Part shown: in pieces, positions 1 to 64,000 of the stretch
How positions within the stretch are numbered: position 1 is the first letter of the stretch
Layout: every line of letters starts with the position of its first letter
Assembly: GCA_020161265.1 (NCBI GenBank)
Contig: JAIUOC010000003.1
Location: 363,024 to 427,023, forward strand
Reading direction: 5' to 3'
DNA: 64,000 bases
DNA from: Chloroflexota bacterium
GTDB taxonomy: Bacteria; Chloroflexota; Chloroflexia; Chloroflexales; Herpetosiphonaceae
Notes under the pieces: model-generated
What the model saw: the letters and a program-made list of their open reading frames with translations, nothing else
Databases searched by the model: none
What the model was told of the DNA's origin: nothing
Position numbers and translations under genes: made by a program

Positions 1-67
1 CAGTTAACACCACTAACGATTGAGCTTGGCGTAAAGTTTGAATTAACTCAGCAGCAAATTCGGCCAT
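1..67 (-). CDS. NAD-dependent protein deacylase (sirtuin/CobB-like), N-terminal fragment running off the left edge of the window
   Basis: The reverse complement of 1-67 translates to MAEFAAELIQTLRQAQSLVVLT(G). This is a typical Sir2 N-terminus leading into the VVLTGAG(I)S Rossmann motif. Only 22 codons are visible. Confidence 0.4.
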   Translation of the reverse strand, partial: MAEFAAELIQTLRQAQSLVVLT

Positions 68-381
68 GAATTGATCTCCTTATCAATAATAATCAGAACT
101 ATTGTGCTATTTATCAAATGCTAGTGCAAATAGTTATTGGCCTTGGGATAATCAAATTTTATTAACGATTTATTATTTGGATAATAATTTGGCCAAAAAT
201 CTATTGAAATTCGGCTGCGAATGTTTTACTATCAATAAGAGAAAGATTTAGAGATAATGATGCTCTTTAGCAACGCTCTACTTTGCATTCGACTACTTGA
301 GCAAATGGGTTGGATTTGTGCCTAGCTGTACGTGATACCATTCCGTACCGCTATTTTTATTGATTTTTACGCATACCATTC

Positions 382-738
382 GTGGTATTTGCCATAAACG
401 TCCTATCAATCCTTCGTGCCAAAGGATCGCAGAACATGCAAACCGAACGTGTTAAAAGCCGTGGGGTCTTGCTCAAATTAGCAAGCCATATAGTCCAATT
501 AGCCGTGATTGTTCGCGAAGCTGAAGGCATCAACGATAACGATGCCTACATGGTTGCAGAAGAAATTATCAACCATGTCAGTGCTGCGCATCAAGTACCA
601 AGCCAAGATTGCTGGCCAGTGCAAACCGTTTGTCGTGCCTGGCAAATTGTTGTGCAACGCCAGCCAGCCTGTCGGTGTGCCGATATGAACAGCGTCGCCG
701 ATAAGTTGGTCAAGCTCGATTGGGTTGCTGTCAACTAA
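382..738 (+). CDS. hypothetical protein (no recognisable domain; start possibly at 436, MQTERVK)
   Basis: 118-codon ORF following a 300 bp AT-rich divergent intergenic region. I found no motifs. Confidence 0.25.
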   Translation: MVFAINVLSILRAKGSQNMQTERVKSRGVLLKLASHIVQLAVIVREAEGINDNDAYMVAEEIINHVSAAHQVPSQDCWPVQTVCRAWQIVVQRQPACRCADMNSVADKLVKLDWVAVN

Positions 739-834
739 ATTTCGGCAATTTTCCTCAATTTCGCCGACTCCATGCCAAAAATCGCCAACATGTGGCTCTA
801 ACTCCCGGTAGCAGATTGTTATGGGGGTGTCATT

Positions 835-2349
835 ATGTTGGCGAAAGTTTGGAGTTGCGCCGTGGTAGGTTTAGATGGCGCGTTAGTTGAAGTCGAAGTT
901 GATCTCAGTCGCGGCCTGCCATCATTCACAATTGTCGGCTTGCCTGATACTGCTGTTCAAGAGGCCAAAGAGCGAGTACGAGCAGCAGTGCGTAATAGCG
1001 GTGGCTCGTTTCCCGATTCGCGGCTCACCGTTAATTTGGCTCCAGCCGATTTACGCAAAGCTGGCCCAGCCTACGATTTACCAATTGCCGTCGGCATTTT
1101 GTTGGCTTCAGGCCAAATTGCTGCCGATGTAAGTCAAGCCTTGTTTGTGGGCGAACTATCGCTTGATGGCGCGGTTCGACACACCGATGGTATCTTACCA
1201 ATGGTCACGATTGCACGGCGCGAAGGCTTGCAAACCGCCTATGTTCCCCATTGCGATGCAGCCGAAGCGGCCTTGCTTAGCGGCATCACGATTATTCCAG
1301 TGCGTTCAATCGTTGATATTGCCGCCCATCTCAATGGCGAGCGCTACATCGAAGCCTACGAAGGCCAGCCGCCAGCCGCCGAAAGCCTAAGCTACAACGT
1401 CGATTTTGCCGATGTCAAAGGCCAAGAACACGTTAAACGTGCTTTAGAAGTTGCTGCGGCTGGCGGACATAATGTGTTGATGAGCGGCCCACCTGGCTCT
1501 GGCAAAACCTTACTAGCCCGCTGCGTACCTTCAATTTTGCCACCGCTCAGCCTCGACGAAGCCTTAGATGTGACCAAAATTTATTCAGTTAAAGGCTTGT
1601 TGCCCAGTGATATGCCCTTTATTCGTACTCGGCCATTTCGTGCGCCGCACCACACAATTTCTAATGCTGGCTTGGTTGGTGGTGGTCGCACGCCCCAGCC
1701 AGGCGAGATTTCGCTAGCCCATCGTGGGGTGCTGTTTCTCGACGAAATGCCGGAATTTAGCCAACAAGTGCTCGAAGTGCTCCGTCAACCACTCGAAGAT
1801 CATACCGTGGTGCTCAGTCGGGCAGCGGGCACGCTGACATTCCCGGCAAACTTTGTGCTAATAGGAGCCATGAATCCTTGTCCATGTGGCTACTATAGCG
1901 ACCCCACTCGCCAATGTGTTTGCCCGCCAGCCGCGATTGCCCGCTATCAAAAACGCATCTCAGGGCCATTGCTCGATCGGATTGATATTCATATTGAAGT
2001 GCCACGCCTAGAGTATGAAAAACTTGCGAGTGTGCGTAGTAGCGAGCCATCAGAGCAAATTCGTGATCGCGTGGTTTTAGCTCGTCAACGTCAAGCCGAG
2101 CGCTTTGGCAAACACCATATGTTGACGAATAGTGATATGGGGCCAGCCCAGTTACGCCATGCCTGTGAGCTAGATTCGTCCAGCCAAAGCTTGATGAAAG
2201 CCGCCATGAGACAATTACAACTTTCGGCCCGTAGTTATCATCGCGTGCTTAAATTGGCCCGAACTATCGCCGATTTAGCCAATCTTGCGCAAATTCAACC
2301 AGCGCATTTAGCCGAAGCGCTCCAATATCGCCCGCGCCGAACCGAATAA
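835..2349 (+). CDS. YifB/ComM family Mg-chelatase-like AAA+ ATPase
   Basis: 504 aa. N-terminal Lon-protease-like ChlI domain. Walker A GPPGSGKT, Walker B VLFLDE, C-terminal Mg_chelatase_C helix (SARSYHRVLKLARTIADL). Confidence 0.9.
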   Translation: MLAKVWSCAVVGLDGALVEVEVDLSRGLPSFTIVGLPDTAVQEAKERVRAAVRNSGGSFPDSRLTVNLAPADLRKAGPAYDLPIAVGILLASGQIAADVSQALFVGELSLDGAVRHTDGILPMVTIARREGLQTAYVPHCDAAEAALLSGITIIPVRSIVDIAAHLNGERYIEAYEGQPPAAESLSYNVDFADVKGQEHVKRALEVAAAGGHNVLMSGPPGSGKTLLARCVPSILPPLSLDEALDVTKIYSVKGLLPSDMPFIRTRPFRAPHHTISNAGLVGGGRTPQPGEISLAHRGVLFLDEMPEFSQQVLEVLRQPLEDHTVVLSRAAGTLTFPANFVLIGAMNPCPCGYYSDPTRQCVCPPAAIARYQKRISGPLLDRIDIHIEVPRLEYEKLASVRSSEPSEQIRDRVVLARQRQAERFGKHHMLTNSDMGPAQLRHACELDSSSQSLMKAAMRQLQLSARSYHRVLKLARTIADLANLAQIQPAHLAEALQYRPRRTE

Positions 2350-2384
2350 CGGCTGGTGGTAACATCTGCTAACCAACACAGCGA

Positions 2385-2412
2385 TTGACATCACCCATCA
2401 GCCACGTACAAT
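2385..2412 (+). promoter_or_regulatory. sigma70-like promoter (TTGACA-16-TACAAT) upstream of the ABC exporter
   Basis: TTGACA at 2385-2390, a 16-nt spacer, TACAAT at 2407-2412. Confidence 0.35.
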
Positions 2413-2462
2413 CATCAGTAACCGATTGATTGATCATACAGCGCTTGCTGGTTGCTGGGCAA

Positions 2463-2478
2463 GCACGTATATACGTGC
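2463..2478. promoter_or_regulatory. perfect 16-bp palindrome GCACGTATATACGTGC in the leader of the ABC exporter gene (candidate operator)
   Basis: Exact dyad symmetry, read directly. It lies between the predicted -10 and the start codon. Confidence 0.35.
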
Positions 2479-2503
2479 CAACGAGGGTATTGTTGGCTGA
2501 AGG

Positions 2504-4309
2504 ATGGATGTGATGCTGGCACAAGCACCGAAACAATTGGGAAATTTGCGCCATTTAGAATTACGGCGCATGTTTCAATATGTCTATCCCTATCGTTGGC
2601 GCTTAGGCTTGGCGCTGCTGTGTTTGGCGGTTTCAAGTGGCATTGGCCTGGTTATGCCATTGGCAATTCGCAATTTGGTCGAAACCGTTAAAGATGCTTC
2701 AAGCACCGCCGCCTTAGATAACGTTGCGATTGGTTTGATGGGCGTATTTATTGCCCAAATGGTGTTTAACTATATTCAAGGCTATTTTTTGACCTACGTT
2801 GGCGAACGAGCAGTCGCCGACCTGCGAATTGAGGTTTATTCGCATTTACAACGGCTGTCATTGGCCTTTTTCAGCGAACGCCGCGTCGGTGAATTGACTT
2901 CGCGAGTCACCAACGATGTCACGGTGATTCAGGGTATCGGTACAAATGCGGTTGCCGCGTTTCTGCAAAATGGCATTACCTTTATTGGTAGTTTCATTAT
3001 GATGATTAATCTCAGTTGGCAACTAACTGCGATTACCCTATTGCTGATTCCCTTGTTGATTGTACTGGCGATTATCTATGGTCGCCGCATTCGCAATATG
3101 TCCACCGAAGTGCAAGATCGGATGGCTGAAGCCTCGTCGGTGCTCGAAGAAACCATCTCCGGCGTGCGCATTGTCCAATCATTTGCCCGTGAACCATACG
3201 AAGTTGAGCGATTTAGCGGAGCGATTGAGCATGCGTTTTCGGCCTCGATGCGCCGCACCAAAACCCGTGCTCAGTTTGTGCCAATTGTCTCGTTTTCAGG
3301 CTTTGGTGCATTGGTATTTGTGCTGTGGTTTGGCGGTCGCCAAGTATTAAATGGCACAATGCAGCTTGGCGATTTAATCGCCTTCTTGTTGTATGCCGCC
3401 GTGATTGCTGGCTCGTTGGGCACGTTTACCAGTTTGTATAGCCAATTGCAAGAGGCACTTGGTTCGACTGCCCGCGTATTCGGCATTTTGGATACCGCTC
3501 CCGAAATCGCCAGCAAAACCAATGCAATCAACTTACCACCAATTGAAGGCGAAATTTATTTAGAAGATGTATCGTTTAACTATGGCGAGGCCGCAACTCC
3601 AGTTTTGAGCAACATCAACCTCAAGGTTGAGCCAGGCGAAGTCATGGCGATTGTCGGGCCGAGTGGTTCAGGCAAATCAACCCTCGTTAATCTCATTCCG
3701 CGTTTTTACGATGTAACAGCGGGGCGGATTACGGTTGATGGTTTTGATATTCGCGATGTCGATTTGCCCTCGTTACGTTCACAAATTGGGATTGTGCCGC
3801 AAGAAACCTTATTATTTAGCGGTACGATTGCCGATAATATTCGTTATGGCAACCTTGATGCACCGATGGAAGCGGTAATTGAAGCCGCCAAAGCTGCCAA
3901 CGCCCACGAATTTATCAGCAATTTTGAGGGTGGTTACGAATCGATCGTTGGCGAACGTGGGATCAAACTCTCTGGTGGGCAACGCCAGCGCGTGGCAATT
4001 GCCCGAGCTTTGCTCAAAAACCCGCGCATTTTAATTCTCGATGAAGCAACATCGGCTATGGATAGCGAATCGGAAGGTTTGGTGCAAGAAGCCTTAGAAC
4101 GCTTGATGCAAGGTCGCACCACGTTTGTAATTGCCCATCGCCTGTCAACTGTCAAAAATGCCACCCGAATTGCCGTGATTGAAGCAGGCAAAGTGACCGA
4201 GCTTGGCAGCCATAGCGAACTTTTGGCCCAAGCTGGCACATACGCTCGTTTGTATCAATTGCAATTTGAAACCAACGAAAGTGCCGGATCTGTGCTAACA
4301 GAGTATTAA
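2504..4309 (+). CDS. ABC transporter, fused permease/ATP-binding protein (MsbA/multidrug exporter type)
   Basis: 601 aa. Six-TM N-terminal domain, Walker A GPSGSGKST, signature LSGGQRQR, Walker B ILILDEATSAMD. Alternative start at 2513. Confidence 0.85.
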   Translation: MDVMLAQAPKQLGNLRHLELRRMFQYVYPYRWRLGLALLCLAVSSGIGLVMPLAIRNLVETVKDASSTAALDNVAIGLMGVFIAQMVFNYIQGYFLTYVGERAVADLRIEVYSHLQRLSLAFFSERRVGELTSRVTNDVTVIQGIGTNAVAAFLQNGITFIGSFIMMINLSWQLTAITLLLIPLLIVLAIIYGRRIRNMSTEVQDRMAEASSVLEETISGVRIVQSFAREPYEVERFSGAIEHAFSASMRRTKTRAQFVPIVSFSGFGALVFVLWFGGRQVLNGTMQLGDLIAFLLYAAVIAGSLGTFTSLYSQLQEALGSTARVFGILDTAPEIASKTNAINLPPIEGEIYLEDVSFNYGEAATPVLSNINLKVEPGEVMAIVGPSGSGKSTLVNLIPRFYDVTAGRITVDGFDIRDVDLPSLRSQIGIVPQETLLFSGTIADNIRYGNLDAPMEAVIEAAKAANAHEFISNFEGGYESIVGERGIKLSGGQRQRVAIARALLKNPRILILDEATSAMDSESEGLVQEALERLMQGRTTFVIAHRLSTVKNATRIAVIEAGKVTELGSHSELLAQAGTYARLYQLQFETNESAGSVLTEY

Positions 4310-4346
4310 AATTAGCAAGATTACGCCAAAATAGGACAATCGATGC

Positions 4347-4374
4347 TTGCCGTTAAGATAAGTTAGCGTATACT
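4347..4374 (+). promoter_or_regulatory. candidate promoter for lon (TTGCCG-16-TATACT)
   Basis: -35-like TTGCCG at 4347-4352 and -10 TATACT at 4369-4374, about 75 nt upstream of the Lon start. Confidence 0.3.
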
Positions 4375-4448
4375 ATAAAGACGTATTATGATGCTTTTAA
4401 CCCACTCTGTGTGGCCATTCTGCCACAACGAAATGAGGGATTTTTGAT

Positions 4449-6881
4449 ATGACCCGAGAAAAAGACCGCCCTCGTACAGGTACCGAGCGCACTTTACCGT
4501 TGGTGGTATTGGGCGAAATTGTGATCATGCCGCACATGACTGTGCCGCTCCAGGTTGGGCAGGGCAAGTCTTATCGGGCCATGGAACAAGCCATGGAAGA
4601 CGATCAACATGTCTTGTTGATCTTTGTTTCTGAGGCTGAAATTGAAGCTTATAAAGGCCACGAACCCCAACAACTACCCAAAGTTGGCGTGGTCGCTCGC
4701 TTGGAAGATTTCTCCCAATTGCCCGATGGCACGGTAAAAATTGTGCTCGAAGGGATTACCCGCGCTGAGATTGTTGATTGTGTTCAGAGCGATCCCTTCT
4801 ATCGTGTAGCTTGCCGCTACTTGCCAGATCAAGAACCAAAAGGCATCGAAGTCGATGCTTTGATGGATACGGTCAAACAACAAATTACTGAATTTGTCGA
4901 TTATTTAGGCGAAATTCCGCAAGAAGCGGTTGCCTTTGTGCACCGAATCACGACACCTGGCCATTTAGCCGATTTGGTGACCTATGGCCCAGCCTTCTCG
5001 TTCCAAGATCGCTTGGAATTATTGAATGAGTTGGAGCCGTTGGCTCGTTTGAATCGGGTGCAGGTGATTTTGGCTCGTCAATTAGAGCTGTTGCGGCTCC
5101 GCGCCAAAATTCAATCTGATACCAAAGAAGTGCTCGATCAAGGCCAAAAAGAGTATTTCTTGCGCGAACAAATGCGGGTCATTCGCCGTGAACTAGGCGA
5201 AGATGACGATGGCGATGATCCAATTGATGAATTGCGCCGCAAAGTCAATGAACTGAATGCGCCGCAATATGTCAAAGATCAAGCCTTGCACGAAATTAAG
5301 CGTCTCGCCCAACAAGGCATGAATTCGCCCGAAGCTGGCGTGATTCGCACTTACCTTGATTGGATTATTGCTTTGCCGTGGAATGCCGATCAAGTCGCCG
5401 CAATTTCGTTGGTGCAATCACGCCAAGTGCTTGATGAAGATCATTATGGCTTGGAAAAAGTCAAAGAGCGAATTTTGGAATATCTGGCGGTGCGCAAGCT
5501 TGCTGGCAGCAAAATGCGTTCGCCAATTTTGTGCTTCGTCGGCCCGCCAGGCGTGGGTAAAACCAGCCTTGGGCGCTCGATTGCTCGCGCCTTGGATCGC
5601 CCATTCGTGCGCCAGTCGCTGGGTGGTGTACACGATGAGGCCGAGATTCGCGGCCACCGCCGAACTTACATCGGAGCCATGCCAGGCCGGATTATTCAAG
5701 GCATGAAAACCGCCAAATCGCGACAAGCAGTCTTTATGCTTGATGAAATCGACAAAATTGGCAATGATTTCCGTGGCGACCCAACTTCAGCTCTGCTAGA
5801 AGTGCTTGATCCTGAGCAAAACAACACGTTCTCGGATCACTATTTGGAAATTCCATTTGATTTGAGCCAAGTGGTGTTTGTGGCAACCGCTAACCAACTT
5901 GAGCCAATTCCAGCGCCGCTGCGCGACCGGATGGAAATTATCGAGATTGGCGGCTACACCGAGGACGAAAAACTAGCAATTGCTCAAGGCTTTTTGTTGC
6001 CCAAGCAACGCGAGTTCCATGGCCTCGAAAGCAGCCAGTTGGAATTAACCGATGCTGCGATCTTGAAGTTGATTCGCGAATATACCCGTGAAGCTGGCGT
6101 GCGTAACCTTGAGCGCGAAGTTGCGGCCTTGTGTCGCAAAATTGCCCGTAAGGTAGCTGAATCGCAGGATGAAGAAGCGCCACAAGAAGGCAAGAAGCGC
6201 CGTAAGAAGGCCAAAAAAGCCGAGCCAACCAAGTTCTTGATTGACGCTGCTGATGTGCCAATCTACCTTGGACCTGAACATTTCAGCTTTGGCATGGCCG
6301 AAGTTTCCGATCAAATTGGGGTCGCGACTGGAGTTGCTTGGACACCAACGGGCGGCGATATTCTTTCGTTCGAAGTTTTGCCATTGACTGGCAAAGGCGA
6401 ATTGCGCCTCACTGGTCAATTGGGCGATGTGATGAAGGAATCGGCGCAAGCAGCCATGTCGTATGTGCGGTATCGCGCCAAAGAGTTGGGCATCGAGCCA
6501 AATTACTTCGACGAGCATTCGATCCATATTCACGTGCCCGAGGGTGCAGTGCCTAAAGATGGCCCATCGGCTGGGATTACATTAACGATTGCGTTGATCT
6601 CCGCGATGACTGGCCGAGCGGTGCGCCGCGATGTTGCCATGACAGGCGAAGTCACCTTGCGCGGGCGGGTCTTGCCGATTGGTGGCTTGAAAGAAAAAAC
6701 CTTAGCCGCCCATCGCGCAGGCATCAAAACGTTTATCTTGCCCAAGGAAAACGCCAAAGATATTGTTGATCTGCCTGAAAAAGTGCGCCAAGATCTGCAA
6801 TTGATTCCGGTTGAAACTATGGATGAAGTGCTGACAATTGCATTGATGCCATTTATTCGCCAAGACGTGATCGCCAGCTAA
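4449..6881 (+). CDS. lon: ATP-dependent Lon protease (La)
   Basis: 810 aa. LON N-terminal domain, AAA+ Walker A GPPGVGKTS, protease catalytic Ser in DGPSAGIT, Lys in KEKTLAAHRAGIK. There is a lysine-rich insertion (EGKKRRKKAKKAEPTK) between the AAA and protease domains. Confidence 0.95.
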   Translation: MTREKDRPRTGTERTLPLVVLGEIVIMPHMTVPLQVGQGKSYRAMEQAMEDDQHVLLIFVSEAEIEAYKGHEPQQLPKVGVVARLEDFSQLPDGTVKIVLEGITRAEIVDCVQSDPFYRVACRYLPDQEPKGIEVDALMDTVKQQITEFVDYLGEIPQEAVAFVHRITTPGHLADLVTYGPAFSFQDRLELLNELEPLARLNRVQVILARQLELLRLRAKIQSDTKEVLDQGQKEYFLREQMRVIRRELGEDDDGDDPIDELRRKVNELNAPQYVKDQALHEIKRLAQQGMNSPEAGVIRTYLDWIIALPWNADQVAAISLVQSRQVLDEDHYGLEKVKERILEYLAVRKLAGSKMRSPILCFVGPPGVGKTSLGRSIARALDRPFVRQSLGGVHDEAEIRGHRRTYIGAMPGRIIQGMKTAKSRQAVFMLDEIDKIGNDFRGDPTSALLEVLDPEQNNTFSDHYLEIPFDLSQVVFVATANQLEPIPAPLRDRMEIIEIGGYTEDEKLAIAQGFLLPKQREFHGLESSQLELTDAAILKLIREYTREAGVRNLEREVAALCRKIARKVAESQDEEAPQEGKKRRKKAKKAEPTKFLIDAADVPIYLGPEHFSFGMAEVSDQIGVATGVAWTPTGGDILSFEVLPLTGKGELRLTGQLGDVMKESAQAAMSYVRYRAKELGIEPNYFDEHSIHIHVPEGAVPKDGPSAGITLTIALISAMTGRAVRRDVAMTGEVTLRGRVLPIGGLKEKTLAAHRAGIKTFILPKENAKDIVDLPEKVRQDLQLIPVETMDEVLTIALMPFIRQDVIAS

Positions 6882-6900
6882 ATTAAGCTGATCGCAAGCA

Positions 6901-6948
6901 AAAACGCCCCTTGCCTAGATATTTTAGGTGAGGGGCGTTTCTTTAAGG
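6901..6948. terminator. rho-independent terminator hairpin (AACGCCCCT ... AGGGGCGTT followed by TCTTTAAGG) after lon, shared with the convergent Nudix gene
   Basis: 9-bp GC-rich inverted repeat at 6903-6911 and 6931-6939, followed by a T-rich tract. Confidence 0.5.
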
Positions 6949-6952
6949 ATGA

Positions 6953-7125
6953 ATTATGAGGGATGAGGGATGAAGTTGCGCTATACAACACAAAAGCAGA
7001 GTATTTAACGCAGAGAAACATAAGAGATCAGATGTCAGGAGTCAGGGGTCAGAGCTTTGGGATAAGCAACCTTCGCGATCTTCGCGTTCTTCGTGGTTTC
7101 AACTTTCGTACCCTGCGTTGCATAG
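6953..7125. repeat. mosaic intergenic repeat R1 (GGGATGA heptamers, CAGGGGTCAG module, CTTCGCG/CTTCGTG 9-nt periodic module)
   Basis: gagggatgagggatgaag at 6958-6975; gtcaggagtcaggggtcagag at 7033-7054; ccttcgcgatcttcgcgttcttcgtggtttcaac at 7070-7103. It is homologous to elements at 38828-38900 and 39469-39543. Confidence 0.6.
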
Positions 7126-7582
7126 TTTGGCTACCTGCAACACATGGCGATAAACTGGCACAAAGGCTGGTGGCAGGTAGTCGCAAATTTCAGCAAGTGT
7201 GATCATCCGGCGTTGGCGAATTTCAAATTGAGGTTGCCATGGCTGGATTTGAACTTGGGCTAGCCAAAAACTTCGCACCAGCACTAAGTCTTGTTCAACT
7301 CCTGTCAGACATTGGCTTTGGCAAAAGCCCAATAACTGGGCAGATTGCACCTTGGCACAAGCTTCCTCGGCAACTTCACGCCGCAAGGTTGCTTCCCACG
7401 ATTCACCAATTTCGCTGCGCCCGGCAGGCACATCCCAAACGAGGCCATTTTGGCTCACCACGATAACTTGTTGCTCAGGAGTGAGGCAAATGCCTGCCGA
7501 GCCATGGGCCCTTGCCTGTTGGCTCGGCAGCGGCGGGATACCAAACCACTTGCCATGTTTCTTGATGCGTGTTAATTTGCCA
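7099..7582 (-). CDS. NUDIX hydrolase
   Basis: Nudix box GESWEATLRREVAEEAC. The ORF track starts at 7461, but the in-frame upstream sequence (TRIKKHGKWFGIPPLPSQQARAHGSAGICLTPEQQVIVV) is Nudix-like, so a GTG start near 7582 is likely. The last six codons lie inside repeat element R1. Confidence 0.65.
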
Positions 7583-7650
7583 CGTTGGTTGCTGCATATT
7601 TAGGCCTTAACTATAATCAAATTCACAATAAGAGTATAAGGTGATTTGTA

Positions 7651-8694
7651 ATGCTTCAATATCATGTCCAGTGTGGAAAATGGGGCTATACACCAAATCC
7701 GATAGCATGGCATCCTTACAAGGCGTTATTAGCAACTGGATCAACATTAAACTATCAACAACGACATGATGTGACAATTTGGAATGCCGATGGATCATTG
7801 CAAAAACTTTTAAAGTGCCATAGTTATGTAGAGGAAATTAAGTGGGTTTGTTACGGGAAAATGCTTGCAATCAGGGCTAACGAAATTTTGTTATGGCACG
7901 AGGATTATACATTTTTACGCAAAATTCCAGGCTCGCGGATGGCTTGGAATCCAGTTTATCCTCAATTAATCAGCTATAGCATAAAAACTGAAGCATGGCA
8001 CTTATGGGATCTGAATCATGCTACGAACCAGATCTTGTGTTATCGTTCAGAACCACAAGAGTTTAAAGATAATTTACAGTGGTCGCCATGTGGTAAATAT
8101 TGCATAGGCGTGTGGAATCAAACTGAATCACGCAAAATTGAGCTAAGTATTTGGCAAAAGAATGGTCAACTGCTTAGCCAAAATAGTATTAATTCTACCC
8201 AAAATAGCCGAGTAATTGAAGCTATTTGGCATCCCACCACGCTTCAAATAGTTATCCGAACAGAATTAGAAGTTATTATCGTTGATCTAGCAGGTCAGAT
8301 GCTTAATCAATGGGATTTGATCAGCGATCAAAGGGAATGGGAACATGGTGTTTGTTTTCAATGGTCACCTGATGGCACTATTTTAGCCCAAGCAAATCAA
8401 ACAAAAATCCAGCTTCGTCCAGTAAATGGTCAACAAATTAATATTGAACTGGAATCAAACGTGATGGCATTAGCTTGGCATCCTACAAGTCATTTTTTGG
8501 CAATTGCGCCATGGAATAATCAAATTCAGCTTTGGGATAAGAATGGCAAGCATCTAGCAACGCTTATTACTGATGTTGAGGAAGTTGGCGCACGCATGAT
8601 TATGATCCCATTAGTGCTTGAGTGGGATAAAACTGGCCAATATCTCGCTACATCATTGCGGGGCTGTACTGTACATTTATGGAAGATCCAGTAG
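7651..8694 (+). CDS. WD40/beta-propeller-like repeat protein, AT-rich (about 40% GC), probably foreign
   Basis: 347 aa with recurring W-H/N/S-P and LWD motifs (IAWHP, MAWNP, LQWSPCGKY, AIWHPT, FQWSPDGT, LAWHPTSH, IQLWDKNGK). Codon usage is markedly AT-biased relative to its neighbours. Confidence 0.45.
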   Translation: MLQYHVQCGKWGYTPNPIAWHPYKALLATGSTLNYQQRHDVTIWNADGSLQKLLKCHSYVEEIKWVCYGKMLAIRANEILLWHEDYTFLRKIPGSRMAWNPVYPQLISYSIKTEAWHLWDLNHATNQILCYRSEPQEFKDNLQWSPCGKYCIGVWNQTESRKIELSIWQKNGQLLSQNSINSTQNSRVIEAIWHPTTLQIVIRTELEVIIVDLAGQMLNQWDLISDQREWEHGVCFQWSPDGTILAQANQTKIQLRPVNGQQINIELESNVMALAWHPTSHFLAIAPWNNQIQLWDKNGKHLATLITDVEEVGARMIMIPLVLEWDKTGQYLATSLRGCTVHLWKIQ

Positions 8695-8813
8695 TTATGA
8701 TTGGTAGAGCCTAATCCTTTTGGATTAAATTGGCAATTCGACTGAACAAGCTTGGCAGCAGCGAGTCGCGGGGAATGCTTGGGTGGCTGCTGCCTAATTC
8801 GTATGGCGAGGGA

Positions 8814-9920
8814 TTAAGCAGCGAAAAAAGCTTGAATGCAGTCGATTACCTGATCAACTTCGGCATCGCTTAGCTCAGGGTAGCATGGCAACGACAGAAT
8901 TTCATTGCTCAGCGCTTCGGTGATCGGCAAGCTCACATCTTGGTAGCGCTCGGCCCAAGCTGGCTGTTGATGGTCGGCGATTGGGTAATGCACGTCGCTG
9001 CCGATGCCTGCTGCTTGCAAATGTTGGCGCAGCGCATTGCGTTGCTCGGCGGCAACCCGTACCACATACAAATGCTGGACATGCTGAGCGTTATCAAGTT
9101 GTGGGCATTGCAGCGGAGTTGTGGCTAAACCTGCGTTATAACGGGCAGCAAGGGCTTGACGGCGGACATTTTGGGCATCAAGATGAGCTAATTTGACCCG
9201 CAAAATGGCTGCTTGGAGTTCATCGAGGCGGCTGTTAGTGCCTTTTTCAAGGGTTACCTGATATTTACTGGCCCAGCCATAGGTGCGCAATTGTTTGATT
9301 TGAGTGGCCAAGGCATCGTCGTTGGTGATAATGGCCCCGCCATCGCCCAACGCTCCTAAATTTTTGGTGGGGTAGAACGAAAATGTGGCTAAAGCGCCGA
9401 ATGTGCCGACGTGCTGACCTTGGTAGCGTGCCCCGTGGGCTTGGGCACAATCTTCGAGCACTGGCAATTGGTGGTCGGCGGCAATCGCCAAAATTGCCGA
9501 AAGATCGGCAACCTGTCCATATAAATGTACGGGCACAATGACTTTGGTGCGTGGGGTAATCGCCGCCGCCAATTGGCTCGGATCAAGCGTATAGCTCGCT
9601 GGATCAACATCGACATAGCGTGGGGTTGCGCCGACGGTGTGGGTGGCAAAGGTGGTATAGCTGCCAGCGTTGGCCACGGTCAACACTTCGTCGCCCGCTT
9701 GCAAGCCCAAGGCGCGTAGCCCTAAAATCAAAGCATCGGTGCCAGTTGCCAGGCTAATGCAATGGCGTGCGCCACAATATTCTGCCCATTCTGCTTCAAA
9801 GGCGCGAACTTCTGGACCCAAAACAAACCAACCGCTGCGCAACACCCGGGTGCTGGCTGCTTCGATCTCCTCGGCCATAGTGGCGACATGCCGCCCAAGG
9901 TCGTTAAATGCGATCGACAT
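8814..9920 (-). CDS. DegT/DnrJ/EryC1/StrS family PLP-dependent sugar aminotransferase
   Basis: 368 aa. N-terminus AFNDLGRH...[41 protein letters not shown]-lysine region [18 protein letters not shown]. Confidence 0.85.
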
Positions 9921-9927
9921 TACTCTG

Positions 9928-9961
9928 CTCCAAAAAGAACAGCCTCGCTACTGCGAGGCTG
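9928..9961 (-). terminator. intrinsic terminator for the minus-strand two-component operon (stem CAGCCTCGC/GCGAGGCTG, loop TACT, then T-tract on the minus strand)
   Basis: 9-bp perfect stem at 9940-9948 and 9953-9961. The minus strand continues ttctttttgg. Confidence 0.5.
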
Positions 9962-10008
9962 CGAATTAACAGCGATAGGCCAACTTTAACCGAGAGCTGG
10001 CTGGTTCG

Positions 10009-10731
10009 TCAAGCGGTGCGGCTGCGGCTTTCGCGACTTTCATCATAGCCTAGTTTGATCCAGCCTTGTTGAATAGCGTGAATAACGGCCATTGTGCGGT
10101 CGTTGACTTGAAGCTTGCTAAGAATTGAGGTGATGTGGTTTTTGACGGTTTGGCCGCTGATCGACAGCTGGTTGGCGATTTCTTTGTTGGAGAGGCCACG
10201 GGCAATACAATCGAGAATTTCAATTTCGCGGCTGGTCAATGGCGCAAACATCGACGAGGTATCTTCGCTATTGTTGGCAACATTCGAAAGCTCGCGGAAT
10301 TGGTTGAGCACGCGGGTGGCCACATGCGGCTTAGACATGACGCTTTCGTTGATCACATAGCGGCCATGGGCGACATCGCGAATCATGCCGACGAGCTGTG
10401 TGGGATCGATTTCCTTGGAAGCGTAAGCGGCAGCGCCGGCCTTGATCGCGTTGAACAATTGCTCATCGTCGTCGTGAATGCTCAACACAATGATGCCCAT
10501 GCGGGGAGCGCGGCGTTTGAGCACGCGAGCAACTTCCAAGCCATTTAAGCCTGGCAAATTAATATCCAGCAACACAACATTAGGGCTGAGGGTTTCAGTG
10601 AGCTTAATGGCCTCAGCGCCATTTTCAGCCTGGCCGATCACCTCGATATCTTTTTCTTGGCCGAGGCTCCAGCAGATGCCTTGGCGAAACAGTGGATGAT
10701 CATCAATGATAAGAACGCGAATGAGCTCCAT
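10009..10731 (-). CDS. LuxR/NarL-family response regulator (REC + HTH_LuxR), DegU-like
   Basis: Start MELIRVLIIDDHPLFRQG with an AAGGAG RBS 7 nt upstream. Receiver aspartate in VVLLDINLPG. C-terminal LuxR HTH (LSNKEIANQLSISGQTVKNH). The ORF-track N-terminal extension to 10824 is probably not real. Confidence 0.85.
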   Translation of the reverse strand: MELIRVLIIDDHPLFRQGICWSLGQEKDIEVIGQAENGAEAIKLTETLSPNVVLLDINLPGLNGLEVARVLKRRAPRMGIIVLSIHDDDEQLFNAIKAGAAAYASKEIDPTQLVGMIRDVAHGRYVINESVMSKPHVATRVLNQFRELSNVANNSEDTSSMFAPLTSREIEILDCIARGLSNKEIANQLSISGQTVKNHITSILSKLQVNDRTMAVIHAIQQGWIKLGYDESRESRSRTA

Positions 10732-10753
10732 GGGTATCTCCTTCTGGATGAGC

Positions 10754-11767
10754 TTAGATCGTAATCCGAATGGTAACTTCAGTGCCAGCCCCGGGGCGCG
10801 AAGCAATTGCAAAATCTCCGCCAAGTAAGGCGACTCGTTCGCGCATACTGGTCAATCCCCAACTCTCTTTGCCAGAGCGCCGCACAACTTCTCGTGGATC
10901 AAAGCCCGGGCCATCGTCGCGGATGGTGACGATCAGCAGGTTGCCTTGCAACATACTGCGGATCAAAACATTGGCATTGCGAGCATGTTTATGGATATTT
11001 TGCAATGCTTCTTGTGTTACCCGATAGAGCACAATCTCAGCTTCAGCCGGAAGGCGGTTTGGCCAGTGGAGCAGGTCAATCGTGACTTTGACCTTGGTCG
11101 TTTGTTGGTATTTTTGAACATAGTCAGCGAGGGCAGTAGGGAAGCCTTGGTCGAGCGCACCTGGCCGTAAATCGGCGATAAAGCCACGAACTTCGTGCAA
11201 GCCTTGGCGGGCAGCGCTGCGCAGTTCGTGTAAAAATGGCTCCATCTGCGGCGAATTGCTTTGCTGTAAATTCATGGCATGTTCCAAGCCCATCAGAACA
11301 TTCGCTAAAACTTGGGCTGGCCCATCGTGGACTTCACGGGCCAGGCGTAAGCGTTCGTCTTCACGGCCTTGGATAATTTGACCACGTAAGGCCAAGGCCC
11401 AAGGGTCATTTTGTTGGCCAATTGTGGTCGTGCCACTGAGGCTGGTGCTGCTCATTTCGATCTGGCGAATTAATTGTTCGAGCCGCTTGAGGGCTTCGGC
11501 GGTGGCGCTGGTTTCCGCATCGAGGTTGGCCATTTTGCTGCGTAGTTCGGCCTCTTGTTGGCGCAAACGCCCGACCGCTGGGGTGCCAAGTTGCTCGGCG
11601 AAGGTGCGCTGAACCGCTAACTCATCGGCAGTTCGATACATCTGGCGACCTTGTTGGGCAATTGCCGTATGCCGCTCGCGCAGTTGGGCGGCCTCACCTC
11701 GCAAGGCCTGCAAGGCATTTGCCAATTGGGTCTGTGCTTGTGCAAGTAACGCTGCTGCATCGGCCAC
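10754..11767 (-). CDS. cytoplasmic sensor histidine kinase, HisKA_3 type with N-terminal coiled coil (DegS-like)
   Basis: 337 aa, no TM segment. Coiled-coil N-terminus. H-box EDERLRLAREVHDGPAQ (HisKA_3). HATPase_c G-boxes (DDGPGF, GLTSMRERV, GGDFAIASRPGAGT). Confidence 0.85.
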   Translation of the reverse strand: MADAAALLAQAQTQLANALQALRGEAAQLRERHTAIAQQGRQMYRTADELAVQRTFAEQLGTPAVGRLRQQEAELRSKMANLDAETSATAEALKRLEQLIRQIEMSSTSLSGTTTIGQQNDPWALALRGQIIQGREDERLRLAREVHDGPAQVLANVLMGLEHAMNLQQSNSPQMEPFLHELRSAARQGLHEVRGFIADLRPGALDQGFPTALADYVQKYQQTTKVKVTIDLLHWPNRLPAEAEIVLYRVTQEALQNIHKHARNANVLIRSMLQGNLLIVTIRDDGPGFDPREVVRRSGKESWGLTSMRERVALLGGDFAIASRPGAGTEVTIRITI

Positions 11768-12060
11768 AAGGACTTCCTTCCTACATGGTGCTAGTTCTGA
11801 GATCTGAAGTATAGCACGCTGTACGGGTGATGCAACAGCCGATTGACTATAGGAAAAGGGGTGATCTTAATAGTTGGATGTGGTCACACATTAGCGATAA
11901 GCGATCAAGTGGTTTTTCGTGTGGCTCACCCTCTAGCGCCAATCGTCAATTGTTCAATCCGACGGAATAGCCTGCTTTTCAGGACGCTCCAGAAGCTATT
12001 CCGTCGGATGCTAGAGATATTGATCAATGGACTCAGATAGATTAATTAGCGTTTTAAACC

Positions 12061-12507
12061 CTATACCACATCGACAACCCAAGTAATCCCAAAACGATCG
12101 GTAAGCATGCCAAACAGCTGCGCCCAAGGCGTTTGGGTAATTGGCTCGATGATTGTTGCCTGCTCAGCCAGTTTCGCCCACAACTCCATAACCTCGTTAA
12201 CCTGTTGCCCACGGAGCGAGATAAAGAATGATGCTTGGGTCAGCGTTAGCCCATGGGCGCGGGAAGTCACGGTTTGTAGTGCTGGTAGTTGCTCTGTGGT
12301 TGGAATATCGTAGGCCATCAGACGGAAACCGCTGGCCGTCGTTACTTGCCCCCACATAATCATATCGGCGATTGGCGTATCTTTTGGTGCACCAACATCA
12401 GCGTAAGTTGTAAGCACAAGTTCCCCTTCGAACACGGCCTGATAAAACTCAAGCGCTTGACGGGCATTACCATGAAAGTTGAGATGAGGGGTTACAGCGA
12501 TTGTCAT
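12061..12507 (-). CDS. PhnB-like VOC (glyoxalase/bleomycin-resistance fold) family protein
   Basis: 148 aa. N-terminus TPHLNFHGNARQALEFYQAVFEG. C-terminus FGMLTDRFGITWVV, typical of COG2764/PhnB. Confidence 0.65.
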   Translation of the reverse strand: MTIAVTPHLNFHGNARQALEFYQAVFEGELVLTTYADVGAPKDTPIADMIMWGQVTTASGFRLMAYDIPTTEQLPALQTVTSRAHGLTLTQASFFISLRGQQVNEVMELWAKLAEQATIIEPITQTPWAQLFGMLTDRFGITWVVDVV

Positions 12508-12638
12508 AATTTGCTCCTTGGTGATTCACGACTGTCACTATTTGCTGTGGCAGTTGTTGATAAATCGGTCTTACTCCGTGAGTATAATGTATAATGCGGT
12601 CAGAATCAGACCTAATTAATTCAAGGAACTCTAAATCG

Positions 12639-13598
12639 ATGTATAGCCCAACAACTCGTTTGTTAACGATCCTCGAACTCTTACAATCGCATCAGCGGAT
12701 GCGCGGTGCTGAGCTTGCCAGTCGCCTCGAAATTAGCCAACGCACAGTGCGCCGCTATGTGGTGATGCTCCAAGATATGGGCATTCCGGTTGAGGCTGAG
12801 CGTGGACCCGATGGTGCTTACTATCTTGGTCGCGGCTACACCATCCCGCCCTTGATGATTAATCCAGCTGAGGCATTGGCACTCGTGCTGGGATTGCGCA
12901 TGATTCAGGCTTTGCAATTTCCAGTTGATGCGACCGCGATTGAGGGTGCAATCGCCAAACTCGAACGGGTTATGCCAACAATTCTGCTTGATCAGGTACG
13001 AGCCTTCCAAGAGGCGATTACGTTTCATGTTGCTCCACCGCTTACCTTTTTGCAGCCAAGCATCGTCGCCAGCTTAAGTGTGGCGGTGCATACGCGCCAG
13101 CAGGTATGGCTGAGCTATCAAACATACAATGGGGATTCATCGGCACGGGTGTTTGATCCCTATGGAATTGTCTATTATCAAGGGTATTGGTACAGCGTTG
13201 GCTATTGTCACCAACGCAATGATCTGCGCACTTTTCGGATTGATCGCATTCAAGAGCTAAAGTTGCTCAATCAGCCATTTGAGCGTCCCCAAGATTTCGA
13301 CGCGTTACACCATATGCACACCACGTTGGCCACCATGGCAGGACCATATGCGGTTGAGGTTGTTTTCGACGCAACGATCGAACAGGTGCGCCATGTGTTG
13401 CCACCCGCAGCCGGAACCTTTGAGCAAAGCGACGTTGGGATTATTTGGCGGCGGGAAACCTACGAATTAACCTCGATTGCTCACCGCTTGTTACAAATTG
13501 ATCTGCCAGCTACTATTCGCCAACCAGCTGAATTAAAGGAGATGATGCATCAGCTGGCAGCAAAGGCACTGCGAATGACGCTTAATCAACATCCATAG
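12639..13598 (+). CDS. HTH-WYL domain transcriptional regulator (YafY-like)
   Basis: N-terminal wHTH (RLLTILELLQSHQRMRGAELASRLEISQRTVRRYVVMLQDMGIPV), central WYL domain (YYQGYWYSVGYCHQRNDLRTFRIDRI) and a C-terminal WCX-like domain. The ORF track starts at 12594; an MYSPTT start at 12639 is more plausible. Confidence 0.75.
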   Translation: MYSPTTRLLTILELLQSHQRMRGAELASRLEISQRTVRRYVVMLQDMGIPVEAERGPDGAYYLGRGYTIPPLMINPAEALALVLGLRMIQALQFPVDATAIEGAIAKLERVMPTILLDQVRAFQEAITFHVAPPLTFLQPSIVASLSVAVHTRQQVWLSYQTYNGDSSARVFDPYGIVYYQGYWYSVGYCHQRNDLRTFRIDRIQELKLLNQPFERPQDFDALHHMHTTLATMAGPYAVEVVFDATIEQVRHVLPPAAGTFEQSDVGIIWRRETYELTSIAHRLLQIDLPATIRQPAELKEMMHQLAAKALRMTLNQHP

Positions 13599-13634
13599 AT
13601 GGGCATCATTTAACAGAAAAATGTGCCCATCTAC
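13596..13634. terminator. bidirectional terminator hairpin between convergent genes (TAGATGGGCA ... TGCCCATCTA)
   Basis: 10-bp perfect inverted repeat with an 18-nt A/T-rich loop, between the stops at 13598 and 13656. Confidence 0.4.
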
Positions 13635-13655
13635 TAAACTGTAACAAAGCGTGGC

Positions 13656-14660
13656 TTAGCGCATCGTGATGACGACCTTGCCTTTTACTCGGCCTGTTTC
13701 AACGTAGTCCAAGGCCTCTTTGGTTGCTTCAAAGGCAAAGCTTCGATCCACAATCGGGTGGATAATTCCAGCGTCGATCAATGAACTCAGTTCGCTGAGC
13801 TGCTCGCCGTGCGCCCGCATAAATAGAAATGAATAGCGTACCTGCCGTTGTTTCGCTTTTTTGCGAATGCGATAGCTCAAAAAGCGCAAAAGCATGCGAA
13901 TGGGCCACTTCGCGCCAATTTCTTGACCAAACGCCGGATCAGGTGGCCCCGAAATCGAGATCAGCGTTCCGCCAGGCTTTAGCACCCGAAGCGATTTTTC
14001 GCCGATTGCTGCCTCTTGACTATGCAAGACCACATCATAATCTTTCAGGATTGTTTCGAAATCCTCGGTCTTGTAATCAATCACAATATCGGCCCCGAGG
14101 CGCTTCACAAAATCGAAATTTGCCTTGCTCGTGGTTGTCGCGACAATCGCCCCCACATGTTTGGCCAGCTGAATTGCAATTGTCCCAACTCCGCCGGAAC
14201 CTGCCTGGATGAAGATTTTTTGGCCTTTTTTGAGCTGTGCTTGTTCAATCAAGGCTTGCCAAGCGGTCAGGCCAACCAACGGGAAGGAAGCTGCTTCAGC
14301 CATGCTCAGTTTTTTGGGCTTGATCGCAACATCAGCTTCGTTGATTGCAATGAATTCGGCAAAGGTTCCAATGCGGTCTGCTGCTGGCCGAGCATAGACC
14401 TCATCGCCTAGCTTGAATCGCTGTACCTTTGCTCCAACCTTAACTACAACCCCAGCGACATCATTGCCCAAAATAAGTGGGAAGCGATATGGCAAGATAG
14501 CTTTGAACTCGCCATCCCTGATTTTGTTATCCAACGGGTTAACGCCAGCGGCGTGGATCTGAATCAATAGATCAGTATCTCGCAGTTCTGGAATTGGCAG
14601 ATCGCCAACCCGCACCCGATCCTTGTTGCCATAGCGCTCGATGAAGAAGGCTTTCATCAT
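13656..14660 (-). CDS. zinc-type alcohol dehydrogenase/quinone oxidoreductase (MDR superfamily)
   Basis: 334 aa. AAGVNPLD, GNDVAGVV and the cofactor fingerprint AGSGGVGTIAIQLAK. Confidence 0.85.
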   Translation of the reverse strand: MMKAFFIERYGNKDRVRVGDLPIPELRDTDLLIQIHAAGVNPLDNKIRDGEFKAILPYRFPLILGNDVAGVVVKVGAKVQRFKLGDEVYARPAADRIGTFAEFIAINEADVAIKPKKLSMAEAASFPLVGLTAWQALIEQAQLKKGQKIFIQAGSGGVGTIAIQLAKHVGAIVATTTSKANFDFVKRLGADIVIDYKTEDFETILKDYDVVLHSQEAAIGEKSLRVLKPGGTLISISGPPDPAFGQEIGAKWPIRMLLRFLSYRIRKKAKQRQVRYSFLFMRAHGEQLSELSSLIDAGIIHPIVDRSFAFEATKEALDYVETGRVKGKVVITMR

Positions 14661-14745
14661 ACGGTGTTGCTCCTATTGTTGTATCTGGCGCTGCTTATGG
14701 GAAACGAAATTCCCATAAGCATGCTGCCGTTCGCAGTGTATGAGA

Positions 14746-15555
14746 CTAGGCAGCGGTCTTGCTACCACTGAACAGACGGCGTTTGAACGCCTCAAATACT
14801 GCCTCTGGGAGCACACGCTGGAGCATCAGGGCGATTGTTCCATCCACGCCAACGGGATAGCGCAGACGGGGCTTGCTAGTCGCGGCGCGAAGGATCACAC
14901 GGGCGACTGCGCCAGGGTCCATGCCTTTCTTGGCATTTGTGACAAGGCTTTGCTGGGCACTTTGGCGACCTGGGGTATAGTCGTCAATCGCGGTGGTTGG
15001 CCACTGCGCGACGAACGGCGTGTTCACATAGCTTGGCTCGATCAGTGAGACGCTCACGCCGAACTGCCGAACCTCGGCGCTAAGGGATTCGCTCAGGCCT
15101 TCCAAGGCAAATTTGCTCGCGCTATACAGGCCGCCGTATGGCGGCGCAATGTGCCCAACAATCGAGCTAACATTGATAATGTGGCCGCTACCTTGCTGGC
15201 GCATAATCGGCATTACCGCTTTGATCATGCGGATAACACCGAACAGATTGGTATCGAACTGAGCTTGCGCATCGGCAATGCTACTTTCCTCAACCGCGCC
15301 AAACTGCACATAACCTGCATTATTGACGAGGATATCAAGTTGTCCGGTCTGGCCCAGCAGCGATTGAACCGCTGCATCCACCGAATCGTCCGAGCGGACA
15401 TCCAGCGGTAGCCAAGTAAATGAGTGCTTGTGTGAAATCGGGTTGCGGCTCGTGCCGAAAACCCGAAATCCTTTGGCTGCCAAGAGTTCCGCAGTTGCTT
15501 GACCAATCCCCGATGATGCGCCCGTGATGAGCACGACCTTTTGTTGCGATGTCAT
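14746..15555 (-). CDS. short-chain dehydrogenase/reductase (SDR)
   Basis: TGASSGIG NAD(P)-binding motif, NNAG, catalytic YSASK. Confidence 0.85.
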   Translation of the reverse strand: MTSQQKVVLITGASSGIGQATAELLAAKGFRVFGTSRNPISHKHSFTWLPLDVRSDDSVDAAVQSLLGQTGQLDILVNNAGYVQFGAVEESSIADAQAQFDTNLFGVIRMIKAVMPIMRQQGSGHIINVSSIVGHIAPPYGGLYSASKFALEGLSESLSAEVRQFGVSVSLIEPSYVNTPFVAQWPTTAIDDYTPGRQSAQQSLVTNAKKGMDPGAVARVILRAATSKPRLRYPVGVDGTIALMLQRVLPEAVFEAFKRRLFSGSKTAA

Positions 15556-15617
15556 TAATCTGTTCCTTCATGAATAGTCATGTTTGAATAATCGTTCAAG
15601 CATGAGGTCAAAAAAAT

Positions 15618-16199
15618 TTAGTTGAAAATCGATAACGCTGTTTTTACGATATCGTCGAGCATTCCCCGCTGCTGCTGGCTCCGCGCAAGCACGCGCAGGC
15701 TGATAAAGGTTCCTACTAAGAAATGCGCCAATTGATGGGGATCGTGTTGCCACGAGAGTTCACCCGCAACCTGCGCCTTGATCAGCAGCCGATAGAGCGC
15801 TTCTTCGAACTCGTTCAAGGCCGACTGGATGATCTCGTTAACGGCATGATCATGCGGAGCTATTTCTAAGGATGCATTAACCAAAAAACAGCCACGGCGC
15901 GCTGGGTCGTGCAGCAAAGCATCAACCTGGGCTTGGAAAAGCTGGCCTAATATAACTTGGAGTGAGCCAGTTTGCGCCAAAATAGCCATAGTTTGGGCTT
16001 TAATAGCGGCAGTATACTGATTAAGCGCTGCTAGGTATAGCGCATGTTTATCGCCAAACGTTCCATAGAGGCTACCGCGCCCGATTCCCGTAACTTGGAC
16101 GAGATCTTCGATTGATAGCCCTTCGTACCCACGTTCCCAAAAGGCGTTCATGGCTTTTTCGAGAACCCGTTGAGGCTCAAATGCTTTCTTGCCTGCCAT
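15618..16199 (-). CDS. TetR/AcrR family transcriptional regulator
   Basis: N-terminal HTH (EGLSIEDLVQVTGIGRGSLYGTFGDKHALYLAAL). The start is ambiguous between 16199 (MAGKK) and 16211 (MRRLMAGKK). Confidence 0.8.
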   Translation of the reverse strand: MAGKKAFEPQRVLEKAMNAFWERGYEGLSIEDLVQVTGIGRGSLYGTFGDKHALYLAALNQYTAAIKAQTMAILAQTGSLQVILGQLFQAQVDALLHDPARRGCFLVNASLEIAPHDHAVNEIIQSALNEFEEALYRLLIKAQVAGELSWQHDPHQLAHFLVGTFISLRVLARSQQQRGMLDDIVKTALSIFN

Positions 16200-16533
16200 A
16201 AGTCGTCTCATACTCCTGCTTGCAGCGAAGTATAGCATATGTTGGAACGATAAGTCAATGATCATAAATGGAAGTGCTAGACCAGATCGTGCTCATTCAA
16301 TTGTGCTAAGCATTGAGACTCAGTAGTTTTAACCTCAAACGCTTGCGAGTAGCTATCAACGAGGGCCAGCTTGCCCATCTTTTTGAGCTATCCAAGGCGA
16401 ATCCCCTCTAGGGGTTGAGTGTCAAGGGTTTTCATCTGACTATCAGTGCCAAATAGCGCATTCTAACGATTGAGATGGCTTGATCGGGGTGCTACAATAG
16501 GATGACAATGCTGCTGCACAAGAGGCTGAATTC

Positions 16534-19119
16534 ATGGTTTGTCCACGCTGTTCAACCGAATTAAAAACTGGGGCACGCTTTTGCCCCAAGTGTGGTGCTG
16601 GTCTACCCCGTTGGACTGGCCGCCTTGCCAATGGCGATGTATTGATTGATCGCTATGTGGTGGTTCGCCCGTTGGCCCGTGGTGGCATGGGCGCGGTTTA
16701 TTTGGCGACCGATCGGCGGCTTGGTGATGCTCCAGTCGCGCTCAAAGAGATGACGGGTTTGCATCAACCAGGCGATACCGATGCTTGGGAACGCGCTGTT
16801 GGCGAGTTTCGGCGCGAGGCTTCGCTCTTGGCGCGGCTAAGTCACCCCAATTTGCCGCGCGTGATCGACCAATTTCGCCATGACGAAAACGAATTTTTGG
16901 TGATGGAATATGTCGAGGGTCAAACGCTCCGCTCCGAAATGGAAGGCCGCACCGAGCCGTTGGCCTTGGAAACGGTGATCGATTGGATGCGCCAATTGAC
17001 CAACGTGCTGCAATATTTACATAATCAAAACCCACCGATTATCTATCGCGATCTCAAGCCGCCGAATATTATGCTGCGCCCCGATGGCCGAATTGCCCTG
17101 ATCGATTTTGGCATCGCTCGCTTGTTCAAACATGGTCAAGAAGGCGATACGGTGATTTATGGCACGCCTGGTTATGCGCCGCCTGAGCAATATGGCTTTG
17201 GTCAAACCGACCATCGCTCGGATATTTATAGTTTGGCGATGGTCATTCACGAATTGTTGACCCGTTTTGAGCCAGCCAAACGTGAAAGTACCCGCCCGCC
17301 GTTGGCGCATAATTTGCGTAATACTGTGCCACCTGCCTTGAGCGAGGTGCTGCACCGTGCAATGCATCCTGATCCTGCTGATCGTTATCAATCAATGCGC
17401 GATTTTCAAATGGCAGTCGATCATTCATTAAATCAAAATCAGGTTGCCGCCTTGCCTGATGCCACAGTGCTGCATCAAGCGACGATTGCCAAGCCCAAAG
17501 CTGCAAATTGGTGGTGGCTGGCGCTGGCCTTGGTTGGTATTGGCTTGATTGGCTTTTTGCTGGCCCGCACCTTTGGCGTATTTGCGCCTGAGGTTCAGCC
17601 AACCAGCGTGGCCCAAATTACGCCTAGCCTAGCTGAGCCAACTCCGATCGAAGCCACGGCTGTGCCGATCGTGATTGGGCCAGCTCCGCCGGGGATGTTG
17701 GCGATTCCTGGTGGCACATTTGTGATTGGTAGCGATGCTGGCTCACCTAACGAGCAGCCAGTTGGTCGCGGCTATCTGCCAACCTTTTATATTGATCGCA
17801 CTGAGGTGACGGTAGCGGCCTATCGCGCCTGTGTCGAGCAACAACGCTGTAGCGAGCCAGCTGATCGTAGTTCGCTGACGGTCGCTGATTATTACGATAA
17901 CGCCCAATATGCTGAATATCCGATGATTAATGTTTCGTGGCAACAAGCCTTGACCTACTGCCAAGCTCAAAATAAACGCTTGCCCAGTGAGGCCGAGTGG
18001 GAGCGGGCGGCGCGGGGCACTGAAGGCCGCATCTATCCATGGGGCGACCAGTGGGATGCCAGTTTGCTGAATGCTTGGGGCGCTGGAGTTGCTGGCGATA
18101 CCCGCGCAGTTGGCAGTTATCCTAATGGTGCTACGCCCGAAGGCGTTTTGGATTTAGCTGGCAATGTTTGGGAATGGACGAGCAGCCTTGATTTGCCCTA
18201 CCCCTACAATGCTGCTGATGGCCGTGAAGTGCCAACCCAACCTGGCTCGCGGATTGTGCGCGGCAGTTTTAGCGGCACGAATCCTGAGAATGCTCGCGCG
18301 GCGGTGCGCGAACGACGCGACCCTGAATTGCCCTTAAATATTATTGGCTTTCGCTGCGTCACCAACGATTTTTATGTGCCCGAAGGCATGGATTTTATTG
18401 CGGGCGGGCGCTGGACGATGGGCGCAACTGCCGAAGATTTGGCGCATTACAAAGAAGTCTATGGATGGCAAGGCTTGCAAAATGAAGAACCAGCAACTCC
18501 AATTTCGACCACGGCCTTTTATCTTGATCGTACTGAAGTGTCCAACCAAGCCTATGCTGAGTTTATTAATGCGACTGATCGCGCTGTCCCGACCAATTCA
18601 TTTGATCCGGTTGGGCTTTCATTGTGGTTGCCCGATCGCACAGTACCAATCTCGCTGAGCCAACATCCAGTTGTCAATGTAACCTGGGATGATGCCCGCA
18701 GCTATTGCGAATGGCGTGGCAAACGGCTACCGACCGAAGCCGAGTGGGAACGGGCGGCGCGTGGCGATCAGCGCACGATTTTCCCATGGGGCGATCAAGC
18801 TGATGCTAGTTTGCTCAACAACAAGGATTTTGGGCCAGGCCGAACTATGCCCGTTGGCACATTGCCAAACGCTGGCCCCTATGGCACACTAGATCTTGCA
18901 GGCAACGTGTGGGAATGGACACAATCGCTGTATATTCCCTATCCGTATCATCCCAATGATGGGCGCGAGTTGCCGACTGGCGCAGGTTCGCGGGTATTGC
19001 GCGGTGGTTCGTGGTTCGATGATCTGATGTCAGCGCATACCACAGGCCGCAATTCGTTCCGCCCCGACCTTGCCAATATCAATGTTGGTTTTCGGTGTGC
19101 ACAGGATGTTGCACCATAA
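16534..19119 (+). CDS. Ser/Thr protein kinase with N-terminal zinc ribbon, one TM helix and two C-terminal FGE-sulfatase (SUMF1-like) domains
   Basis: CPRC...CPKC zinc ribbon. Kinase motifs: GxGxxG-like LARGGMGAVY, VALKEM, YRDLKPPN, DFGIAR, GTPGYAPPE. TM segment WWWLALALVGIGLIGFLLA. Two FGE domains, each ending RVxRGGSW/F ... (I/N)GFRC. Confidence 0.85.
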   Translation: MVCPRCSTELKTGARFCPKCGAGLPRWTGRLANGDVLIDRYVVVRPLARGGMGAVYLATDRRLGDAPVALKEMTGLHQPGDTDAWERAVGEFRREASLLARLSHPNLPRVIDQFRHDENEFLVMEYVEGQTLRSEMEGRTEPLALETVIDWMRQLTNVLQYLHNQNPPIIYRDLKPPNIMLRPDGRIALIDFGIARLFKHGQEGDTVIYGTPGYAPPEQYGFGQTDHRSDIYSLAMVIHELLTRFEPAKRESTRPPLAHNLRNTVPPALSEVLHRAMHPDPADRYQSMRDFQMAVDHSLNQNQVAALPDATVLHQATIAKPKAANWWWLALALVGIGLIGFLLARTFGVFAPEVQPTSVAQITPSLAEPTPIEATAVPIVIGPAPPGMLAIPGGTFVIGSDAGSPNEQPVGRGYLPTFYIDRTEVTVAAYRACVEQQRCSEPADRSSLTVADYYDNAQYAEYPMINVSWQQALTYCQAQNKRLPSEAEWERAARGTEGRIYPWGDQWDASLLNAWGAGVAGDTRAVGSYPNGATPEGVLDLAGNVWEWTSSLDLPYPYNAADGREVPTQPGSRIVRGSFSGTNPENARAAVRERRDPELPLNIIGFRCVTNDFYVPEGMDFIAGGRWTMGATAEDLAHYKEVYGWQGLQNEEPATPISTTAFYLDRTEVSNQAYAEFINATDRAVPTNSFDPVGLSLWLPDRTVPISLSQHPVVNVTWDDARSYCEWRGKRLPTEAEWERAARGDQRTIFPWGDQADASLLNNKDFGPGRTMPVGTLPNAGPYGTLDLAGNVWEWTQSLYIPYPYHPNDGRELPTGAGSRVLRGGSWFDDLMSAHTTGRNSFRPDLANINVGFRCAQDVAP

Positions 19120-19139
19120 GCTAGATGTGTTAGGAATGC

Positions 19140-21020
19140 ATGAACATTATCAATTTAGAAACTATTTCCAAAGCCTATGGCCCTAAAGTGTTGTTTGAAA
19201 ATATTTCTTTAGGCTTAGCAAGCGGCGATCGAATTGGCTTAATCGGGGTCAATGGCAGTGGTAAATCGACCTTATTAAAAATTGCTGCTGGTTTAGAACA
19301 ACCAGATACTGGCCGCGTAACCTTGCGCAAAGATTGCCGAATTGGCTATTTGGCTCAAGATCCGCCGATGGATGCCAACCAAACGGTGTTGGAATATGTG
19401 TATGCGGCGGCGGGCGAAGGTGCAACCTTGCTTAGCCAATATACGCTTGCCAGTGTGCAGCTTGAGCAAGACCCTAACGATACCAAAGCGCTGGCTGCCG
19501 TAGCCGAGTTGAGCGAACGTTTGACCACGCTTGATGCTTGGGATACCGAGTTGAGCGCTCGAACGGTGCTTTCGCGGCTTGGCATTACCACGCTTGATGC
19601 CCAACTTGGCACGCTCTCTGGCGGCCAACGCAAGCGTGTGGCGATGGCGCGGGTGCTGATCGAAAAGCCCGATTTGCTGATTCTCGATGAGCCAACCAAC
19701 CATATCGACCCAACTACCGTGGCTTGGCTGGAAGGTTATTTAGCCAATTTGCAAGGCGCGTTGCTGCTGATCACCCACGATCGCTACTTTTTGGATCGGG
19801 TGGTGACGGCGATTGTTGAGCTTGAAGATCATCAATTATTTTCGTATCCAGGCAATTACGAGCGCTTTGTGGTCGAACGAATTGAGCGCGAACGCCAACG
19901 CGCCAAGGCCGAGCTTGACCATCGCAACGAGGTGCGCCGCGAATTGGCTTGGTTGCGTCAAGGTGCGCAAGCTCGAACCACCAAACAACAAGCCCGCGTC
20001 GATCGCGCTAATGCCTTGATCAACCAAGAGCGCCGCCAAGAGCGTGGAACCTTGGAGCTTGAATCGACAGGCCGACGGATTGGCAAAAAGCTGATCGAAA
20101 TGCATGGCGTGAATAAGCAAATTGCTGGCAAAACCTTGCTGAGCAATTTTGAATATCAGCTTACTCGCGACGATCGGCTGGGAATTATCGGCCCAAACGG
20201 GGTTGGCAAATCGACCTTGCTCAATTTGATCGCAGGCCGTTTGCAGCCTGATAGTGGCGAATTGGTGGTGGGCGAAACCATCCATGTGGCCTATTACGAT
20301 CAAAGTAGCAGCGATCTTAACCCCAACCAACGCTTGATCGATTATGTCAGTGATGGTGCTGAGTTGGTGCAAACAGGCGAGGGTTTACGCACCGCCAGCC
20401 AAATGCTTGAGCGCTTTTTGTTCCCGAATAATCAGCATTGGGATTATATCCACAGCTTGTCGGGGGGCGAACGCCGCCGCCTTTATTTATTACGAACCCT
20501 GATGCGCAATCCCAATGTGTTGCTGCTCGACGAACCCAGCAACGATCTTGATGTGCAGACGATTGCAATTTTGGAAGAATACATTGAGCAATTTAATGGC
20601 GCAGTGATTATCGTCTCGCACGATCGGGCTTTTCTCGATAACACGGTTGATCATTTGCTGATTTTCGAGGGCGATGGCAAGGTGCGCCACTTCCCAGGCG
20701 ATTACTCGGCCTATCGTGAAGTCTACGAACGCGAGCAATCAGCACTCAAGGCTGTAACCAAACCGTCAACTCAAGAGCGGCCACGCGAGCAAAAACCGCG
20801 TAAACTGAGCTTCAAAGAGCAACGCGAATTGAGCGAACTCGAAAAAACCATCGCCAACTTAGAAGCCCGCCAAAACGAATTGAATGCAGCATTGAATAAC
20901 GCAGGCAGCGATTATCAAGCCTATACCCGTTTGCACACCGAACTTGAGCAGGTCAGCCAAAGCTTAGAACAAAGCTACGAACGCTGGATGGAACTTTCTG
21001 AGCTAGCGTCGGCTTCGTAA
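19140..21020 (+). CDS. ABC-F family ATPase (tandem ABC domains, no permease), Uup/EttA-like
   Basis: Two Walker A sites (GVNGSGKST, GPNGVGKST), two signatures (LSGGQRKR, LSGGERRR), C-terminal coiled coil. Confidence 0.9.
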   Translation: MNIINLETISKAYGPKVLFENISLGLASGDRIGLIGVNGSGKSTLLKIAAGLEQPDTGRVTLRKDCRIGYLAQDPPMDANQTVLEYVYAAAGEGATLLSQYTLASVQLEQDPNDTKALAAVAELSERLTTLDAWDTELSARTVLSRLGITTLDAQLGTLSGGQRKRVAMARVLIEKPDLLILDEPTNHIDPTTVAWLEGYLANLQGALLLITHDRYFLDRVVTAIVELEDHQLFSYPGNYERFVVERIERERQRAKAELDHRNEVRRELAWLRQGAQARTTKQQARVDRANALINQERRQERGTLELESTGRRIGKKLIEMHGVNKQIAGKTLLSNFEYQLTRDDRLGIIGPNGVGKSTLLNLIAGRLQPDSGELVVGETIHVAYYDQSSSDLNPNQRLIDYVSDGAELVQTGEGLRTASQMLERFLFPNNQHWDYIHSLSGGERRRLYLLRTLMRNPNVLLLDEPSNDLDVQTIAILEEYIEQFNGAVIIVSHDRAFLDNTVDHLLIFEGDGKVRHFPGDYSAYREVYEREQSALKAVTKPSTQERPREQKPRKLSFKEQRELSELEKTIANLEARQNELNAALNNAGSDYQAYTRLHTELEQVSQSLEQSYERWMELSELASAS

Positions 21021-21043
21021 TTTTCAGCGCATGGAGCACAGGA

Positions 21044-22639
21044 ATGCAAGCAACACCCGAACTAATTTTGATTGTGGATGATCAAACCACCAATGTGATG
21101 GTGTTACAGCGGATGTTGGAACGCGCTGGTTATGCTACTGCCTGTGCTCGCAGCGGCTTCGAAGCCTTGACCATGCTCGAACAGCAAGTCCCCGATTTGA
21201 TTTTACTTGACGTAATGATGCCGGAAATGGATGGCTACCAGACGTTGCAGGCAATTCGTGAGCGCAACCATCTGCCATTTATTCCAATTATCTTTGTTTC
21301 GGCCAAGCAAACCACCGCCGATACGGTAACTGGGTTGGATTTGGGCGCTGATGATTACGTTACCAAGCCCGTCAATCGTGATGAATTGCTGGCTCGTATG
21401 CGCGTGCTGTTGCGCTTGAAACATACGCGCCGTGCGCTCCATCGGGAACAAGAACGTTTGCGCTTTCTCTATCGGGTTTCGCAAACCTTGCATCGCTCGT
21501 TGGATATTGATCAAGTGTTGCCCGAAGCCTTGAATGCGATCAACGAGCTGTTGGGAGCCAGCCGTGGTAGCGTGTTGCTGCTCGATGATCAAAATCGGGT
21601 TTGGCGGCGGATTCTGTTTCGACCACATTTGCCGCCTGCCGAGGCTGAACAAGCGATTCAGGCGGTGCTACGTGAAGGCTTGGCCTCGTATGCCTTGCGC
21701 ACTGGCGAAGTCCAAATCGTCGAAGATGCCCAAAACGATCCCCGTTGGAAGCATTTTTATGATGATCGTGAGGAAATTGGCTCGGCGCTGGCCTTGCCAT
21801 TACATAATTATGCCCAAAATACGATCATCGGCGTATTTATCTTGGTGCATCCCCAACGTAATTTCTTCCGCACCGAGCTAGAAACCCTGATCAAAGCATT
21901 GACTGATCAATTAAGCGTGGCCTTGACCAATGCGGCGGTCTACACCCGTTTGCGCGAAGCTGAAGATAGCCGCGATGGCTTTATTCAAATGCTGACCCAC
22001 GACTTACGCGCACCGTTGGCAGGCATGGTTGGCTGCTTCGATGCCTTGATGACCACCCAGCTTGATGATGATGGCAAATTGTTTGTCGAGCTTGGCTTTC
22101 GAGCCGGAGCTGCCCAACAACGCCTGATCGACGATTTGCTCGATGTGTATAAGGCTGAGGCTGGGCGTTTGGTGCTTAGCCAGGAAACCACCAGCTTGCA
22201 GCGTTTGGGTGAATTGCTGAGTGAGCAAGTTTTGGGAATTACGGTTGAACAACAACTAAGCTTTGAGCTTGATCTGCCAGCCGAGCCATTGGTGGTGCTT
22301 GATGAGCATAAAATGGTGCGCGTATTGGCCAATTTGGTCAGCAATGGCATCAAATGGACGCGGCCAGGTGGTACAATTCGCGTGGTTGGCACGGTTGATC
22401 AAGCGCAGCAACTGATTACCCTAAACGTCAGCGATACGGGGCAGGGGATTGCTGCCGAAGATATTCCGCATATTTTCGATAAATTTTATCAAGGTCGTAC
22501 TACCGCCCAATCGCGGGGTACTGGGCTGGGCTTGACCTTTTGCAATTTAGCGGTTGGTGCTCATGGCGGCACAATTAGCGTGGATAGCCAAGTAGGCAAG
22601 GGGACGACGGTCACCGTGCAGCTACCTTGGAAGGAGTAA
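21044..22639 (+). CDS. hybrid signalling protein: receiver + GAF + histidine kinase (HisKA/HATPase_c)
   Basis: N-terminal REC (LIVDDQ...LILLDVMMPEMDG...AKQ), GAF-like middle region, H-box MLTHDLRAPL, G-boxes SDTGQGI and GTGLGLT. Confidence 0.85.
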   Translation: MQATPELILIVDDQTTNVMVLQRMLERAGYATACARSGFEALTMLEQQVPDLILLDVMMPEMDGYQTLQAIRERNHLPFIPIIFVSAKQTTADTVTGLDLGADDYVTKPVNRDELLARMRVLLRLKHTRRALHREQERLRFLYRVSQTLHRSLDIDQVLPEALNAINELLGASRGSVLLLDDQNRVWRRILFRPHLPPAEAEQAIQAVLREGLASYALRTGEVQIVEDAQNDPRWKHFYDDREEIGSALALPLHNYAQNTIIGVFILVHPQRNFFRTELETLIKALTDQLSVALTNAAVYTRLREAEDSRDGFIQMLTHDLRAPLAGMVGCFDALMTTQLDDDGKLFVELGFRAGAAQQRLIDDLLDVYKAEAGRLVLSQETTSLQRLGELLSEQVLGITVEQQLSFELDLPAEPLVVLDEHKMVRVLANLVSNGIKWTRPGGTIRVVGTVDQAQQLITLNVSDTGQGIAAEDIPHIFDKFYQGRTTAQSRGTGLGLTFCNLAVGAHGGTISVDSQVGKGTTVTVQLPWKE

Positions 22640-22645
22640 CACCCG

Positions 22646-23356
22646 ATGCCAGCACGATGGCGTATTCTTGTAGTTGATGATGACACGATTATTCGCCGCA
22701 CGCTCGTGAGCAATTTGCTTAACGATGGGTTTGAAGTAATGGCGGCAGAATCAGGCCAATCGGCCTTGACCATGGTCGAAAGTTCATGGCCTGATCTGGC
22801 GATTCTCGATTTGATGATGCCTGGCATGACTGGTTTTGAACTATCCGACCGTTTGCGGCGCTATGTGGAAATTCCAGTGATTATGCTGACCTCGATTTCC
22901 GATGAGGCTACAACTGTACGCGGCCTTGAGCAGCATGCCGATGATTATATGACCAAGCCCTACCGCTACCCTGAATTGCGTGCACGGGTCAATAAACTGC
23001 TGACCAAATCGTATGAAGGTGGCTTGCATCCAGGCGAGTTGGTGGTAATTGACGAAGATCTCTCAGTTAATTTTGGTCAGCATATTCTGTTGCGCAAAGG
23101 TGAGGCAATTCCGTTGGAGCCGATTGAGCTACGGGTCTTGTACTTACTGTTGCAAACACCAACTGTGGCGGTGGCAACCACAACCCTGTTGCGCAAGGCT
23201 TGGGGCTTGGGCGAAGAGGGTGATCAATCCTCGTTGTGGGTGCGAATTCGCTCGTTGCGCACCAAACTTGAGGACAATCCATCAAAGCCAATCTACTTAA
23301 AGACTGTGCGTGGCGTGGGCTATGTGTTCGACGTGCAACCACGGCGCGGCTTGTAA
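22646..23356 (+). CDS. OmpR/PhoB-family response regulator (REC + winged helix)
   Basis: ILVVDDD...LAILDLMMPGMTG. C-terminal trans_reg_C (YLKTVRGVGYVFD). Confidence 0.85.
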   Translation: MPARWRILVVDDDTIIRRTLVSNLLNDGFEVMAAESGQSALTMVESSWPDLAILDLMMPGMTGFELSDRLRRYVEIPVIMLTSISDEATTVRGLEQHADDYMTKPYRYPELRARVNKLLTKSYEGGLHPGELVVIDEDLSVNFGQHILLRKGEAIPLEPIELRVLYLLLQTPTVAVATTTLLRKAWGLGEEGDQSSLWVRIRSLRTKLEDNPSKPIYLKTVRGVGYVFDVQPRRGL

Positions 23357-23423
23357 TCTTACTCGTAAACTTACATTCTTATAGTGGTGGTGATGGTTGC
23401 CCAAATGATCCATCGCTATAAGG

Positions 23424-23756
23424 ATGTTAAGTATGCTAAAGACTGTTTTGCTGGTTGATCCCGACTGGATCACCCGAACGCTCATGAGATATCACCTTCG
23501 CCGGGCAGGCTATACAGTCTACGAAGCCGATTCCTGCACTCTCGCGGCTCAACTGAACGAGCAATATCAGCCAGAATTTATCATCCTTGATGAAGCGATT
23601 TCAACCGAGCACAGCAATGCGCTCAATTGCCGCGATCATCAGAACTATATTTTGCTGACCGATCTGCCGCAACCCCGAACCACTGGCCGTTTGAGCTTAG
23701 CCAAGCCAATTACTGGCCATAATTTAATTAGCCAATTACAAGCCTATCGGGCATAG
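23424..23756 (+). CDS. single-domain receiver (CheY-like) protein, slightly atypical (D-P-D in place of the acidic pair)
   Basis: LLVDPD, phospho-acceptor position IILDE, LLTD, AKP. All the canonical receiver positions can be aligned. Confidence 0.5.
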   Translation: MLSMLKTVLLVDPDWITRTLMRYHLRRAGYTVYEADSCTLAAQLNEQYQPEFIILDEAISTEHSNALNCRDHQNYILLTDLPQPRTTGRLSLAKPITGHNLISQLQAYRA

Positions 23757-23759
23757 GCG

Positions 23760-23997
23760 CTAGGGGTCGGCTATCCGGCGCATAGTTTTGAGCCACGAAG
23801 AACACGCAAATTGTTTTTTGATCCACGAAGAGCACGAAGCACACGAAGGTTAGATTTTTTGCTGTGAATTGCCCGAAACATGTTCCGATAGCCCAAAGCC
23901 TATCGCCATTCAGATCTCTGCGCCTCTGCGTTGAATAGTGTGATCCTCAATTTTTGATGGTTGCTTTCATCCCTCATCCCTCATCCTTCATCCTTAC
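23760..23997. repeat. mosaic intergenic repeat R2 (CACGAAG modules, CTATAGC/CGATAGC module, CTCTGCG module, TCATCCC heptamer array)
   Basis: gagccacgaagaacacg...gatccacgaagagcacgaagcacacgaagg; ccgatagcccaaagcctatcgccat; tctctgcgcctctgcgtt; catccctcatccctcatccttcatcctta. Confidence 0.6.
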
Positions 23998-24138
23998 AAA
24001 TTACTTGCTTTAGTACGCTTGACAGTTGGGCTACCTTGCGACTATGCTAAGCTACGATTTGCTGCTTTAGAACGCGCCATTTGTGATGATTCAATGCTTG
24101 GTTGCTGCTCAATTGAGCCATACAACCATTATTGAATC

Positions 24139-24585
24139 ATGCGGGAGCCTATTGTGAGCCAAGTTGAGGATCAATTGGCGCAATTTGTGGTTTTTATCCT
24201 CGATCAAGAACGGTTTGCTTTGCCAGTTGAGCAGGCGCGTGGCATCGAACGTTGGCGTAATCCAACTCGCATTCCAGGCACTGCAACCGCGATTATGGGG
24301 ATTATCAATCAGCGCGGGGTGCTGCTGACGGTGGTTGATATGCGGGTGGTTTTAGGCATGAAGCCAATTACCCCGACTCGGCGTAGTCGTTTTTTGCTCG
24401 TTCACGAACAGATCGATTGTGCAATCGCGGTTGATCAGGTGATCGATATGTTGACCTTGGATGTGGGTTTGGCTGAGCCAACTCCCCATCGTGGAACGGT
24501 CGCTAGCCGAGGTTTGCTGCCAACGCCGTTTGGGTTTGCAACCTGGCTTGATCTTAATGCCCTACTTGGGTCGATCAATGGTTAA
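24139..24585 (+). CDS. cheW: CheW-like coupling protein 1
   Basis: 148 aa single CheW domain (FVVFILDQERFALPVEQARGIER...GIINQRGVLLTVVDMRVVLG). Confidence 0.8.
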   Translation: MREPIVSQVEDQLAQFVVFILDQERFALPVEQARGIERWRNPTRIPGTATAIMGIINQRGVLLTVVDMRVVLGMKPITPTRRSRFLLVHEQIDCAIAVDQVIDMLTLDVGLAEPTPHRGTVASRGLLPTPFGFATWLDLNALLGSING

Positions 24586-24997
24586 CCCAGTCATTGTCAG
24601 CGATCTTTATCCAGTTAATGTTGGCGATCAAACGATCTTGATTCGCCAAACCGCCTTGGTTGGTGTGGATTATGTTGCCAATAGCGGGCAACCAATTAGT
24701 AGCGTGGTTCAGCAATCTAATCCAATCGATGTCATTGACTTAAATCAGTGGCTCCAGCAGCCAATTGGCCAACAAGCCAATCGCTTAGCCTTATTTGTGG
24801 TTGGGCAAACAGCTATGGGCGTGGTAGTCGATCAATTGGGCGACCCGATTAGCACAGCCTTGAGCCTGCAACCACTGCCAAGCCTAGTTTCCGATAGCTT
24901 GCTCGACCCCAGCATTTTGGGCATTATTATGCTCGATGAACGCCCATGCCTCATGCTTGATCTTGAACTGTTTGTGCTGGTACACGCCAAGCGCTAG
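24578..24997 (+). CDS. CheW-like coupling protein 2 (divergent)
   Basis: About 139 aa. Its ATG at 24578 overlaps the cheW-1 stop (ATGGTTAA). Hydrophobic CheW-like core (LALFVVGQTAMGVVVDQLGDPIS...ILGIIMLDERPCLMLDLELF). The ORF-track start at 24461 is an upstream in-frame extension. Confidence 0.6.
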   Translation: MVNPVIVSDLYPVNVGDQTILIRQTALVGVDYVANSGQPISSVVQQSNPIDVIDLNQWLQQPIGQQANRLALFVVGQTAMGVVVDQLGDPISTALSLQPLPSLVSDSLLDPSILGIIMLDERPCLMLDLELFVLVHAKR

Positions 24998-25019
24998 ACC
25001 AGTGCCAAGGAGTCTGCTC

Positions 25020-26519
25020 ATGGCGAATTTAGGTTCGCTTTTCTCGCTCGATTTTACGAATTTGACTGATCGCCGCCGCGTGATTATGCGGATTGTTGCC
25101 TTGGCTGCCTTGGTTGTGCCTTTTTTAGTGGTCTTGGTGGCGTGGATTTACGAGCGCAATAATCCACAATTGTGGGATGCCCTTGGGGTTTTGTTTGTCT
25201 CGATGGGCGCGGTTTGGTTGATTGCCTTGTTCAGCTTGCGCATGATTAATCAAGGCCAAGATCAAATTGTTACCTATGTTTTAATTGGCACAATTTCGTT
25301 GTCAGCCTTGGCTTGTGCCGTGCGCTATGGCGGCATCGATCAAAGCCTGATTGTCTCGCTGTTGCTGGTGATGCTGTTTATTGTCGGTTTGGTCGCAACA
25401 TGGCGCGAAATTGTCTCGTATGGCGTTGCGATTACCTTAGCGTATGGTCTGTTATTACTGCTCAAGGGCAACCTTGAATCATTTCGAGTGACAACCCTGA
25501 CCGCTGCCAATAACGCCGGGGTCTATGGCGTTGGGGCGGTGCTGTTTTTTGTTGGCTTGGCTACCACGATTGTCCTGACCACGATTTTTAGCCGTGCTTT
25601 GGCTGAATATTCGCAAAAAAGTGAGCAATGGACAGCCGATTTGATGCGGGCCAATGAGCAGTTGATCGAGAAAAATATTCAGCAGATCGAGCTTGGCACT
25701 GATCTTTCGTTTGCCGCTACCGAATTATCGGCAGCCTCGCAACAACAAGCTTCGGGGGCAACTGAGCAAGCCTCGGCTGTGGCAGAAGTTTCATCAACCA
25801 TCGAAGAATTGGGCTTTACAGCGCGACAAATCGCTAGTGCCTCGGATCAAGTCAGTATTGCCGCTCAACAAACCTTGACCTCGTTGGCCATGGGCCAGCA
25901 ATCGGTTGATGAAGCGATTCAAGGTATGGAGCGGATCAAGCAGCGGGTACAAGAGGTTTCTTCGCGAGTTTTGAGCTTGGGCGAACGTTCGCATCATATT
26001 AGCGAAATTATTGCCTTGATCGATGATGTTTCCGATGAAACCCACCTGCTGGCCTTGAATGCGGCGATTGAAGCGGCTGGAGCTGGCGAACATGGCCGCC
26101 GATTTGCCGTAGTTGCCGCCGAAGTCAAGAGCTTGGCCAATCGTACTTTGGCGGCTTCGCGCGAAGTTAAAGATGTGATTGCCGAAATTCAGGCTGCGAC
26201 CAACGCCTCAGTGCTGGCCACCGAAGAGAGCGTCAAAGAAGTCGAACAAGGGGTCAGCTTGGCTCATCGTGCTGGCCAAGAGATGGATTCAATTGTGGTT
26301 TTGGGCGAACATACTGCCCAATTAGCCCAAGAAATTAGCCTAGCAACCGCTCAACAACAAACTGCATCGGAGCAAGTTGTTGAAACCATGCGTGAAATTG
26401 CCGAAGTCTCACGTCAAACGGCGGCTGGTTCGCGCCAAACTGCCGACGCTGCATCCAAACTCACCGCGATTGCAAATCGCTTGCATTCGTTGGTCAACAT
26501 TGATGCCAATACACGCTAA
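25020..26519 (+). CDS. methyl-accepting chemotaxis protein with a multi-TM (about 6 helices) N-terminal module and no periplasmic or HAMP domain
   Basis: Start MANLGSLFSL. About 200 aa of consecutive hydrophobic helices, then the MCP signalling domain (LLALNAAIEAAGAGEHGRRFAVVAAEVKSLANRT). Confidence 0.85.
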   Translation: MANLGSLFSLDFTNLTDRRRVIMRIVALAALVVPFLVVLVAWIYERNNPQLWDALGVLFVSMGAVWLIALFSLRMINQGQDQIVTYVLIGTISLSALACAVRYGGIDQSLIVSLLLVMLFIVGLVATWREIVSYGVAITLAYGLLLLLKGNLESFRVTTLTAANNAGVYGVGAVLFFVGLATTIVLTTIFSRALAEYSQKSEQWTADLMRANEQLIEKNIQQIELGTDLSFAATELSAASQQQASGATEQASAVAEVSSTIEELGFTARQIASASDQVSIAAQQTLTSLAMGQQSVDEAIQGMERIKQRVQEVSSRVLSLGERSHHISEIIALIDDVSDETHLLALNAAIEAAGAGEHGRRFAVVAAEVKSLANRTLAASREVKDVIAEIQAATNASVLATEESVKEVEQGVSLAHRAGQEMDSIVVLGEHTAQLAQEISLATAQQQTASEQVVETMREIAEVSRQTAAGSRQTADAASKLTAIANRLHSLVNIDANTR

Positions 26520-26534
26520 GCGAGGAGCTATCGC

Positions 26535-28844
26535 ATGGGCGGTTTTGATTTATCAGCATTTTTTGGCCAGTTTCGCGAAGAAACTGAAGAGAATGTGCGG
26601 GCCTTGACCACAGGCTTATTGGCCTTGGAGTCAAACCCAGGCGATCGCGAAGCGATTGATACGATTTTTCGGGCGGCACATACGATCAAAGGCTCGGCGC
26701 GCATGCTGGGTCAAGTCGATATGGGTCGTTTGGCACATACCATGGAAAGTTTGCTTTCGGCCTTGCGCAGTGGCATGCTAGCCATGAATTCGAGCATTAA
26801 CGATGTGCTGCTGGCCAGTGTTGATGTGCTGCTAGTGCTGAATTCCCAAGTCAACGAGCCGCCGCCAACCGATCCCAACGTTGATCGTTTGGTGGAGCAA
26901 CTGAATGCCTTGGCGGCTGGTGAAAGCTTGCCGACTGCGCCAATAGCGCCTAAAGCTGCGCCAATTGTCGCGCCAGTGGCCGAACCAGAACCTGAGCCAG
27001 CGCCAGTTGTGCTTGAGCAACCCAAGCCCGAACCAGTGGTTGCTAAGCCAGCCGTGCCTGCCAAACCCAAAAAATCAGCCTCAGCCGAAGCCCCCAAGCC
27101 AGTGATTAGCACTCGTTCGACCGTGCGTGTGCCAATTTCGCGCTTAGATCGGTTGTTGAATACCGCTGGTGAGTTGGTGGTGACCCGTCAATTGCACCTT
27201 GAGCATGTCGCCGATCTTGAGGCTTTGGATAAATTGCTGACCAAAAGTGAGCGCCTGAGCCAACAATTGAGCGAGCGCTTGACGGGCCAACGCGTGACCT
27301 TTCAGCAACGGCGCGAGGCCAGCGAATTAGCCAGCCAACTGCAAAATCTGGCCCAATCGACGCGCAATCAGTTGCGCTTGCTCACCGAGCGTTGGAGCAG
27401 CCATAGCGCTGCTAGCGAGGCCTTGGTCGATGAACTTGAAGCCGAGGTCATGGCGACCCGTTTGCAACCTGTGGCTGGTTTGTTTGCGCCAATTCCTCGG
27501 GCCGTGCGCGAGCTGGCTCGTTCGTTGGGCAAAGAAGTTAACTTAATCACCGAAGGCGAAACCACCGAGGCCGACCGCAAAGTGATTGAGTTAATGGCTG
27601 ATCCGTTGGTACATTTGGTGCGCAACGCGCTTGATCATGGCATCGAAAGCCCCGATGAGCGTGTGAAAGCTCACAAGTCTGCCGAAGCAAGCTTGCGTTT
27701 AGAAGCTCGCTCGTTGGGCGGCACAATTGAAATTATTATCAGCGACGATGGCCGTGGAATCGATCCAGCAGTGATTCGGGCAACTGCAATTAAACGGGGA
27801 ATTATCGAGGCTGATGCCGCGACTCGCTTGCGTGATGAAGAAGCTTTGGAGTTAATCTGGCAGCCTGGTTTTTCCACCAGCGCAATCATCACCGATGTTT
27901 CAGGCCGTGGCGTGGGCATGGATGTGGTGCGGGCGGCAGTGACCGAGGTTGGCGGGCGGGTCGATGTGCATTCGGTGCTTGGCCAAGGCACGACCTTCAC
28001 GCTGATTTTGCCAATTACCTTGCTGACCACGCGCGTGTTGTTATTTGATGTGGCTGGCACGACCTATGCCTTGCCCTCGACCGCCTGTTTAGGTGGGCGG
28101 CGGGTTGCTGGCGGGCAAATTCAGACCGTCGAAGGGCGACCAACCGTACGGGTTGATGAGCGCAGCGTGAGCATTGTAGCGCTTGCGCCCTTGCTTGAGC
28201 AGCGCGGCCCCTTGCCACAACCATCGGATATTTCCAATTTGGTGATTTTGGGGCCAGCTAATCGCCCATTGGCCTTGCTTGTCGATAAATTGGTCGATGA
28301 ACGTGAGGTGGTGGTTAAATCGTTGGGCGCGTTGTTGAACGAACAGCGTTTATGCACTGGTGCGATTGCCCTGCCTGATGGGCGTTTGGTGTTAGTGCTC
28401 AATCCCTTGGCGATTGCGGCGCGGGCGCGTGAATGGGGCAAACCAGTCGCTTTGCCAGCGCCAACCAAGCTCCAACCCGCCAAATTATTGGTCGCGGAAG
28501 ATTCATTTACCACCCGCGAACTACTTCGCTCAATGCTGCAATCGGCGGGCTATGTGGTTGAAACGGCGATTAACGGCCAAGATGCGCTTGACAAGCTCAA
28601 TCACAATTCCTACGATCTGCTGGTAAGCGATGTTGAAATGCCGTTGCTAACTGGCTTTGAGCTAACCCGCCGTGTGCGTGCCCATGACCGTTTGCGCCAA
28701 CTGCCAATTATCATTATCACCAGCTTGGCCCGCGATAGCGATCGGCGTGAAGGCTTGTTGGCTGGTGCGCAAGCCTATATCGTCAAAAGCCAGTTTGATC
28801 AAAGCAACTTGCTCGAAACGATTCATCAATTACTTGGTCGCTAA
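26535..28844 (+). CDS. cheA: CheA histidine kinase fused to a C-terminal receiver (CheA-REC hybrid)
   Basis: P1 Hpt (FRAAHTIKGSARMLG), Pro/Ala/Glu-rich linker, HATPase (SDDGRGID, GRGVGMDVV, GQGTTF), P5 CheW-like, C-terminal REC (LLVAEDS...LLVSDVEMP...KS). Confidence 0.9.
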   Translation: MGGFDLSAFFGQFREETEENVRALTTGLLALESNPGDREAIDTIFRAAHTIKGSARMLGQVDMGRLAHTMESLLSALRSGMLAMNSSINDVLLASVDVLLVLNSQVNEPPPTDPNVDRLVEQLNALAAGESLPTAPIAPKAAPIVAPVAEPEPEPAPVVLEQPKPEPVVAKPAVPAKPKKSASAEAPKPVISTRSTVRVPISRLDRLLNTAGELVVTRQLHLEHVADLEALDKLLTKSERLSQQLSERLTGQRVTFQQRREASELASQLQNLAQSTRNQLRLLTERWSSHSAASEALVDELEAEVMATRLQPVAGLFAPIPRAVRELARSLGKEVNLITEGETTEADRKVIELMADPLVHLVRNALDHGIESPDERVKAHKSAEASLRLEARSLGGTIEIIISDDGRGIDPAVIRATAIKRGIIEADAATRLRDEEALELIWQPGFSTSAIITDVSGRGVGMDVVRAAVTEVGGRVDVHSVLGQGTTFTLILPITLLTTRVLLFDVAGTTYALPSTACLGGRRVAGGQIQTVEGRPTVRVDERSVSIVALAPLLEQRGPLPQPSDISNLVILGPANRPLALLVDKLVDEREVVVKSLGALLNEQRLCTGAIALPDGRLVLVLNPLAIAARAREWGKPVALPAPTKLQPAKLLVAEDSFTTRELLRSMLQSAGYVVETAINGQDALDKLNHNSYDLLVSDVEMPLLTGFELTRRVRAHDRLRQLPIIIITSLARDSDRREGLLAGAQAYIVKSQFDQSNLLETIHQLLGR

Positions 28845-28894
28845 AGTAGCGCCGCCCGAATCAAGGCTTATCTGCCCCTGCGAGGAGTTTTTCA

Positions 28895-29254
28895 ATGAGT
28901 GAACGTATCTTAGTTGTTGACGATAGCAAACTGGTTACCGATATTGTCAAAATGCGGCTGGAAATGTATGGCTATGCTGTCGATTTGGCCTACAGTGGCG
29001 AGGAAGCGCTGCAAAAAATCGGCGATCTCACGCCCGATTTGGTAGTGTTAGATGTGCAGATGCCTGGGATTGATGGCTATGAGGTTTGCCGTCAGTTACG
29101 CGCCAATCCCTTGTTTGAAGAGCTGCCAATTATCATGCTAACATCGATGGATGATAAACGGGCAGGCTTTGAAGCTGGAGTTGACGATTATCTCAACAAA
29201 GATCTCGATTTGCTCGATTTGCCTAATCGGGTCAAATTGTTGTTGGGTATGTAA
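28895..29254 (+). CDS. cheY: CheY-like single-domain response regulator
   Basis: ILVVDDS...LVVLDVQMPGIDG...LTSMDDK. Confidence 0.85.
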   Translation: MSERILVVDDSKLVTDIVKMRLEMYGYAVDLAYSGEEALQKIGDLTPDLVVLDVQMPGIDGYEVCRQLRANPLFEELPIIMLTSMDDKRAGFEAGVDDYLNKDLDLLDLPNRVKLLLGM

Positions 29255-30336
29255 TGATGACAGGGCCGCTTGCACCAATTCGAGTGTTGGTTGTTGATGA
29301 TTCGGCGGTTTCGCGCCGAGTCATCAGCACTATTTTAGCCAATGATCCCGCGATTCAAGTGGTTGGCGAGGCCCGTGATGGCCGTGAGGCGGTGCAATTG
29401 GTGGCAGCGTTGCAACCCGATATTATCACAATGGATGTGCGCATGCCGGTGATGGATGGTTTGCAGGCCACCGAAGAAATTATGGCCTATCATCCTACGC
29501 CGATTTTGGTGATCACCTCATCGCTGACCCGCCATGATCGTAATTTAACCTTTCAAATGCTCAACGCCGGAGCTTTGGAAGTTTGGGAGAAACCAACCGA
29601 CCTGACCCTAGCTCAAGGCGAAGCTAATCGGATGCGGCTGTTGGAGCGGGTCAAGGTGCTTTCACGAGTTAAAGTGTTGACCCATTTGCGCGGGCGACGG
29701 CGCAAATCGCCAACGACCGAAACCAACATTCCCTTATTATTGGCCTCGGCTAGCCCGCCAAGCCAACGCTGGCTGATTGTGGTTGGGGCTTCGACTGGCG
29801 GCCCACGAGTGTTATACAAACTCCTGCATAGCCTGCCTGCGAGCATCCCCGCAAGCATTATCATTGTGCAGCACATCGCCGAGGGATTTGTTGGTACAAT
29901 GGTAGACTGGTTGGACAATCATTCGCCCTTGACGGTGGAATTGGCGCAACACCGGGGTAGTTTGAAAAATGGCCATGTCTATGTTGCGCCCGATACCCAT
30001 CACTTGCGGGTTGATGCCAACTGGACGGTACATTTGGAAACTGAACCCGATAATTTGCTCTATCCATCAGTCGATGTGACTATGCAATCAGCTGCCAAAG
30101 TGTTGCCGAAACAGACGATCGGGGTGTTATTGACTGGTATGGGTCGCGATGGAGCGCAAGGTTTGTTGGCTTTACGCCGCTCTGGCGCTCGCACGATCGC
30201 CCAAGATCGAGCCACTAGCGCGATTTGGGGCATGCCACGGGCGGCAGAGGAAGCTGGGGCTGCCATGGAATTTTTAGCTGCTGATCTGATTGCGCCGCGT
30301 TTGGTGGCGTTGCTCAGCGAAACTGAACGTCGATGA
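29254..30336 (+). CDS. cheB: CheB protein-glutamate methylesterase (REC + CheB_methylest)
   Basis: Its start overlaps the cheY stop (TAATG). REC domain plus esterase motifs GASTGGP, HIAEGF and GMGRDGA. Confidence 0.9.
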   Translation: MMTGPLAPIRVLVVDDSAVSRRVISTILANDPAIQVVGEARDGREAVQLVAALQPDIITMDVRMPVMDGLQATEEIMAYHPTPILVITSSLTRHDRNLTFQMLNAGALEVWEKPTDLTLAQGEANRMRLLERVKVLSRVKVLTHLRGRRRKSPTTETNIPLLLASASPPSQRWLIVVGASTGGPRVLYKLLHSLPASIPASIIIVQHIAEGFVGTMVDWLDNHSPLTVELAQHRGSLKNGHVYVAPDTHHLRVDANWTVHLETEPDNLLYPSVDVTMQSAAKVLPKQTIGVLLTGMGRDGAQGLLALRRSGARTIAQDRATSAIWGMPRAAEEAGAAMEFLAADLIAPRLVALLSETERR

Positions 30337-31793
30337 GCGAGTTGAGCACTGAACAATGGATGATCATCCGCGATTATCTAGCTCAACGGGCTGGCTTATA
30401 TCTCGATGATAGCCGCATGCGCCAAGGCCGCATGCTCGTTCAGGAGCGTTATCGGCAATTACAAATTAGCCCCGCTGCCTATACATTGCGAATTCAAGAC
30501 CCCACCAATGGCGGCGAGTTGCAATGGTTGGCTGAACGCTTGGCTAACCATGAAACCCAATTTTTTCGCAACCCTGCCCATTTTCGGGCCTTACGTGAGC
30601 ATATTCTGCCTGAATTGCAGCGTTCGCGCTCGCCGTTGCGGCCATTGCGCTGTTGGAGTGCTGGTTGCTCAACTGGCGAGGAACCCTATAGCATGGCCAT
30701 GGTTGCCTTGCAACAATGGGGCAATCCGCCGAGCCGCCCGATTTCGATTTGGGCTACCGATTTGAGCAATGTGCCGTTGGAGCGAGCGATTGCCGCCGAG
30801 TATCGTGGTCGTTCGCTAACGAATGTGCAAGCCGACTACAGACAATGGTTTGAACCGCAATCCAACGGAGCGTTGCGTGTCAGCGAAGCCGTGCGATCCT
30901 TGGTACAATTTGAACAGCACAATTTGCTTGATGCCCTGCCACATTGGGCCTATCAACTTGATGTGGTATTTTGCCAGAATGTCACGATCTATTTTCAGCT
31001 GGAAACATGTCGCCAATTGATCGAACGGATTTATGCGGCGATGGCGGTTGGTGGCTATCTGCTCTTGGGCTTTTCCGAGTCGCTGTGGGGCATTTTTGAT
31101 CGCTTTGAAACGGTCGAGGTGGCTGGGGCGTTTATCTATCGCAAAGGCGATGGTCAACCTAAACCACGCCCCAACTTGAGCGAACGACCAATCACCAAGC
31201 CGCTGAATAAGCCAGCCGAGCCAATACCAGCGCGGCCACGCCCAAGTACGCGGCCATTAGCGCCAGCTAGCCCAAGCAAGCCGCCCGATGTGACGAGTTT
31301 GTTGGATGAAGCGCGGAAATTGCGTGGCCAAGGCCAGCAGCGACGTGGATTAAGCCTGTTGGCGAGTATTGCGCCCAACCAGCGCCAGCCAGCAATTTTG
31401 GCTTTAGCCGCGCAATTGCACGCCGATCTTGGGCAGCATGAGCAAGCGGCGGCTGAGGCGCGGCGGGCATTAGAGCTTGATGTGCTGCAAGATGCTGCCT
31501 ATGTCGTGCTGGGCATGATCGAACTTAACCAAGGCGCATGGGATAAAGCGATTAATTATCTTGAGCGAGCCAGCTATTTAGTGCCCGATTCGCCGACGAT
31601 TGCCTTTCATTTAGCTGAGAGCTATCGCCATCAAGGGCGAGCAACCGCCGCTTTACGTTATTATCAACATGCCTTGCGCAAATTGGCCCAACATTCAAGT
31701 AGCACGGTTATTGATGGAATTGCCGTGGGGTGGCTGCGTTCTGCTTGTGAACGCTGGATTGGCGGCTTAGAAGCCAGCCAAGGAACATTCTAA
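30333..31793 (+). CDS. cheR: CheR methyltransferase with C-terminal TPR repeats
   Basis: ATGA overlap with cheB. SAM-binding CWSAGCSTGEEPYSMAM. A Pro-rich linker, then TPR repeats. Confidence 0.85.
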   Translation: MSELSTEQWMIIRDYLAQRAGLYLDDSRMRQGRMLVQERYRQLQISPAAYTLRIQDPTNGGELQWLAERLANHETQFFRNPAHFRALREHILPELQRSRSPLRPLRCWSAGCSTGEEPYSMAMVALQQWGNPPSRPISIWATDLSNVPLERAIAAEYRGRSLTNVQADYRQWFEPQSNGALRVSEAVRSLVQFEQHNLLDALPHWAYQLDVVFCQNVTIYFQLETCRQLIERIYAAMAVGGYLLLGFSESLWGIFDRFETVEVAGAFIYRKGDGQPKPRPNLSERPITKPLNKPAEPIPARPRPSTRPLAPASPSKPPDVTSLLDEARKLRGQGQQRRGLSLLASIAPNQRQPAILALAAQLHADLGQHEQAAAEARRALELDVLQDAAYVVLGMIELNQGAWDKAINYLERASYLVPDSPTIAFHLAESYRHQGRATAALRYYQHALRKLAQHSSSTVIDGIAVGWLRSACERWIGGLEASQGTF

Positions 31794-31797
31794 AACT

Positions 31798-32892
31798 ATG
31801 CAAAAAGCACAATCAGCAATCTATAGTTCACTGCTCAGTCACCGCGCCCAAGGTCGTGTGGCGGTTCCGCTTGAGCCACCAGTGCCAACCCCGCCCGCAG
31901 CGCCTGAACCCGACCAACGCCAAGCTGAGCTGGAACAAGATTTGCAATTGGCGCGAGATTTGCAACAGGGCTTGATGCTCGAAACCGTGCCGCGCCTGCC
32001 TGGCTGGGAAATGAGCGCGGTCTCATTGCCAGCGCGTGAGCTTGGTGGCGACCTCTATGATTTTCTGGCGGTCAACGGCTCGCAGGGAATTATGATTGGC
32101 GATGTGAGCGGCAAAGGCTTGCCTGCGGCCTTGCGGATGGCAGTAGCACGAACCGTGTTTCGGGCTGAAGTGCGACGCGGCCAATCGCCAGGCCAAACCT
32201 TGGCAGCGGTGAATAATATTTTGATCGAAGAAATGCCCCAAGGCATGGTTACGATGCTCTATGCATTAATCGACCCGCAAACAGGCATGATGCACTTGGC
32301 CAATGCTGGTCACAATTATCTGATTGTGATCAATAATCAAGTGATTGAAATCGAAACGTCAGGTGTGCCACTTGGGGTTATGGAAATTGATTGTTATAGT
32401 GAATCCATCTTACAACTGAACTATGGCGATTCAGTCATGTTGTACACTGATGGTATTGTTGAAGCGACCAACGAACACCAAGTATTGTATGGCTACCCGC
32501 GTTTTCAAAGCCTGTTACAAGCAGTTGGCCATCTCAAGCCACGCGCCTTGATGGCCCGCGTGCTGAGCGAAGTTCGCGCCTGGACTCAAGGCCAGCTTAA
32601 ACACGATGATGTGACGATGGTGCTGGTACGGCGGCGCTTGGCAAATTTGCTTGATGAAATGCATAGCATTGTGGCCGATGTGGTTGGGCCAATCACTGCT
32701 GACGAGTGGTGGCAAGCCTTGAACTTGGTTGGCACAACCCGCACGCCCGACCAATGTCTAGAGTTATTGCGCCCACTGAATGAAATGGTATCCAGCCAAT
32801 TTGGCCGTGGGATTGCCCGTGAACTCCAAGCGCAATTGCGCCCAGTGATCGAAGAATATCGCTTGCTCCAATCCACCAAAGGATCGTCCTAA
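31798..32892 (+). CDS. PP2C-family (SpoIIE/RsbU-like) serine phosphatase
   Basis: GGDLYDF...IGDVSGKGLPAALRMA...YTDGIVEA...DDVT, the SpoIIE/PP2C metal-binding motifs. Confidence 0.8.
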   Translation: MQKAQSAIYSSLLSHRAQGRVAVPLEPPVPTPPAAPEPDQRQAELEQDLQLARDLQQGLMLETVPRLPGWEMSAVSLPARELGGDLYDFLAVNGSQGIMIGDVSGKGLPAALRMAVARTVFRAEVRRGQSPGQTLAAVNNILIEEMPQGMVTMLYALIDPQTGMMHLANAGHNYLIVINNQVIEIETSGVPLGVMEIDCYSESILQLNYGDSVMLYTDGIVEATNEHQVLYGYPRFQSLLQAVGHLKPRALMARVLSEVRAWTQGQLKHDDVTMVLVRRRLANLLDEMHSIVADVVGPITADEWWQALNLVGTTRTPDQCLELLRPLNEMVSSQFGRGIARELQAQLRPVIEEYRLLQSTKGSS

Positions 32893-32902
32893 GGGAACTG
32901 TT

Positions 32903-34459
32903 ATGACTACCAATGTTGACACTTTGAATGTAATGCCGCTGGACCTCGATACCTTTGCTGGGAGCGAGCGTTTTATGGCTGGGACGCGCTTGGGTGCTGC
33001 GTTTGGGCGCGGGATCAAAGCCTATTTGGCCGCCAATTATCCTGATGCAATCGAGCATTTTAAAACTGCATTAATCGCTGCCTATGTTGAAGGCGATGAG
33101 AAATCGCAAATCTACGATCGCGAACGGGCGATTATCTATCTGTATATTGGTAATGCCTGTGCTTTTCAAGATGATTGGCCGACGGCTCAGCGCGAATATT
33201 TGGAATCGGTACAAACCGACCCGCAATTAGCCGAAGCCCACTACAATTTAGGTGTGGCTTTCGGCGCGATGCGCCAAATTGATCGGGCAATTGGCGCATT
33301 CAAGGAAGCGCTTGAGCATAATAATGGCTTGTACGAGGCCCATTTTGCGCTTGGTCGCGCTTATCAAATGCTCGATGATGCTGGCCGCGCCTATATTCAC
33401 TTTACTTCAGCTCGTGAATTGCGGCCTTATGCTGGCGAGCCTTTGTATTACATGGGTTTGATGCACCAAGCTCATGGTGCTCACGAATTGGCTCAGCGTT
33501 GTTTTGCCGAGGCGCTACGGGTTGAGCCAACCTTTATCTCGCCCAGCGTTGGCCCCGATGAAGTGCTGGTCAGCAAATCCGAGCAAGAGGTTGCCAATTG
33601 GTACTATCGTTTGAGTGACGACCTCAAAGCCCAAGGTTATGATGAAGATGCCAAGCGGATTTACGAGGCCTTGCTGAAATGGCGACCAACCGAGCATCGT
33701 GCCCGCTATTTGTTGGGCAATTTGTTGGCGCGGGCGCGGCGCTGGGAATTATCCTTGCAAGAATATGGCCGAATTCCACCGCAAGATCGCTACTATGTTG
33801 ATGCGCGGCTGCGGATCAGCGCAATTTTACGCTTTCAGGGCAAGCATCGTGAGGCCTATAACCATTTGTATAGCACCGCCAAGTTGCGGCCCAACGATGG
33901 TCAAGTGTTCTTACAAATGGGCAAGTTGCTCTATGATTTAGAGAAACATCATGCTGCGATGCGTGCTTTTGAACGCGCGGTCCAACTTTTGCCCAAAGAT
34001 CCCAATGCCTACTATTTATTGGGATTTATGTACACCGTGTTGGGGCATGAAAGTTGGGCACTAGCAGCCTGGCGTAAAGCGGTGGAGTTAGCGCCGCATG
34101 CGCATTCATTGCGCTACGATTTGGGTTATATGTACACCCGCCGCCGTCGCTACGATTTGGCTTCGCGTGAATTTAGCCATGTGCTGATGCATTGGCCCGA
34201 TGATATTGAAACCACCTTTATGCTGGGTACATGTTATAAAGAAATGTTAGAACCAGCCCAAGCCATACCATTATTTGAAAAAGTGCTGCGCCGCAACCCA
34301 CGCCATACTCAAGCACTCTACTATTTGGGGGCATGTTATCTCCAAGTTGGCAACAGTTCTTTGGGTAAGGCCTACCTGCGCCGCTATGAACATCTGATCA
34401 ACCAACAGGAACAATTACCACAAAAGGGCCGTGCAATGGCTCGTGGAGGTTCGCGATGA
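32903..34459 (+). CDS. TPR-repeat protein
   Basis: 518 aa of consecutive 34-residue TPR units (AHYNLGVAFGAMRQIDRAIGAFKEALEHNNG...). Confidence 0.75.
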   Translation: MTTNVDTLNVMPLDLDTFAGSERFMAGTRLGAAFGRGIKAYLAANYPDAIEHFKTALIAAYVEGDEKSQIYDRERAIIYLYIGNACAFQDDWPTAQREYLESVQTDPQLAEAHYNLGVAFGAMRQIDRAIGAFKEALEHNNGLYEAHFALGRAYQMLDDAGRAYIHFTSARELRPYAGEPLYYMGLMHQAHGAHELAQRCFAEALRVEPTFISPSVGPDEVLVSKSEQEVANWYYRLSDDLKAQGYDEDAKRIYEALLKWRPTEHRARYLLGNLLARARRWELSLQEYGRIPPQDRYYVDARLRISAILRFQGKHREAYNHLYSTAKLRPNDGQVFLQMGKLLYDLEKHHAAMRAFERAVQLLPKDPNAYYLLGFMYTVLGHESWALAAWRKAVELAPHAHSLRYDLGYMYTRRRRYDLASREFSHVLMHWPDDIETTFMLGTCYKEMLEPAQAIPLFEKVLRRNPRHTQALYYLGACYLQVGNSSLGKAYLRRYEHLINQQEQLPQKGRAMARGGSR

Positions 34460-34875
34460 ATCGGATTCACCTCAACATTCCATCGGATTTGGTCTTTGAG
34501 CGGGTTGTGCGAGCTAGTGCTGCCGAACTCGGTAGCACAATGGGCTTTCCACGTGAGCGCGTCGAAGATTTGAAACTGGCGGTGAGCGAAGCAGTAACCA
34601 ATGCTATCGAGCATGGTGGCGGCGGCGGTGTGGCTGGCTCGGTCGAAGTGATTTTCTCGTTGCATGCCGATCAGTTAGAAGTTGAAATTATTGATCATGG
34701 CAAAGGCATCGAGCATTTCAATACCGAACGGCGGGTGGTCGAGGAAGATAATCTCGAAGCGGGCATGCTGCGCGGTTTCGGCTCCTATCTCATCAGCGAG
34801 TTGGTTGATCAATACGAAGTGCAAAGCTCAGGCACAGGCACAAGTTTGCGCTTACGAATTTTCAAAGCGAAGTAG
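34456..34875 (+). CDS. RsbW/SpoIIAB-like anti-sigma-factor Ser kinase (GHKL ATPase, HATPase_c_2)
   Basis: ATGA overlap with the TPR gene. N-box EAVTNAIEHG, G1 DHGKGI, C-terminal GFGSYLI. 139 aa. Confidence 0.7.
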   Translation: MNRIHLNIPSDLVFERVVRASAAELGSTMGFPRERVEDLKLAVSEAVTNAIEHGGGGGVAGSVEVIFSLHADQLEVEIIDHGKGIEHFNTERRVVEEDNLEAGMLRGFGSYLISELVDQYEVQSSGTGTSLRLRIFKAK

Positions 34876-35075
34876 GGAGCAGGGGTCAGAATTCAGGGGT
34901 TAGGCTTCAGGAAACACGGCTATAGGCGCTAGGCTAGCGGAACAATTTGTGGAATGACAATGATCTCAAAAAGCCAAAAGCCTATAGCCGCTAGCCTATG
35001 GATTAAATGCCGATCCCTCGCCCCCGGCATTCCACTAGTCCCTGATCCCTCGCCCCTCGTCCCTAGCCCCCTAAG
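34876..35075. repeat. mosaic intergenic repeat R3
   Basis: gggagcaggggtcagaattcaggggttagg; ggctataggcgctaggctagcgg ... aaaagccaaaagcctatagccgctagcctatgg; ccgatccctcgcccc...ccctgatccctcgcccctcgtccctagcccc. Confidence 0.6.
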
Positions 35076-35099
35076 CCACCGTATAATGGAGAACATTGC

Positions 35100-36623
35100 A
35101 TGCAGCGCCGACGATGGATATTAATCGCAATCAGCCTGACGCTGCTTCTAGCGAGTGCTGGCTTGAGTTTAGCTCGCACAACTGGCCTGTTGGATGACCC
35201 GAATTGCACAACCAGCGATTGTACGTTTTTACCGTTGGCCTTGAAAAATTCTAGTGAAATTACGCCAATGCCAACAAATGCGGCAACCGCAACCAGTGTG
35301 ATGCTCTCGCCAACTGCAACATCGAGCACTACCCCAACCGCCGCGCCAACCGCAACCAGTACCTCAACTAATGTGCCAACTGCGACGAACACCGCAACCG
35401 ATGTGCCAACCGCGACGAACACACCAACTGCTGTACCAACCGCAACCAGTACGCCAACCGACGTGCCAACTGCGACCAATACACCAACTGATGTGCCAAC
35501 CGCGACCAACATACCAACTGATGTGCCAACCGTGACCAACACACCAACCCATACATCAACGCCAACGAGTACATCAACCCATACATCAACGCCGACCAGC
35601 ACGGCTACGGCAACCCCACGTCCACCAACCACCACCCCAACCACGATTGTGGGTACGGCGACCCCAACCACACCGCCCAACTTCACACGGATTGTTTGGT
35701 CTACGGCTGTGCCAACACCATTTAGCTATCCTTTTGCGGCGGTTGAAGCTCAAGGCGCAGTGGTTGGCGGCAAATTGTATGTCTTTGGTGGCTTCGGTCA
35801 GCCTGGTTTATCGGGCGATACACCCTCGCGCTTGTCGAACGTGTATGATCCAGTGGCCAATACCTGGACAGCGATTGCGCCCTTGGAGCGAGGTTTGACT
35901 CACGTTGGTACTGCCACCGATGGTCAAAAGATCTTCCTTGTTGGTGGCTATATTGAAGATTTTGATGGAGTTGGCCAGATTTTCGGCTCACGGGTTTCGC
36001 GCTATTACGACACCGCCACCAATACCTACACCAACTTGCCGGTGATTCCGATTCAACGGGCGGCGGGCCAGCTGTATTATCTTGATCGGAAGTTGCATTA
36101 TGTTGGTGGAACCTATTACAAACAGGTTGATGTTGGCACGCATTTTGTGCTCGATTTGAATGATTTGGCGACTGGTTGGGTGACCCAGACCAACCAACTA
36201 ACCTATGCCGAGTTGCCCAATCCACGTCAACATGCTGGTGGGGTGGTGCTTGATGGCAAACTCTACTATATTGGCGGTCAGCATGGCCACGATGGTAGTT
36301 TAACCGTCGATAACGATGTGCATCGCTATGATCCCGCTACGAATATGTGGGAACAAATGGCCGATATTCCGTTGGCCTTGAACCATATTAGCCATTCGAC
36401 CTTGGCGCTTGGCGGTAAAATTTTCGTCTTTGCTGGCCAAACCACCAACGGAACTAAACATAATACGATTTATGTGTATGATCCGGCCACGAATACTTGG
36501 GCACAAATGCCTAACAACTTGCCAGCAACCCGTTATTCAGGCATTATTGGCGAGATTAATGGCACGTTGTATTTCACGACTGGCGGCGGAACCAACAGCT
36601 ATCGTGGAATTCCCACACCATAG
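35100..36623 (+). CDS. secreted/surface protein with signal anchor, Thr/Pro-rich repeat linker and C-terminal Kelch (galactose-oxidase-like) beta-propeller
   Basis: N-terminal hydrophobic segment. ([10 protein letters not shown])n linker. Kelch signatures [50 protein letters not shown]. Confidence 0.75.
35340..35601 (+). repeat. in-frame tandem repeat: about 7 x 30 bp (encoding [10 protein letters not shown]) followed by 2 x 27 bp (HTSTPTSTS)
   Basis: Direct reading: ccaactgatgtgccaaccgcgaccaacaca units with point variants. Confidence 0.8.
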
Positions 36624-36670
36624 CATTATTTTGCAGGGCGTTGGTCGCGTTTGGCGGCCAACGCAAAACT

Positions 36671-37726
36671 ATGAGTATCACGATCTATCCAATTCCGCGT
36701 TTGCTGGCAACCAACCCATATCTTGATTTGTTGTATGCGCCATTTGCTGCATGGCCTGATGTGCAGATTGCACGCCAGCCATTTGCTCAAACCTTGCGCC
36801 ATGGCTTGTTGCATGGCGGTCAGCGGGTGCTGCATTGGCACTTTTTTGATGAACTGACCCAGCAGCCCAGCCAAGCGGCAACTGCATTGCGTAGTATGAG
36901 CTTTATTGTGCTATTGCGTTTGCTGGCTTTGCGTGGAGCAAAATTGGTTTGGACGGCTCACAACTTGGAGCCACACGAATTGCGTTACCCCCAATGGGCG
37001 CAGCGTTGTTATCAGGCTATGGCGCAGGCGGCTGAGCAAATTATTGTACATTCGCAGGCCGCCGCCCAACTGCTCGATCAACGCTATCAGGTTGCCGCTA
37101 AAACCAACGTGATTGCCCATGGCTCGTATATCGGTGTCTATGGCGAAGCTTGGGATCAAGCGGCTGCCCGTGAGCAATTGCAACTAACGCCCAAAGGCTT
37201 TGTTGCGCTCAATCTTGGCACATTGCGTCCCTACAAAGGTGTGGAATTGTTGCTTGAGGCTTGGTCAGCCGAGCTTGGCCGCTTGCTGATTGTGGGTGCG
37301 GCCAAAGATCAACGCTATGCTGAGCAATTGCAACAACAGGCAACCAATCCTAGCATCACGCTACGGCCCCAGTTTATTGCCGATGCCCTTCTGCCTGCTT
37401 GGTTTGCCGCCTCCGATGTGGTCGTATTGCCCTATCGCAAAACCTTGACCTCAGGCATGTTGCTGGCAGCGCTTTCGTATGCCACGCCAGTGGTTGCGCC
37501 TGATTTGCCGCCAGTCCGCGAATTGATTCGCGATGGCGAGAATGGCTTTTTGTTTGAGGCCAACGATGTGGCTAGTTTACGCGCCGCTTTACACCGTGCC
37601 GCCGCCCATCCCGATCGACAAGCTTTGCGCCAAAATGCGCTCCAAACAGTTCAAGCGCTTGATTGGAGCCTGATTGCCAACCAAACTGCGGCAGTTTATC
37701 GCCGTTTATTCGAGAAACCCGCATGA
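36671..37726 (+). CDS. glycosyltransferase family 1 (GT4-like)
   Basis: Start MSITIYP. C-terminal GT1 motifs (VVLPYRKTLTSGMLLAALSYATPVVAPDLPPVRELIRDGENGFLFE). Confidence 0.8.
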   Translation: MSITIYPIPRLLATNPYLDLLYAPFAAWPDVQIARQPFAQTLRHGLLHGGQRVLHWHFFDELTQQPSQAATALRSMSFIVLLRLLALRGAKLVWTAHNLEPHELRYPQWAQRCYQAMAQAAEQIIVHSQAAAQLLDQRYQVAAKTNVIAHGSYIGVYGEAWDQAAAREQLQLTPKGFVALNLGTLRPYKGVELLLEAWSAELGRLLIVGAAKDQRYAEQLQQQATNPSITLRPQFIADALLPAWFAASDVVVLPYRKTLTSGMLLAALSYATPVVAPDLPPVRELIRDGENGFLFEANDVASLRAALHRAAAHPDRQALRQNALQTVQALDWSLIANQTAAVYRRLFEKPA

Positions 37727-38652
37727 TTCCAGGCCAAATTTCGATCATCATCGTGAGCTATAACAGCGCCGCACTATTGCCCGCTTGTTTTGCAAGCCTC
37801 GCCACGACCAACGACGACAATTATCAATTAATTGTGGTTGATAATGCTTCGAGCGATGGCTCTGCTGAGTTGGTACGTCAGCAGTATCCGCAGGTTCAGC
37901 TGATTGCCAATCAGCATAATCATGGCTTTGGTGCGGCATGTAATCAAGGTATGGCGGCGGCGACTGGCGAATATTTTTTATTTTTCAATCCCGATGTACA
38001 AATTACGCCCAATTGGCTGACACTCTTGCGCCAGCACCTAGCAGCCAATCCCCAAGCGGCAATTATTTGCCCAACCACCTTGTATCCCAATCAAGCGCCG
38101 CCAACCCGTCATGGTGTGGCGATCACGGCGGCTGTGCCAGGCTGTGCAATGCTTTTGCGGCGCAGCGCATGGCAAGCAATTGGCGGTTTTGACCCAGCTA
38201 TTTTCTTGTATTGGGAAGATACCGAGTTGTGTTGGCGGGCGTGGTTGTTGGGTTGGCAGGTGCTCGAAGATTTCGAGGCGCTGGTGGTACACGAGCGTGG
38301 TGGTAGCGGCGGCGGCCAGCGCTGGCTGGTCGAGAGCAGCAAGAATGGCTTGTATTGCTACCTGAAGTTGCGGCCTTGGTCGGCGGTTTTGGGCTATAGC
38401 CTGCGCATGCTGGCCAAAACGGCGATTGTAAGTTTGTGCCAGCGCAATCTGGCAATGCTGAATGTTTGGATTTGGCATATTCGTAATCTCAAGCAAACCC
38501 TCGCCACGCGCCGCAGCATTCAAGCCCAAATCAGCGCTGATCGCAGCGAAGTTGAGCGTTTGATCAAGCAGCATTTAGCGCGTGGCAAACGGGAACGCAA
38601 CGAAAATCAAAAGTCAAAAGGCAAAAGTCAGAAGGCAAAAGGCAAAAGTTAG
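37723..38652 (+). CDS. glycosyltransferase family 2, with a repeat-derived Lys-rich C-terminal tail
   Basis: ATGA overlap with GT1. IIIVSYNSAALL...VVDNASSDGS (GT2 DXD region). The last about 20 codons (RERNENQKSKGKSQKAKGKS) are encoded by a CAAAAG-type simple repeat. Confidence 0.8.
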   Translation: MIPGQISIIIVSYNSAALLPACFASLATTNDDNYQLIVVDNASSDGSAELVRQQYPQVQLIANQHNHGFGAACNQGMAAATGEYFLFFNPDVQITPNWLTLLRQHLAANPQAAIICPTTLYPNQAPPTRHGVAITAAVPGCAMLLRRSAWQAIGGFDPAIFLYWEDTELCWRAWLLGWQVLEDFEALVVHERGGSGGGQRWLVESSKNGLYCYLKLRPWSAVLGYSLRMLAKTAIVSLCQRNLAMLNVWIWHIRNLKQTLATRRSIQAQISADRSEVERLIKQHLARGKRERNENQKSKGKSQKAKGKS

Positions 38653-38662
38653 AAGGCAAAAG
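38603..38662. repeat. left arm of an inverted repeat pair (AAAATCAAAAGTCA...GAAGGCAAAAGG); partner at 39648-39677
   Basis: The reverse complement of 39648-39677 (ataaaatcaaaagtcagaaggcaaaaaaaa) matches this segment. Confidence 0.4.
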
Positions 38663-38935
38663 GATGAGACTGGATAGCGCAGAGACGCAGAGGATTCGAG
38701 GGGCTAGGATTCAGAATTTAACGGAGAGACGCAGAGGATTCGAGGGGCTAGGATTCAGGGGTCACAGGGGCTGGAAATTTAAGCATAATCATATAAATCT
38801 GGGTCAATCTGTGGCTAAAAATAAAACTTCGCGATCTTCGCGCCCTTCGTGGTTTCAACCCTCGCACCCTTCGTGTCCTTCATGCGCTTCGTGGATCGAT
38901 ATTCATTCGCTGGCCTGGGTTAATATTGAGGAGAT
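38653..38935. repeat. mosaic intergenic repeat R4, including a 45-bp direct duplication and the conserved CTTCGYG element
   Basis: agagacgcagaggattcgaggggctaggattcag occurs twice (38681-38714 and 38726-38759). cttcgcgatcttcgcgcccttcgtggtttcaaccctcgcacccttcgtgtccttcatgcgcttcgtggatcg at 38828-38900. Confidence 0.6.
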
Positions 38936-38939
38936 GTAG

Positions 38940-39443
38940 ATGAACATAACAATTGTTGATGGCTTTACTCCAACCAATGAGGCTGAAGTTGCGGCTTTTG
39001 AGCAAGAGTTGGGCTGTCGTCTGCCAGAAGATTACCGCGCTTTTTTGCTACAACATAACGGCGGTCAGCCTGAGCTAACAGTTTTTGATATGAATAGTAA
39101 CTTGCTGCCTGATGATCAAAGTATAATCCACTATTTTTTATCCTTAGACCCAGCAGCGGAATCCTCTGAAATTCGTCAAGTAATCAGAACATTTACAGAA
39201 TATGAGACGCGGATTCCACCAGAGCTTTTGCCAATTGCCCACGATCTTGGAGGCAACCTAATTTGCTTGGGAATTCGTGGCGAGCAGCGGGGCAAAGTTT
39301 ATTTTTGGGATCATGAATTTGAGCTAGAAACTGAAGAAGAAGGCGATCTGTATTACAACGTTTCGTGTTGTAGCCCTTCATTTCAAGCATTCGTTGATAG
39401 CTTGTTGCCTGAATCCTCGCTTGATGTTGACGAGGCAGCATAG
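38940..39443 (+). CDS. SMI1/KNR4 (SUKH-1) family protein, immunity-protein-like
   Basis: 167 aa. LPEDYRAFLLQHNGG, IGD-like LGGNLICLGIRGEQRGKVYFWDHE, acidic C-terminus. AT-richer than its surroundings. Confidence 0.75.
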   Translation: MNITIVDGFTPTNEAEVAAFEQELGCRLPEDYRAFLLQHNGGQPELTVFDMNSNLLPDDQSIIHYFLSLDPAAESSEIRQVIRTFTEYETRIPPELLPIAHDLGGNLICLGIRGEQRGKVYFWDHEFELETEEEGDLYYNVSCCSPSFQAFVDSLLPESSLDVDEAA

Positions 39444-39647
39444 AGATCGGCATGAGCTTTGGGTTACATAACCTTCGCGATCTTCGTGCCCTTCGTGGTT
39501 TCAACCCTTGCGCCCTTCGTGTCCTTCGTGCGCTTCGTGGATCAGAACGGATGGCGAGAGGCTAAAGGCACTTAATCTTCCGAAAAAAGTCCAATAGCCT
39601 ATCACCATCTATACTCTGCGCTACAACCCGCTCCTTATGTTCGATGT
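39444..39647. repeat. mosaic intergenic repeat R5 (second full copy of the conserved about 75-bp CTTCGYG element)
   Basis: gagctttgggttacataaccttcgcgatcttcgtgcccttcgtggtttcaacccttgcgcccttcgtgtccttcgtgcgcttcgtggatcag, then a CTATAGC/CTCTGCG module. Confidence 0.6.
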
Positions 39648-39677
39648 TTTTTTTGCCTTCTGACTTTTGATTTTATA
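39648..39677. repeat. right arm of the inverted repeat pair bounding the SUKH cassette
   Basis: ttttttttgccttctgacttttgattttat, overlapping the udk stop codon. Confidence 0.4.
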
Positions 39678-40317
39678 TTTGTTTCTCGCTTTCGGCTAGC
39701 AAATACTCGACGCGGGCAATCACCATATCGATGGCAATTGCATTCAATCCACCGCGTGGAATAATAATATCGGCATAGCGCTTCGTTGGCTCGACAAATT
39801 CAAGATGCATCGGGCGCACAGTATTGGTATATTGCTCGATCACCGATTCGATTGAGCGTCCACGTTCGGCAATATCGCGTTTGAGGCGGCGAATAAAGCG
39901 CAAATCGGCATCAGCATCAACATAGATTTTTACATCCATGCATTCGCGCAACACAGCTTCGGCAAAAATCAAAATGCCTTCGACCAAAATAACCGGACGC
40001 GGCTGCACATGCATCACCTCAGGCCGACGACCATAGCGCGTAAAATCATAAATTGGCACTTCAATCGTTGTACCATTGCACAAGGCCTCGATATGTTGCG
40101 CCAGCAAATTGCTATCGAGCGAGTTAGGGTGATCGAAATTGACTCGCAAGCGTTCTTCAAACGAAAGCTCAGCAAAATCACGATAATAGGAATCGTGCTG
40201 TAAAAATGCAATTCGTGATGGCCCGACGCGACTAAGAATCGCTTGGGAAACGGTAGTTTTGCCTGATCCAGTTCCGCCAGCGACCCCAATCACAATTGGT
40301 CGTTGCTCTGCGCTCAC
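39673..40317 (-). CDS. udk: uridine kinase
   Basis: P-loop IGVAGGTGSGKTT, LQHDSYYRD, DHP, ILVEGIL, DADADLRFIRRLKRDIAERGRS. Probable GTG start at 40317; the longer ORF-track N-terminus (to 40473) has no homology signal. Confidence 0.8.
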   Translation of the reverse strand: MSAEQRPIVIGVAGGTGSGKTTVSQAILSRVGPSRIAFLQHDSYYRDFAELSFEERLRVNFDHPNSLDSNLLAQHIEALCNGTTIEVPIYDFTRYGRRPEVMHVQPRPVILVEGILIFAEAVLRECMDVKIYVDADADLRFIRRLKRDIAERGRSIESVIEQYTNTVRPMHLEFVEPTKRYADIIIPRGGLNAIAIDMVIARVEYLLAESEKQI

Positions 40318-40509
40318 GCCGTTTGTCCTCCATTGTTCGCAAAAGGGGAGCAAAGAACAACTAGTTCTTTGCCCCCATCTGCGCCTATTGTACCTGATTA
40401 TGCTGGTTTTGCATGCGCTGGTTTTGCTCTTGACAGGGCCATATCGCTCTACTACTGTATAGCCACGCTGCAATCATCCCAAAAAAATTAGCGCTGAGGA
40501 GTTTGCACT

Positions 40510-41406
40510 ATGGGTATTCGTGGCTTATTTGTGGGAATCAATAGTTATAGCGAGCGGCCACTCAAGGGTTGTGTCAACGATGTAAGCGTAGTTCGTGAGT
40601 TGTTCAAAGCCCAACACGCTGCTGCCGATGATCAACTGCGTTTGATCACCGATGCTGCGGCTACGCGCCAAGCTATTATTGATAATTTGGGCTGGCTCGC
40701 CGAACCGCTCAACGATGGGCAGCCGGAAATTCGAATTTTTCACTATGCTGGCCATGGCGTACAACAGCCTGATCAAAATGGCGATGAACCTGATGGTGCT
40801 GATGAATGCCTCGCGCCAATTGATTATCCCAGCGCTGGCTTGCTGAGCGATGACCATTTAGCCGAGCTATATCAAGGATTTTTGGGTACAACGCGGCTCA
40901 TTTTGTTGATGGATTGCTGTCATTCGGGCACGATCAGCAAAGACCCTTTTTCCGATATTCGGTATCGCACCTTAACTCCCGCCAAAGTGGTTTATGATGA
41001 AATTCGTGCCAAGAAGCAGGCCTATCAACAACACCAGGTTGATAGCGTAGCGCAACAAATTCTTGATCTGCAACAACGGAGCGCCGACCCCAGCGAAATT
41101 GCTAAGTTTGCAGGCGAGTTGGTCAGTTCGTTGCAAAAACAGAGTTTTGGCCAACGCCCACAGCACGAAAACACCATTTTGATTTCAGCCTGCAAGGCCG
41201 AGCAAGTTGCCGCCGATGCCAATTTTGGCGGAACCTACCACGGTGCCATGACCTTCTTTTTGAAAAATATTCTCAGCGAAAATCCCCAAATTAGCTATGC
41301 CAACCTTGGCGAACAGCTTCGCCGTAGCCTCTACGACAATAAGTTTCAACAAATTCCCCAACTTGAGTGCCCAAATAGTCTAATTAACCAGCCCTTCCTA
41401 CGTTAA
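40510..41406 (+). CDS. caspase-like peptidase (C14 family, metacaspase/HetF-type)
   Basis: Catalytic dyad context HYAGHG (His) and LLMDCCHSG (Cys). 298 aa, no signal peptide. Confidence 0.8.
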   Translation: MGIRGLFVGINSYSERPLKGCVNDVSVVRELFKAQHAAADDQLRLITDAAATRQAIIDNLGWLAEPLNDGQPEIRIFHYAGHGVQQPDQNGDEPDGADECLAPIDYPSAGLLSDDHLAELYQGFLGTTRLILLMDCCHSGTISKDPFSDIRYRTLTPAKVVYDEIRAKKQAYQQHQVDSVAQQILDLQQRSADPSEIAKFAGELVSSLQKQSFGQRPQHENTILISACKAEQVAADANFGGTYHGAMTFFLKNILSENPQISYANLGEQLRRSLYDNKFQQIPQLECPNSLINQPFLR

Positions 41407-41473
41407 TTAACTAAGCAGCCAATTGCTAGGCGATTGGCTGCCCTCATCGATCACGCTGCACTGAGGAGCTTGT

Positions 41474-42487
41474 ATGAGTTCAGATCATGCTCACGATTGT
41501 CCATGTGCTGATCCTATCACCCAATTACGCCAGCTCTTTGTCAACAGAACTATGGGCACGCGGATTAACGCCGGACAAGATCCGGTTCGACGGGCGGTGT
41601 TTCTTAAGGCGCATGGCGGGGCCAAAGCCACCTGGTGGGTTCGCCCTGATTTGCCAGCCGAGCTACGAGTTGGCTTGTTGGCCTACGATCAGCTGGCAGC
41701 ATGGCTGCGCTTTTCCAGCGATACCGTGCCTTTTGCCAGCGACCTTGGCACAACCTTGGGGGTAGGCATCAAGCTGTTTGGTATACACGGCCGTAAATTA
41801 TTAACTGGTGAAGAAGCTGCATTAACTCACGATTTGGTCTTGCAAAATTATCCAGTCTTTTTTGTCGATACTGCCAAGGATATGTGCGAATTTACCTACG
41901 AAGGCTTGGTGGGTGATGGCTATGATGCGTATCTCGCCAAACACCCCAAAACCCGCAAAATTCTCGATTTGATGCAGCAAAATCTGGCCAGTGTCTTCGA
42001 TGCAGTGTATTGGAGCGGCCTGCCCTATGCGTTTGGCCAAGGTCGTTACGTCAAATATCGCTTGGCGCTTGAAGCGCTCAATCCACAGCCACCCAGTAAC
42101 CCACAGCTCAACCCCAACTTTTTGCACGATGATTTGCGTAGTCGTTTGTTGGCAGGCCCGATTGATCTGCACTTTAGCATTCAACTACGCACCAATCCTA
42201 AGCTGATGCCGTTGGATGCAGCAACCGTCGAATGGTCAACCGAGCTAGCCCCGCCGCTGCATGTGGCAACCCTAACCCTGCCCCAACAAGATATTGATGC
42301 GCCTGGCCAAGCCGCCTATGTCGAAAATCTGGCCTTCAATCCTTGGCATGCACTGCCTGAACATGCTCCAGTTGGCAGCATCAGTGAAGCTCGCAAAGTA
42401 GTCTATCAAGCTTCGGCGGAGTTGCGCCGCCAACGCAATGGCATTCCGATTGTGGAGCCACGCCAACCTCGTCACGATTTAACCTAG
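41474..42487 (+). CDS. catalase-related (mini-catalase/allene-oxide-synthase-like) haem protein, putative
   Basis: Distal-His-like RRAVFLKAHGGAKATWWV. Proximal haem-ligand motif R-x3-Y-x2-S/A-x3-R (RKVVYQASAELRR). About 337 aa, the size of small catalase-related proteins. Confidence 0.45.
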   Translation: MSSDHAHDCPCADPITQLRQLFVNRTMGTRINAGQDPVRRAVFLKAHGGAKATWWVRPDLPAELRVGLLAYDQLAAWLRFSSDTVPFASDLGTTLGVGIKLFGIHGRKLLTGEEAALTHDLVLQNYPVFFVDTAKDMCEFTYEGLVGDGYDAYLAKHPKTRKILDLMQQNLASVFDAVYWSGLPYAFGQGRYVKYRLALEALNPQPPSNPQLNPNFLHDDLRSRLLAGPIDLHFSIQLRTNPKLMPLDAATVEWSTELAPPLHVATLTLPQQDIDAPGQAAYVENLAFNPWHALPEHAPVGSISEARKVVYQASAELRRQRNGIPIVEPRQPRHDLT

Positions 42488-42527
42488 CCCTCCAAAATGC
42501 TTGAATGGTTTACAAGGAGATGTGATT

Positions 42528-44465
42528 ATGGCTTGTGCTGAGATTGTCAGCGTCGCGATTTATCCTCCCGTTGGCTTTGCCCGCGTCGGAAATAGCCCAA
42601 ATGAGTTTTTTTATGGCCCCGAAGTGCTGGGTGCACCCCAAGTTGACCCCGATTTGTTTCGCGATCCGAGTGGCGCGATCAAACGCCAAGCGGCGCGGTT
42701 TCGGGTTTATGGCTTGAATGCCGCTGGTGAGGTGATTTGCGAGTTAAACCAAACCAATCCTGATGTGCAAGAAATTGTTTGGACGGCGCAGCTCGCCAAT
42801 CAAAAAGCCGCGTGGTATGAATTTATCCAAGCACTGGATATTCCGGCCTCGGCTGATGGCAAAATTGTTAGCAAGCGCCGCAATGCCGATGTAACTGAGC
42901 GCGATCAATTGACGATCGATGGTGGCACGCGCAGCATTTGTGGCTTGAATGTCAATCCTCAGGGCGAAGAGGCGATCTATGCCTTTGATCACGGCGCATT
43001 CTTTGGTAAGCAAGTTTATTTGGGCGAATTGCGCACCGATCAACAGGGCAATTTGATTGTGCTGGGCGGGCGGGGTCACTCAGCTTCGGCCCATGGCAAG
43101 CCCTTAACCACCTTTGCCGATAACGATGATTGGCATGATGATACTGCCGATGGCCCGATTGAGGCCGTGGTTAAGCTGAGCGATGGACGGGTTTTGCAGG
43201 CAACTCATGCTTGGGTGATTGTTGCGCCGCCTGATTATGCGCCAGGCACAAATTCGATTATGACAGGCTATGATTTGCTGTTTGAAGTGGCGATGCAGCT
43301 TGATTCGACGCTTGCGCCAGCCAAGCCACGTTTCAGCAGCGAAATTTATCCGTTGCTCTCACGGTTTAGCCAATTGCAATGGGTTAATGCTGGCTTTGCG
43401 CGGAGTTTTGGTTGGGGCAGCCCCAGCGATTTCAATAATCCTGAGTTGATCGCTCGTTTGGGCGATCCTAGTGCTGCCAGCGAACCGTTGCGCCAAGCGG
43501 TTTTGGCTCAAATGCGCAATCCTAGCAATCCCTATATTGATCCCGAAGGCTTGCCATTGTTTTATGGCGATGCGATTACGCTCAACACCAAAACCACCGA
43601 TCCCCAAGAGTGGCAGGCAATTTTGCCTAGCCAATATCGTTGGCTAGAGCAATGGGCCAATGGCGATTTTATTGCCGATGGCTTGCCCGTGGTCAGGCCG
43701 TGGGAGCAGCTTGATCCCGCTGAGCAGGCCTACAATCTCACGCGGGCGGCGCTTGATGCAACCTTGGGCGGGCCGTTTCACCCCGGCTGCGAATTCACTT
43801 GGCCGTTACGCCATACCTCGATGTATGTAGCACCATTTCGACTCAAACGCCGCACCAGCCCTGAGCCAGATTGGGGCGATACGCTCGATGCGGCTACTGC
43901 CTTAGCTCCCGATGGGATGTTGTATGCCAGCGCTGCTGGGGCAATTACGCGTTGGATGGCCGTGCCTTGGCAAACCGATACCTCAAGCTGTCTCTCGGCC
44001 TATATGGGCTATGCCGGAACTTATTTGCCAACTTTTTGGCCCGCTCGTGTGCCCAACGATGTGCTTAGCCAAGAGAGCTACCAGATTATTATGAACCCTG
44101 ATGCTACGCCTGAAGAGCGTGCCCAAGCCTTCGCACCGACTGCCCGCCGCAAGTGGCTGCGCGGCATGGTCTACACCGAGAGCATTCCACCAGGCCATAT
44201 TCCAACCGTGCCAGCAATTACTAAATTTACCAACGAATGGGATACCGTGGGCATTATCATCGCCCAAACTGGGCCTGAACATAGCGCTAGCTTCCCGCAA
44301 ACGCTATGGGTTGAAACAGGCCGCCACGTTGAAGCTCAGGCTCCCCAATTAACCCGTAGCCTAGCCGCCGAGCCAGAAACTGATCTGGTTGATAGCGACC
44401 TCAATTGGCCACAACAACGCCTCAAGCGAGGACGCAAAAATGCTGCCGAAGCCAATAACGATTGA
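42528..44465 (+). CDS. LodA-like amino-acid oxidase (CTQ quinoprotein family; L-lysine epsilon-oxidase / glycine oxidase GoxA relatives)
   Basis: AAGGAGA RBS. N-terminal LodA signature IYPPVGFARVGNS. Conserved Asp-x3-Cys (WQTDTSSC) with a Trp about 60 residues downstream (RRKWLRG), as for the cysteine tryptophylquinone pair. Confidence 0.65.
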   Translation: MACAEIVSVAIYPPVGFARVGNSPNEFFYGPEVLGAPQVDPDLFRDPSGAIKRQAARFRVYGLNAAGEVICELNQTNPDVQEIVWTAQLANQKAAWYEFIQALDIPASADGKIVSKRRNADVTERDQLTIDGGTRSICGLNVNPQGEEAIYAFDHGAFFGKQVYLGELRTDQQGNLIVLGGRGHSASAHGKPLTTFADNDDWHDDTADGPIEAVVKLSDGRVLQATHAWVIVAPPDYAPGTNSIMTGYDLLFEVAMQLDSTLAPAKPRFSSEIYPLLSRFSQLQWVNAGFARSFGWGSPSDFNNPELIARLGDPSAASEPLRQAVLAQMRNPSNPYIDPEGLPLFYGDAITLNTKTTDPQEWQAILPSQYRWLEQWANGDFIADGLPVVRPWEQLDPAEQAYNLTRAALDATLGGPFHPGCEFTWPLRHTSMYVAPFRLKRRTSPEPDWGDTLDAATALAPDGMLYASAAGAITRWMAVPWQTDTSSCLSAYMGYAGTYLPTFWPARVPNDVLSQESYQIIMNPDATPEERAQAFAPTARRKWLRGMVYTESIPPGHIPTVPAITKFTNEWDTVGIIIAQTGPEHSASFPQTLWVETGRHVEAQAPQLTRSLAAEPETDLVDSDLNWPQQRLKRGRKNAAEANND

Positions 44466-45510
44466 TTGTTTGATCGTTGGCGGCGGAATTGCTGGCTGCG
44501 CCTGTGCCGTGCATCTCGCACGGCATGGGTGGCAGGTGCTTGTGCTCGAACGCCCGCCTACACGGCCACAACGCTTTGGTGAAAGTTTAGCGCCTGCCGC
44601 TCGTCCGTTGGTGCACGAGCTTGGGTTAGATCTTGATCGAGAGCATTCGATTTGCCCAGGCAATCTGGCAGCTTGGGGATCAGATGCGCTCTATCATCAT
44701 GATTTTTTGGCAACGCCCTATGGTCATGGCTGGCATCTCAATCGACCTCATTTTGAGCAGCAGCTCCACCAGTGCTGCCTTGGATTAGGCGTAACATTCA
44801 GTTCAGCGTCAATCAGCTACCTCGAACGCCAGCCCGAACGCTGGATTATTGGGGTTGGAGAGCAATTATTTCAAACGCGCTGGCTGATTGATGCCACTGG
44901 CCGAGCACGTTGGCTAGCACGGCGGCTGGGAGTACAAACCCAGTTCGATGGCCCCAAACAGCTCGGTTTGGTGGCGATGCTGGAGCCGCAAGCCCAGCCA
45001 TGGCCGGATCAGCGGAGTTTGGTCGAGGCGGTAGCTGATGGTTGGTGGTATGTGGCGCGAGTGCCGCAAGCCCAAATGGCGACAATTTTTATTGGTCAAC
45101 CAACCACCAACCAACGCCAAAAGCTTGCTCAGGCCGAGGGTTGGTGGCAATCGCTCAAGCGCAGCACTTGGGCCAAACAATGGCTTGAGCAACATCAGCT
45201 TTGTGCCCAACCATATTGGGTCGATGCCAGCAGCAGTCGTTTGGATCGCTGCTATGGCAATGGTTGGCTGGCGATCGGTGACGCGGCCATGAGCTATGAT
45301 CCGCTGGCGGCGCATGGGATTACAGTTGGATTAACCAGCGCCCGTGATGCCGCCCAATGTTTAATCGCTGCCAACCAAGGCTCAGTTGCTGCGCTGTATG
45401 GCTATGGTCATCAGCTGGAATTGGCTTGGCACGCTTATCGTCAGCTTCGCCAACAGATCTATGCCCAAGAACAGCGCTGGCCTGATCGCCCATTTTGGCA
45501 ACCACGCTAG
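44440..45510 (+). CDS. LodB-like FAD-dependent flavoprotein (cofactor-maturation partner of LodA-type oxidases)
   Basis: Overlaps the 3' end of lodA-like by 26 nt. FAD fingerprint CLIVGGGIAGCACAVHLARHG...VLVLER. Halogenase/GG-reductase-like fold. 356 aa. Confidence 0.6.
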   Translation: MLPKPITIDCLIVGGGIAGCACAVHLARHGWQVLVLERPPTRPQRFGESLAPAARPLVHELGLDLDREHSICPGNLAAWGSDALYHHDFLATPYGHGWHLNRPHFEQQLHQCCLGLGVTFSSASISYLERQPERWIIGVGEQLFQTRWLIDATGRARWLARRLGVQTQFDGPKQLGLVAMLEPQAQPWPDQRSLVEAVADGWWYVARVPQAQMATIFIGQPTTNQRQKLAQAEGWWQSLKRSTWAKQWLEQHQLCAQPYWVDASSSRLDRCYGNGWLAIGDAAMSYDPLAAHGITVGLTSARDAAQCLIAANQGSVAALYGYGHQLELAWHAYRQLRQQIYAQEQRWPDRPFWQPR

Positions 45511-45712
45511 CAAAAACCCTGAATTATGCTAAGATGCAGCAATCAAATTTTTGGCTGCTGCATGGAGTCAAACTCGTCCATACACTCCACCCATCAATTG
45601 CTCCATCACCCACAGCAGCATGCTTCAATCTGCTACGTTTGCTAGAGAATCAAACGTTGGTAGCCACAATTGTTGTGTGAGTTGAATTCCATTTGGCTTG
45701 GAAGGAGCTACG

Positions 45713-47086
45713 ATGGGCCATGATCATGCGCTGGTTATCGGCGCAAGCATTAGCGGTTTAGCGACCGCGCATATCCTCAGCCACTATTTTGCTCAAGTAA
45801 CGATTATTGAACGTGATAGTTTGCCCGACTCGATTGAGGTTCGATCTGGTTTGCCGCAAGCTCGCCACCTGCATCTGTTGTTGATGCGCGGAGCGCGTGA
45901 GCTTGAAACGCTCTTTCCTGGCATTGGGCAAGAACTCGTGGCTCACGGCGCACAGTCGGTCGATTTGATGAATGATTATCGCTACTTGATGGCTGGTGGT
46001 TGGGCCAAACCGCATCAATCAGCCCATCGCACAATTTCGGCCAGCCGCCCGCTCTACGATTGGGTGCTGTTGCAGCGTTTACGCCAAAACCCCAAAATTC
46101 GGATCGAAACCCAAACCGATGTGCTTGGCTTGGTTGGGGATTTGCGCCATGTGCGGGGCATTAACACCAAGCGCCGCGATACTGGGGTTGAGCAACAATT
46201 TCTAGCCGAACTCTTGGTTGATTGTAGTGGGCGTTCATCCAAGCTTGATCAATGGCTACAAGCGCTGGGTTGCCAAGCAGTACCCGAAACCGTGATTGCC
46301 TCGAATGTTGGCTACTGCTCACGACTCTATGCCAAGCCCGAAGGCTGGAACGAATGGAAGGGCTTATTTGTGCGCCAGCGACCATTGGTTAATCCACGCG
46401 GCGCGATTTTAACCGAGATTGAAGGCAATCGCTGGATGGTGACCTGTGGTGGTTTTAATGAGGCCAAGCCACCCCTTGATGAGAGCGAATGGCTGAATTG
46501 GCTCAACCAATTGCGCTCGCCAATTTTGTATGAATTGTTGAGTAAGGCCCAGCCAATTAGCCCATTGGTTGGTTTTGGCCGTACCGAAAATCGCCAACGC
46601 CATTATGAGCAAATTAGCCTGCCTGCGGGAGTGGTGGCGTTGGGTGATGCTGTTTGTGCGTTTAATCCAATTTATGGACAAGGTATTAGCAATGCCACCT
46701 TGGGCGCGATCTTGCTGAGCCAGCATTTAAAAGAACAAGATCGGGCTTCGGCAGCCTGGGGTCAGCGCTTTCAACAAGCACTCGCTAAAAGCAATCAATT
46801 TCCTTGGAGCATTGCGGTGGGCGAAGATGCCCGCTATAACGCCAGCGTCAAGCGTTCGTTTGGCGCAACTCTGCTGCGCAACTACTTCGACCAAATTAAC
46901 CTAGCATCAAGCAATAATCCGGTTGTGCTCAACCGCTTCACGCCGATTGTGCATATGACTGGCAATCCCAGTGGCTTACTGCACCCAGCGATGATCTGGA
47001 ATGTTATTAAAGGTCGCTTGAAGCCCCAAACGACCAACCCAACGCCCTCGATCCCTACCATTCTCAGCGCTAGCCAAGGAGCGTAA
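45713..47086 (+). CDS. class A FAD-dependent monooxygenase-like flavoprotein, paralog 1 of 3
   Basis: AAGGAG RBS. GxGxxG (VIGASISGL), DG-type motif (LVDCSGRSSKL), GD motif (LGDAVCAFNPIYGQGIS). Confidence 0.75.
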   Translation: MGHDHALVIGASISGLATAHILSHYFAQVTIIERDSLPDSIEVRSGLPQARHLHLLLMRGARELETLFPGIGQELVAHGAQSVDLMNDYRYLMAGGWAKPHQSAHRTISASRPLYDWVLLQRLRQNPKIRIETQTDVLGLVGDLRHVRGINTKRRDTGVEQQFLAELLVDCSGRSSKLDQWLQALGCQAVPETVIASNVGYCSRLYAKPEGWNEWKGLFVRQRPLVNPRGAILTEIEGNRWMVTCGGFNEAKPPLDESEWLNWLNQLRSPILYELLSKAQPISPLVGFGRTENRQRHYEQISLPAGVVALGDAVCAFNPIYGQGISNATLGAILLSQHLKEQDRASAAWGQRFQQALAKSNQFPWSIAVGEDARYNASVKRSFGATLLRNYFDQINLASSNNPVVLNRFTPIVHMTGNPSGLLHPAMIWNVIKGRLKPQTTNPTPSIPTILSASQGA

Positions 47087-47088
47087 CC

Positions 47089-48450
47089 ATGCTACAAGAT
47101 CATGCAATTGTGATTGGAGCCAGTATCAGCGGCTTGATTACCGCTCATATGCTGAGCCACCATTATGGTCGAGTCAGTGTGCTCGAACGTGATAGCTTGC
47201 CCGAGGCTGGCGATTTTCGCGCGGGCGTGCCCCAAGGTCGCCATGTGCATTTGTTGCTGATTCGCGGCGCACGTGAGCTGGAAACGCTTTTTCCAGGCAT
47301 CAACCAAGAACTGCAAGCTCTTGGGGCACAAGCCGTCGATATGATCAACGATTGTCGCTATTACCTCAAAAATGGCTGGACAGTACCTCAGCCAACCGAA
47401 TTGAAAACGCTCTCGGCAACTCGCCCTTTGTTTGATTGGGCAATTCGGCGGCGCTTATTGCAAAACCCCAAGATTCAGTTTTTGGCCCAACACGATGCCC
47501 TGAATCTGATTGGCAATAGCCGTCATATTCAAGGGGTGCAGGTGCGCAATCGCCAAGATGGCAGCGAACAGAGCTTGCATGCTGATCTGGTTGTCGATGC
47601 CAGCGGGCGCAATTCCAAATTGGCGGAATGGTTGGGCGAGCTTGGTTGTGGCAAAGTTAGCGAAACTGTGCTTGATGCCAAACTTGGCTATACTTCGCGG
47701 CTCTATGCCAAGCCCGAAGGTTGGAAAGAATGGAAAGGCCTGTTTGTGATGCAACAGCCGCCGACCATTCCCAAAGGTGCGATTTTGCTCGAAGTTGAGG
47801 GCAATCGCTGGATTGTGACTGGCGGTGGGGTCAATCATGCCAAGCCACCAACCGATGAAGCTGGTTTTATGCAATGGCTGCGCGAATTGCCCTCGCCAAT
47901 TTTGGCCGATTTATTGAGTAAATCGCAGCCGCTTAGCCCAACCAGTGGCTATGGTCGTACCGAAAATCGCCAACGCCACTACGAGCGTATGCACCTGCCA
48001 GCCGGAGTAATTGCCTTGGGTGATGCCGTTTGTGCCTTTAATCCGGTGTATGGGCAAGGTATTAGCACCGCCACCTTGGGGGCAATCTTGCTTGGTACAC
48101 ATTTAAAAGAGCAAGATCGTGGCTCGGCAGCATGGGGCCAGCGGTTCCAACAAGCCTTAGCCAAGAACAATCAATTCCCTTGGGAAATGGCGAGCGGCGA
48201 GGATTCGCGTTATGATTCATCATTCAAACGCCCATTTTTCAGCAAGCTGATTGCGCCCTATTTTGATCAAATTAATCAGGCCAGTTTGAATAGCAACGTG
48301 GTGTTCACTCAATTTATTAAAACGATTCACCTGATCGACAATCCGAATGCATTGTTTCATCCACGGGTGTTTATCCCCGTGCTGCTGAGCAAAATTCGGC
48401 CTAAATATTCTGATGCAGTGCCAAACTTGCCTTTGCAGGTCAACGTATAG
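47089..48450 (+). CDS. class A FAD-dependent monooxygenase-like flavoprotein, paralog 2 of 3 (about 65% identical to paralog 1)
   Basis: Same three motifs (VIGASISGL; VVDASGRNSKL; LGDAVCAFNPVYGQGIS). Starts 2 nt after the paralog-1 stop. Confidence 0.75.
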   Translation: MLQDHAIVIGASISGLITAHMLSHHYGRVSVLERDSLPEAGDFRAGVPQGRHVHLLLIRGARELETLFPGINQELQALGAQAVDMINDCRYYLKNGWTVPQPTELKTLSATRPLFDWAIRRRLLQNPKIQFLAQHDALNLIGNSRHIQGVQVRNRQDGSEQSLHADLVVDASGRNSKLAEWLGELGCGKVSETVLDAKLGYTSRLYAKPEGWKEWKGLFVMQQPPTIPKGAILLEVEGNRWIVTGGGVNHAKPPTDEAGFMQWLRELPSPILADLLSKSQPLSPTSGYGRTENRQRHYERMHLPAGVIALGDAVCAFNPVYGQGISTATLGAILLGTHLKEQDRGSAAWGQRFQQALAKNNQFPWEMASGEDSRYDSSFKRPFFSKLIAPYFDQINQASLNSNVVFTQFIKTIHLIDNPNALFHPRVFIPVLLSKIRPKYSDAVPNLPLQVNV

Positions 48451-48524
48451 CATAGGCAACTGAATCAAGCCCTGCTATACTACTAGAATAGGCAGGAGTA
48501 CATTTCAGATTTGGGAGGTGTGCT

Positions 48525-49883
48525 ATGAGACGAGACCATGCGATTGTGATCGGGGCCAGCATCGGTGGATTATTGAGTGCCCGCGTGTTGAGTGATGTGT
48601 ATGCCAAAGTGACGATTTTGGAGCGCGATACGTTGCCCGATGGGGTGCAATTTCGGGCAGGCGTGCCGCAAGGTCGCCAATTGCACTTGCTGCTGATGCG
48701 CGGCTTGCTCGAATTAGAAAAACTGTTCCCCAAATTGCGCGAAGATATGAAGGCGCTTGGCGGCAACGAGCTGGATCTGATGAACGATTGCCGCTATTTA
48801 TTTGCGGCAGGCTGGGCCGAACCACGACCCTCGGATTATCGCAGCATCATCGCCACCCGCCCCTTGTTCGATGCAGCGATTCTTGGGCGGATTCGCCAAA
48901 TTCCCAATATTGAAATTCAAACTCGCCAAGAAGTGACGGATTTGCTCTTTCACGGGCGGCAAGTTGTCGGGGTCAAGCTGCGCAATCGTGATACTGGCGA
49001 GCAGCATGAACTTAACGCCAACTTGGTTGTCGATGCGGCTGGCCGCCCATCCAAGCTGCCCGAATGGCTAGAACAACATCAATTTGGGCGCGTCAAAGAG
49101 ACCATTTACAAATCGGATGTGGGTTATGCCACCAGAATGTACACCGCGCCAGCCGATTGGCAAGGCTGGCCAGCGATCTTTGTGATGCCGATGCCGCCGC
49201 ATATTCGCCATGGTGCAACCTTCCTTAAAGTTGAAAACGATCAATGGCTCTTGACGATTGGCGGAGTTGGCAGCCAGCGCCCACCAACCGATAGCGCTGA
49301 GTTTGAGGCTTGGCTGGCGCGGATGCGCACACCATTGATTGCTGAAATTACCCAGAAATTTACGCCTGCCAGCCAAGTGTATGGCTATGCCAAAACCGAA
49401 AATCGTTGGGTGCATTACGAACAACTACCCGTTATGCCCGCTGGCCTGATTGCTATTGCCGATAGCGTGTGTGCCTTGAATCCAATTTATGGCCAAGGCA
49501 TCACCAATACTGCCATGAGCACGCAGGTTTTGGCCAAGCATTTGCAACGCGAAGGCATTGGCAGCGCACCTTGGGCCTTGAGTTTCCAAAAAGCCTTGGC
49601 ACGCCGCAACAAAGCGGGCTGGCTCACCACCATCAGCGAAGATTCACGGCTGGCTGATACGCCAACCTATCGCCCAATCTTGCCGATTCGCGTGCTGCAA
49701 TGGTATAGCGATAAAGTGAATTTGGCGGCGGCGGGCAATCGGGCTGCTACCAACGCAATGGTTGGTGCGATTCATATGATTGGCTCAGCTGCGAGCTTAT
49801 TTACGCCCAAAGTATTGCTTGCCGCCTCGCGCTTTTTCCGTTCACAACCGCCAAGCAGTGTGCCAGCAGCACCCAATAAATAA
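48525..49883 (+). CDS. class A FAD-dependent monooxygenase-like flavoprotein, paralog 3 of 3 (more divergent)
   Basis: GGGAGG RBS. VIGASIGGL; VVDAAGRPSKL; IADSVCALNPIYGQGIT. Confidence 0.75.
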   Translation: MRRDHAIVIGASIGGLLSARVLSDVYAKVTILERDTLPDGVQFRAGVPQGRQLHLLLMRGLLELEKLFPKLREDMKALGGNELDLMNDCRYLFAAGWAEPRPSDYRSIIATRPLFDAAILGRIRQIPNIEIQTRQEVTDLLFHGRQVVGVKLRNRDTGEQHELNANLVVDAAGRPSKLPEWLEQHQFGRVKETIYKSDVGYATRMYTAPADWQGWPAIFVMPMPPHIRHGATFLKVENDQWLLTIGGVGSQRPPTDSAEFEAWLARMRTPLIAEITQKFTPASQVYGYAKTENRWVHYEQLPVMPAGLIAIADSVCALNPIYGQGITNTAMSTQVLAKHLQREGIGSAPWALSFQKALARRNKAGWLTTISEDSRLADTPTYRPILPIRVLQWYSDKVNLAAAGNRAATNAMVGAIHMIGSAASLFTPKVLLAASRFFRSQPPSSVPAAPNK

Positions 49884-49984
49884 TCTAGCTGCGCCTTGAT
49901 CACCGTTGATCGAGGCGCAGGCATATCGGCTGTGGCCTGAATCTTGCCTTAACCTAGGCATAGAATAGTGGTGTAACAGGAGGT

Positions 49985-50554
49985 ATGCAACCTATGAGTC
50001 ATCATCTCAATGGTAAACGGGTGGCGATTATCGCAACTCATGGCTTTGAACAGAGCGAGCTTGAAGAACCCAAAGCGGCCTTAGAGCAAGCCGGAGCCAA
50101 AACCCATGTTATTTCGCTCAAGGCTGGCACGATTCGTGGCTGGAAAGAGCAAGATTGGGGCAGTGAAGTTGCTGTCGATTATACGCTTGAGCAAGTTAAT
50201 CCTGCTGATTATGATGGGTTGTTGTTGCCTGGCGGCGTGATGAACCCCGATAAATTGCGGCGCGAAACCAGCGTTTTGAATTTTGTACGAGCCATGGCCG
50301 AAGCTGGCAAGCCAATTGCGGCAATTTGCCATGGCCCATGGACATTGATTGATGCTGGAATTGCCAAAGGCCGCATGCTCACATCGTACCCAACCTTGCA
50401 AAACGACCTGAAAAATGCGGGAGCCGAGTGGGTTGATCGCGAGGTCGTGGTCGATAATGGCCTGGTGACCAGCCGCAATCCCCAAGATATTCCCGCCTTC
50501 AATCGCAAATTTATTGAAGAATTAGGCGAAGGTTTACATAAACAAGTTGGCTAA
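49985..50554 (+). CDS. DJ-1/PfpI family protein (intracellular protease/deglycase type)
   Basis: Nucleophile elbow AAICHGP. LLPGG. 189 aa. Start possibly at 49994. Confidence 0.85.
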   Translation: MQPMSHHLNGKRVAIIATHGFEQSELEEPKAALEQAGAKTHVISLKAGTIRGWKEQDWGSEVAVDYTLEQVNPADYDGLLLPGGVMNPDKLRRETSVLNFVRAMAEAGKPIAAICHGPWTLIDAGIAKGRMLTSYPTLQNDLKNAGAEWVDREVVVDNGLVTSRNPQDIPAFNRKFIEELGEGLHKQVG

Positions 50555-50571
50555 TAACCTGCATAGTTAAC

Positions 50572-50615
50572 AATGGCCCCGTAGTTTAGGATAAGCTACG
50601 GGGCCATTTCATTTA
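50572..50615. terminator. bidirectional intrinsic terminator (AATGGCCCCGTAG ... CTACGGGGCCATT + TTCATTT)
   Basis: 13-bp perfect inverted repeat between the convergent DJ-1 and Nudix genes. Confidence 0.55.
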
Positions 50616-51080
50616 AGCAATCGTTGGAATTGGGTCGTTGCTCCAAATCGCCGCCATACGCTCACGGTGTGGATCGATCAGATCCATAGTATCAATTTCG
50701 GCTTGACTGAAATAGCCCACTTCGGTGGTTTCATTGCTTAATCCTAGTTCGCCGCTAATCAAGCGCACCTCAAAATTCATGCTAATGACATGATATTGAT
50801 TGCCATCGGCGTAGCGCACCATGCGATGTGGATTGCTATAGACTCCCAGCAAGCGTACAACTTGCACTGTCAGCCCAGTTTCCTCAAAAACCTCGCGAAC
50901 ACAGGCCTCGCTGACCGATTCGCCAGCATCGACCGCTCCGCCAGGCAAACACCAGCGCCCGTTATCGGTGCGGCGGGTCAATAAAAGCTTGCTGCGCGTC
51001 GCATCGAACAAGGTTGCCGAACAACCAAGCATCAAGCGGCCTTGGGCAGCGATGCGATCACCATACAAATATTGGGCCAT
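50613..51080 (-). CDS. NUDIX hydrolase
   Basis: Nudix box GGAVDAGESVSEACVREVFEETGL. Confidence 0.8.
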   Translation of the reverse strand: MAQYLYGDRIAAQGRLMLGCSATLFDATRSKLLLTRRTDNGRWCLPGGAVDAGESVSEACVREVFEETGLTVQVVRLLGVYSNPHRMVRYADGNQYHVISMNFEVRLISGELGLSNETTEVGYFSQAEIDTMDLIDPHRERMAAIWSNDPIPTIA

Positions 51081-51195
51081 CGTTCACTCCTCTAAGTTGC
51101 TAACAAACCTAGTGAGTATAGATCGCCGCTACGTTAAAAACAATCGCCCTACCCGTAGGCAGAGCGTTTGTTTGATACCGCAGGGTTATCGTTGA

Positions 51196-51699
51196 TTAAT
51201 GTTTGTAAGAATGTTTCATCCCACAACCATGCGATTTATGATTGCTAAAAAGGATGAGCAGCGCGATGCCCCACCACCAGCCAGTGATTGACAGAATTGG
51301 AATCCCAATCAACCATACTGCTGCTTGGCGTGATTGGCGCGATGCAAGCACCCCAAGGCCCATCATCATCAGATGCCAATCTTGAATTGCAACATTGCTA
51401 AACGCAAGCAAGCCGAGCACAAGCAAGCCAATCACGATCAAACCATCATTTGACGATTTGCGTGAGCGTTCACGCTGGACGATTGGCTGAGCAACCGGCA
51501 TTGGTGGCACAACTGGCTCAAGCTTGGGCGTAACCGGAATTGATTGCACAGCAGGCCCAGACTCACGGCGTAAATCTATTGTCTTGCCGAGGGCTGGCTG
51601 AACTGGCTTGCGCTGATTGGCGGTTTCAAGCCGAATACCACAATAGACACAAAATACCGCTGCTGTTTCGTTGTGACGGCCACATGCTGCACAATCCAT
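51196..51699 (-). CDS. zinc-ribbon domain membrane protein
   Basis: CAACGRH...CVYCG zinc ribbon, Pro-rich linker, two TM helices. Start MDCAAC. Confidence 0.5.
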   Translation of the reverse strand: MDCAACGRHNETAAVFCVYCGIRLETANQRKPVQPALGKTIDLRRESGPAVQSIPVTPKLEPVVPPMPVAQPIVQRERSRKSSNDGLIVIGLLVLGLLAFSNVAIQDWHLMMMGLGVLASRQSRQAAVWLIGIPILSITGWWWGIALLILFSNHKSHGCGMKHSYKH

Positions 51700-51812
51700 G
51701 ACCTTATGTTCCTTTCGCCTTGCCAAAAGAACTATGCAAGGCAATGCTTTCGATTGAATATCAATCCTTCTGGAACACAGTACGCAGCGTGGTTCAGCAA
51801 GGTTGCAAGCAA

Positions 51813-52214
51813 TTAAACAAATTCATATTCAATGGCAAATGGATAACCCTCGGCATGGCCGCTGATCGTCAGTTTGCCATGGCCGCGCAAACCAGCCAAC
51901 TCGCCAGTGGCCGAGCCAGCTACAACCTCAATCTGATCAAAAACATCAACCTGATTGGCAGTGCCGATATGTTGCAACACAAAACTACCAGTTTTACCCG
52001 CCAACGTACCAACGAAGCGCTGTAGGCCAACATAACTGGCATCGCCAACTTCAGGGTAGGCCATCAAATACTCAACTGTGCTTTCGCCAACTAGATCACC
52101 TTCATAGCGATAACGCACATGGGCGCGAGTCATTTTGCCTTCGCCTGCTTGCTCGTGAAAAGGCTTTTCATCCCATTCGAGAATGCTAAACGTGGCCTTC
52201 GCAGTAGTGCTCAT
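51813..52214 (-). CDS. DUF3224-like small protein (hypothetical)
   Basis: GGAGGA RBS 4 nt upstream of ATG. 133 aa, with FSILEWDEKPF...LVGESTVEYLMAY...GSFVLQHIG resembling DUF3224. Weak assignment. Confidence 0.4.
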   Translation of the reverse strand: MSTTAKATFSILEWDEKPFHEQAGEGKMTRAHVRYRYEGDLVGESTVEYLMAYPEVGDASYVGLQRFVGTLAGKTGSFVLQHIGTANQVDVFDQIEVVAGSATGELAGLRGHGKLTISGHAEGYPFAIEYEFV

Positions 52215-52284
52215 TCCATCCTCCAAATAAAACATCTGTGCTAATACTATAACCAAGCTTAAGCCAAATGTAAAGCAGGAACCA

Positions 52285-52470
52285 ACTTATGAGGGATGAA
52301 ATTTGGTATTTAACGTCGCGAAAATATGGATGAACATAATTCGTGAAATTCGTGGCTAATTGGAATATCAAAAGCCAAAAGCTTATAGTCATTCTTCGTG
52401 TCCTTCGTGGATCGAAAACGCCCAGTCCCCGACCTCCAATAACCGATCCCCAGTTAAACAACAACACGCC
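52285..52470. repeat. mosaic intergenic repeat R6
   Basis: tatgagggatgaaa; aaaagccaaaagcttatagtcattcttcgtgtccttcgtggatcg; cccagtccccgacctccaataaccgatcccc. Confidence 0.55.
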
Positions 52471-52493
52471 ATGAAACTTCATAGCGTGTGATT

Positions 52494-52584
52494 TGGCGGG
52501 TGGAGAGGGATTCGAACCCTCGAGAGCTTTGACACCCTACGGCATTTCCAGTGCCGCGCACTCGACCAACTATGCGACCCACCC
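52494..52584 (-). tRNA. tRNA-Ser (anticodon GGA), class II with an 18-nt variable arm, CCA encoded
   Basis: Reverse complement GGGTGGGTCGCATAGTTGGTCGAGTGCGCGGCACTGGAAATGCCG...GAGGGTTCGAATCCCTCTCCACCCGCCA. Acceptor, D, anticodon (CGGCA/CTGGAAA/TGCCG) and T arms all fold. T-loop TTCGAAT. Confidence 0.85.
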
Positions 52585-52613
52585 GTGCGCCGCGCATTAT
52601 ACCAAAGAATAGC

Positions 52614-52970
52614 TTAGCAGGCAACGCCGATGATTTGCTGAATCAGCCCTTGAATTTGATTGAGGGTAAAGGGTTTGGCTAGGAAGTAGGGTTGTTGATG
52701 TAAGGGGAATTGAGCACGCACATCATCTTCGCTATGTCCACTCATCAGTACAACTGGCACATTACTCAACCGTTGCATCTCGCGACATAAGGCCACCCCA
52801 GGCTCATCGGGCAACTCAAAATCCACCACCACTGCTTCCAACGTTCGCTCATGACAGATGGCACGCGCTGCCCTCACACTCTCAGCCTCGCAAGTTGCCA
52901 CGTCTATCCGTGCTAGGGCTGCTGCCACAAACGCACGAATAAACGGCGAATCATCGACAACTAAGACCAT
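52614..52970 (-). CDS. single-domain response regulator receiver protein
   Basis: VLVVDDSPFIR...VVVDFELPDEPG...LMSGHSEDD...AKP. Confidence 0.75.
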   Translation of the reverse strand: MVLVVDDSPFIRAFVAAALARIDVATCEAESVRAARAICHERTLEAVVVDFELPDEPGVALCREMQRLSNVPVVLMSGHSEDDVRAQFPLHQQPYFLAKPFTLNQIQGLIQQIIGVAC

Positions 52971-53049
52971 ACACAGGTTCTCCTACATGGAGTAGTATCC
53001 TTTGACTATAGTATACCGTAGTTTTCAACCACGCAAACAATCAGCAATT

Positions 53050-53285
53050 TAGCCACGAACTGAAATCACGAAGTATTCGAAGGGGTCAGGATTCAGGGAC
53101 GAGGGGGTCAGATTTGAATTAACAAACCCAATCAGCAATCCTGACTCCTGATCGCTGGCCCCTGGCCCCTAAATCCTCTCTGCGCCTCTGCGTTAAAATC
53201 CCAATCCCCGACAACCGATCCCCAACCCCTTTGTTCTATATTTTCATCCTTCATCCCTCATCCTTCATCCTTACCCAGATTGAGC
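53050..53285. repeat. mosaic intergenic repeat R7
   Basis: agccacgaactgaaatcacgaag; ggggtcaggattcagggacgagggggtcag; ctctctgcgcctctgcgtt; cccaatccccgacaaccgatccccaacccc; catccttcatccctcatccttcatcctta. Confidence 0.6.
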
Positions 53286-53320
53286 GTGGTACAATTCAAG
53301 GCGCGTCCTGAGGGCGTGTT

Positions 53321-54469
53321 TTGGCTCACCTGAGGTTGGAAATGAACGAAATTGAAACGCTCGATTTTGAAATTCGGGCTTTGATGAAGGCGGGTGTTCG
53401 CCCGATTGACCCCGATGACGATAGTTTGTTTAATGATTTAGCCTTGCGCACGTTTCGCTATCAATGGCAACATAATCTGGTGTATCAGCGCTATTGCGAA
53501 CGGCGGATGCTCAGCCCTGAGCGCGTAAAGCATTGGTCGGAGATTCCGGCTGTGCCAACCACGGCCTTCAAGCATCTGCCATTAACGACCTTCCCGCCTG
53601 AAGAAGCCCAGGCGATTTATCGCACCAGCGGTACAACTCAAGGCAGCGAACAACGCGGCACGCACTATATTCGCGATCGCTCGTTGTATGAAGCGTCGTT
53701 ACGGCCAAATTTAGCCTATCATCTGTTTCCCGATGCTAAACGCCTGCCAATCTATGTGCTTTTCTGGCATCCCAATGAGCTACCACAATCGTCGCTAGCG
53801 CATATGATCAGCGATGCGGTTGAGCAGCATGGCACAGCTGAAAGCCGCTATGTGTTTAGCGCAGCTGGTTTGGATTCAGCCAGCCTCGCCGAGTCGCTTG
53901 ATGCAGCGGTTGCCACCAATACTTCGGTGTGTTTGATGGGCGTAATGTATACCTTCGTCTATTTTTTAGATTGGTGCGCCGAGCATGGCAAGCGTTGGCA
54001 ATTGCCCAAAGGTAGCCGTTTGATGGATACGGGCGGCTCCAAAGGCAAAGTGCGCGAAATTGCCCGCAACGATCTTTATGCGCTCTACAGCGAAGTTTTG
54101 GGTATTCCATCGACCATGTGTGTCAATGAATATGGTATGACCGAGTTGGGCAGTCAATTCTACGATTGCTCGTTACACTCGGCCTACCTGCGCGAATGGC
54201 AACCACGCCATAAGGTGATTGTACCTTGGGTTCGCACCCAGATCGTCGATCCAACCACCTTTGCGCCATTGCCTGCTGGCCAAACTGGGCTATTACGCCA
54301 CCTTGATTTGGCCAATCTCTACTCGGTACTCGCTTTGCAAACCGAAGATTTAGGCGTGGTTGTGGCTGATGGGTTTGAGGTGCTTGGTCGGGCCAGCGGC
54401 GCAGAATTGCGCGGTTGTTCGCTGGCGGTTGAAGATGTTCTCGCCGCTCGCCGGAATGGCAACGGCTAA
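53321..54469 (+). CDS. LuxE/PaaK-like adenylate-forming acyl-protein synthetase family protein (putative)
   Basis: YRTSGTTQGS P-loop-like adenylation motif. N-terminal region with the FK motif typical of the LuxE family. About 375 aa. Start possibly at 53342. Confidence 0.45.
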   Translation: MAHLRLEMNEIETLDFEIRALMKAGVRPIDPDDDSLFNDLALRTFRYQWQHNLVYQRYCERRMLSPERVKHWSEIPAVPTTAFKHLPLTTFPPEEAQAIYRTSGTTQGSEQRGTHYIRDRSLYEASLRPNLAYHLFPDAKRLPIYVLFWHPNELPQSSLAHMISDAVEQHGTAESRYVFSAAGLDSASLAESLDAAVATNTSVCLMGVMYTFVYFLDWCAEHGKRWQLPKGSRLMDTGGSKGKVREIARNDLYALYSEVLGIPSTMCVNEYGMTELGSQFYDCSLHSAYLREWQPRHKVIVPWVRTQIVDPTTFAPLPAGQTGLLRHLDLANLYSVLALQTEDLGVVVADGFEVLGRASGAELRGCSLAVEDVLAARRNGNG

Positions 54470-54513
54470 TCTAGTGATAAGGAGCCAGTAGCCGCTTGGC
54501 TATAGACTCGCCT

Positions 54514-55689
54514 ATGAAACGCTCTCCACTTTTGACCATTTTTTTGATCGCGTTTGTTGGAACCATGAGCTATGGTGTGGTGATTCCGATCACGCCGTTT
54601 TATGCGCAGGAGTTTGGGGCTTCCGAGGTTCAGGTTGGCATGATTGTGGGCAGTTATGCCTTGATGCAATTTATCTTTGCCCCGATCCTTGGCCAATTAT
54701 CCGACCGCTATGGTCGCCGCCCACTGCTCATTTTAAGTTTGATTGGTACAGTCTGTAGTTTGTTGCTATTTGGCTTTGCCAATAGCCTGATTTGGCTGTT
54801 CGTCGGGCGCATGTTCGATGGCGCAACTGGCGGCAACATCTCGATTGCTCAAGCCTATGTTAGCGATATCACCACCGACAAAGATCGTGCTCGCGGCATG
54901 GGCATGGTTGGGGCGGCACTTGGCTTAGGCTTTATCGCTGGGCCAGCTATCGGCGCGTTGCTCAGCAAAGATGGCAATTATCAGTTGCCAATTTTTGTAG
55001 CCGCAGGCATTGCAGTGCTCAGCCTGATTTTAACGATTGTGGTGTTGCCTGAGCCAGAGCGCCATGCACCCCAACAAGGCCGTACTTTTAACCCAATGAA
55101 ACTGCTGGCGGCAGTTCGCAAGCCGAATGTTGGCCGTTTGCTCAGCATTACACTCTTGATCAACTTGGCGTTTGTGGCCTTTGAAACAACCTTTGCCTTG
55201 TTTGCGGCACGACGGTTGGAGTTTGGCTCGCATCAAACTGGCTATACTTTGGCCGGAGTTGGGATTGTGGTGGCGATTGTGCAAGGCGGCTTAATTCGGC
55301 GCTTGGCGGCGCGGTTTGGCGAAGCAACCCTGATTGTGTCAGGCTCGTTGCTGCTAGCACTTTCGTTGGCGGGCTTGGGTTTTATTCAGAATGTTTGGCA
55401 TTTGGTGGCAATTTGTATTGTGCTGGCAGTTGGTGAGGGCTTGCTCACGCCATCGCTTTCGTCGTTGGTCAGCCGCAATTCACCTGCCAGTGAGCGTGGC
55501 GAGAATATGGGCTTGTATCAGTCGATGAGCAGTTTGGCGCGGATTTTTGCCCCGCTCTATGCCACGTGGATGCTCTCGAATGTTGGCGAAGCCTCGCCCT
55601 ACCTGATGGGCAGCGTGTTGGTTGTGGCGGGCGCATTAATTGCCGTTGGTTTGTCTAGCGCCGAACCCCAAGCCCAGCCAGCACATTAG
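54514..55689 (+). CDS. MFS transporter (12 TM; drug:H+ antiporter-like)
   Basis: MFS motif A GQLSDRYGRRPLL. Twelve hydrophobic segments. Confidence 0.85.
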   Translation: MKRSPLLTIFLIAFVGTMSYGVVIPITPFYAQEFGASEVQVGMIVGSYALMQFIFAPILGQLSDRYGRRPLLILSLIGTVCSLLLFGFANSLIWLFVGRMFDGATGGNISIAQAYVSDITTDKDRARGMGMVGAALGLGFIAGPAIGALLSKDGNYQLPIFVAAGIAVLSLILTIVVLPEPERHAPQQGRTFNPMKLLAAVRKPNVGRLLSITLLINLAFVAFETTFALFAARRLEFGSHQTGYTLAGVGIVVAIVQGGLIRRLAARFGEATLIVSGSLLLALSLAGLGFIQNVWHLVAICIVLAVGEGLLTPSLSSLVSRNSPASERGENMGLYQSMSSLARIFAPLYATWMLSNVGEASPYLMGSVLVVAGALIAVGLSSAEPQAQPAH

Positions 55690-56912
55690 GCATAAATCGA
55701 TGAATCAACATCGAAAATAAGCCCTTCGTTGGCCAATTCTAGGGCTGGATCAAGCTGGTTCAACAAACGGCGCTCATAGACAATCCAGCGATTTTTACCA
55801 GTTTCCTTGGCCTCGTAAAGCGCTAAATCGGCAGCAGTCAGCAATTGGGCTTCATTGAAGCCATGCGTTCCACATACCGCAATCCCAATGCTGACTGTAT
55901 GCTGAATCACCTGATCATTCCAGACGGTTGGCTGCTGTTGGATCGCTTGACGTAAGCGTTCAGCCATCAAGGTTGCTTGCTGAATCGTATCGGCATCAAC
56001 AATTAACAGAAACTCTTCACCACCCCAGCGCCCAATTAGATCGTTAATTCGCACTTGTTCGCTTAGCACCAAGGCAATATGCCGCAACACAGAATCGCCT
56101 GCGTGGTGACCATAGCGATCATTAATTTGCTTGAAACAATCAATATCGAGCATGATTACCGCAAAACCCTGCTGATTGCGCCGCCATTTGGCAATTGCCT
56201 GCTCTAGATATTCGTTGATTGCACGGCGATTGGCGATGCCAGTTAAGACATCAATACTGGCTAAGGCCGATAAATCACATTGCATGCGCTGAGTAATCAT
56301 TACCGCAAAGCCACCAGTCCACAGCAGCGAAAGCAGCAAAATCAACACGCTATAGCCTAATTTCAAGGTCGTCAGGCTGGGCCAGCGCTGGCTATACCAA
56401 AAATAGGCCAAGCCCAAAACAACAATCGCAATTTTGAGGCTCAAGGCCAACGCCAATAATCGGCTAGCACTTTGATACGGGATGGTGCGCTGGAAAAACA
56501 CCTGGAGTGCAGTATAGGCCATTCCAGCACTCCCGATCAGCATCGCCAAATTGATAATTAAGCCTGAATCGGCAAACAACCATGCTCCCAAACTAAGCAT
56601 TGCAGCAACGATTAGCCAGCAGATCGCATAAATTTTGGCTGAGCTGGCGGCTCCAATGAAGCGTAAAATGCCACTGCTTAGCCCAAACAAGCCACTGAGA
56701 ATCAGAATATAACTACTTGTGATTGCTACGATTGAGGCTTGGGGCAATAACGCCAAGGCTAAAAAGCCCAAACCTAAGCCAATCGTGCCAAACAAAAAGC
56801 AGCGAATTCCTTGATAGCGCCGAACAAAGACTAAAAAAGCTCCAATTACTAATGCTTGGAGCAACAAGCCAATTCCGACAATTAAGGCAACCGTTGGCTG
56901 GTCGAGCGCCAT
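55686..56912 (-). CDS. diguanylate cyclase (GGDEF) with a multi-TM N-terminal domain
   Basis: GGAGG RBS 8 nt upstream of MALDQPT. About 8 TM helices, then a GGDEF domain with RWGGEEFLLI. Confidence 0.85.
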   Translation of the reverse strand: MALDQPTVALIVGIGLLLQALVIGAFLVFVRRYQGIRCFLFGTIGLGLGFLALALLPQASIVAITSSYILILSGLFGLSSGILRFIGAASSAKIYAICWLIVAAMLSLGAWLFADSGLIINLAMLIGSAGMAYTALQVFFQRTIPYQSASRLLALALSLKIAIVVLGLAYFWYSQRWPSLTTLKLGYSVLILLLSLLWTGGFAVMITQRMQCDLSALASIDVLTGIANRRAINEYLEQAIAKWRRNQQGFAVIMLDIDCFKQINDRYGHHAGDSVLRHIALVLSEQVRINDLIGRWGGEEFLLIVDADTIQQATLMAERLRQAIQQQPTVWNDQVIQHTVSIGIAVCGTHGFNEAQLLTAADLALYEAKETGKNRWIVYERRLLNQLDPALELANEGLIFDVDSSIYA

Positions 56913-57190
56913 GCCGCCTACCTCCGCAGGATGGGTAAATGGCCAAAAGCTAACGCACTCATCGCGGTTGGCTGCGGAGTTAGCAGAAGTTGCCAAAGCC
57001 AAGACCACAATATGAAGCGTCTTTGAATATTCGCCAAACGTATGTAGTTAATTGTGAGTGGTTATATCACAAACCAATTGATCTATTTTTGGATATAACC
57101 ACAATACCACCGATTGTAGGTTTGCTAAAGTAGCAATTTAGTAGCCAAACCAACCGCTGATTTGGCTAGTATCAAGACGGATTTACCAGT

Positions 57191-58681
57191 TTATTCTTGC
57201 CAATTGAGCGTGCGTTGCACTGCTTTGTTCCATTGTGCATACAAGCTATCACGCTGATCGCTGCTCATTTGCGGCTCCCAGCGCTTGCTTTCGCTCCAAT
57301 TGGCACATAATTCAGCCGGATTCGCCCAGTAGCCAACGGCCAAACCGGCGGCGTAGGCTGCTCCCAAGGCAGTGGTTTCGGCAACTTTAGGCCGTACAAC
57401 TGGCACACCCAAAATATCAGCCTGAAACTGCATCAATAATTCATTCGCCACCATTCCGCCATCAACTTTGAGCGCTGTCAACTTAACCCCTGAATCTTGG
57501 GCCATGGCGCTGACGACTTCGCGGGTTTGGTAGGCAGTCGCTTCAAGCGCCGCCCGTGCGATATGCGCTTTATTGGCATAGCGCGTTAGCCCAACCAACA
57601 CGCCCCGCGCGTCGGAGCGCCAATGTGGGGCAAACAAGCCCGAAAAGGCGGGCACAAGATACACGCCGCCATTATCGGCTACGCTGGTAGCCAATGGTTC
57701 GACCTCAGCCGCACTGTGAATAATGCCTAAATTGTCGCGTAGCCATTGCACCAACGAGCCAGTTACTGCGATTGAGCCTTCTAAGGCCCACGTTGGCTGC
57801 TTGCCAAAATGATAAGCTGGCGTGGTGATTAAGCCATGGCGCGATTGCACCAAGCGTTCGCCAGTATTGAGCAGCATAAAATTGCCGGTGCCATAGGTGT
57901 TTTTGGCCTCGCCAACTTCAAAACACACTTGCCCAACCGTCGCCGCCTGTTGATCGCCCAAAATGCCTGCTAATGGCACGCCATCGAGTTGGCCGCGACA
58001 TGTGCCATACACCTCGCTTGAGGATCGCACACTTGGCAACATGCTGCGCGGAATGCGAAAAATCTCCAATAATTCAGCATCCCAATCGCCAGTCGCGAGG
58101 TTGAGCAGTAAGGTACGTGAGGCATTGGTGGTGTCGGTGATGTGCAAGCCGCCATGAGGGCCGCCTGTCAACCACCAAGCGACAAAACAATCGATCGTGC
58201 CAAATAACAAATTGCCTGCTTCAGCCGCTGCCTGCGCACCCTCAACTTGATCAAGTAGCCAACGAATTTTGGTGGCCGAGAAGTAGGTCGCCAAGGGCAA
58301 GCCAGTTTGCGCCCGAAAACGATCTTGTCCACCGTCGGCAGCAAATTGGCGCACCAGCGAATCTGTGCGGGTATCTTGCCAAACTAAAGCATTGTAGATT
58401 GCCTTGCCCGTGTGGCGATCCCAAATGACGGTTGTTTCACGCTGATTGGTAATGCCCAGCGCCGCCAGATCGCTTTTTTCGATGTTGGCCGCCGCTAGTG
58501 CTCCTGCGATCACGCCCTGGGTTCGTTGCCAAATCTCAGCAGGATTATGCTCAACCCAGCCTGGCTGTGGGAAAATCTGGGCATGCTCACGTTGATCAAC
58601 TCCAACAACATTGCCATTATGATCGAAAACCATACAGCGCGTGCTGGTTGTACCTTGGTCGAGTGCCGCAATATACTGCAT
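57191..58681 (-). CDS. glpK: glycerol kinase
   Basis: 496 aa. [32 protein letters not shown]; the full FGGY kinase signature. Confidence 0.95.
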
Positions 58682-58734
58682 ACAACATTACCTCATTGTA
58701 ATACGTGGAGATTGGTTGTCGGGAATCGGTCGTT

Positions 58735-58945
58735 TTGATCCACGAAGGACACGAAGGGAGATTAGGCTATCGACTGATGGCTATCGGCTTTTGGAGTAGA
58801 GAATTTTGAAATGATTAAAATATTCCGATAGCCTATAGCCCATAGCCATTAATCCTCTGCGCTAAATGCCGCTCCCTAAATCCCTATATTCTCTGCTGTT
58901 AACTTCATCCCTCATCCTTCATCCTTCATCCCTTCGTGCTGTCAT
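58735..58945. repeat. mosaic intergenic repeat R8
   Basis: gatccacgaaggacacgaagggag; ctatcgactgatggctatcgg; ccgatagcctatagcccatagccat; aatcctctgcgct; catccctcatccttcatccttcatccc. Confidence 0.6.
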
Positions 58946-59029
58946 CGCTTTGTAACCTTAACCGATTGAATCCATGGTTGGCAAGCCTTAGGCTAAACCT
59001 CACAGCTATCGTTTTAGGAGGGACGGCAT

Positions 59030-59644
59030 ATGGCCTTAGCAACCTTTCGACTTAACTTCCTACCGCGCCTCCGTGATGGTCGGCAGATTCGGCGGTATCG
59101 TCACCACTTGCTTGAAGGTGAGAGTTTGGTTGGCTCCCAACCATTGCTGCCCCATTTGCAACGTTTGCCGCTGCAATTTCAACAAGTTGAGGGCGGCCCA
59201 TCGATGACCTTGCGCGATGCCCTGCGCGAAACGCCGCGTTTGGCCTTGATCGAGCCAGGTTCGCGGTCGTTGGCCATGCGCCAATTATGTTTGCAATGGG
59301 CACGCGGCGCTCAATTACCAACCGCCTATTTGCCGTTGCTCTATCAGGTGCAACAGCCGCTAAGCCGGCTAACTCAGCCGTTGCATTTGCTGCACCAAGA
59401 GATTGAGAAGCTTGGCTTTGCCATGACTGAATTGGCTGTTAAACGTGGCTTAGCCGCTGGTTTATGGTTGTTATTGATCGAAGGCTGGGATCAACTTAAT
59501 CAAAGTGATCAACAACGTTGGTCAAATTGGGTCAGCAGTTGGCTCGAACGCTATCCAGCCTTATCAATGATGCTTTCAACCAGCAAACCGCAAACGATTC
59601 CCCATCAATTTGCCTTGTGGCACAGTGTGCAATGGCGTTTCTAA
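59030..59644 (+). CDS. hypothetical protein (possible degenerate NTPase remnant)
   Basis: 204-codon ORF. LLLIEGWDQL resembles a NACHT/NB-ARC Walker B, but no intact Walker A is present. Confidence 0.3.
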   Translation: MALATFRLNFLPRLRDGRQIRRYRHHLLEGESLVGSQPLLPHLQRLPLQFQQVEGGPSMTLRDALRETPRLALIEPGSRSLAMRQLCLQWARGAQLPTAYLPLLYQVQQPLSRLTQPLHLLHQEIEKLGFAMTELAVKRGLAAGLWLLLIEGWDQLNQSDQQRWSNWVSSWLERYPALSMMLSTSKPQTIPHQFALWHSVQWRF

Positions 59645-60942
59645 GGCTGCTGTTTTTGGATCGTTTTTAGGGCTTGTTCAGCGCGAGCTACGGCCTCGGC
59701 ATCAAGTTGCTCGGCATAGCGGGCTTGGGTATAGATAGCTGTTAGTTCAGCAATCGCTGACTCGTTGGTTGGCTGTTGTTGCGCATATCCACGCCCATAT
59801 TCGTGAGCTGTTTGATGTTTGCTACGTGGTTGGCCATGATCTTCGCCCAACTCCAAAAATCGCGTATAAATTCGCCGCACTTTTTGTACCTGTGGATCGT
59901 TGGTATCAAGTTTCCATGGTTTTTTGCGCCGAAAGCGCTCCAAAATTTGCTCACGCAAGCTATCGAACGACCAAATCGATTGTTCGATGACGACTTCGCC
60001 TTGGGCAATCGGCCTGGTTTCAAAATCACGCAGCCAGTGCACTACCCGATAAATCAGCCAGGCAATCATCATAAGCAGAATGATCGCCACCCCAATATTC
60101 AGCAGATCGCCGAGCCACGAGCTGACTTGGCTGGTTTCTTCAGGCATTAAACTTGAGGGATCGACCACTTGGGGCATGCTTGGCTCAATTGGCGGGCGTT
60201 GATTGGGCTTGAATGAGGGAATCAACCAGCCAACCAACCATGATAAAGCCACCGCTAAACCGCCAGCAATCAGCACTATTCCATCCATAAATGCGCCTAA
60301 AATGAGGCCCAAGATGCTGCGCTGACCGTCGGCAATCCCAAACAAGAGCAAGGGAATCGCTACCAGTGCCAAGGTAAATAGGCTGCTCCAACCCAACATC
60401 GGCGGGGTTTGCAACTCGGCTTGGTTGCTCTGATCGAGCATAATCGCAAATAAACAGGCTGCCACAAACGCCAAGGCTTGAATGATAAAAAGTTGCAGTA
60501 AACCTGGTTGTTCTAATGCGCCACGGGTCATGACTGGGCCAAGCGCCACAAATGCCACCAACACGCCCAGACCCCGCCAAAAGAGCTGTTGCAACCAATC
60601 GTGATTCCATTGATCAGCATTGATCGCCCGCGACATCAAAAAGCCCGCCCCAAATCCACTCAAGACCAATTCTTGGCCACTGCGTTCGCTGCGAATCCAG
60701 AGCCAGCCAACCATGGTGATGCCAATCGCAGCGGCAGCAGTAATGATCGCGCTGCGCTGACGCAAACGTTGGCGCAAACTAGCCATTGTGATCATGCCAA
60801 ACACGAAAATTGGCCAGCGCCAAACCGCACTTGGTTGATCGCCAACACTATCAAGGCTATTCAGCACAACGCTGATCAAGCTGCTATAGGCGATGCATGC
60901 GCTGAGCAAAACGATTAATTTGGCGCTCTGACGATTGATCAT
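59641..60942 (-). CDS. DUF4129-domain polytopic membrane protein (third gene of the MoxR/DUF58 triad)
   Basis: Multiple TM helices. C-terminal KHQTAHEYGRGY...LTAIYTQARYAEQ (DUF4129-like). Overlaps the upstream gene by 4 nt. Confidence 0.6.
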   Translation of the reverse strand: MINRQSAKLIVLLSACIAYSSLISVVLNSLDSVGDQPSAVWRWPIFVFGMITMASLRQRLRQRSAIITAAAAIGITMVGWLWIRSERSGQELVLSGFGAGFLMSRAINADQWNHDWLQQLFWRGLGVLVAFVALGPVMTRGALEQPGLLQLFIIQALAFVAACLFAIMLDQSNQAELQTPPMLGWSSLFTLALVAIPLLLFGIADGQRSILGLILGAFMDGIVLIAGGLAVALSWLVGWLIPSFKPNQRPPIEPSMPQVVDPSSLMPEETSQVSSWLGDLLNIGVAIILLMMIAWLIYRVVHWLRDFETRPIAQGEVVIEQSIWSFDSLREQILERFRRKKPWKLDTNDPQVQKVRRIYTRFLELGEDHGQPRSKHQTAHEYGRGYAQQQPTNESAIAELTAIYTQARYAEQLDAEAVARAEQALKTIQKQQP

Positions 60943-62126
60943 GGCTCCCTCTGGTGACTATGAATCAGCTTAACTCCAGCAACTTTTGGCGCATGCTGGC
61001 CCAAATAGAGCCAAACGGGGGCATAGCCATATTCGCGCAAACGGGCCAAGGCGCTGCGATGAGCCGGCGTATCTACCGTGCTAATCAGCAAAACCGTCGC
61101 GCCTAGCGGTAAGCGCGATTGTTCACGCCCAATAAATTTGGCAATTTCTAGCCGCGAGTAGAGCGACATTTGGGCCAATACTTCCAAGATCGCGCTGGCC
61201 TGTTTGGGGCTACGATTGGGCGGCAGTTGGATGGCGGTGTTGCCTTCAACTAGTGCTGCATTCGACCATAAACCAACCGCATGGCCAGCTTTATGCAAAG
61301 CGCTACAAACCGTTGCCGCCATACTAATTAAACGTTCACCCTGAAATTTATTCACCCCCAGATAGGAGGGTACAATCGTTTCAATATCGAGAATACACAT
61401 CACTGTCAATGCAGTGACTGGCTCGTAAATGCGAGTTTGCAGTTGCCCCCGTCGTGCCGTCGCCGTCCAATGAATGCTTTTGAGCGGGTCGCTTTGGGTA
61501 TAATCGCGGATACCAATCGGCACAACTGGATCAGTCAATAAGCGCTGCGAAGCGCGAATCGTGCCCAATAATTCGCGTAAGGGCAAGCCTAATTCTGGCT
61601 CAGTCAACAAGCGAGGATAGACGATCAAGCGATCAATCTCATTAATTGTTGCGCGACTAATACTCAACCCAAGCGGATCGCTGGCACTCAAATTGGCTGG
61701 GCCAAAACGGTGCAAACCGCGCTGTGGGCACAAAATTGTATATTGGCGGGTTACTTGTTGATAGCTGCTGATACCAAATGCCCGCGCTAGTACCCGATAA
61801 TTGGGGCTGGCGGCGGGCTGGGTTTCAATCTGCTCAAGTGTGATGCCAACTGGCACCAAATCGTGCAAATTAACAAATGGCAAGGGCAAAAATTTGCGAT
61901 TGCGCAGGGTAATGCTGAGGGTCGTGCGGTTATCAGGGAACAGATGGGTATGACCTAGTTCACGTTGGTAATCAACATGCTTAAACATGCGCCATTCCCA
62001 TAATTCGACCGCGAGCAAGGCCATAATCCCTAGCATCGTGACCAACGGCAACAGCGTTACATCGCTCAGCAAGCCAATAATCAAGAGCAAGACCAAAACA
62101 AATAAGCCTGCTCGTCGCCCTTTCAT
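60939..62126 (-). CDS. DUF58 domain protein (vWA-like, MoxR partner)
   Basis: N-terminal TM pair. DUF58 core VYPRLL...GIRDYTQSDPLKSIHWTATARRGQLQTRIYE. Confidence 0.8.
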   Translation of the reverse strand: MKGRRAGLFVLVLLLIIGLLSDVTLLPLVTMLGIMALLAVELWEWRMFKHVDYQRELGHTHLFPDNRTTLSITLRNRKFLPLPFVNLHDLVPVGITLEQIETQPAASPNYRVLARAFGISSYQQVTRQYTILCPQRGLHRFGPANLSASDPLGLSISRATINEIDRLIVYPRLLTEPELGLPLRELLGTIRASQRLLTDPVVPIGIRDYTQSDPLKSIHWTATARRGQLQTRIYEPVTALTVMCILDIETIVPSYLGVNKFQGERLISMAATVCSALHKAGHAVGLWSNAALVEGNTAIQLPPNRSPKQASAILEVLAQMSLYSRLEIAKFIGREQSRLPLGATVLLISTVDTPAHRSALARLREYGYAPVWLYLGQHAPKVAGVKLIHSHQREP

Positions 62127-63097
62127 GCTCGTTCCTCAACTGGAGTTGCAATGCTTTTGACAATATCAGCTAGAATTTTTTCAGGGCTGCGTTGAGCCAA
62201 ACGGGCTTCAGCATTCAAAATCAGCCGATGGGCTAAAACGCTGGGCACAAGTTGCTTCACATCATCAGGCAGCACAAAATCGCGGCCATGAATTAATGCC
62301 CAAGCTTGGGCGGCGCGGGTTAAGGCCAATGAGCCACGTGGGCTAGCGCCTAATTCAATTTCGCCATGTTCGCGGGTTGCCCGCACAATCGCAATTGCAT
62401 AATTGCGCACTGCATCGCTCAAATGCACAGTGCGTACTGCCTGAATTGCCGCCAACAGCTGGCTTTGATCGCTCACGGCCTGCATCGCCACCCATGGATC
62501 GCCTTGATTAAAGCGTTGGATAATCGCATGTTCTTCGGCTTCGCTGGGATAGCCCAAATTCACTCGCAGCAAAAAGCGGTCGAGTTGGGCTTCGGGCAAG
62601 GGAAAAGTGCCTTCTAATTCGATTGGGTTTTGGGTGGCAAGCACCAAAAATGGCCGCGTTAATTGATGAGTTTCGCCATCAATCGTAATCGTGGCTTCGG
62701 CCATAGCTTCGAGCAAGGCCGATTGGGTGCGCGGCGTAGCGCGGTTAATTTCATCGGCCAGCACAATATTGGCAAACAACGGTCCAGCTCGAAACTGAAA
62801 TTCACTCAATTTTTGATTATAAAAATTCAGGCCAGTTACGTCGCTGGGCAATAAGTCGGGAGTAAATTGCACTCGCCGAAATTGACAATCAAGGCTTTGG
62901 GCTAGCGCCCGAATCAGGGTGGTTTTGCCCACGCCTGGCACATCTTCTAGCAGCACATGGCCTTCGCACAACAGCGCGGTTAGCAATAAATCGATGCTGG
63001 TTTGCTTTCCAACCACCACCTGCCCAACTTGCCGACGTAACTGTTCAGCCCATGTTTGAATATTTAATCCCGTCATGATTTCCCTCAAACCACACAA
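62123..63097 (-). CDS. MoxR-family AAA+ ATPase
   Basis: VVGKQTSIDLLLTALLCEGHVLLEDVPGVGKTTL; LADEINRATPRTQSALLEAMAE; VLATQNPIE. Start 63097 or 63076. Confidence 0.9.
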   Translation of the reverse strand: MCGLREIMTGLNIQTWAEQLRRQVGQVVVGKQTSIDLLLTALLCEGHVLLEDVPGVGKTTLIRALAQSLDCQFRRVQFTPDLLPSDVTGLNFYNQKLSEFQFRAGPLFANIVLADEINRATPRTQSALLEAMAEATITIDGETHQLTRPFLVLATQNPIELEGTFPLPEAQLDRFLLRVNLGYPSEAEEHAIIQRFNQGDPWVAMQAVSDQSQLLAAIQAVRTVHLSDAVRNYAIAIVRATREHGEIELGASPRGSLALTRAAQAWALIHGRDFVLPDDVKQLVPSVLAHRLILNAEARLAQRSPEKILADIVKSIATPVEERA

Positions 63098-64000
63098 TTA
63101 ATCATCTTCGACAACTGGTAGGGCTACGGTGAAGGTGCTGCCGCGGCCTTCGCTGCTGGCAACCCAAACCACACCGCCATGGCCTTCGACCAAGTGTTTG
63201 ACAATCGCCAAACCTAAACCTGTGCCACCAACCCCGCGTGTCCGTGCCCGATCAACTTTATAGAAACGCTCGAAAATTCGCGGAATCGCCTCGGCTGGAA
63301 TGCCCGCGCCAGTATCGTGAATTGCCATAATCACCCAGCGATTGCTTGGCTCAAGCATGCGGCTCAGATGATGGCCAAGTTCGCTACGCGAACGTAAGCC
63401 AGCTTCAATCGTAATCGTGCCGCCAGCATCAGTCCATTTAACGGCATTATGCAACAAATTGAGCAGCACTTGGCTAATTCGGTCGCGATCAACATAGACT
63501 TCGGGCAGATCAGGCGCAATTGTCACCGCCACTCGCAGATCTTTGCGCTTGGCTTGCGGCTGAATCCGATCATTGGCCCGTTCAACAATATCTTCAACGG
63601 GAGTTGGCTGCAATTGCAAGGCCGTGCGCCCCGATTCGATCTGCGAAAGTTCGTGCAATTCATCGACCAACTGCATCACCGCGTCAAGCTCGGTATCGAC
63701 TTGGCCAAGCATGCGTTGGGCTAATTCGGGTGGTGGTTGGGTGGCCAAAGTTTCAACCAAGAGTTTGATTGAGGCTAGCGGCGTGCGTAATTCGTGCGAA
63801 ACGTTCGCCACCAAATCACGCCGCGCCCGCTCCAACAAACTCAGTTGGGTCAAATCTCGCGCCAGAATTAACGCGCCGCTTTCAGGCATTGGCTCACACC
63901 AAATCCGAATTGTCCGATTCGAAAGCACTGGTTGCAAGGTTACTTGCTGCGGGTCGCGTCGCCGAATCGATTGCTCAATCATCGTATCGGCCTGATAATC
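63098..64000 (-). CDS. sensor histidine kinase (HisKA + HATPase_c), C-terminal part; N-terminus beyond the right edge of the window
   Basis: H-box VSHELRTPL. N, G1 and G2 boxes (LLHNAVKWT, HDTGAGI, GTGLGLAIV). The open frame continues to position 64000. Confidence 0.8.
   Translation of the reverse strand, partial: DYQADTMIEQSIRRRDPQQVTLQPVLSNRTIRIWCEPMPESGALILARDLTQLSLLERARRDLVANVSHELRTPLASIKLLVETLATQPPPELAQRMLGQVDTELDAVMQLVDELHELSQIESGRTALQLQPTPVEDIVERANDRIQPQAKRKDLRVAVTIAPDLPEVYVDRDRISQVLLNLLHNAVKWTDAGGTITIEAGLRSRSELGHHLSRMLEPSNRWVIMAIHDTGAGIPAEAIPRIFERFYKVDRARTRGVGGTGLGLAIVKHLVEGHGGVVWVASSEGRGSTFTVALPVVEDD

Follow-up and report, generated by a model that had tools for sequence, protein, structure and literature searches.

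The CTTCGYG element that occurs on both sides of a small SUKH gene in the window (the whole 64,000-nt stretch of Chloroflexota DNA that was analysed) is the 3′-terminal part of an intergenic repeat that is modular, polar, and spread through the genus Herpetosiphon. This part is a two-block array, in which block C, [CTTCGCG+NN]n-GGTTTC, is followed by blocks V-E, [CTTCGTG+NN]n-GGATC(A)AAA. I give an even chance to the explanation that these are spacer repeats maintained by recombination, whose heptads are putative protein-binding words at the DNA level.

Units, modules, and their order

Each unit consists of a conserved heptad, CTTCG(C/T)G, followed by two free bases, and there are two to four units in a C block and two to four in V-E. 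Adjacent units keep the heptad and differ in the 2-nt spacer, for which TC (34), CT (20), CG (13), CC (10), and others are used. The 9-nt periodicity noticed in the initial annotation (seven conserved and two free bases) was borne out by Tandem Repeats Finder, which also revealed a 7-nt period in modules H, K, G, and Y (the period-7 arrays include TCATCCC, CAAAAGG, ATAGCCC, and GTCAGGA). A CRISPR array was rejected because the units are contiguous at a 9-nt period, without spacers between the repeats. Nineteen two-block arrays from the window and five Herpetosiphon species are 46–71 nt in length and vary in unit number, so that the element is not a fixed 75-mer, as had been proposed. The loci were picked with the V-E pattern itself, which biases the conservation profiles at the last two units.

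In the window, the element was thought to exist in three near-identical copies. Two full copies do, forming a direct repeat of 74 nt with 93% identity that brackets the SUKH gene, while the third reaches just 74% and is degenerate in its 3′ half (Table 1). Copy 1 has three CTTCGYG+NN units leading to GGTTTCAAC, a degenerate unit CCTCGCACC, and three units leading to CTTCGTGGATC, and its 3′ end lies 42 nt before the SUKH start codon. In copy 3, the C block with its CTTCGCG units through GGTTTCAAC is intact (7071–7107), which agrees with the earlier report of a 5′ half in this region, and the degenerate V block (7108–7141) overlaps the final codons of a minus-strand NUDIX ORF, whose stop codon is the TCA within GGTTTCAAC. 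The shorter fragments that had been noticed elsewhere are 3′-end versions, namely V-E blocks. The sequence gagctttggg...aacc, said to precede each copy, was found at 39455 and 7044, but the copy at 38827 has aatctgggtcaatctgtggctaaaaataaaa instead. As had been claimed, the repeat is genuine and conserved and goes beyond low complexity. It is dispersed and far more frequent than chance predicts: CTTCGYGNNCTTCGYG with at most one mismatch has 14 matches versus 0.09 expected, and none of 100 shuffles reached 14. CACGAAG/CTTCGTG is the top spacer-enriched 7-mer of the window, occurring 19 times in 7.2 kb of spacers versus twice in 57 kb of genes (62-fold enrichment of CACGAAG).

Table 1. Repeat features of the window and the SUKH gene (lower-case module letters as in the text; gene positions are from crude ORF maps)
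Feature	Positions	Strand	Remarks
Mosaic H-Q-G-(Y-like)-C	6944–7141	+	immediately past terminator-like hairpin 6900–6943
Copy 3	7071–7141 (match 7068–7141)	+	only 74% identical
Mosaic, mirrored order e-v-y-q-h	23790–23997	−	
V-E block, three units, GATCCACGAAGAGCACGAAGCACACGAAGG	23820–23849	−	extra degenerate stretch at 23791–23806
Mosaic G-y-g	34880–35070	unstranded	without CTTCGYG block
Mosaic upstream of SUKH	38595–38897	+	K, two Q-G units, G, T, then C-V-E
K array CAAAAGN	38603–38663	+	in mosaic upstream of SUKH
Two Q-G units, ACGCAGAGG...GGGGCTAGG	38675–38758	+	in mosaic upstream of SUKH, then G
T module aatctgggtcaatctgtggctaaaaa	38795–38820	+	followed by C-V-E upstream of SUKH
Copy 1, two-block array C-V-E	38827–38897 (match from 38824)	+	93% identical to copy 2
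SMI1/KNR4 (SUKH-1) immunity-type gene	38940–39443	+	bracketed by copies 1 and 2
Mosaic downstream of SUKH	39455–39670	mixed	Y-like remnant (gagctttggg) and C-V-E on +
Copy 2, two-block array C-V-E	39473–39543 (match from 39470)	+	starts 30 nt past SUKH stop codon
Mosaic (H)-R-K/y-V-E-g	52290–52450	+	between DUF3224 and tRNA-Ser
Short V-E block CTTCGTGTCCTTCGTGGATC	52394–52414	+	80 nt from tRNA-Ser 3′ end
Mosaic G-q-g-h	53082–53275	unstranded	without CTTCGYG block
Mosaic e-v-Y-y-q-h	58721–58935	−	between glpK and ORF 59030
Short V-E block, GATCCACGAAGGACACGAAGG on + strand	58737–58757	−	

The two-block array closes the 3′ side of a mosaic in which short-unit modules follow one another in a set order and polarity, and such mosaics fill eight of the 20 window spacers of at least 150 nt. 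The modules run from GGGATGA / CAAAAGN / GGGGTCAGG through ACGCAGAG, GGCTATNGG, AATCTGTG, and CTTCGCG to CTTCGTG-GGATC. Counted as token pairs, which are mutually non-independent, the forward and reverse orders occur 96:0 times for H before V, 57:5 for C before V, 65:7 for Q before V, and 147:32 for H before Q; H and V share a strand in 96 cases and differ in strand in five. Inverted modules also exist. In the mosaic downstream of SUKH, inverted y, q, and k modules (ccaatagcctatcacc, ctctgcgct, and gccttctgacttttgatttt) come after C-V-E and mirror the left mosaic, the Y...y modules at 58721–58935 are an inverted pair, and some mosaics are flanked by optional G...g inverted brackets. Past the mosaic at 23790–23997, a promoter-like site, TTGACA-N17-TATGCT, lies at about 24031–24059 upstream of cheW.

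In the Herpetosiphon sample, 107 arrays were found in 408 kb, the density being given as about one array per 8 kb, and there are probably hundreds of arrays per genome. A same-strand partner lies within 150 nt of 63 of the 107 arrays, and an inverted partner within that distance of only two.

The SUKH locus and orthologous spacers

Orthologues of the SUKH gene with 80–91% identity occupy the same locus in three other Herpetosiphon species (four species in all). The gene is ancestral at its locus, and a recent insertion between two copies of the element was ruled out by the shared position. The bracketing direct repeats are 74 nt at 93% identity in the window, 135 nt at 96% in H. gulosus, and 85+60 nt (about 150 nt) at 87–90% in NSE202; this difference between species indicates concerted evolution. 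I infer that the two 93% copies of the window are a homogenised direct repeat around an ancestral gene, not two mobile-element insertions.

Could the two copies be attC-like or dif-like sites that excise or capture the SUKH gene as a cassette? In three species, direct repeats stand on either side of a small gene preceded by a ribosome-binding site, and the H. llansteffanensis copy lies on an isolated 899-nt contig, both of which would suit cassette sites. The shared locus in four species shows, however, that the gene is not moving, and the bracketing repeats are ordinary mosaic of the kind present at many gene-free spacers. Other same-strand array pairs around genes have only a 35-nt core in common, the surrounding genes (GT2, PRK, and caspase) include no recombinase, and the flanks, which are direct and non-palindromic, lack the imperfect-palindrome architecture of attC. 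An integron cassette was rejected on these grounds, and recombination sites of this kind are very improbable here.

Mosaics were present at the orthologous spacers of every species compared (three loci, six comparisons), and no empty site was found. The terminal V-E block stays put in these spacers, while whole modules differ. The short V-E block near tRNA-Ser keeps the equivalent position in H. llansteffanensis, whose spacer has about 190 nt of additional modules, and the H. geysericola site orthologous to 58737–58757 has a complete two-block array and a AATCTGTG module. In a relative whose PRK is 96% identical, the first modules after the PRK stop codon differ. The flanking genes are 80–96% identical despite a very rapid turnover of the mosaics, and copies from different loci of one genome are 67–83% alike. 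When orthologous GT2-PRK spacers were sought via PRK homologues, synteny was lost or the contigs were broken at repeats. The mosaics are remodelled very rapidly as units and modules come and go, and neighbouring copies become alike, probably by recombination or gene conversion; the pattern of both processes is seen directly, and from it I infer the mechanism. The persistence at orthologous spacers in the three loci and six comparisons could reflect slow loss, not selection.

Arrays in other phyla and tests for mobile elements and RNA

CTTCGTG-N2 arrays with a GGATC terminus are also found in at least eight other phyla, mostly as inverted pairs. With 18 specified bases, chance alone would give only about 17 matches in a scan of the whole collection. 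The matches include Planctomycetota, Acidobacteriota, Nitrospirota, Entotheonella, Bacteroidota, Desulfobacterota-type, and Thiobacillaceae genomes, with taxon labels taken from the titles of MAG records. An inverted TCCACGAAG lies within 220 nt in 36 of the 81 other-taxa matches listed, versus about 2% by chance, and in three of 51 matches in Herpetosiphon. In 15 of 47 hairpin forms, the NN bases of one arm complement those of the other, versus 14.5 expected. Hairpins of about 70–100 nt in Caldilineaceae and others fold strongly (z −8 to −9.6). Stop-free frames are common in high-GC MAGs, so that overlap with ORFs is uninformative for the matches outside Herpetosiphon. Among nine viral-contig matches, four are true arrays and the remaining five are chance matches in coding sequence, and the plasmids searched gave no match; a phage or plasmid origin was rejected on this basis. 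The array sequence was not found in the literature searched. A 'mobile promoter' of Herpetosiphon is mentioned in PMC3488235.

The initial annotation suggested a MITE-like unit or a functional RNA or protein-binding unit. The Herpetosiphon arrays share with MITEs that they are short, non-coding, dispersed, and intergenic and that they break short-read assemblies, and the inverted forms of other phyla are superficially MITE-like. In contrast to MITEs, they have no terminal inverted repeats (the two window copies are direct, and the inverted partners within 150 nt number two among 107 arrays), no fixed length (46–71 nt), no near-identical dispersed copies (67–83% between loci), and no empty orthologous sites. 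Target-site duplications were sought in the flanks of 19 elements, where the longest matches averaged 1.84 nt versus 1.99 nt for shuffled partners and none reached 5 nt, and likewise none were found for 20 hairpin forms of other taxa. No transposase-like family recurs in the 940 kb around the arrays, and no RAYT (Y1 transposase) is among the recurrent ORF families of these array loci. The MITE reading was rejected: inverted ends, target-site duplications, discrete copies, and empty sites were all sought and not found, and neither was a transposase-like family in the 940 kb.

A wider version of this idea is a REP/REPIN-like element mobilised in trans, in which the hairpins would be substrates of a single-copy HUH (RAYT-type) or other transposase and the Herpetosiphon arrays expanded or decayed derivatives. 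The dispersed, extragenic, and multicopy arrays, the strong hairpins of Caldilineaceae and others, the few copies on viral contigs, and the optional G...g brackets at some mosaics are all compatible with it, and horizontal transfer would accommodate the spread across phyla. Even including the MITE, however, it is improbable. Neither form has target-site duplications, inverted partners are rare in Herpetosiphon, discrete near-identical copies are lacking, orthologous sites are always occupied, and neither a recurrent transposase-like family in the 940 kb nor a plasmid match was found. Moreover, REP sequences are normally species-specific, while this word is common to several phyla.

The comparison with the REP/BIME system of Enterobacteria is still instructive. 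Both are extragenic and high-copy, combine short motifs in a fixed order with variable unit numbers, and keep their positions while varying their content between relatives; protein binding at the DNA level is proposed for both, and BIMEs are bound by IHF, gyrase, and Pol I. However, REP units are imperfectly palindromic and alternate in orientation within a BIME, whereas the modules of Herpetosiphon, heptads or nonamers in direct tandem, have a single polarity and form no palindrome. The Herpetosiphon element folds like its shuffles, with inverted pairs only in other phyla, the sequences are unrelated, and no RAYT-type gene is among the recurrent families in the 940 kb of array loci.

As for an RNA, the folding energy of the Herpetosiphon element on both strands gave z values of −0.03, −0.36, +0.88, and +1.43 against shuffles; the fold check that had been suggested thus revealed no stability above shuffled level (z −0.36 to +1.43). 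In the window, tRNA-Ser alone reached the Rfam gathering score, the element being below threshold; a permissive search gave CRISPR-DR9 as its best hit, with 20.9 bits versus the 45 needed. Rfam searches of 18 other loci, hairpin forms included, matched no family. In the 408-kb sample, arrays have the same orientation as the neighbouring gene in 23 cases and the opposite in 23, with flank combinations of 12/11/10/11. Shuffled-level folding, the lack of an Rfam match, and this 23:23 ratio speak against a functional RNA. Along the CP000875 chromosome, array strands are mixed and no orientation bias relative to replication was found.

An RNA-level alternative is a cis element transcribed within 5′ or 3′ untranslated regions, such as the leader of the SUKH mRNA, where an RNA-binding protein or the ribosome would recognise it. 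Its reverse strand, CACGAAGGA, is rich in purines and resembles a Shine-Dalgarno sequence, the SUKH ribosome-binding site of all four species has a C(-V-E) block 35–45 nt upstream of it, and the inverted forms elsewhere would make long RNA hairpins. At several loci, GGATC is only 19–26 nt from the start codon, so that the array must be transcribed or contain the promoter. At many others, a canonical promoter separates the array from the gene, which places the array outside that transcript. Together with the absent strand preference relative to flanking genes, the shuffle-level folding in Herpetosiphon, the lack of any Rfam family in the window and the 18 other loci, and NN positions without compensatory pairing, this makes an RNA-level element quite improbable.

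Putative binding words or neutral spacer DNA

Direct and inverted arrangements, the absence of orientation bias, folding at shuffled level, and the lack of NN pairing point to a word of DNA, not to an RNA or a structure. Protein binding is my best functional guess for the heptads. In double-stranded DNA, their arrays would be sets of words recognised by a candidate sequence-specific DNA-binding protein, possibly a nucleoid-organising, insulator, or upstream-activator protein, and the CTTCGTG-N2...GGATC arrays of other phyla, usually inverted pairs, may be bound by a related protein. The 9-nt period had been thought to phase a protein along one DNA face. This does not follow, since the helical repeat of B-DNA is about 10.5 bp and each 9-bp unit is thus turned by about −51 degrees relative to the one before. 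Where a canonical promoter was found, it lies 22–52 nt beyond GGATC at some loci; with the short distances to start codons at others, a fixed promoter relationship was rejected as inconsistent between loci. Both the mismatch with the helical repeat and these inconsistent distances count against binding words. In H. aurantiacus, two rRNA operons have the block ahead of TTGACA-N17-TAGAAT, with its end 13 nt upstream of the −35 box, and the 99.6% rrn duplicate begins at the block's first unit. Known sites resemble the array poorly: the DnaA box is mismatched at two key positions (TGATCCACG versus TTATCCACA), likeness to the IHF consensus, parS, V(D)J heptamer/nonamer signals, and Tn3-type ends is poor, and the 16S 3′ end has only TGGATCA in common.

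Heptad and other short-unit operator arrays, such as the omega protein heptads of pSM19035, MetJ boxes, and Fur hexamer arrays, are bound cooperatively by small repressors. The likeness, which concerns function only, lies in contiguous short words, direct or inverted and variable in number, that adjoin promoters; a non-conserved spacer is also seen here, where NN varies and is independent between arms. However, a replicon has only a few operator arrays, which belong to particular promoters, whereas the Herpetosiphon arrays probably number hundreds per genome, have no fixed promoter relation, and have a 2-nt spacer. Another likeness is to the STRRs of filamentous cyanobacteria, which are tandem 7-bp intergenic units of several families, sometimes hairpin-forming and of unknown function (PMC2670836). 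The H, K, G, and Y modules likewise have a 7-nt period and are intergenic in a filamentous host, but the words (e.g., CCCCAGT) and the phylum differ, the host being a member of Chloroflexota, and the CTTCGYG blocks have a 9-nt period and the defined termini GGTTTC and GGATC. To my knowledge, a strict multi-module order has not been described for STRRs.

Alternatively, the arrays may be functionless, selfish or neutral minisatellite-like spacer DNA spread by replication slippage, unequal crossing-over, and ectopic gene conversion and tolerated between genes only, in which the conserved heptad is a product of homogenisation rather than of recognition by a protein. This doubtful yet serious alternative would account for the extremely fast turnover beside well-conserved genes, the variable unit numbers, the local homogenisation of neighbouring copies, the unbiased gene orientation, and the inconsistent distances to promoters and start codons, and no associated gene was found in the 940 kb around the arrays. 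However, slippage duplicates whole 9-mers, yet adjacent units keep the 7-mer and vary the spacer. The strict order and polarity of the modules exceed random slippage, and all orthologous spacers compared have mosaics. The heptad, the period, and the GGATC terminus recur in other phyla with independent NN arms, a recurrence that drift is hard-pressed to explain.

The explanation by recombination-maintained repeats with putative binding words can be extended, although the extended form is speculative and rather unlikely. In that form, (CTTCGTG-N2)n-GGATC would be a putative recognition array of a DNA-binding protein or mobilising enzyme common to Chloroflexota and at least seven other phyla. In Herpetosiphon it would have expanded to hundreds of one-armed copies, in ordered, hypervariable, and concertedly evolving mosaics. 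These would organise the spacer DNA that separates transcription units, among it the stretch just upstream of rRNA promoters.

If the repeats are functionless, they are an ordinary lineage-specific repeat family, with the cross-phylum word still to explain. In practice, short-read assemblies of Herpetosiphon and its relatives break at the repeats, in which three contigs end, and the repeats create spurious ORFs and altered gene ends, which is relevant to annotation. The ordered yet hypervariable mosaics are a natural system for concerted evolution and module shuffling in non-coding DNA. If the heptads are binding words, they would constitute an undescribed cis element across distant phyla that are poorly studied experimentally, and may provide a handle on the organisation of intergenic DNA in large, filamentous, or complex bacteria, a question that is decades old for the cyanobacterial STRRs.

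Repeat arrays in the window and across Herpetosiphon

A repeat finder placed two near-identical stretches and a third member in one family, and three short versions of the 3′ end lie elsewhere in the window (table). With at most one mismatch, CTTCGYGNNCTTCGYG matched 14 times in the window versus 0.09 expected from shuffles. The repeat claimed in the initial annotation exists, although near-identity holds for two of its three copies, and the supposed fixed 75-mer is one length variant of an array of 46 to 71 nt. Tandem Repeats Finder recovered the 9-nt periodicity, and the described lead-in (gagctttggg...aacc) stands ahead of the copies at 39455 and 7044 and is absent before the one at 38827. 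In an unbiased 7-mer comparison of the window, CACGAAG/CTTCGTG was the top spacer-enriched word (19 in 7.2 kb of spacers versus 2 in 57 kb of genes).

The collection was scanned with the conserved terminus CTTCGTGNNCTTCGTGGATC. Among the matches listed are Herpetosiphon aurantiacus, H. giganteus, H. geysericola, H. llansteffanensis, and Herpetosiphon sp. NSE202; the overlapping H. llansteffanensis and H. geysericola segments are 80-89% identical to the window. The window plus 44 Herpetosiphon loci yielded 19 elements with a common two-block architecture. The first block has one to three CTTCGCG+NN units (NN, two free bases) and ends in CTTCGYGGTTTC; a short linker leads to the second, of one to three CTTCGTG+NN units closed by CTTCGTGGATC, after which A or AAAA usually stands. 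Since the loci were chosen by the V-E pattern (CTTCGTG units and GGATC terminus), the apparent conservation of these last two units is circular.

The element is the terminal part of a larger ordered mosaic. Its modules are H (GGGATGA), K (CAAAAGN), M (CATAGAR), G (GGGGTCAGG), Q (ACGCAGAGGCGCAGAG), Y (GGCTATNGGC), T or R (AATCTGTG or AATTCGTG, with the end GGCTAAAAA), and C, V, and E (the two CTTCGYG blocks and the GGATC terminus). With both strands tokenised and lower case denoting inversion, typical strings are HQYCVE, QHYTYTCVEg, and the mirrored evctyqh. Order and co-orientation are overwhelmingly consistent: counted as token pairs, which are mutually dependent, H preceded V in 96:0, C preceded V in 57:5, Q preceded V in 65:7, and H preceded Q in 147:32, and H and V lay on the same strand in 96 pairs versus 5 on opposite strands. 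Module Y frequently forms inverted Y...y pairs, and an optional inverted g after GGATC mirrors the upstream G. The density in Herpetosiphon is about one array per 8 kb. Of the window's 20 spacers measuring 150 nt or more, 8 contain mosaics, which take up about 23% of spacer bases. The gene maps are ORF-based.

Coordinates of arrays and neighbouring features
Feature	Source	Position	Strand	Detail
Direct repeat around SUKH (copies 1 and 2)	window	38824-38897; 39470-39543		74 nt at 93%
Direct repeat around SUKH	H. gulosus			135 nt at 96%
Direct repeat around SUKH	NSE202			85 plus 60 nt at 87-90%
Third family member (copy 3)	window	7068-7141		74% identity, 5′ part only in common
Short 3′-end version	window	52394-52414	+
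Short 3′-end version	window	58737-58757	-
Short 3′-end version	window	23820-23849	-
rRNA operon region with C-V-E block	L103	6418-6622
rRNA operon region with C-V-E block	L072 (reverse complement)	about 5461-5517
SUKH-1 gene	window	38940-39443		167 aa
SUKH region compared	L138	2600-3930
SUKH region compared	L139	2780-3760
SUKH region compared	L140
GC-rich hairpin	window	6900-6943		aaaaacgcccc...ggggcgtttc
NUDIX ORF	window	7099-7461	-	120 residues
ORF inside mosaic	window	38664-38939		91 aa, without Pfam match
30-nt-period tandem repeat	window	35271-35616		about 7 copies, 77% matches
Kelch-repeat protein gene	window	35100-36623		507 aa
Caspase-domain gene	window	40510-41406
LodA-type lysine-oxidase-like gene	window	42501-44465
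Three FAD-dependent monooxygenase genes	window	45698-49883		spacing 1376 and 1436 nt

The NUDIX ORF terminates within copy 3 (overlap 7099-7141), where the TCA of GGTTTCAAC serves as its stop codon. The degenerate V block encodes the final ~12 residues of the ORF, past the Pfam domain (residues 6-108). The terminator-like hairpin lies 3′ of the gene at 4449-6881, and since a mosaic starts directly after it, this mosaic is outside the transcription unit of that gene. The 91-aa ORF, which lies wholly inside a mosaic, is probably spurious, and such repeats can produce false gene calls. GATC is contained in several modules (GGATC, CGCGATC, and GGGGATCGG) and is moderately enriched in the eight mosaic clusters (10.1 per kb versus 5.9 per kb overall). 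Elsewhere in the window, the tandem repeat inside the Kelch-repeat gene probably codes for a linker rich in Thr, Pro, and Asn that precedes the propeller. The monooxygenase genes are tandem paralogues (62-77% DNA identity) adjoining the LodA-type and caspase-domain genes.

Mobility and RNA structure

The initial annotation had proposed a MITE-like unit or a functional RNA. A direct partner was found for 63 of 107 Herpetosiphon arrays and an inverted partner for only two; target-site duplications in the element flanks did not exceed shuffled-partner controls; mosaics at different loci of one genome share 67-83% identity over 80-260 nt; and no transposase-like protein family recurred in the loci analysed, where the largest clusters were ABC ATPases, histidine kinases, and similar proteins. 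Together these results argue against a MITE. A plasmid search for the array gave no match, and four of nine matches in viral contigs were true arrays.

Folding of the 77-nt element was no better than that of dinucleotide shuffles on either strand (z of -0.03, -0.36, +0.88, and +1.43). The sole Rfam match in the window was tRNA-Ser, the best sub-threshold one being a CRISPR repeat model (20.9 of 45 bits). On a crude ORF map, the gene past the GGATC end was co-oriented in 23 cases and opposite in 23, the four flank combinations numbering 12, 11, 10, and 11; matches on the H. aurantiacus chromosome were mixed on both strands. The shuffle-level folding, the lack of an Rfam family, and the lack of orientation preference argue against a structured RNA.

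Turnover at orthologous spacers

H. llansteffanensis keeps the terminal V-E block in place in its tRNA-Ser/DUF3224 spacer and has about 190 nt of extra modules there. The glpK spacer has a full two-block array and a T module in H. geysericola versus two units in the window. In a relative with a 96% identical PRK protein, the spacer after the stop codon opens with different modules, while the same order is kept. These comparisons showed that mosaics stay at a spacer and that their content changes far faster than the flanking genes.

Copies 1 and 2 flank a SMI1/KNR4 (SUKH-1) gene, an orphan of the immunity type between GT2 and PRK. A recent insertion of this gene was suspected at first, but was ruled out by orthologues in NSE202 (91%), H. 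gulosus (82%), and H. llansteffanensis (80%) and by the same GT4-GT2-SUKH-PRK-caspase neighbourhood in H. gulosus. In all four species, the SUKH ribosome-binding site is preceded, at a distance of 35-45 nt, by a C(-V-E) block. The flanking repeats, present in three species (table), are alike within a genome (87-96%) and differ between species in unit number, NN spacers, and extent, a pattern that indicates concerted evolution, presumably by local gene conversion or repeated unequal exchange, rather than two insertions. Other same-strand array pairs around genes have only a 35-nt core in common. Short-read metagenome or draft contigs end in or beside mosaics (L001 at its start, L122 and L123 at their ends, L140 at both), and the H. 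llansteffanensis SUKH gene lies on an 899-nt contig. Since contigs stop at mosaics, the repeats fragment assemblies.

The heptad word in other phyla and its possible reader

The scan with CTTCGTGNNCTTCGTGGATC returned at least 120 stretches (MAG taxon labels taken at face value); by my estimate, chance alone would give about 17 matches to 18 specified bases across the entire collection. Among the matches listed, at least about 76 lie outside Herpetosiphon, in other Chloroflexota (Caldilineaceae, Anaerolineae, Thermoflexales, and Roseiflexus) and in genomes with the labels Planctomycetota, Opitutales, Vicinamibacterales/Blastocatellia, Entotheonella, Nitrospirota, Sumerlaeota, Desulfobacterota-type, Bacteroidota, and Thiobacillaceae. 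Several are on megabase contigs, and some are plain coding coincidences (e.g., L036). Among the matches listed, an inverted TCCACGAAG lies within 220 nt upstream in 36 of 81 non-Herpetosiphon matches versus 3 of 51 in Herpetosiphon (chance, about 2%). Inverted CTTCGTG-N2/GGATC pairs occur in at least eight phyla (L009, L017, L019, L026, L047, L063, L092, L099, L113, and others). Outside Herpetosiphon, such pairs form very stable hairpins (z of -9.6 and -8.0) without an Rfam family, and those of Caldilineaceae have a common CGTCGAC loop. In 15 of 47 pairs, the NN spacers of one arm complement those of the other, versus 14.5 expected by permutation; the heptads are conserved and spacer pairing is not.

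Further arrays besides the queried match and its partner are rare at non-Herpetosiphon loci. In Thermoflexus sp. (L121), at least four tandem units of about 32 nt, each (TTCGTGTC)(CTTCGTGTC)CTTCGTGGATCAATTT, with inverted copies upstream, form a higher-order repeat of the V-E block. In Opitutales (L018, L021, L090, and L107), the V-E block lies within another, lineage-specific mosaic, [GATCAC]n-TTTA-[CTTCGTGNN]3-GGATC-[CAATTCCTAATTC]n, with the same layout at three loci of one genome.

The Herpetosiphon analysis showed a modular and polar anatomy, confinement to spacers, lasting presence with fast turnover, local homogenisation among neighbouring copies, and no transposon or RNA signatures. 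A functionless, recombination-driven repeat is a serious rival explanation; it explains the turnover well, but leaves the cross-phylum word unexplained. The most economical reading is that the arrays are a DNA word read by a putative sequence-specific protein, since the 7-nt word, set off by two free bases, occurs in direct or inverted arrays whatever the direction of transcription, and its conservation across phyla comes with no structural covariation. Heptad operator arrays and the protein-binding motifs of BIMEs are parallels for such a word. Two H. aurantiacus rRNA operons have a C-V-E block whose end lies 13 nt upstream of the -35 of a promoter-like site (TTGACA-N17-TAGAAT), with another such site about 100 nt further on; the first CTTCGCG unit is the exact start of a 1583-nt, 99.6% identical rrn duplicate. 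Upstream activating sites of well-studied rRNA promoters sit at the equivalent position, an analogy that is suggestive of a protein-read word. Elsewhere, the distance to promoters or start codons is inconsistent, which counts against a simple promoter role.

Searches of the arrays for the features that define MITEs, REPs (the palindromic unit), CRISPR arrays, attC sites, or any Rfam family were negative. The closest kinds are enterobacterial BIMEs, which resemble the mosaics in grammar and extragenic place but are built from palindromic units, and the STRRs of cyanobacteria, tandem heptamers to which no function is assigned (PMC2670836). No description of CTTCGYG arrays was found in the literature searched. 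The Herpetosiphon mosaics belong among lineage-specific intergenic mosaic repeats; the heptad array common to several phyla is the more novel part of the finding.

Follow-up and report, generated by a model that had tools for sequence, protein, structure and literature searches.

Do the eight consecutive genes at positions 40510-50554 of the window (the whole 64-kb stretch of DNA analyzed here) work as one system, or do they only lie side by side? An earlier note had read them as one unit, either a weapon or a cell-death device based on H2O2, with a catalase, a DJ-1 protein and a caspase as protection, or a pathway in which flavin monooxygenases tailor the product of a LodA-like oxidase. The window is Herpetosiphon aurantiacus-like (94-98% amino acid identity vs. 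DSM 785) and all eight ORFs lie on the + strand; such a same-strand run is by itself nothing unusual. The identities proposed in that note for all eight genes hold on profile, fold and motif evidence. The features of the locus are:

40510-41406, + strand: single-domain C14 caspase-like peptidase, 298 aa (Peptidase_C14, 6e-26)
41407-45510, + strand: three-gene cassette of catalase-like (catl), lodA-like and lodB-like genes (junction alignment, tblastn)
41415-41441, + strand: perfect 12-bp hairpin directly 3' of the caspase stop codon, without a U-run
41474-42487, + strand: catl, catalase-fold haem protein, a y4iL-like ‘minicatalase’ of the LodA-partner subtype (fold and homology)
42528-44465, + strand: group III CTQ quinoprotein oxidase of the LodA/GoxA family, 645 aa (LodA_N and LodA_C)
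44440-45510, + strand: LodB/GoxB-type flavoprotein, predicted CTQ maturase (GoxB/LodB/QhpG profiles)
45511-45712, + strand: ancestral caspase-monooxygenase intergenic region kept 3' of the cassette (aligns with the caspase-fmoA spacer of genomes L081-L083)
45713-47086, + strand: flavin monooxygenase paralogue A, MonCI/Lsd18-like (via 60% identity to B)
47089-48450, + strand: flavin monooxygenase paralogue B, MonCI/Lsd18-like (PDB matches)
48525-49883, + strand: flavin monooxygenase paralogue C (weak FAD_binding_3 match, paralogy)
49985-50554, + strand: DJ-1/PfpI family protein with Cys115 in AICHG (DJ-1_PfpI, 1e-54)

We compared the locus with three Herpetosiphon genomes that have no cassette: L081 (a MAG), L082 (H. 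llansteffanensis) and L083 (Herpetosiphon sp. NSE202). The order in these genomes is udk / caspase, 2-3 monooxygenases, DJ-1 / NUDIX, in the same place as in the window and with 83-94% identity, and tblastn found none of catl, lodA and lodB in them. Similarity to the three genomes is lost directly behind the caspase stop codon and regained directly behind the lodB stop codon, and the cassette fills the gap between these two points (41407-45510). Conversely, no caspase, monooxygenase or DJ-1 gene was found by tblastn at any of 79 other LodA loci, whose flanks were covered for up to 10 kb; elsewhere the cassette stands alone, in several phyla and between unrelated flanks, with the haem protein either separate or fused to LodA. 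Five of the seven neighbours of lodA are thus absent from related genomes, an absence that the earlier note had itself named as refuting its reading. Because the five outer genes are syntenic without the cassette, and the cassette is found elsewhere without them, positions 40510-50554 are probably a juxtaposition of independent units and not one eight-gene system, with catl-lodA-lodB as a self-contained, horizontally mobile module that belongs to group III of the LodA-like proteins. The other five genes (caspase, three monooxygenases and DJ-1/PfpI) are older at this Herpetosiphon chromosomal site and have no demonstrable tie to LodA, nor to each other beyond synteny among close relatives.

We infer that H. 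aurantiacus acquired the cassette, rather than that the other three genomes lost it. Its boundaries match two stop codons and leave the full ancestral spacer intact on one side, CP000875 was the only Herpetosiphon to appear in the GTDB scan, the nearest LodA relatives (55% identity) are in Bacteroidota and Brevibacillus, and at one other locus (L094) an integrase and a transposase adjoin the cassette. All of this argues against a cassette that was ancestral to Herpetosiphon and precisely deleted in other lineages, a history that we consider unlikely even though the GC (0.53-0.56) and GC3 (0.52-0.53) of the cassette are near host values and barely differ from the surroundings, and no repeats, target duplications or mobility genes were found at its flanks in the window. 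A single loss would also be enough if the three cassette-less genomes, which are roughly equally distant from the window, form one clade, as is possible. Whether the cassette was gained or lost, the conclusion that the modules are independent is the same.

Within the cassette, the oxidase matches the LodA family as had been expected (LodA_N, 8e-77; LodA_C, 3e-36), with scores far below both equivalog cut-offs (GoxA, 437 bits vs. 750; LodA, 201 vs. 600). The ORF opens at a TTG at 42501; the start at 42528 agrees with the 645-aa Haur_0883 of DSM 785, and a Shine-Dalgarno-like AAGGAG precedes the gene. The CTQ residues are Cys488 and Trp504, with Asp484, and PWQTD-TSSC...FW aligns with PWQSD-AASC...WW of GoxA. 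The proposed pairing with a lodB-type gene is borne out directly downstream, where the flavoprotein matches the GoxB (240 bits, 4.7e-71), LodB (200 bits, 7e-59) and QhpG (160 bits, 1e-46) profiles, in each case under the equivalog cut-off. Its ORF opens at 44389; with the start at 44440 the gene and the 3' end of lodA share 26 nt, and the DSM 785 orthologue is Haur_0884 (356 aa). At 65 of 68 related loci the LodA gene is followed by a lodB-like gene. Based on the family, the flavoprotein would hydroxylate Trp504 of the oxidase precursor, which would then cross-link to Cys488 to give cysteine tryptophylquinone (CTQ); the mature oxidase would use O2 to deaminate some primary amine or amino acid, yielding an aldehyde, NH3 and H2O2.

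LodA_N and LodA_C, the Asp/Cys/Trp CTQ motif and a flavoprotein maturase gene immediately downstream are shared with the lysine epsilon-oxidase (LodA/LodB) and glycine oxidase (GoxA/GoxB) of Marinomonas mediterranea, whereas the oxidase here belongs to a different subgroup and has an extra haem partner. Nothing in the sequence hints at a secreted weapon: homology begins at residue 10-12, which leaves the oxidase too short an N-terminus for a signal peptide. Group I enzymes are the only ones with demonstrated antimicrobial or autolytic roles according to a 2015 survey (Campillo-Brocal et al. 2015, PMC4417212), which lists Haur_0883/0884 of DSM 785 under group III, a group that is catalogued and has no characterized member.

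[quoted passage not shown] The locus analyzed here has the same LodA subgroup, the same partner domain and lodB downstream, and catl and the fused proteins have the same distal Phe/Gln signature, but the haem domain is encoded by its own gene, 40 nt 5' of lodA. The claim that no LodA locus of this composition had been described therefore fails for the catalase-LodA association; the survey assigns no extra domain to Haur_0883 (which is missing from its Table 3), and in the passages available we found no mention of its upstream haem gene (PMC4417212). The tie between the catalase-like gene and lodA that the earlier note had proposed is upheld, since five GTDB loci (L003, L052, L053, L079 and L080) encode catl and LodA as one in-frame fusion and each of the five separate homologues sampled (from Rudanella, Moorena, Flavobacterium and two metagenome contigs) adjoins LodA and LodB, which points to a real functional link. 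Long catl proteins of the Phe type are fused to LodA in 11 of 11 cases, and in L095 a catl homologue is paired with lodB. Only 4 of the 69 closest LodA relatives have a haem partner, so the family can do without it.

The catl protein has no Pfam match (PF00199 is absent at E ≤ 0.01). Its best match in sequence and fold is MAP_2744c, a 33-kDa catalase-related protein of Mycobacterium avium ssp. paratuberculosis (PDB 3e4w/3e4y), found at 3e-5 with the single sequence and 7e-10 with a profile (3e4w); the AlphaFold model (pLDDT 90.3) fits 3e4y best and then true catalases (TM about 0.67). Both proteins have a minimal catalase core of about 300-340 aa with the R-x-x-x-Y proximal motif (Arg307/Tyr311 in catl, invariant among the homologues aligned); they differ in that identity is only about 20%, Phe takes the place of the distal His in the LodA-partner clade, and MAP_2744c has no quinoprotein linkage. 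With E. coli KatE as the reference (R125/H128/N201), Phe43 of catl aligns with the distal His128 and Gln124 with the distal Asn201, an assignment made by profile alignment and not from a haem-bound structure. At the distal-His position 33 of 121 sequences have F; these all rank among the higher scorers, and every LodA fusion is one of them. Another 85 have H, among them the proteins with other fusion partners. This Phe-for-His/Gln-for-Asn signature appears to be new for the LodA-partnered haem proteins sampled.

As one polypeptide with the oxidase in many other bacteria, the haem protein would act in physical contact with it and, we think, would deal with the peroxide, or with some other product, where it is formed, much as a peroxidase or peroxygenase does. 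The coral allene oxide synthase-lipoxygenase (PDB 1u5u, 3dy5), in which a catalase-fold haem domain and the oxidase that supplies its peroxide substrate form one fusion protein, offers a working analogy for such a hand-over; it is detected by the catl profile as a distant relative (E 1e-3) and differs in its partner, a lipoxygenase, and its substrate, a fatty-acid hydroperoxide.

A MauG-type haem enzyme completes tryptophylquinone (TTQ) formation in methylamine dehydrogenase, and catl could by that precedent be a maturation factor that completes the quinone by haem-dependent oxidation rather than a catalytic partner. Its tight linkage to both lodA and lodB, the L095 pairing and the unusual distal pocket would suit this role; we consider it improbable, however, as the 1:1 fusion of haem protein and oxidase seen in many lineages better suits a stoichiometric catalytic partner, most LodA-family members, close relatives included, mature without the haem protein, and a Tyr-ligated catalase-fold haem is unlike di-haem MauG. 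MAP_2744c, the closest solved relative, reportedly (in 2009 work of Pakhomova and co-workers) has negligible catalase activity and peroxidase activity with organic hydroperoxides. This weighs against a genuine catalase that detoxifies oxidase-made H2O2, as do the missing PF00199 match and the deposition of an H-to-F mutant of a true catalase as ‘Inactive mutant H54F of Proteus mirabilis catalase’ (PDB 3hb6). The fold, the Tyr/Arg proximal motif and the fusion to an H2O2-producing enzyme agree with self-protection, an idea also raised in bioRxiv 10.64898/2026.03.27.714854, but because Phe replaces the distal His and Gln the distal Asn throughout the LodA-partner clade, catl is unlikely to be a true catalase; the self-protection proposed for it is thereby weakened and looks quite improbable.

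Stable hairpins lie at the module borders, after the caspase (a 70-nt stretch with the hairpin at 41415-41441 has -24.9 kcal/mol, z = -2.7), lodB (a conserved palindrome at 45534-45563, inside the spacer), monooxygenase C (a perfect 14-bp hairpin at 49889-49920) and DJ-1 (17 bp at 50572-50608, facing a convergent NUDIX gene). As the genes are all co-oriented and a U-run follows none of the hairpins but the last, read-through co-transcription of all eight may occur. The common strand, short spacers, related oxidative themes, conservation of the arrangement in both H. aurantiacus genomes and the predatory habit of the organism would favour the single system first proposed, but comparative genomics largely refutes it, and with hairpins at each module border, the ancestral monooxygenase upstream region intact and no defence-system match besides a generic caspase model it is very improbable.

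The caspase (dyad His82 in YAGHG and Cys137 in DCCHSG) belongs to the older Herpetosiphon backbone and not to the LodA module: orthologues with 83-86% identity occupy the same place in L081-L083, and the closest relative sampled outside this genome group (58% identity) lies among unrelated genes with none of these neighbours. The DJ-1 protein matches TIGR01382 above its cut-off. Judged by homology, the three monooxygenases (A, B and C; 60, 42 and 44% identical to each other, with weak FAD_binding_3 matches) are MonCI/Lsd18-type epoxidase homologues without a detectable LodA link. The PDB comparison was run on B only, which matches the polyether polyene epoxidases MonCI (9e-68) and Lsd18/LasC (about 1e-66) over about 370 residues; A is assigned by its identity to B. 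No ORF in the 64-kb window exceeds 861 aa, so it holds no modular PKS. Monooxygenase B has more than 5269 homologues; the MonCI/Lsd18 family, with more than 5000 members, is mostly found outside polyether clusters, and cyanobacterial orthologues adjoin flavodiiron genes.

Eight ORFs follow one another on the + strand of the window from 40510 to 50554, and the earlier note proposed that they form a single oxidative weapon or cell-death neighbourhood. Each of the eight gene identities on which that proposal was built is borne out by profile searches:

40510-41406, + strand: Peptidase_C14 (caspase) protein, 298 aa (PF00656, 91.9 bits, 6e-26), with a His82/Cys137 dyad
41474-42487, + strand: catalase-related haem protein, 337 aa (catl), matching MAP_2744c (PDB 3e4w)
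42528-44465, + strand: LodA/GoxA-family oxidase (lodA; LodA_N PF17990, 7.7e-77; LodA_C PF18417, 2.6e-36)
44440-45510, + strand: LodB/GoxB/QhpG-like flavoprotein (lodB; GoxB 240 bits, LodB 200 bits)
45713-47086, 47089-48450 and 48525-49883, + strand: three paralogous flavin monooxygenases (A, B and C; 60/42/44% mutual identity)
49985-50554, + strand: DJ-1/PfpI protein (TIGR01382, 181 bits vs. a cut-off of 139), with Cys115 in AICHG

The same genes, in the same order and at 94-98% identity, are present in Herpetosiphon aurantiacus DSM 785 (CP000875, locus L001), the LodA-like proteins being 98% identical. The expected LodA-family match was thus found at 42528-44465 in both domains, and a LodB-type flavoprotein lies beside the oxidase, as had been supposed. 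The oxidase motif PWQTD484-TSS-C488...F-W504 aligns with PWQSD-AASC...SWW of GoxA, and by this alignment Asp484, Cys488 and Trp504 occupy the positions of the CTQ-forming Cys and Trp and the nearby Asp. From the published structures, the GoxA motif contains the CTQ Asp, Cys and Trp; a chain with an Asp-to-Asn variant among the GoxA-alignment matches supports these residue identities. The window protein belongs to the LodA/GoxA family and is a predicted CTQ-dependent amine oxidase that would release H2O2. Its NCBIfam scores are far below the equivalog cut-offs for both LodA (200.8 vs. 600) and GoxA (436.8 vs. 750), so no substrate is assigned. Homology to LodA_N and GoxA starts at residue 10-12, which leaves no room for a signal peptide. 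The lodA and lodB genes overlap by 26 nt; the gap between catl and lodA measures 40 nt, and lodA is preceded by an AAGGAG ribosome-binding site. For the 79 other best relatives of this LodA among GTDB species representatives, 65 of the 68 loci with enough flank have a lodB-like gene downstream of lodA.

The eight genes do not form one functional neighbourhood. Monooxygenase homologues led to the corresponding loci of three further Herpetosiphon genomes: the MAG L081, H. llansteffanensis (L082) and Herpetosiphon sp. NSE202 (L083). Their common gene order, 83-94% identical to the window, is Kelch protein, two glycosyltransferases, uridine kinase (udk), caspase, monooxygenases, DJ-1 and a convergent NUDIX gene. 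The site holds neither a catalase-like gene nor lodA or lodB in any of them. In junction alignments, similarity to these genomes ends a few bases past the caspase stop codon and restarts right after the lodB stop codon, with the ancestral spacer of ~200 bp, including a conserved palindrome, intact before monooxygenase A. The breaks at both stop codons and the cassette-less relatives indicate that 41407-45510 is a 4.1-kb three-gene cassette (catl-lodA-lodB) in an older gene row. Conversely, no caspase, monooxygenase or DJ-1 homologue was found in the 79 other LodA loci, with up to 10 kb of flank; among the loci compared these genes occur only in Herpetosiphon, at three of those loci without lodA. 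The earlier note had made its reading depend on the same neighbours recurring around lodA in related genomes; in these 79 loci the caspase, monooxygenase and DJ-1 genes do not. The caspase-monooxygenase-DJ-1 row is synteny among close relatives only and is no evidence of shared function; its members are bystanders to LodA. On this comparative evidence the eight-gene oxidative weapon does not hold as proposed and does not merit treatment as a new system. The locus is a clean case of a cassette dropped from stop codon to stop codon into a conserved row, an arrangement that can mislead annotation based on guilt by association.

The cassette was probably gained in the H. aurantiacus lineage. CP000875 is its sole Herpetosiphon match in the GTDB scan, the next LodA relatives are just 55% identical and in other phyla, and the cassette is evidently mobile elsewhere, all of which favours gain. 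A single precise loss from the other lineages may instead account for the distribution: cassette GC and GC3 are close to those of the host, a search for direct or inverted repeats at the cassette ends gave only short, chance-level matches, and L081-L083 lie at roughly equal distances from the window. Base composition was rejected as a sign of horizontal transfer, since GC and GC3 of the cassette barely exceed those of the flanks. Under either gain or loss the cassette and the surrounding row are independent modules.

The catl-lodA-lodB trio, on the other hand, does form a real module, one of a known but uncharacterised kind. About 220 word-indexed homologues of the haem protein are either stand-alone proteins of ~340 aa or N-terminal parts of LodA-domain proteins. 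All five contigs with stand-alone homologues that we examined (Rudanella, Moorena, Flavobacterium and two metagenome contigs; L084-L086, L094 and L095) have a LodA_N/LodA_C gene and a lodB-like gene alongside within unrelated flanks, with lodA divergent from catl-lodB in one of them. The haem protein is better conserved than the oxidase in four of these five cassettes (49-58% vs. 39-42%), the exception being metagenomic L094 (47% vs. 51%). In L094 (11441-13062) catl-lodA-lodB is followed by a methyltransferase gene and then by a phage-type integrase and a Y2 transposase, a setting that agrees with cassette mobility. Five GTDB loci (L003, L052, L053, L079 and L080, from Brevibacillus, Myxococcaceae, two Pyrinomonadaceae and Pseudonocardiaceae) encode haem domain and LodA as a single in-frame fusion, and a plasmid tblastn search returned fused homologues from Ralstonia and Rhizobium, one of them annotated ‘catalase’. 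In the window the haem domain is not on the oxidase polypeptide; a stop codon intervenes (42485-42487) and the reading frame differs.

The core of this module has been catalogued before. A 2015 survey of LodA-like genes lists Haur_0883 (645 aa) in group III (Table S1) with Haur_0884 (356 aa) as its LodB-like partner, and the window oxidase is placed in group III by its 98% identity to Haur_0883, that is, through the published listing (PMC4417212). [quoted passage not shown] A 2026 preprint notes the catalase-LodA fusion again and speculates on immediate H2O2 detoxification (bioRxiv 10.64898/2026.03.27.714854). Whereas these fusions have the catalase-like domain and LodA on one polypeptide, the window has separate genes, and the available part of the survey makes no mention of the split-gene form or of the H. 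aurantiacus upstream gene (PMC4417212). The suggestion that a LodA locus of this composition was undescribed therefore fails for the catalase-like and LodA core. The window locus is a split-gene representative of the group III catalase-LodA type, and the fusion noted in 2015 is widespread also as a split gene pair. Our literature search found no report on a Herpetosiphon LodA, peroxide or caspase.

The label ‘catalase-related’ for 41474-42487 proved right. The protein has no Pfam match at E ≤ 0.01, PF00199 included, but matches MAP_2744c (PDB 3e4w) at 3e-5 as a single sequence and 7e-10 as a family profile, and coral allene oxide synthase (AOS) more weakly. Its AlphaFold model (pLDDT 90.3) has 3e4y as the best match, followed by dozens of true catalases (Foldseek TM about 0.67). 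A family profile search gave 5368 matches among 1.84 billion representatives; the best scorers are stand-alone proteins and LodA fusions, while lower scorers belong to a broader y4iL-like family, some fused to DyP peroxidases, RoxA-like cytochrome c or a patatin domain. With the true monofunctional catalases the window protein shares the core fold, the Tyr proximal ligand and the Arg (Arg307 and Tyr311 are invariant by column counts in the family alignment).

The distal side differs. A single-subfamily profile aligned to E. coli KatE reached only the distal-Asn region, and a broader profile from 121 domain sequences (KatE residues 123-377) was needed to cover the distal-His region. The family motif R-R-d-a-H-a-k-a-h-G corresponds to KatE R125...H128, where H128 is the catalytic distal His, and D-F-l-l-i-n-h-p-v-f-f to D197...N201...P204-F206-F207. 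In the window protein these stretches are R40-A-V-F43-L-K-A-H47-G and D120-L-V-L-Q124-N-Y-P-V-F-F, so that by profile alignment Phe43 and Gln124 take the places of KatE His128 and Asn201, the distal His and Asn of true catalases. The distal-His column is Phe in 33 of the 121 sequences, all among the higher scorers and including every LodA fusion, with Gln-Asn at 124/125 in nearly all; it is His in 85, with a hydrophobic residue at 124. LodA domains are present on all Phe-type proteins of >600 aa (11 of 11) and on none of the seven long His-type proteins scanned. His-type y4iL-like catalase-fold domains also lie at the C-terminus of P0307, P0329, P0308, P0381 and P0274, other uncharacterised architectures in which the partner regions are DyP-peroxidase, RoxA-like cytochrome c, patatin or LsmAD/ankyrin.

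MAP_2744c reportedly has negligible catalase activity and good peroxidase activity with organic hydroperoxides. A His-to-Phe mutant of a true catalase was deposited as ‘inactive’ (PDB 3hb6). Together with the Phe/Gln distal pocket, these properties make a classical self-protecting catalase, one of the roles the earlier note had suggested, unlikely for the haem protein. We favour a partner of the oxidase that would deal with the peroxide, or with the product, where it is formed, using a different haem chemistry. MauG completes the cofactor maturation of TTQ, and a MauG-like maturation role is the rival reading. More tentatively, and with the odds against it, the LodA-partnered Phe/Gln proteins, with their Tyr/Arg ligand motif retained, might be a distinct haem class working obligately with a CTQ amine oxidase, either using nascent H2O2 as oxidant in a second step on the aldehyde or imine product or acting in MauG-like maturation; the coral AOS-lipoxygenase would be an analogue of such a self-contained oxidase-peroxygenase couple. 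If a peroxygenase or maturation role is correct, group III enzymes would not be simple H2O2-releasing amino-acid oxidases. The Phe/Gln signature of LodA-partnered minicatalases, as predicted from the alignment, is the one modestly new result here. The sampled partner proteins all have no catalytic distal His/Asn, which speaks against the intuitive idea of a ‘built-in catalase’, and the signature is a testable point of entry to the group III enzymes, which are still uncharacterised.

Of the bystanders, the caspase has its dyad in YAGHG (residue 79) and DCCHSG (residue 135); the closest caspase relative sampled outside the Herpetosiphon group (58% identity) has unrelated neighbours. A generic caspase model was the sole PADLOC match. 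DJ-1/PfpI membership follows from the above-cut-off HMM score and the nucleophile Cys115. The monooxygenases belong to a family of >5000 members that includes the MonCI/Lsd18-type polyether epoxidases (paralogue B, the one searched, vs. MonCI, E = 9e-68; vs. Lsd18/LasC, about 1e-66). The polyether PKS and epoxide hydrolase context expected of such epoxidases is lacking here: the neighbours are caspase, DJ-1 and NUDIX genes, and the longest ORF in the window encodes 861 aa, which excludes a modular polyketide synthase. Nothing was found to connect them to LodA, and that they tailor its product is very unlikely. In cyanobacteria a single-copy orthologue adjoins flavodiiron genes; two loci of heterocystous cyanobacteria (L090:7001-12257 and L092:7001-12347) share the same layout, with a pair of flavodiiron (Lactamase_B/ODP/Flavin_Reduct) genes downstream of the single MonCI-like gene. 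NSE202 has two of the three paralogues, with a 44-aa ORF at the site of paralogue A (L083:8414-8548).

Stable hairpins follow four of the genes:

41415-41441: after the caspase gene
45534-45563: after lodB
49889-49920: after monooxygenase C
50572-50608: after DJ-1, with a U-run

There is no hairpin between catl and lodA, and the hairpin positions are consistent with separate transcription units. A promoter/terminator scan gave fewer matches than shuffled sequence, and Rfam gave none over 39.5-51.5 kb. The hairpin at 45534-45563, upstream of monooxygenase A, is a near-perfect palindrome, ATGCAGCAAYCAAAWTTTTGGYTGCTGCAT, which every Herpetosiphon genome in the comparison retains; it may serve as caspase terminator or as an operator. 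It shares GCAGC...GCTGC ends with the hairpin at 41415-41441. The caspase-catl spacer (67 bp) and the monooxygenase upstream region both contain RBS-ATG-N6-GATCATGC and a GCAGC...GCTGC hairpin; when the two were tested as duplicates, the local alignment score was not significant, being reached by 108 of 500 shuffles, and the gapped global score was marginal, at 7 of 500.

Several differences between strains were seen nearby. DSM 785 has a 224-bp insertion between catl and lodA (L001:9753-9985) that the window lacks (corresponding to 42480-42490); stretches of the insertion turn up again in L082, between udk and the caspase gene (77% over 90 nt), and, paired in inverted orientation, in L081. 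The insertion is possibly a small repetitive (MITE-like) element. The udk-caspase spacer itself is variable, being short in the window (40340-40510) and about 1 kb in DSM 785 (L001:6770-7782), and containing a 186-aa hypothetical gene in H. llansteffanensis (L082:7847-9068) and a 308-aa acetyltransferase-like gene in NSE202 (L083:6105-7481). The block of Kelch, glycosyltransferase 1, glycosyltransferase 2 and SUKH genes (35100-39443), on the + strand in the window, has the reverse orientation with respect to udk and the caspase gene in DSM 785 and L081-L083, which indicates a local inversion in the window strain. Further downstream, a LuxE-like acyl-protein synthetase gene and two more ORFs (53321-57008) lie between a response-regulator gene and a 496-aa ORF (57191-58681), the latter equal in length to the M17 peptidase of the other genomes. 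At the position of 53321-57008, TetR and Lactamase_B_2 genes are found instead in H. llansteffanensis and NSE202, indicating another local replacement.

Follow-up and report, generated by a model that had tools for sequence, protein, structure and literature searches.

A Chloroflexota gene cassette encoding a catalase-related protein, a LodA/GoxA-family putative CTQ-dependent oxidase and a putative flavoprotein maturase

[quoted passage not shown] In both systems the flavoprotein gene is located downstream of the oxidase gene, and for GoxA immediately so. CTQ formation requires LodB and GoxB (PMC4417212; PMC7876137); the substrate of these flavoproteins is a mono-hydroxylated Trp of the large partner protein, they do not carry out the first hydroxylation of that Trp, for which an autocatalytic reaction is assumed (PMC7876137). 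QhpG of quinohemoprotein amine dehydrogenase (PDB 7ctq) also makes CTQ and belongs to the same flavoprotein superfamily as the LodB-like protein considered below, but differs from LodB and GoxB in acting on a separate small subunit and in inserting both oxygens (PMC7876137). According to a 2015 survey, about 1% of bacterial genomes carry lodA-like genes, with shares of 2.2% for Chloroflexi, 2.9% for Cyanobacteria and 3% for Alphaproteobacteria; the survey also distinguished a group III, in which a catalase domain (pfam00199, cd08152 y4iL-like) is fused to the N-terminus of the LodA-like protein and accompanied by a LodB-like gene (Campillo-Brocal et al. 2015, PMC4417212). At the time of that survey no group III protein had been characterised (PMC4417212), and a search of the later literature for characterised members of the group, or of the clade described here, found none.

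The window analysed here, a stretch of 64,000 nucleotides from a Chloroflexota bacterium, contains a three-gene cassette (Table 1) which we read, with a probability of roughly 80%, as a catalase-fold haem protein, a LodA/GoxA-family CTQ oxidase and a LodB/GoxB-type maturase, the hydrogen peroxide being handled by the haem partner. The genes are closely packed: 40 nt separate the stop codon of the catalase-related gene from the lodA-like start, and the lodA-like open reading frame (42501-44465, plus strand, with its ATG at 42528) terminates in a TGA at 44463-44465, past the lodB-like ATG at 44440, giving an overlap of exactly 26 nt, just as the preliminary description had it. Genes called independently on a public contig with identical DNA agree with this layout in all three genes and in the overlap. 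Promoter-like and terminator-like sites that would mark the operon limits were looked for at the cassette, and none were found. The pairing of the two downstream genes extends well beyond this genome: of 80 related loci, about 74 have a lodB-like gene directly 3' of the lodA-like one.

Table 1. Coordinates of the cassette and its features, in window positions
Feature	Position	Strand	Basis or remark
Three-gene cassette	41474-45510	+	Order: catalase-related, lodA-like, lodB-like
Stand-alone catalase-related (mini-catalase, MAP_2744c / y4iL-like) putative haem protein, 337 aa	41474..42487	+	phmmer, AlphaFold and Foldseek, conservation
Shine-Dalgarno-like AAGGAG	42514..42519	+	8 nt 5' of lodA-like ATG; read from sequence
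LodA/GoxA-family putative CTQ-dependent oxidase, 645 aa	42528..44465	+	Pfam, NCBIfam, PDB, predicted fold
N-terminal family block IYPPVGFARVGNS, residues 11-23	42558..42596	+	Alignment to GoxA and LodA
WQTDTSSC motif, residues 481-488	43968..43991	+	Alignment to P. luteoviolacea GoxA PWQSDAASC
Asp484	43977-43979	+	Aligns with GoxA D678
Cys488, predicted CTQ cysteine	43989-43991	+	Aligns with GoxA C682
Trp504, predicted CTQ tryptophan, Cys488 + 16	44037..44039	+	Profile alignment to GoxA W697
Shine-Dalgarno-like GAGGA	44429..44433	+	6 nt 5' of lodB-like ATG, within lodA-like 3' end; read from sequence
LodB/GoxB-like FAD flavoprotein, putative CTQ maturase, 356 aa	44440..45510	+	NCBIfam, Pfam, PDB, gene order

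Membership of the oxidase in the LodA/GoxA family, which the preliminary description had recognised, is evident at the level of both domains and fold. The protein matches the two LodA Pfam domains, LodA_N (E 7.4e-77, 258.6 bits; gathering cutoff 26.3) and LodA_C (E 2.6e-36, 125 bits; gathering cutoff 25), its top-ranking NCBIfam models are those for GoxA and LodA, and phmmer searches against the PDB retrieve GoxA at E 2.6e-49 and LodA at E 8e-39. The predicted model (pLDDT 84) shares the two-domain fold of GoxA and matches GoxA and LodA only, these filling all of the top 50 Foldseek matches in the PDB (E 1e-37 to 1e-31; GoxA at E 1e-37 and TM 0.74, LodA at E 7e-33). The oxidase is already annotated as a member of the family in NCBI, where an identical protein bears the name [quoted passage not shown]. 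It is about 170 residues shorter than GoxA and is devoid of the N-terminal insertions of that enzyme, and its C-terminal tail (residues 606-645) is divergent and modelled with low confidence. The equivalog models score it well under their cutoffs: NF038173 (GoxA) gives 436.5 bits over residues 4-600 against a cutoff of 750, and NF038172 (LodA) 200.9 bits against 600, with an alignment that stops at residue 494.

The motifs initially singled out as family signatures are borne out by alignment. The N-terminal block IYPPVGFARVGNS aligns with KIYPPLGIARVGNGP of GoxA and VHPSIGVARLGNA of LodA, sharing with the latter the ARxGN pattern, and none of the 79 family sequences deviates at its residues P13, A18, R19 or G21. 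The WQTDTSSC segment corresponds to the PWQxDxxSC motif of GoxA and, as had been proposed, sets an Asp four residues before the Cys, an arrangement also found in LodA (D512). W481, Q482, D484 and C488 are likewise invariant (79/79, LodA orthologues among them), and the numbering of the GoxA counterpart of D484 is confirmed by PDB entries of the D678N and D678A mutants. The CTQ tryptophan, expected about 65 residues after the Cys, had been misplaced: Trp residues follow C488 at +16, +55, +83 and +106, with none at +65, and it is W504, at +16, that aligns with GoxA W697 (+15 in that enzyme) and is invariant in all 79 sequences, W543 being present in 66 of them only. In two LodA orthologues (L002 and L003), used in place of M. 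mediterranea LodA, with whose N-terminal 201 residues they share 76% and 69% identity, the W504 column holds a Trp at Cys+65, in agreement with the published LodA pair C516/W581 (PMC4417212). The 65-residue loop is peculiar to Marinomonas LodA, and C488 and W504 coincide with the CTQ-forming residues of both LodA and GoxA, so that all three predicted cofactor-site residues, the Asp included, are conserved. The intervening loop is poorly modelled here, with pLDDT below 50 at residues 490-498. PDB entries also document mutations at further active-site residues of GoxA. Of these, F316 and H583 have conserved counterparts in F196 and H418, whereas Y766 and H767 (mutated in 6vmf and 6vmv) fall opposite P554 and P555 and are apparently not conserved, in a region that is weakly aligned and of low pLDDT.

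The downstream flavoprotein resembles the GoxB and LodB maturases. GoxB (240 bits) and LodB (199.9 bits) are the two best of 91 NCBIfam models, with full-length alignments, although both scores lie under the cutoff of 400 set for NF038174 and NF038171; QhpG follows at 160 bits against a cutoff of 240. Pfam assigns Trp_halogenase, DAO and FAD_binding_3, and an FAD-binding VGGGIAG (GxGxxG) sequence at residues 12-18 falls within the segment, residues 9-41, matched by DAO, FAD_binding_3 and NAD_binding_8. In the PDB the protein matches flavin halogenases and the peptidyl-tryptophan dihydroxylase QhpG (7ctq, E 5.6e-12). Since both oxidase and flavoprotein score under the equivalog cutoffs, neither substrate nor exact chemistry can be carried over from GoxA or LodA.

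The third gene of the cassette, upstream of the oxidase, was overlooked in the preliminary description. Its product has no Pfam or NCBIfam match at E<0.01 and scores below the gathering score of PF00199 (Catalase); a few homologues (P0224 and P0238) have a precomputed PF00199 match. The AlphaFold model (pLDDT 93) matches best 3e4y/3e4w (E 1e-16), entries of MAP_2744c, a 33-kDa catalase-related protein of Mycobacterium avium subsp. paratuberculosis, followed by coral allene oxide synthase (1u5u, E 6e-14) and many true catalases near E 1e-13, with TM about 0.65-0.70. MAP_2744c is similar in size and is also found by phmmer (3e4w, E 3e-5) with its R-x3-Y motif aligned; identity to MAP_2744c and 1u5u is only about 21%, however, and their genomic partners are different. 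R307, Y311 and R318 do not vary across 48 homologues, and at least 90% of these retain H47. As in catalases, R307/Y311 (R-x3-Y, with the proximal Tyr) and H47 (the distal His) would be the haem-ligand residues. True catalase activity is uncertain, because PF00199 fails at E<0.01 and the closest solved relative is itself only “catalase-related”; consumption of oxidase-made hydrogen peroxide, whether for detoxification or as a peroxidase co-substrate, is the most likely function by analogy.

The association of this protein with LodA-like oxidases is recurrent. Over 322 aa it shares 56% identity with the N-terminal domain of P0007, a fused LodA-like protein of 948 aa from Brevibacillus, whose oxidase part is in turn 55% identical to the LodA-like protein of the window. 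Among related loci the catalase-like module is fused to the oxidase in 12 and split from it in 2, and all four stand-alone homologues looked up lie directly 5' of a lodA-like and lodB-like pair. The cassette has the composition described for group III, except that the catalase-like module has a gene of its own; such split forms are common elsewhere too, although the 2015 paper lists fusions only (PMC4417212). In a neighbour-joining tree the oxidase falls into a different major clade from LodA and clusters with catalase-fused proteins. Taken together, the catalase-like module and this clustering suggest that, within the family, its nearest match is the uncharacterised group III. The partner is nonetheless missing beside P0006 and P0008, the closest lodA-like homologues checked, and would thus be accessory to the family rather than essential. 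As for the family at large, the view that it is rare outside marine Gammaproteobacteria is mistaken: apart from the survey frequency quoted above, a homologue search with the LodA-like protein returned more than 2400 homologues from many phyla, Chloroflexi included.

By analogy with the characterised LodA and GoxA systems, the oxidase is most likely a CTQ-using amine or amino-acid oxidase matured by its flavoprotein. Cys488 and Trp504 of the protein itself would supply CTQ, next to which Asp484 would lie, and the partner-specific LodB/GoxB-type flavoprotein would complete Trp oxygenation and Cys-Trp cross-linking post-translationally. The mature enzyme would then carry out the oxidative deamination of an amino acid or other primary amine through a Schiff base between substrate and quinone. 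Besides ammonium and hydrogen peroxide, the products would be either an aldehyde or a keto acid, and the hydrogen peroxide would be taken up by the catalase-fold haem protein.

The substrate is probably neither glycine nor the lysine epsilon-amine, and the earlier suggestion of a different specificity is reasonable. Identity as a genuine glycine oxidase, orthologous to GoxA and served by a GoxB, would account for GoxA and GoxB being the top-scoring models of oxidase and flavoprotein, for GoxA being the closest solved structure, for the similarly short Cys-Trp loop and for the conservation of the residues equivalent to F316, H583 and D678. It is nevertheless unlikely, as both proteins remain far under the curated cutoffs, identity to P. 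luteoviolacea GoxA is about 22% across the structure-based Foldseek alignment, the Y766/H767 pair appears replaced by two prolines (with the alignment caveat given above), and association with a catalase-like domain has been described for group III and not for GoxA group II (PMC4417212). An L-lysine epsilon-oxidase, orthologous to LodA and releasing hydrogen peroxide as an antimicrobial, is very improbable: the Pfam domains carry the LodA name, and the N-terminal block and D-x3-C motif are common to LodA, yet the LodA model score is a third of its cutoff, identity to LodA-clade proteins is 26-28%, the tree separates the two, the long Marinomonas insertion between Cys and Trp is missing, and a dedicated partner that handles hydrogen peroxide would ill suit a role dependent on its export. 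That the cassette is in decay or no longer functional is scarcely credible; the divergent, low-confidence C-terminal tail of the oxidase is the sole hint of it, set against three intact reading frames with Shine-Dalgarno sites, the presence of every family-invariant residue checked and the concordant gene calls on the public contig.

A different reading concerns the role of the haem protein. Instead of scavenging hydrogen peroxide it might assist cofactor biogenesis in a haem-dependent step, as MauG does in TTQ synthesis, or transform the oxidase product in a second, hydrogen peroxide-dependent reaction, making the cassette a two-enzyme pathway and not an oxidase with its protectant. Repeated gene fusion and strict adjacency point to tight functional coupling, the closest folds include non-catalases (MAP_2744c, allene oxide synthase, chanoclavine synthase), and a first Trp hydroxylation that is thought autocatalytic and is not performed by LodB or GoxB (PMC7876137) leaves room for a helper. 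We consider this reading unlikely: many close lodA-like genes have no catalase-like partner, which is therefore not generally required for CTQ formation, and the simplest role for a catalase fold beside a source of hydrogen peroxide is its removal. Similarly unlikely is the proposal that the haem protein is an obligate catalytic partner in this clade, using hydrogen peroxide generated in situ on the aldehyde or imine product or for the first Trp hydroxylation of CTQ; if true, quinoprotein and haemoprotein would form a coupled system of a new kind, whose substrate would resemble neither glycine nor lysine.

For annotation the practical benefit is limited. The cofactor Trp of LodA-like proteins should be located by alignment and not by the 65-residue spacing of LodA, and a “hypothetical protein” of about 340 aa that lies 5' of many lodA-like genes can now be labelled a catalase-related partner. 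The compact three-gene cassette would also be a convenient recombinant target in the search for a third CTQ oxidase specificity, and it could help to explain the repeated fusion or adjacency of a haem protein to LodA-like oxidases.

The predicted oxidase encoded by the lodA-like gene belongs to the LodA/GoxA family, as the preliminary description had proposed: both LodA domains of Pfam are recognised in it, LodA_N at E 7.4e-77 and LodA_C at E 2.6e-36, and its solved relatives are only GoxA of P. luteoviolacea (E 2.6e-49) and LodA of M. mediterranea (E 8e-39). An AlphaFold model made from 53 homologues (pLDDT 84) retrieved the same two proteins and no others among its top 50 PDB matches, GoxA at E 1e-37 with a TM-score of 0.74 and LodA at E 7e-33. 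The NCBIfam matches are limited to GoxA, at 436.5 bits over residues 4-600, and LodA, at 200.9 bits, and lie under the respective equivalog cutoffs of 750 and 600; as judged from sequence, the window oxidase is an equivalog of neither. GoxA residues F316 and H583 are conserved in it, whereas Y766 and H767, in a weakly aligned region, are apparently not kept.

The open reading frame, the motifs and the overlap with the following gene described earlier are all present. They recur unchanged, genes and overlap alike, in the independent annotation of a public contig whose DNA is identical, and are therefore real. The lodA-like stop codon occupies 44463-44465, which makes the overlap exactly 26 nt; residues 11-23 of the oxidase read IYPPVGFARVGNS, and residues 481-488 are WQTDTSSC, holding D484 and C488. 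The product of the overlapping gene is a LodB-like flavoprotein, in line with its initial naming. In NCBIfam it scores highest against the CTQ maturases GoxB (240 bits), LodB (200 bits) and QhpG (160 bits), each time under the cutoff, and its PDB relatives comprise flavin halogenases and QhpG, a peptidyl-tryptophan dihydroxylase. A lodB-like gene directly 3' of the lodA-like gene is found in about 74 of 80 family loci from reference genomes, an order also reported in the literature (PMC4417212).

Features of the cassette and its surroundings in the window
Feature	Position	Strand	Length	Remarks
Protein with a zinc ribbon, a Ser/Thr protein kinase domain and two stretches of FGE-sulfatase (formylglycine-generating enzyme-like) type	16534-19119	+	861 aa	
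Chemotaxis cluster	24936-31793	+		MCP, CheA-like hybrid kinase, CheB, CheR fused to TPR repeats
SMI1/KNR4 (SUKH-1) family protein	38940-39443	+		
Metacaspase, Peptidase_C14 (E 6e-26)	40510-41406	+		67 nt before the catalase-related gene, same strand
Catalase-related gene	41474-42487	+	337 aa	40 nt upstream of the lodA-like gene
lodA-like gene	ORF 42501-44465, ATG at 42528	+	645 aa	AAGGAG 8 nt before ATG
lodB-like gene	ATG at 44440, end 45510	+	356 aa	GAGGA before ATG
Three tandem paralogous flavoprotein genes	45713-47086, 47089-48450, 48525-49883	+	~455 aa each	
DJ-1/PfpI family protein (E 1e-54)	49985-50554	+		Directly after the three epoxidase-like genes

The related loci were collected with LodA residues 2-202, rebuilt from a PDB alignment, as seed; this yielded 80 family loci and an alignment of 79 full-length proteins. 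No M. mediterranea locus was among the matches of this genome scan, and two complete Marinomonas orthologues (L002 and L003) stand in for M. mediterranea LodA. The locus closest to the seed, L001, is from Marinomonas aquiplantarum CECT 7732; its lodA orthologue (5998-6897 of that locus), 89% identical to M. mediterranea LodA, is open for 299 codons only, with unrelated sequence next, and may be a disrupted gene in this strain or an assembly problem.

The identification of the cofactor residues was made by alignment, given that the loop between C488 and W504 (residues 490-498) is of low confidence in the model. In the HMMER alignment PWQTDTSSC of the oxidase falls on PWQSDAASC of GoxA, and D484 and C488 therefore correspond to GoxA D678 and C682. 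The GoxA numbering follows the HMMER alignments and the names of mutants in the PDB, where the D678N and D678A entries bear it out. The Asp-x3-Cys motif is thus conserved as had been claimed, and none of the 79 family sequences deviates at D484, C488 or W504. The preliminary description had also placed the partner Trp about 65 residues downstream of the Cys, and the Trp nearest to that spacing is W543, at C+55. This residue is kept in just 66 of the 79 proteins, is replaced by Tyr throughout the LodA clade and aligns with GoxA W755 rather than W697, and was rejected as the cofactor Trp. W504 falls on W697 in the profile alignment to GoxA, and its column holds the Trp at exactly Cys+65 in both complete Marinomonas LodA orthologues, the spacing of the published LodA pair C516/W581 (PMC4417212). 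The invariance of W504, together with these two alignments, argues that the CTQ Trp is present and that it is, by its predicted position, W504 at C+16. The expected cofactor Trp hence exists, but not at the proposed distance; across the family the Cys-Trp spacing ranges from 13 to 65, the latter confined to Marinomonas LodA orthologues. The Cys and Trp of the oxidase coincide with the CTQ-forming residues of LodA and GoxA, and the mismatch named beforehand as grounds for abandoning the identification was not found.

The 337-aa protein encoded upstream, which the preliminary description does not mention, has no Pfam or NCBIfam match, yet it shares 56% identity over 322 aa with the N-terminal domain of a fused 948-aa Brevibacillus LodA-like homologue (P0007), whose C-terminal part is 55% identical to the window oxidase. 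A phmmer search matched it to MAP_2744c, a 33-kDa catalase-related protein (3e4w, E 3e-5), with the R-x3-Y motif aligned. Structures similar to its model (pLDDT 93) include 3e4y/3e4w (E 1e-16), coral allene oxide synthase and a large number of true catalases. Among 48 homologues none of R307, Y311 and R318 varies, and H47 hardly does, which we take to be the pattern expected of a proximal Tyr/Arg and a distal His of the catalase type.

The catalase module is fused to the lodA-like gene in 12 of the 80 loci and split from it in two. Many stand-alone homologues of ~340 aa also exist, most of them labelled "hypothetical protein", and all four that were looked up (from Chitinophaga, Moorena, Pedobacter and a MAG) lie directly upstream of a lodA-like and lodB-like pair. 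Taken together, the fused, split and adjacent forms define a recurrent cat-lodA-lodB cassette, of which the window holds the split form. The catalase-like partner is accessory, since the closest lodA-like homologues checked are without it and the catalase-associated members are scattered inside one large clade of the neighbour-joining tree. A 2015 survey had already described LodA-like proteins that carry a catalase domain (pfam00199/cd08152, y4iL-like) at the N-terminus, all within its uncharacterised "group III" (PMC4417212), and our literature search turned up no characterised enzyme of group III and no characterised LodA-like enzyme linked to a catalase.

The metacaspase gene and the tandem flavoprotein genes (45713-49883) were considered as further members of the system and, being found beside lodA-like genes in none of the 80 related loci, were excluded from it. 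Copies 1 and 2 of the tandem flavoproteins are 60% identical, and the second is a homologue of the polyether-ionophore epoxidases MonCI and Lsd18/LasC (E about 1e-67); no polyketide synthase was seen in the scanned parts of the window. DJ-1/PfpI proteins often act on reactive carbonyls, and a link of the encoded member to the oxidase product is speculative. SMI1/KNR4 proteins are frequent immunity proteins of polymorphic toxin systems. A kinase and FGE-sulfatase protein similar to that of the window also lies near the cat-lodA-lodB cassette of another locus (L088), which may be coincidence, and the chemotaxis cluster looks like ordinary chromosomal context. A promoter and terminator scan of 40300-46000 gave fewer matches than shuffled sequence and was uninformative.

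The premise that the family is rare outside marine Gammaproteobacteria is wrong, as the 2015 survey placed it in ~1% of bacterial genomes and 2.2% of Chloroflexi (PMC4417212) and more than 2400 homologues were scored here, from Myxococcota, Bacteroidota, Bacillota, Verrucomicrobiota, Actinomycetota and other phyla. NCBI already lists an identical protein as [quoted passage not shown], the next-closest sequence being 57% identical. The sole points that are mildly new are the recognition of the split catalase-related partner and the correct cofactor Trp.

By analogy with LodA and GoxA (PMC4417212, PMC7876137), a first hydroxyl would be put on W504 of the precursor oxidase, after which the flavoprotein would finish the oxygenation and form the C488-W504 thioether cross-link, giving CTQ. 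The mature oxidase would then oxidatively deaminate a primary amine or amino acid to a carbonyl product, ammonium and H2O2, and we infer that the most plausible role of the putative haem protein encoded upstream is to remove or use this H2O2.
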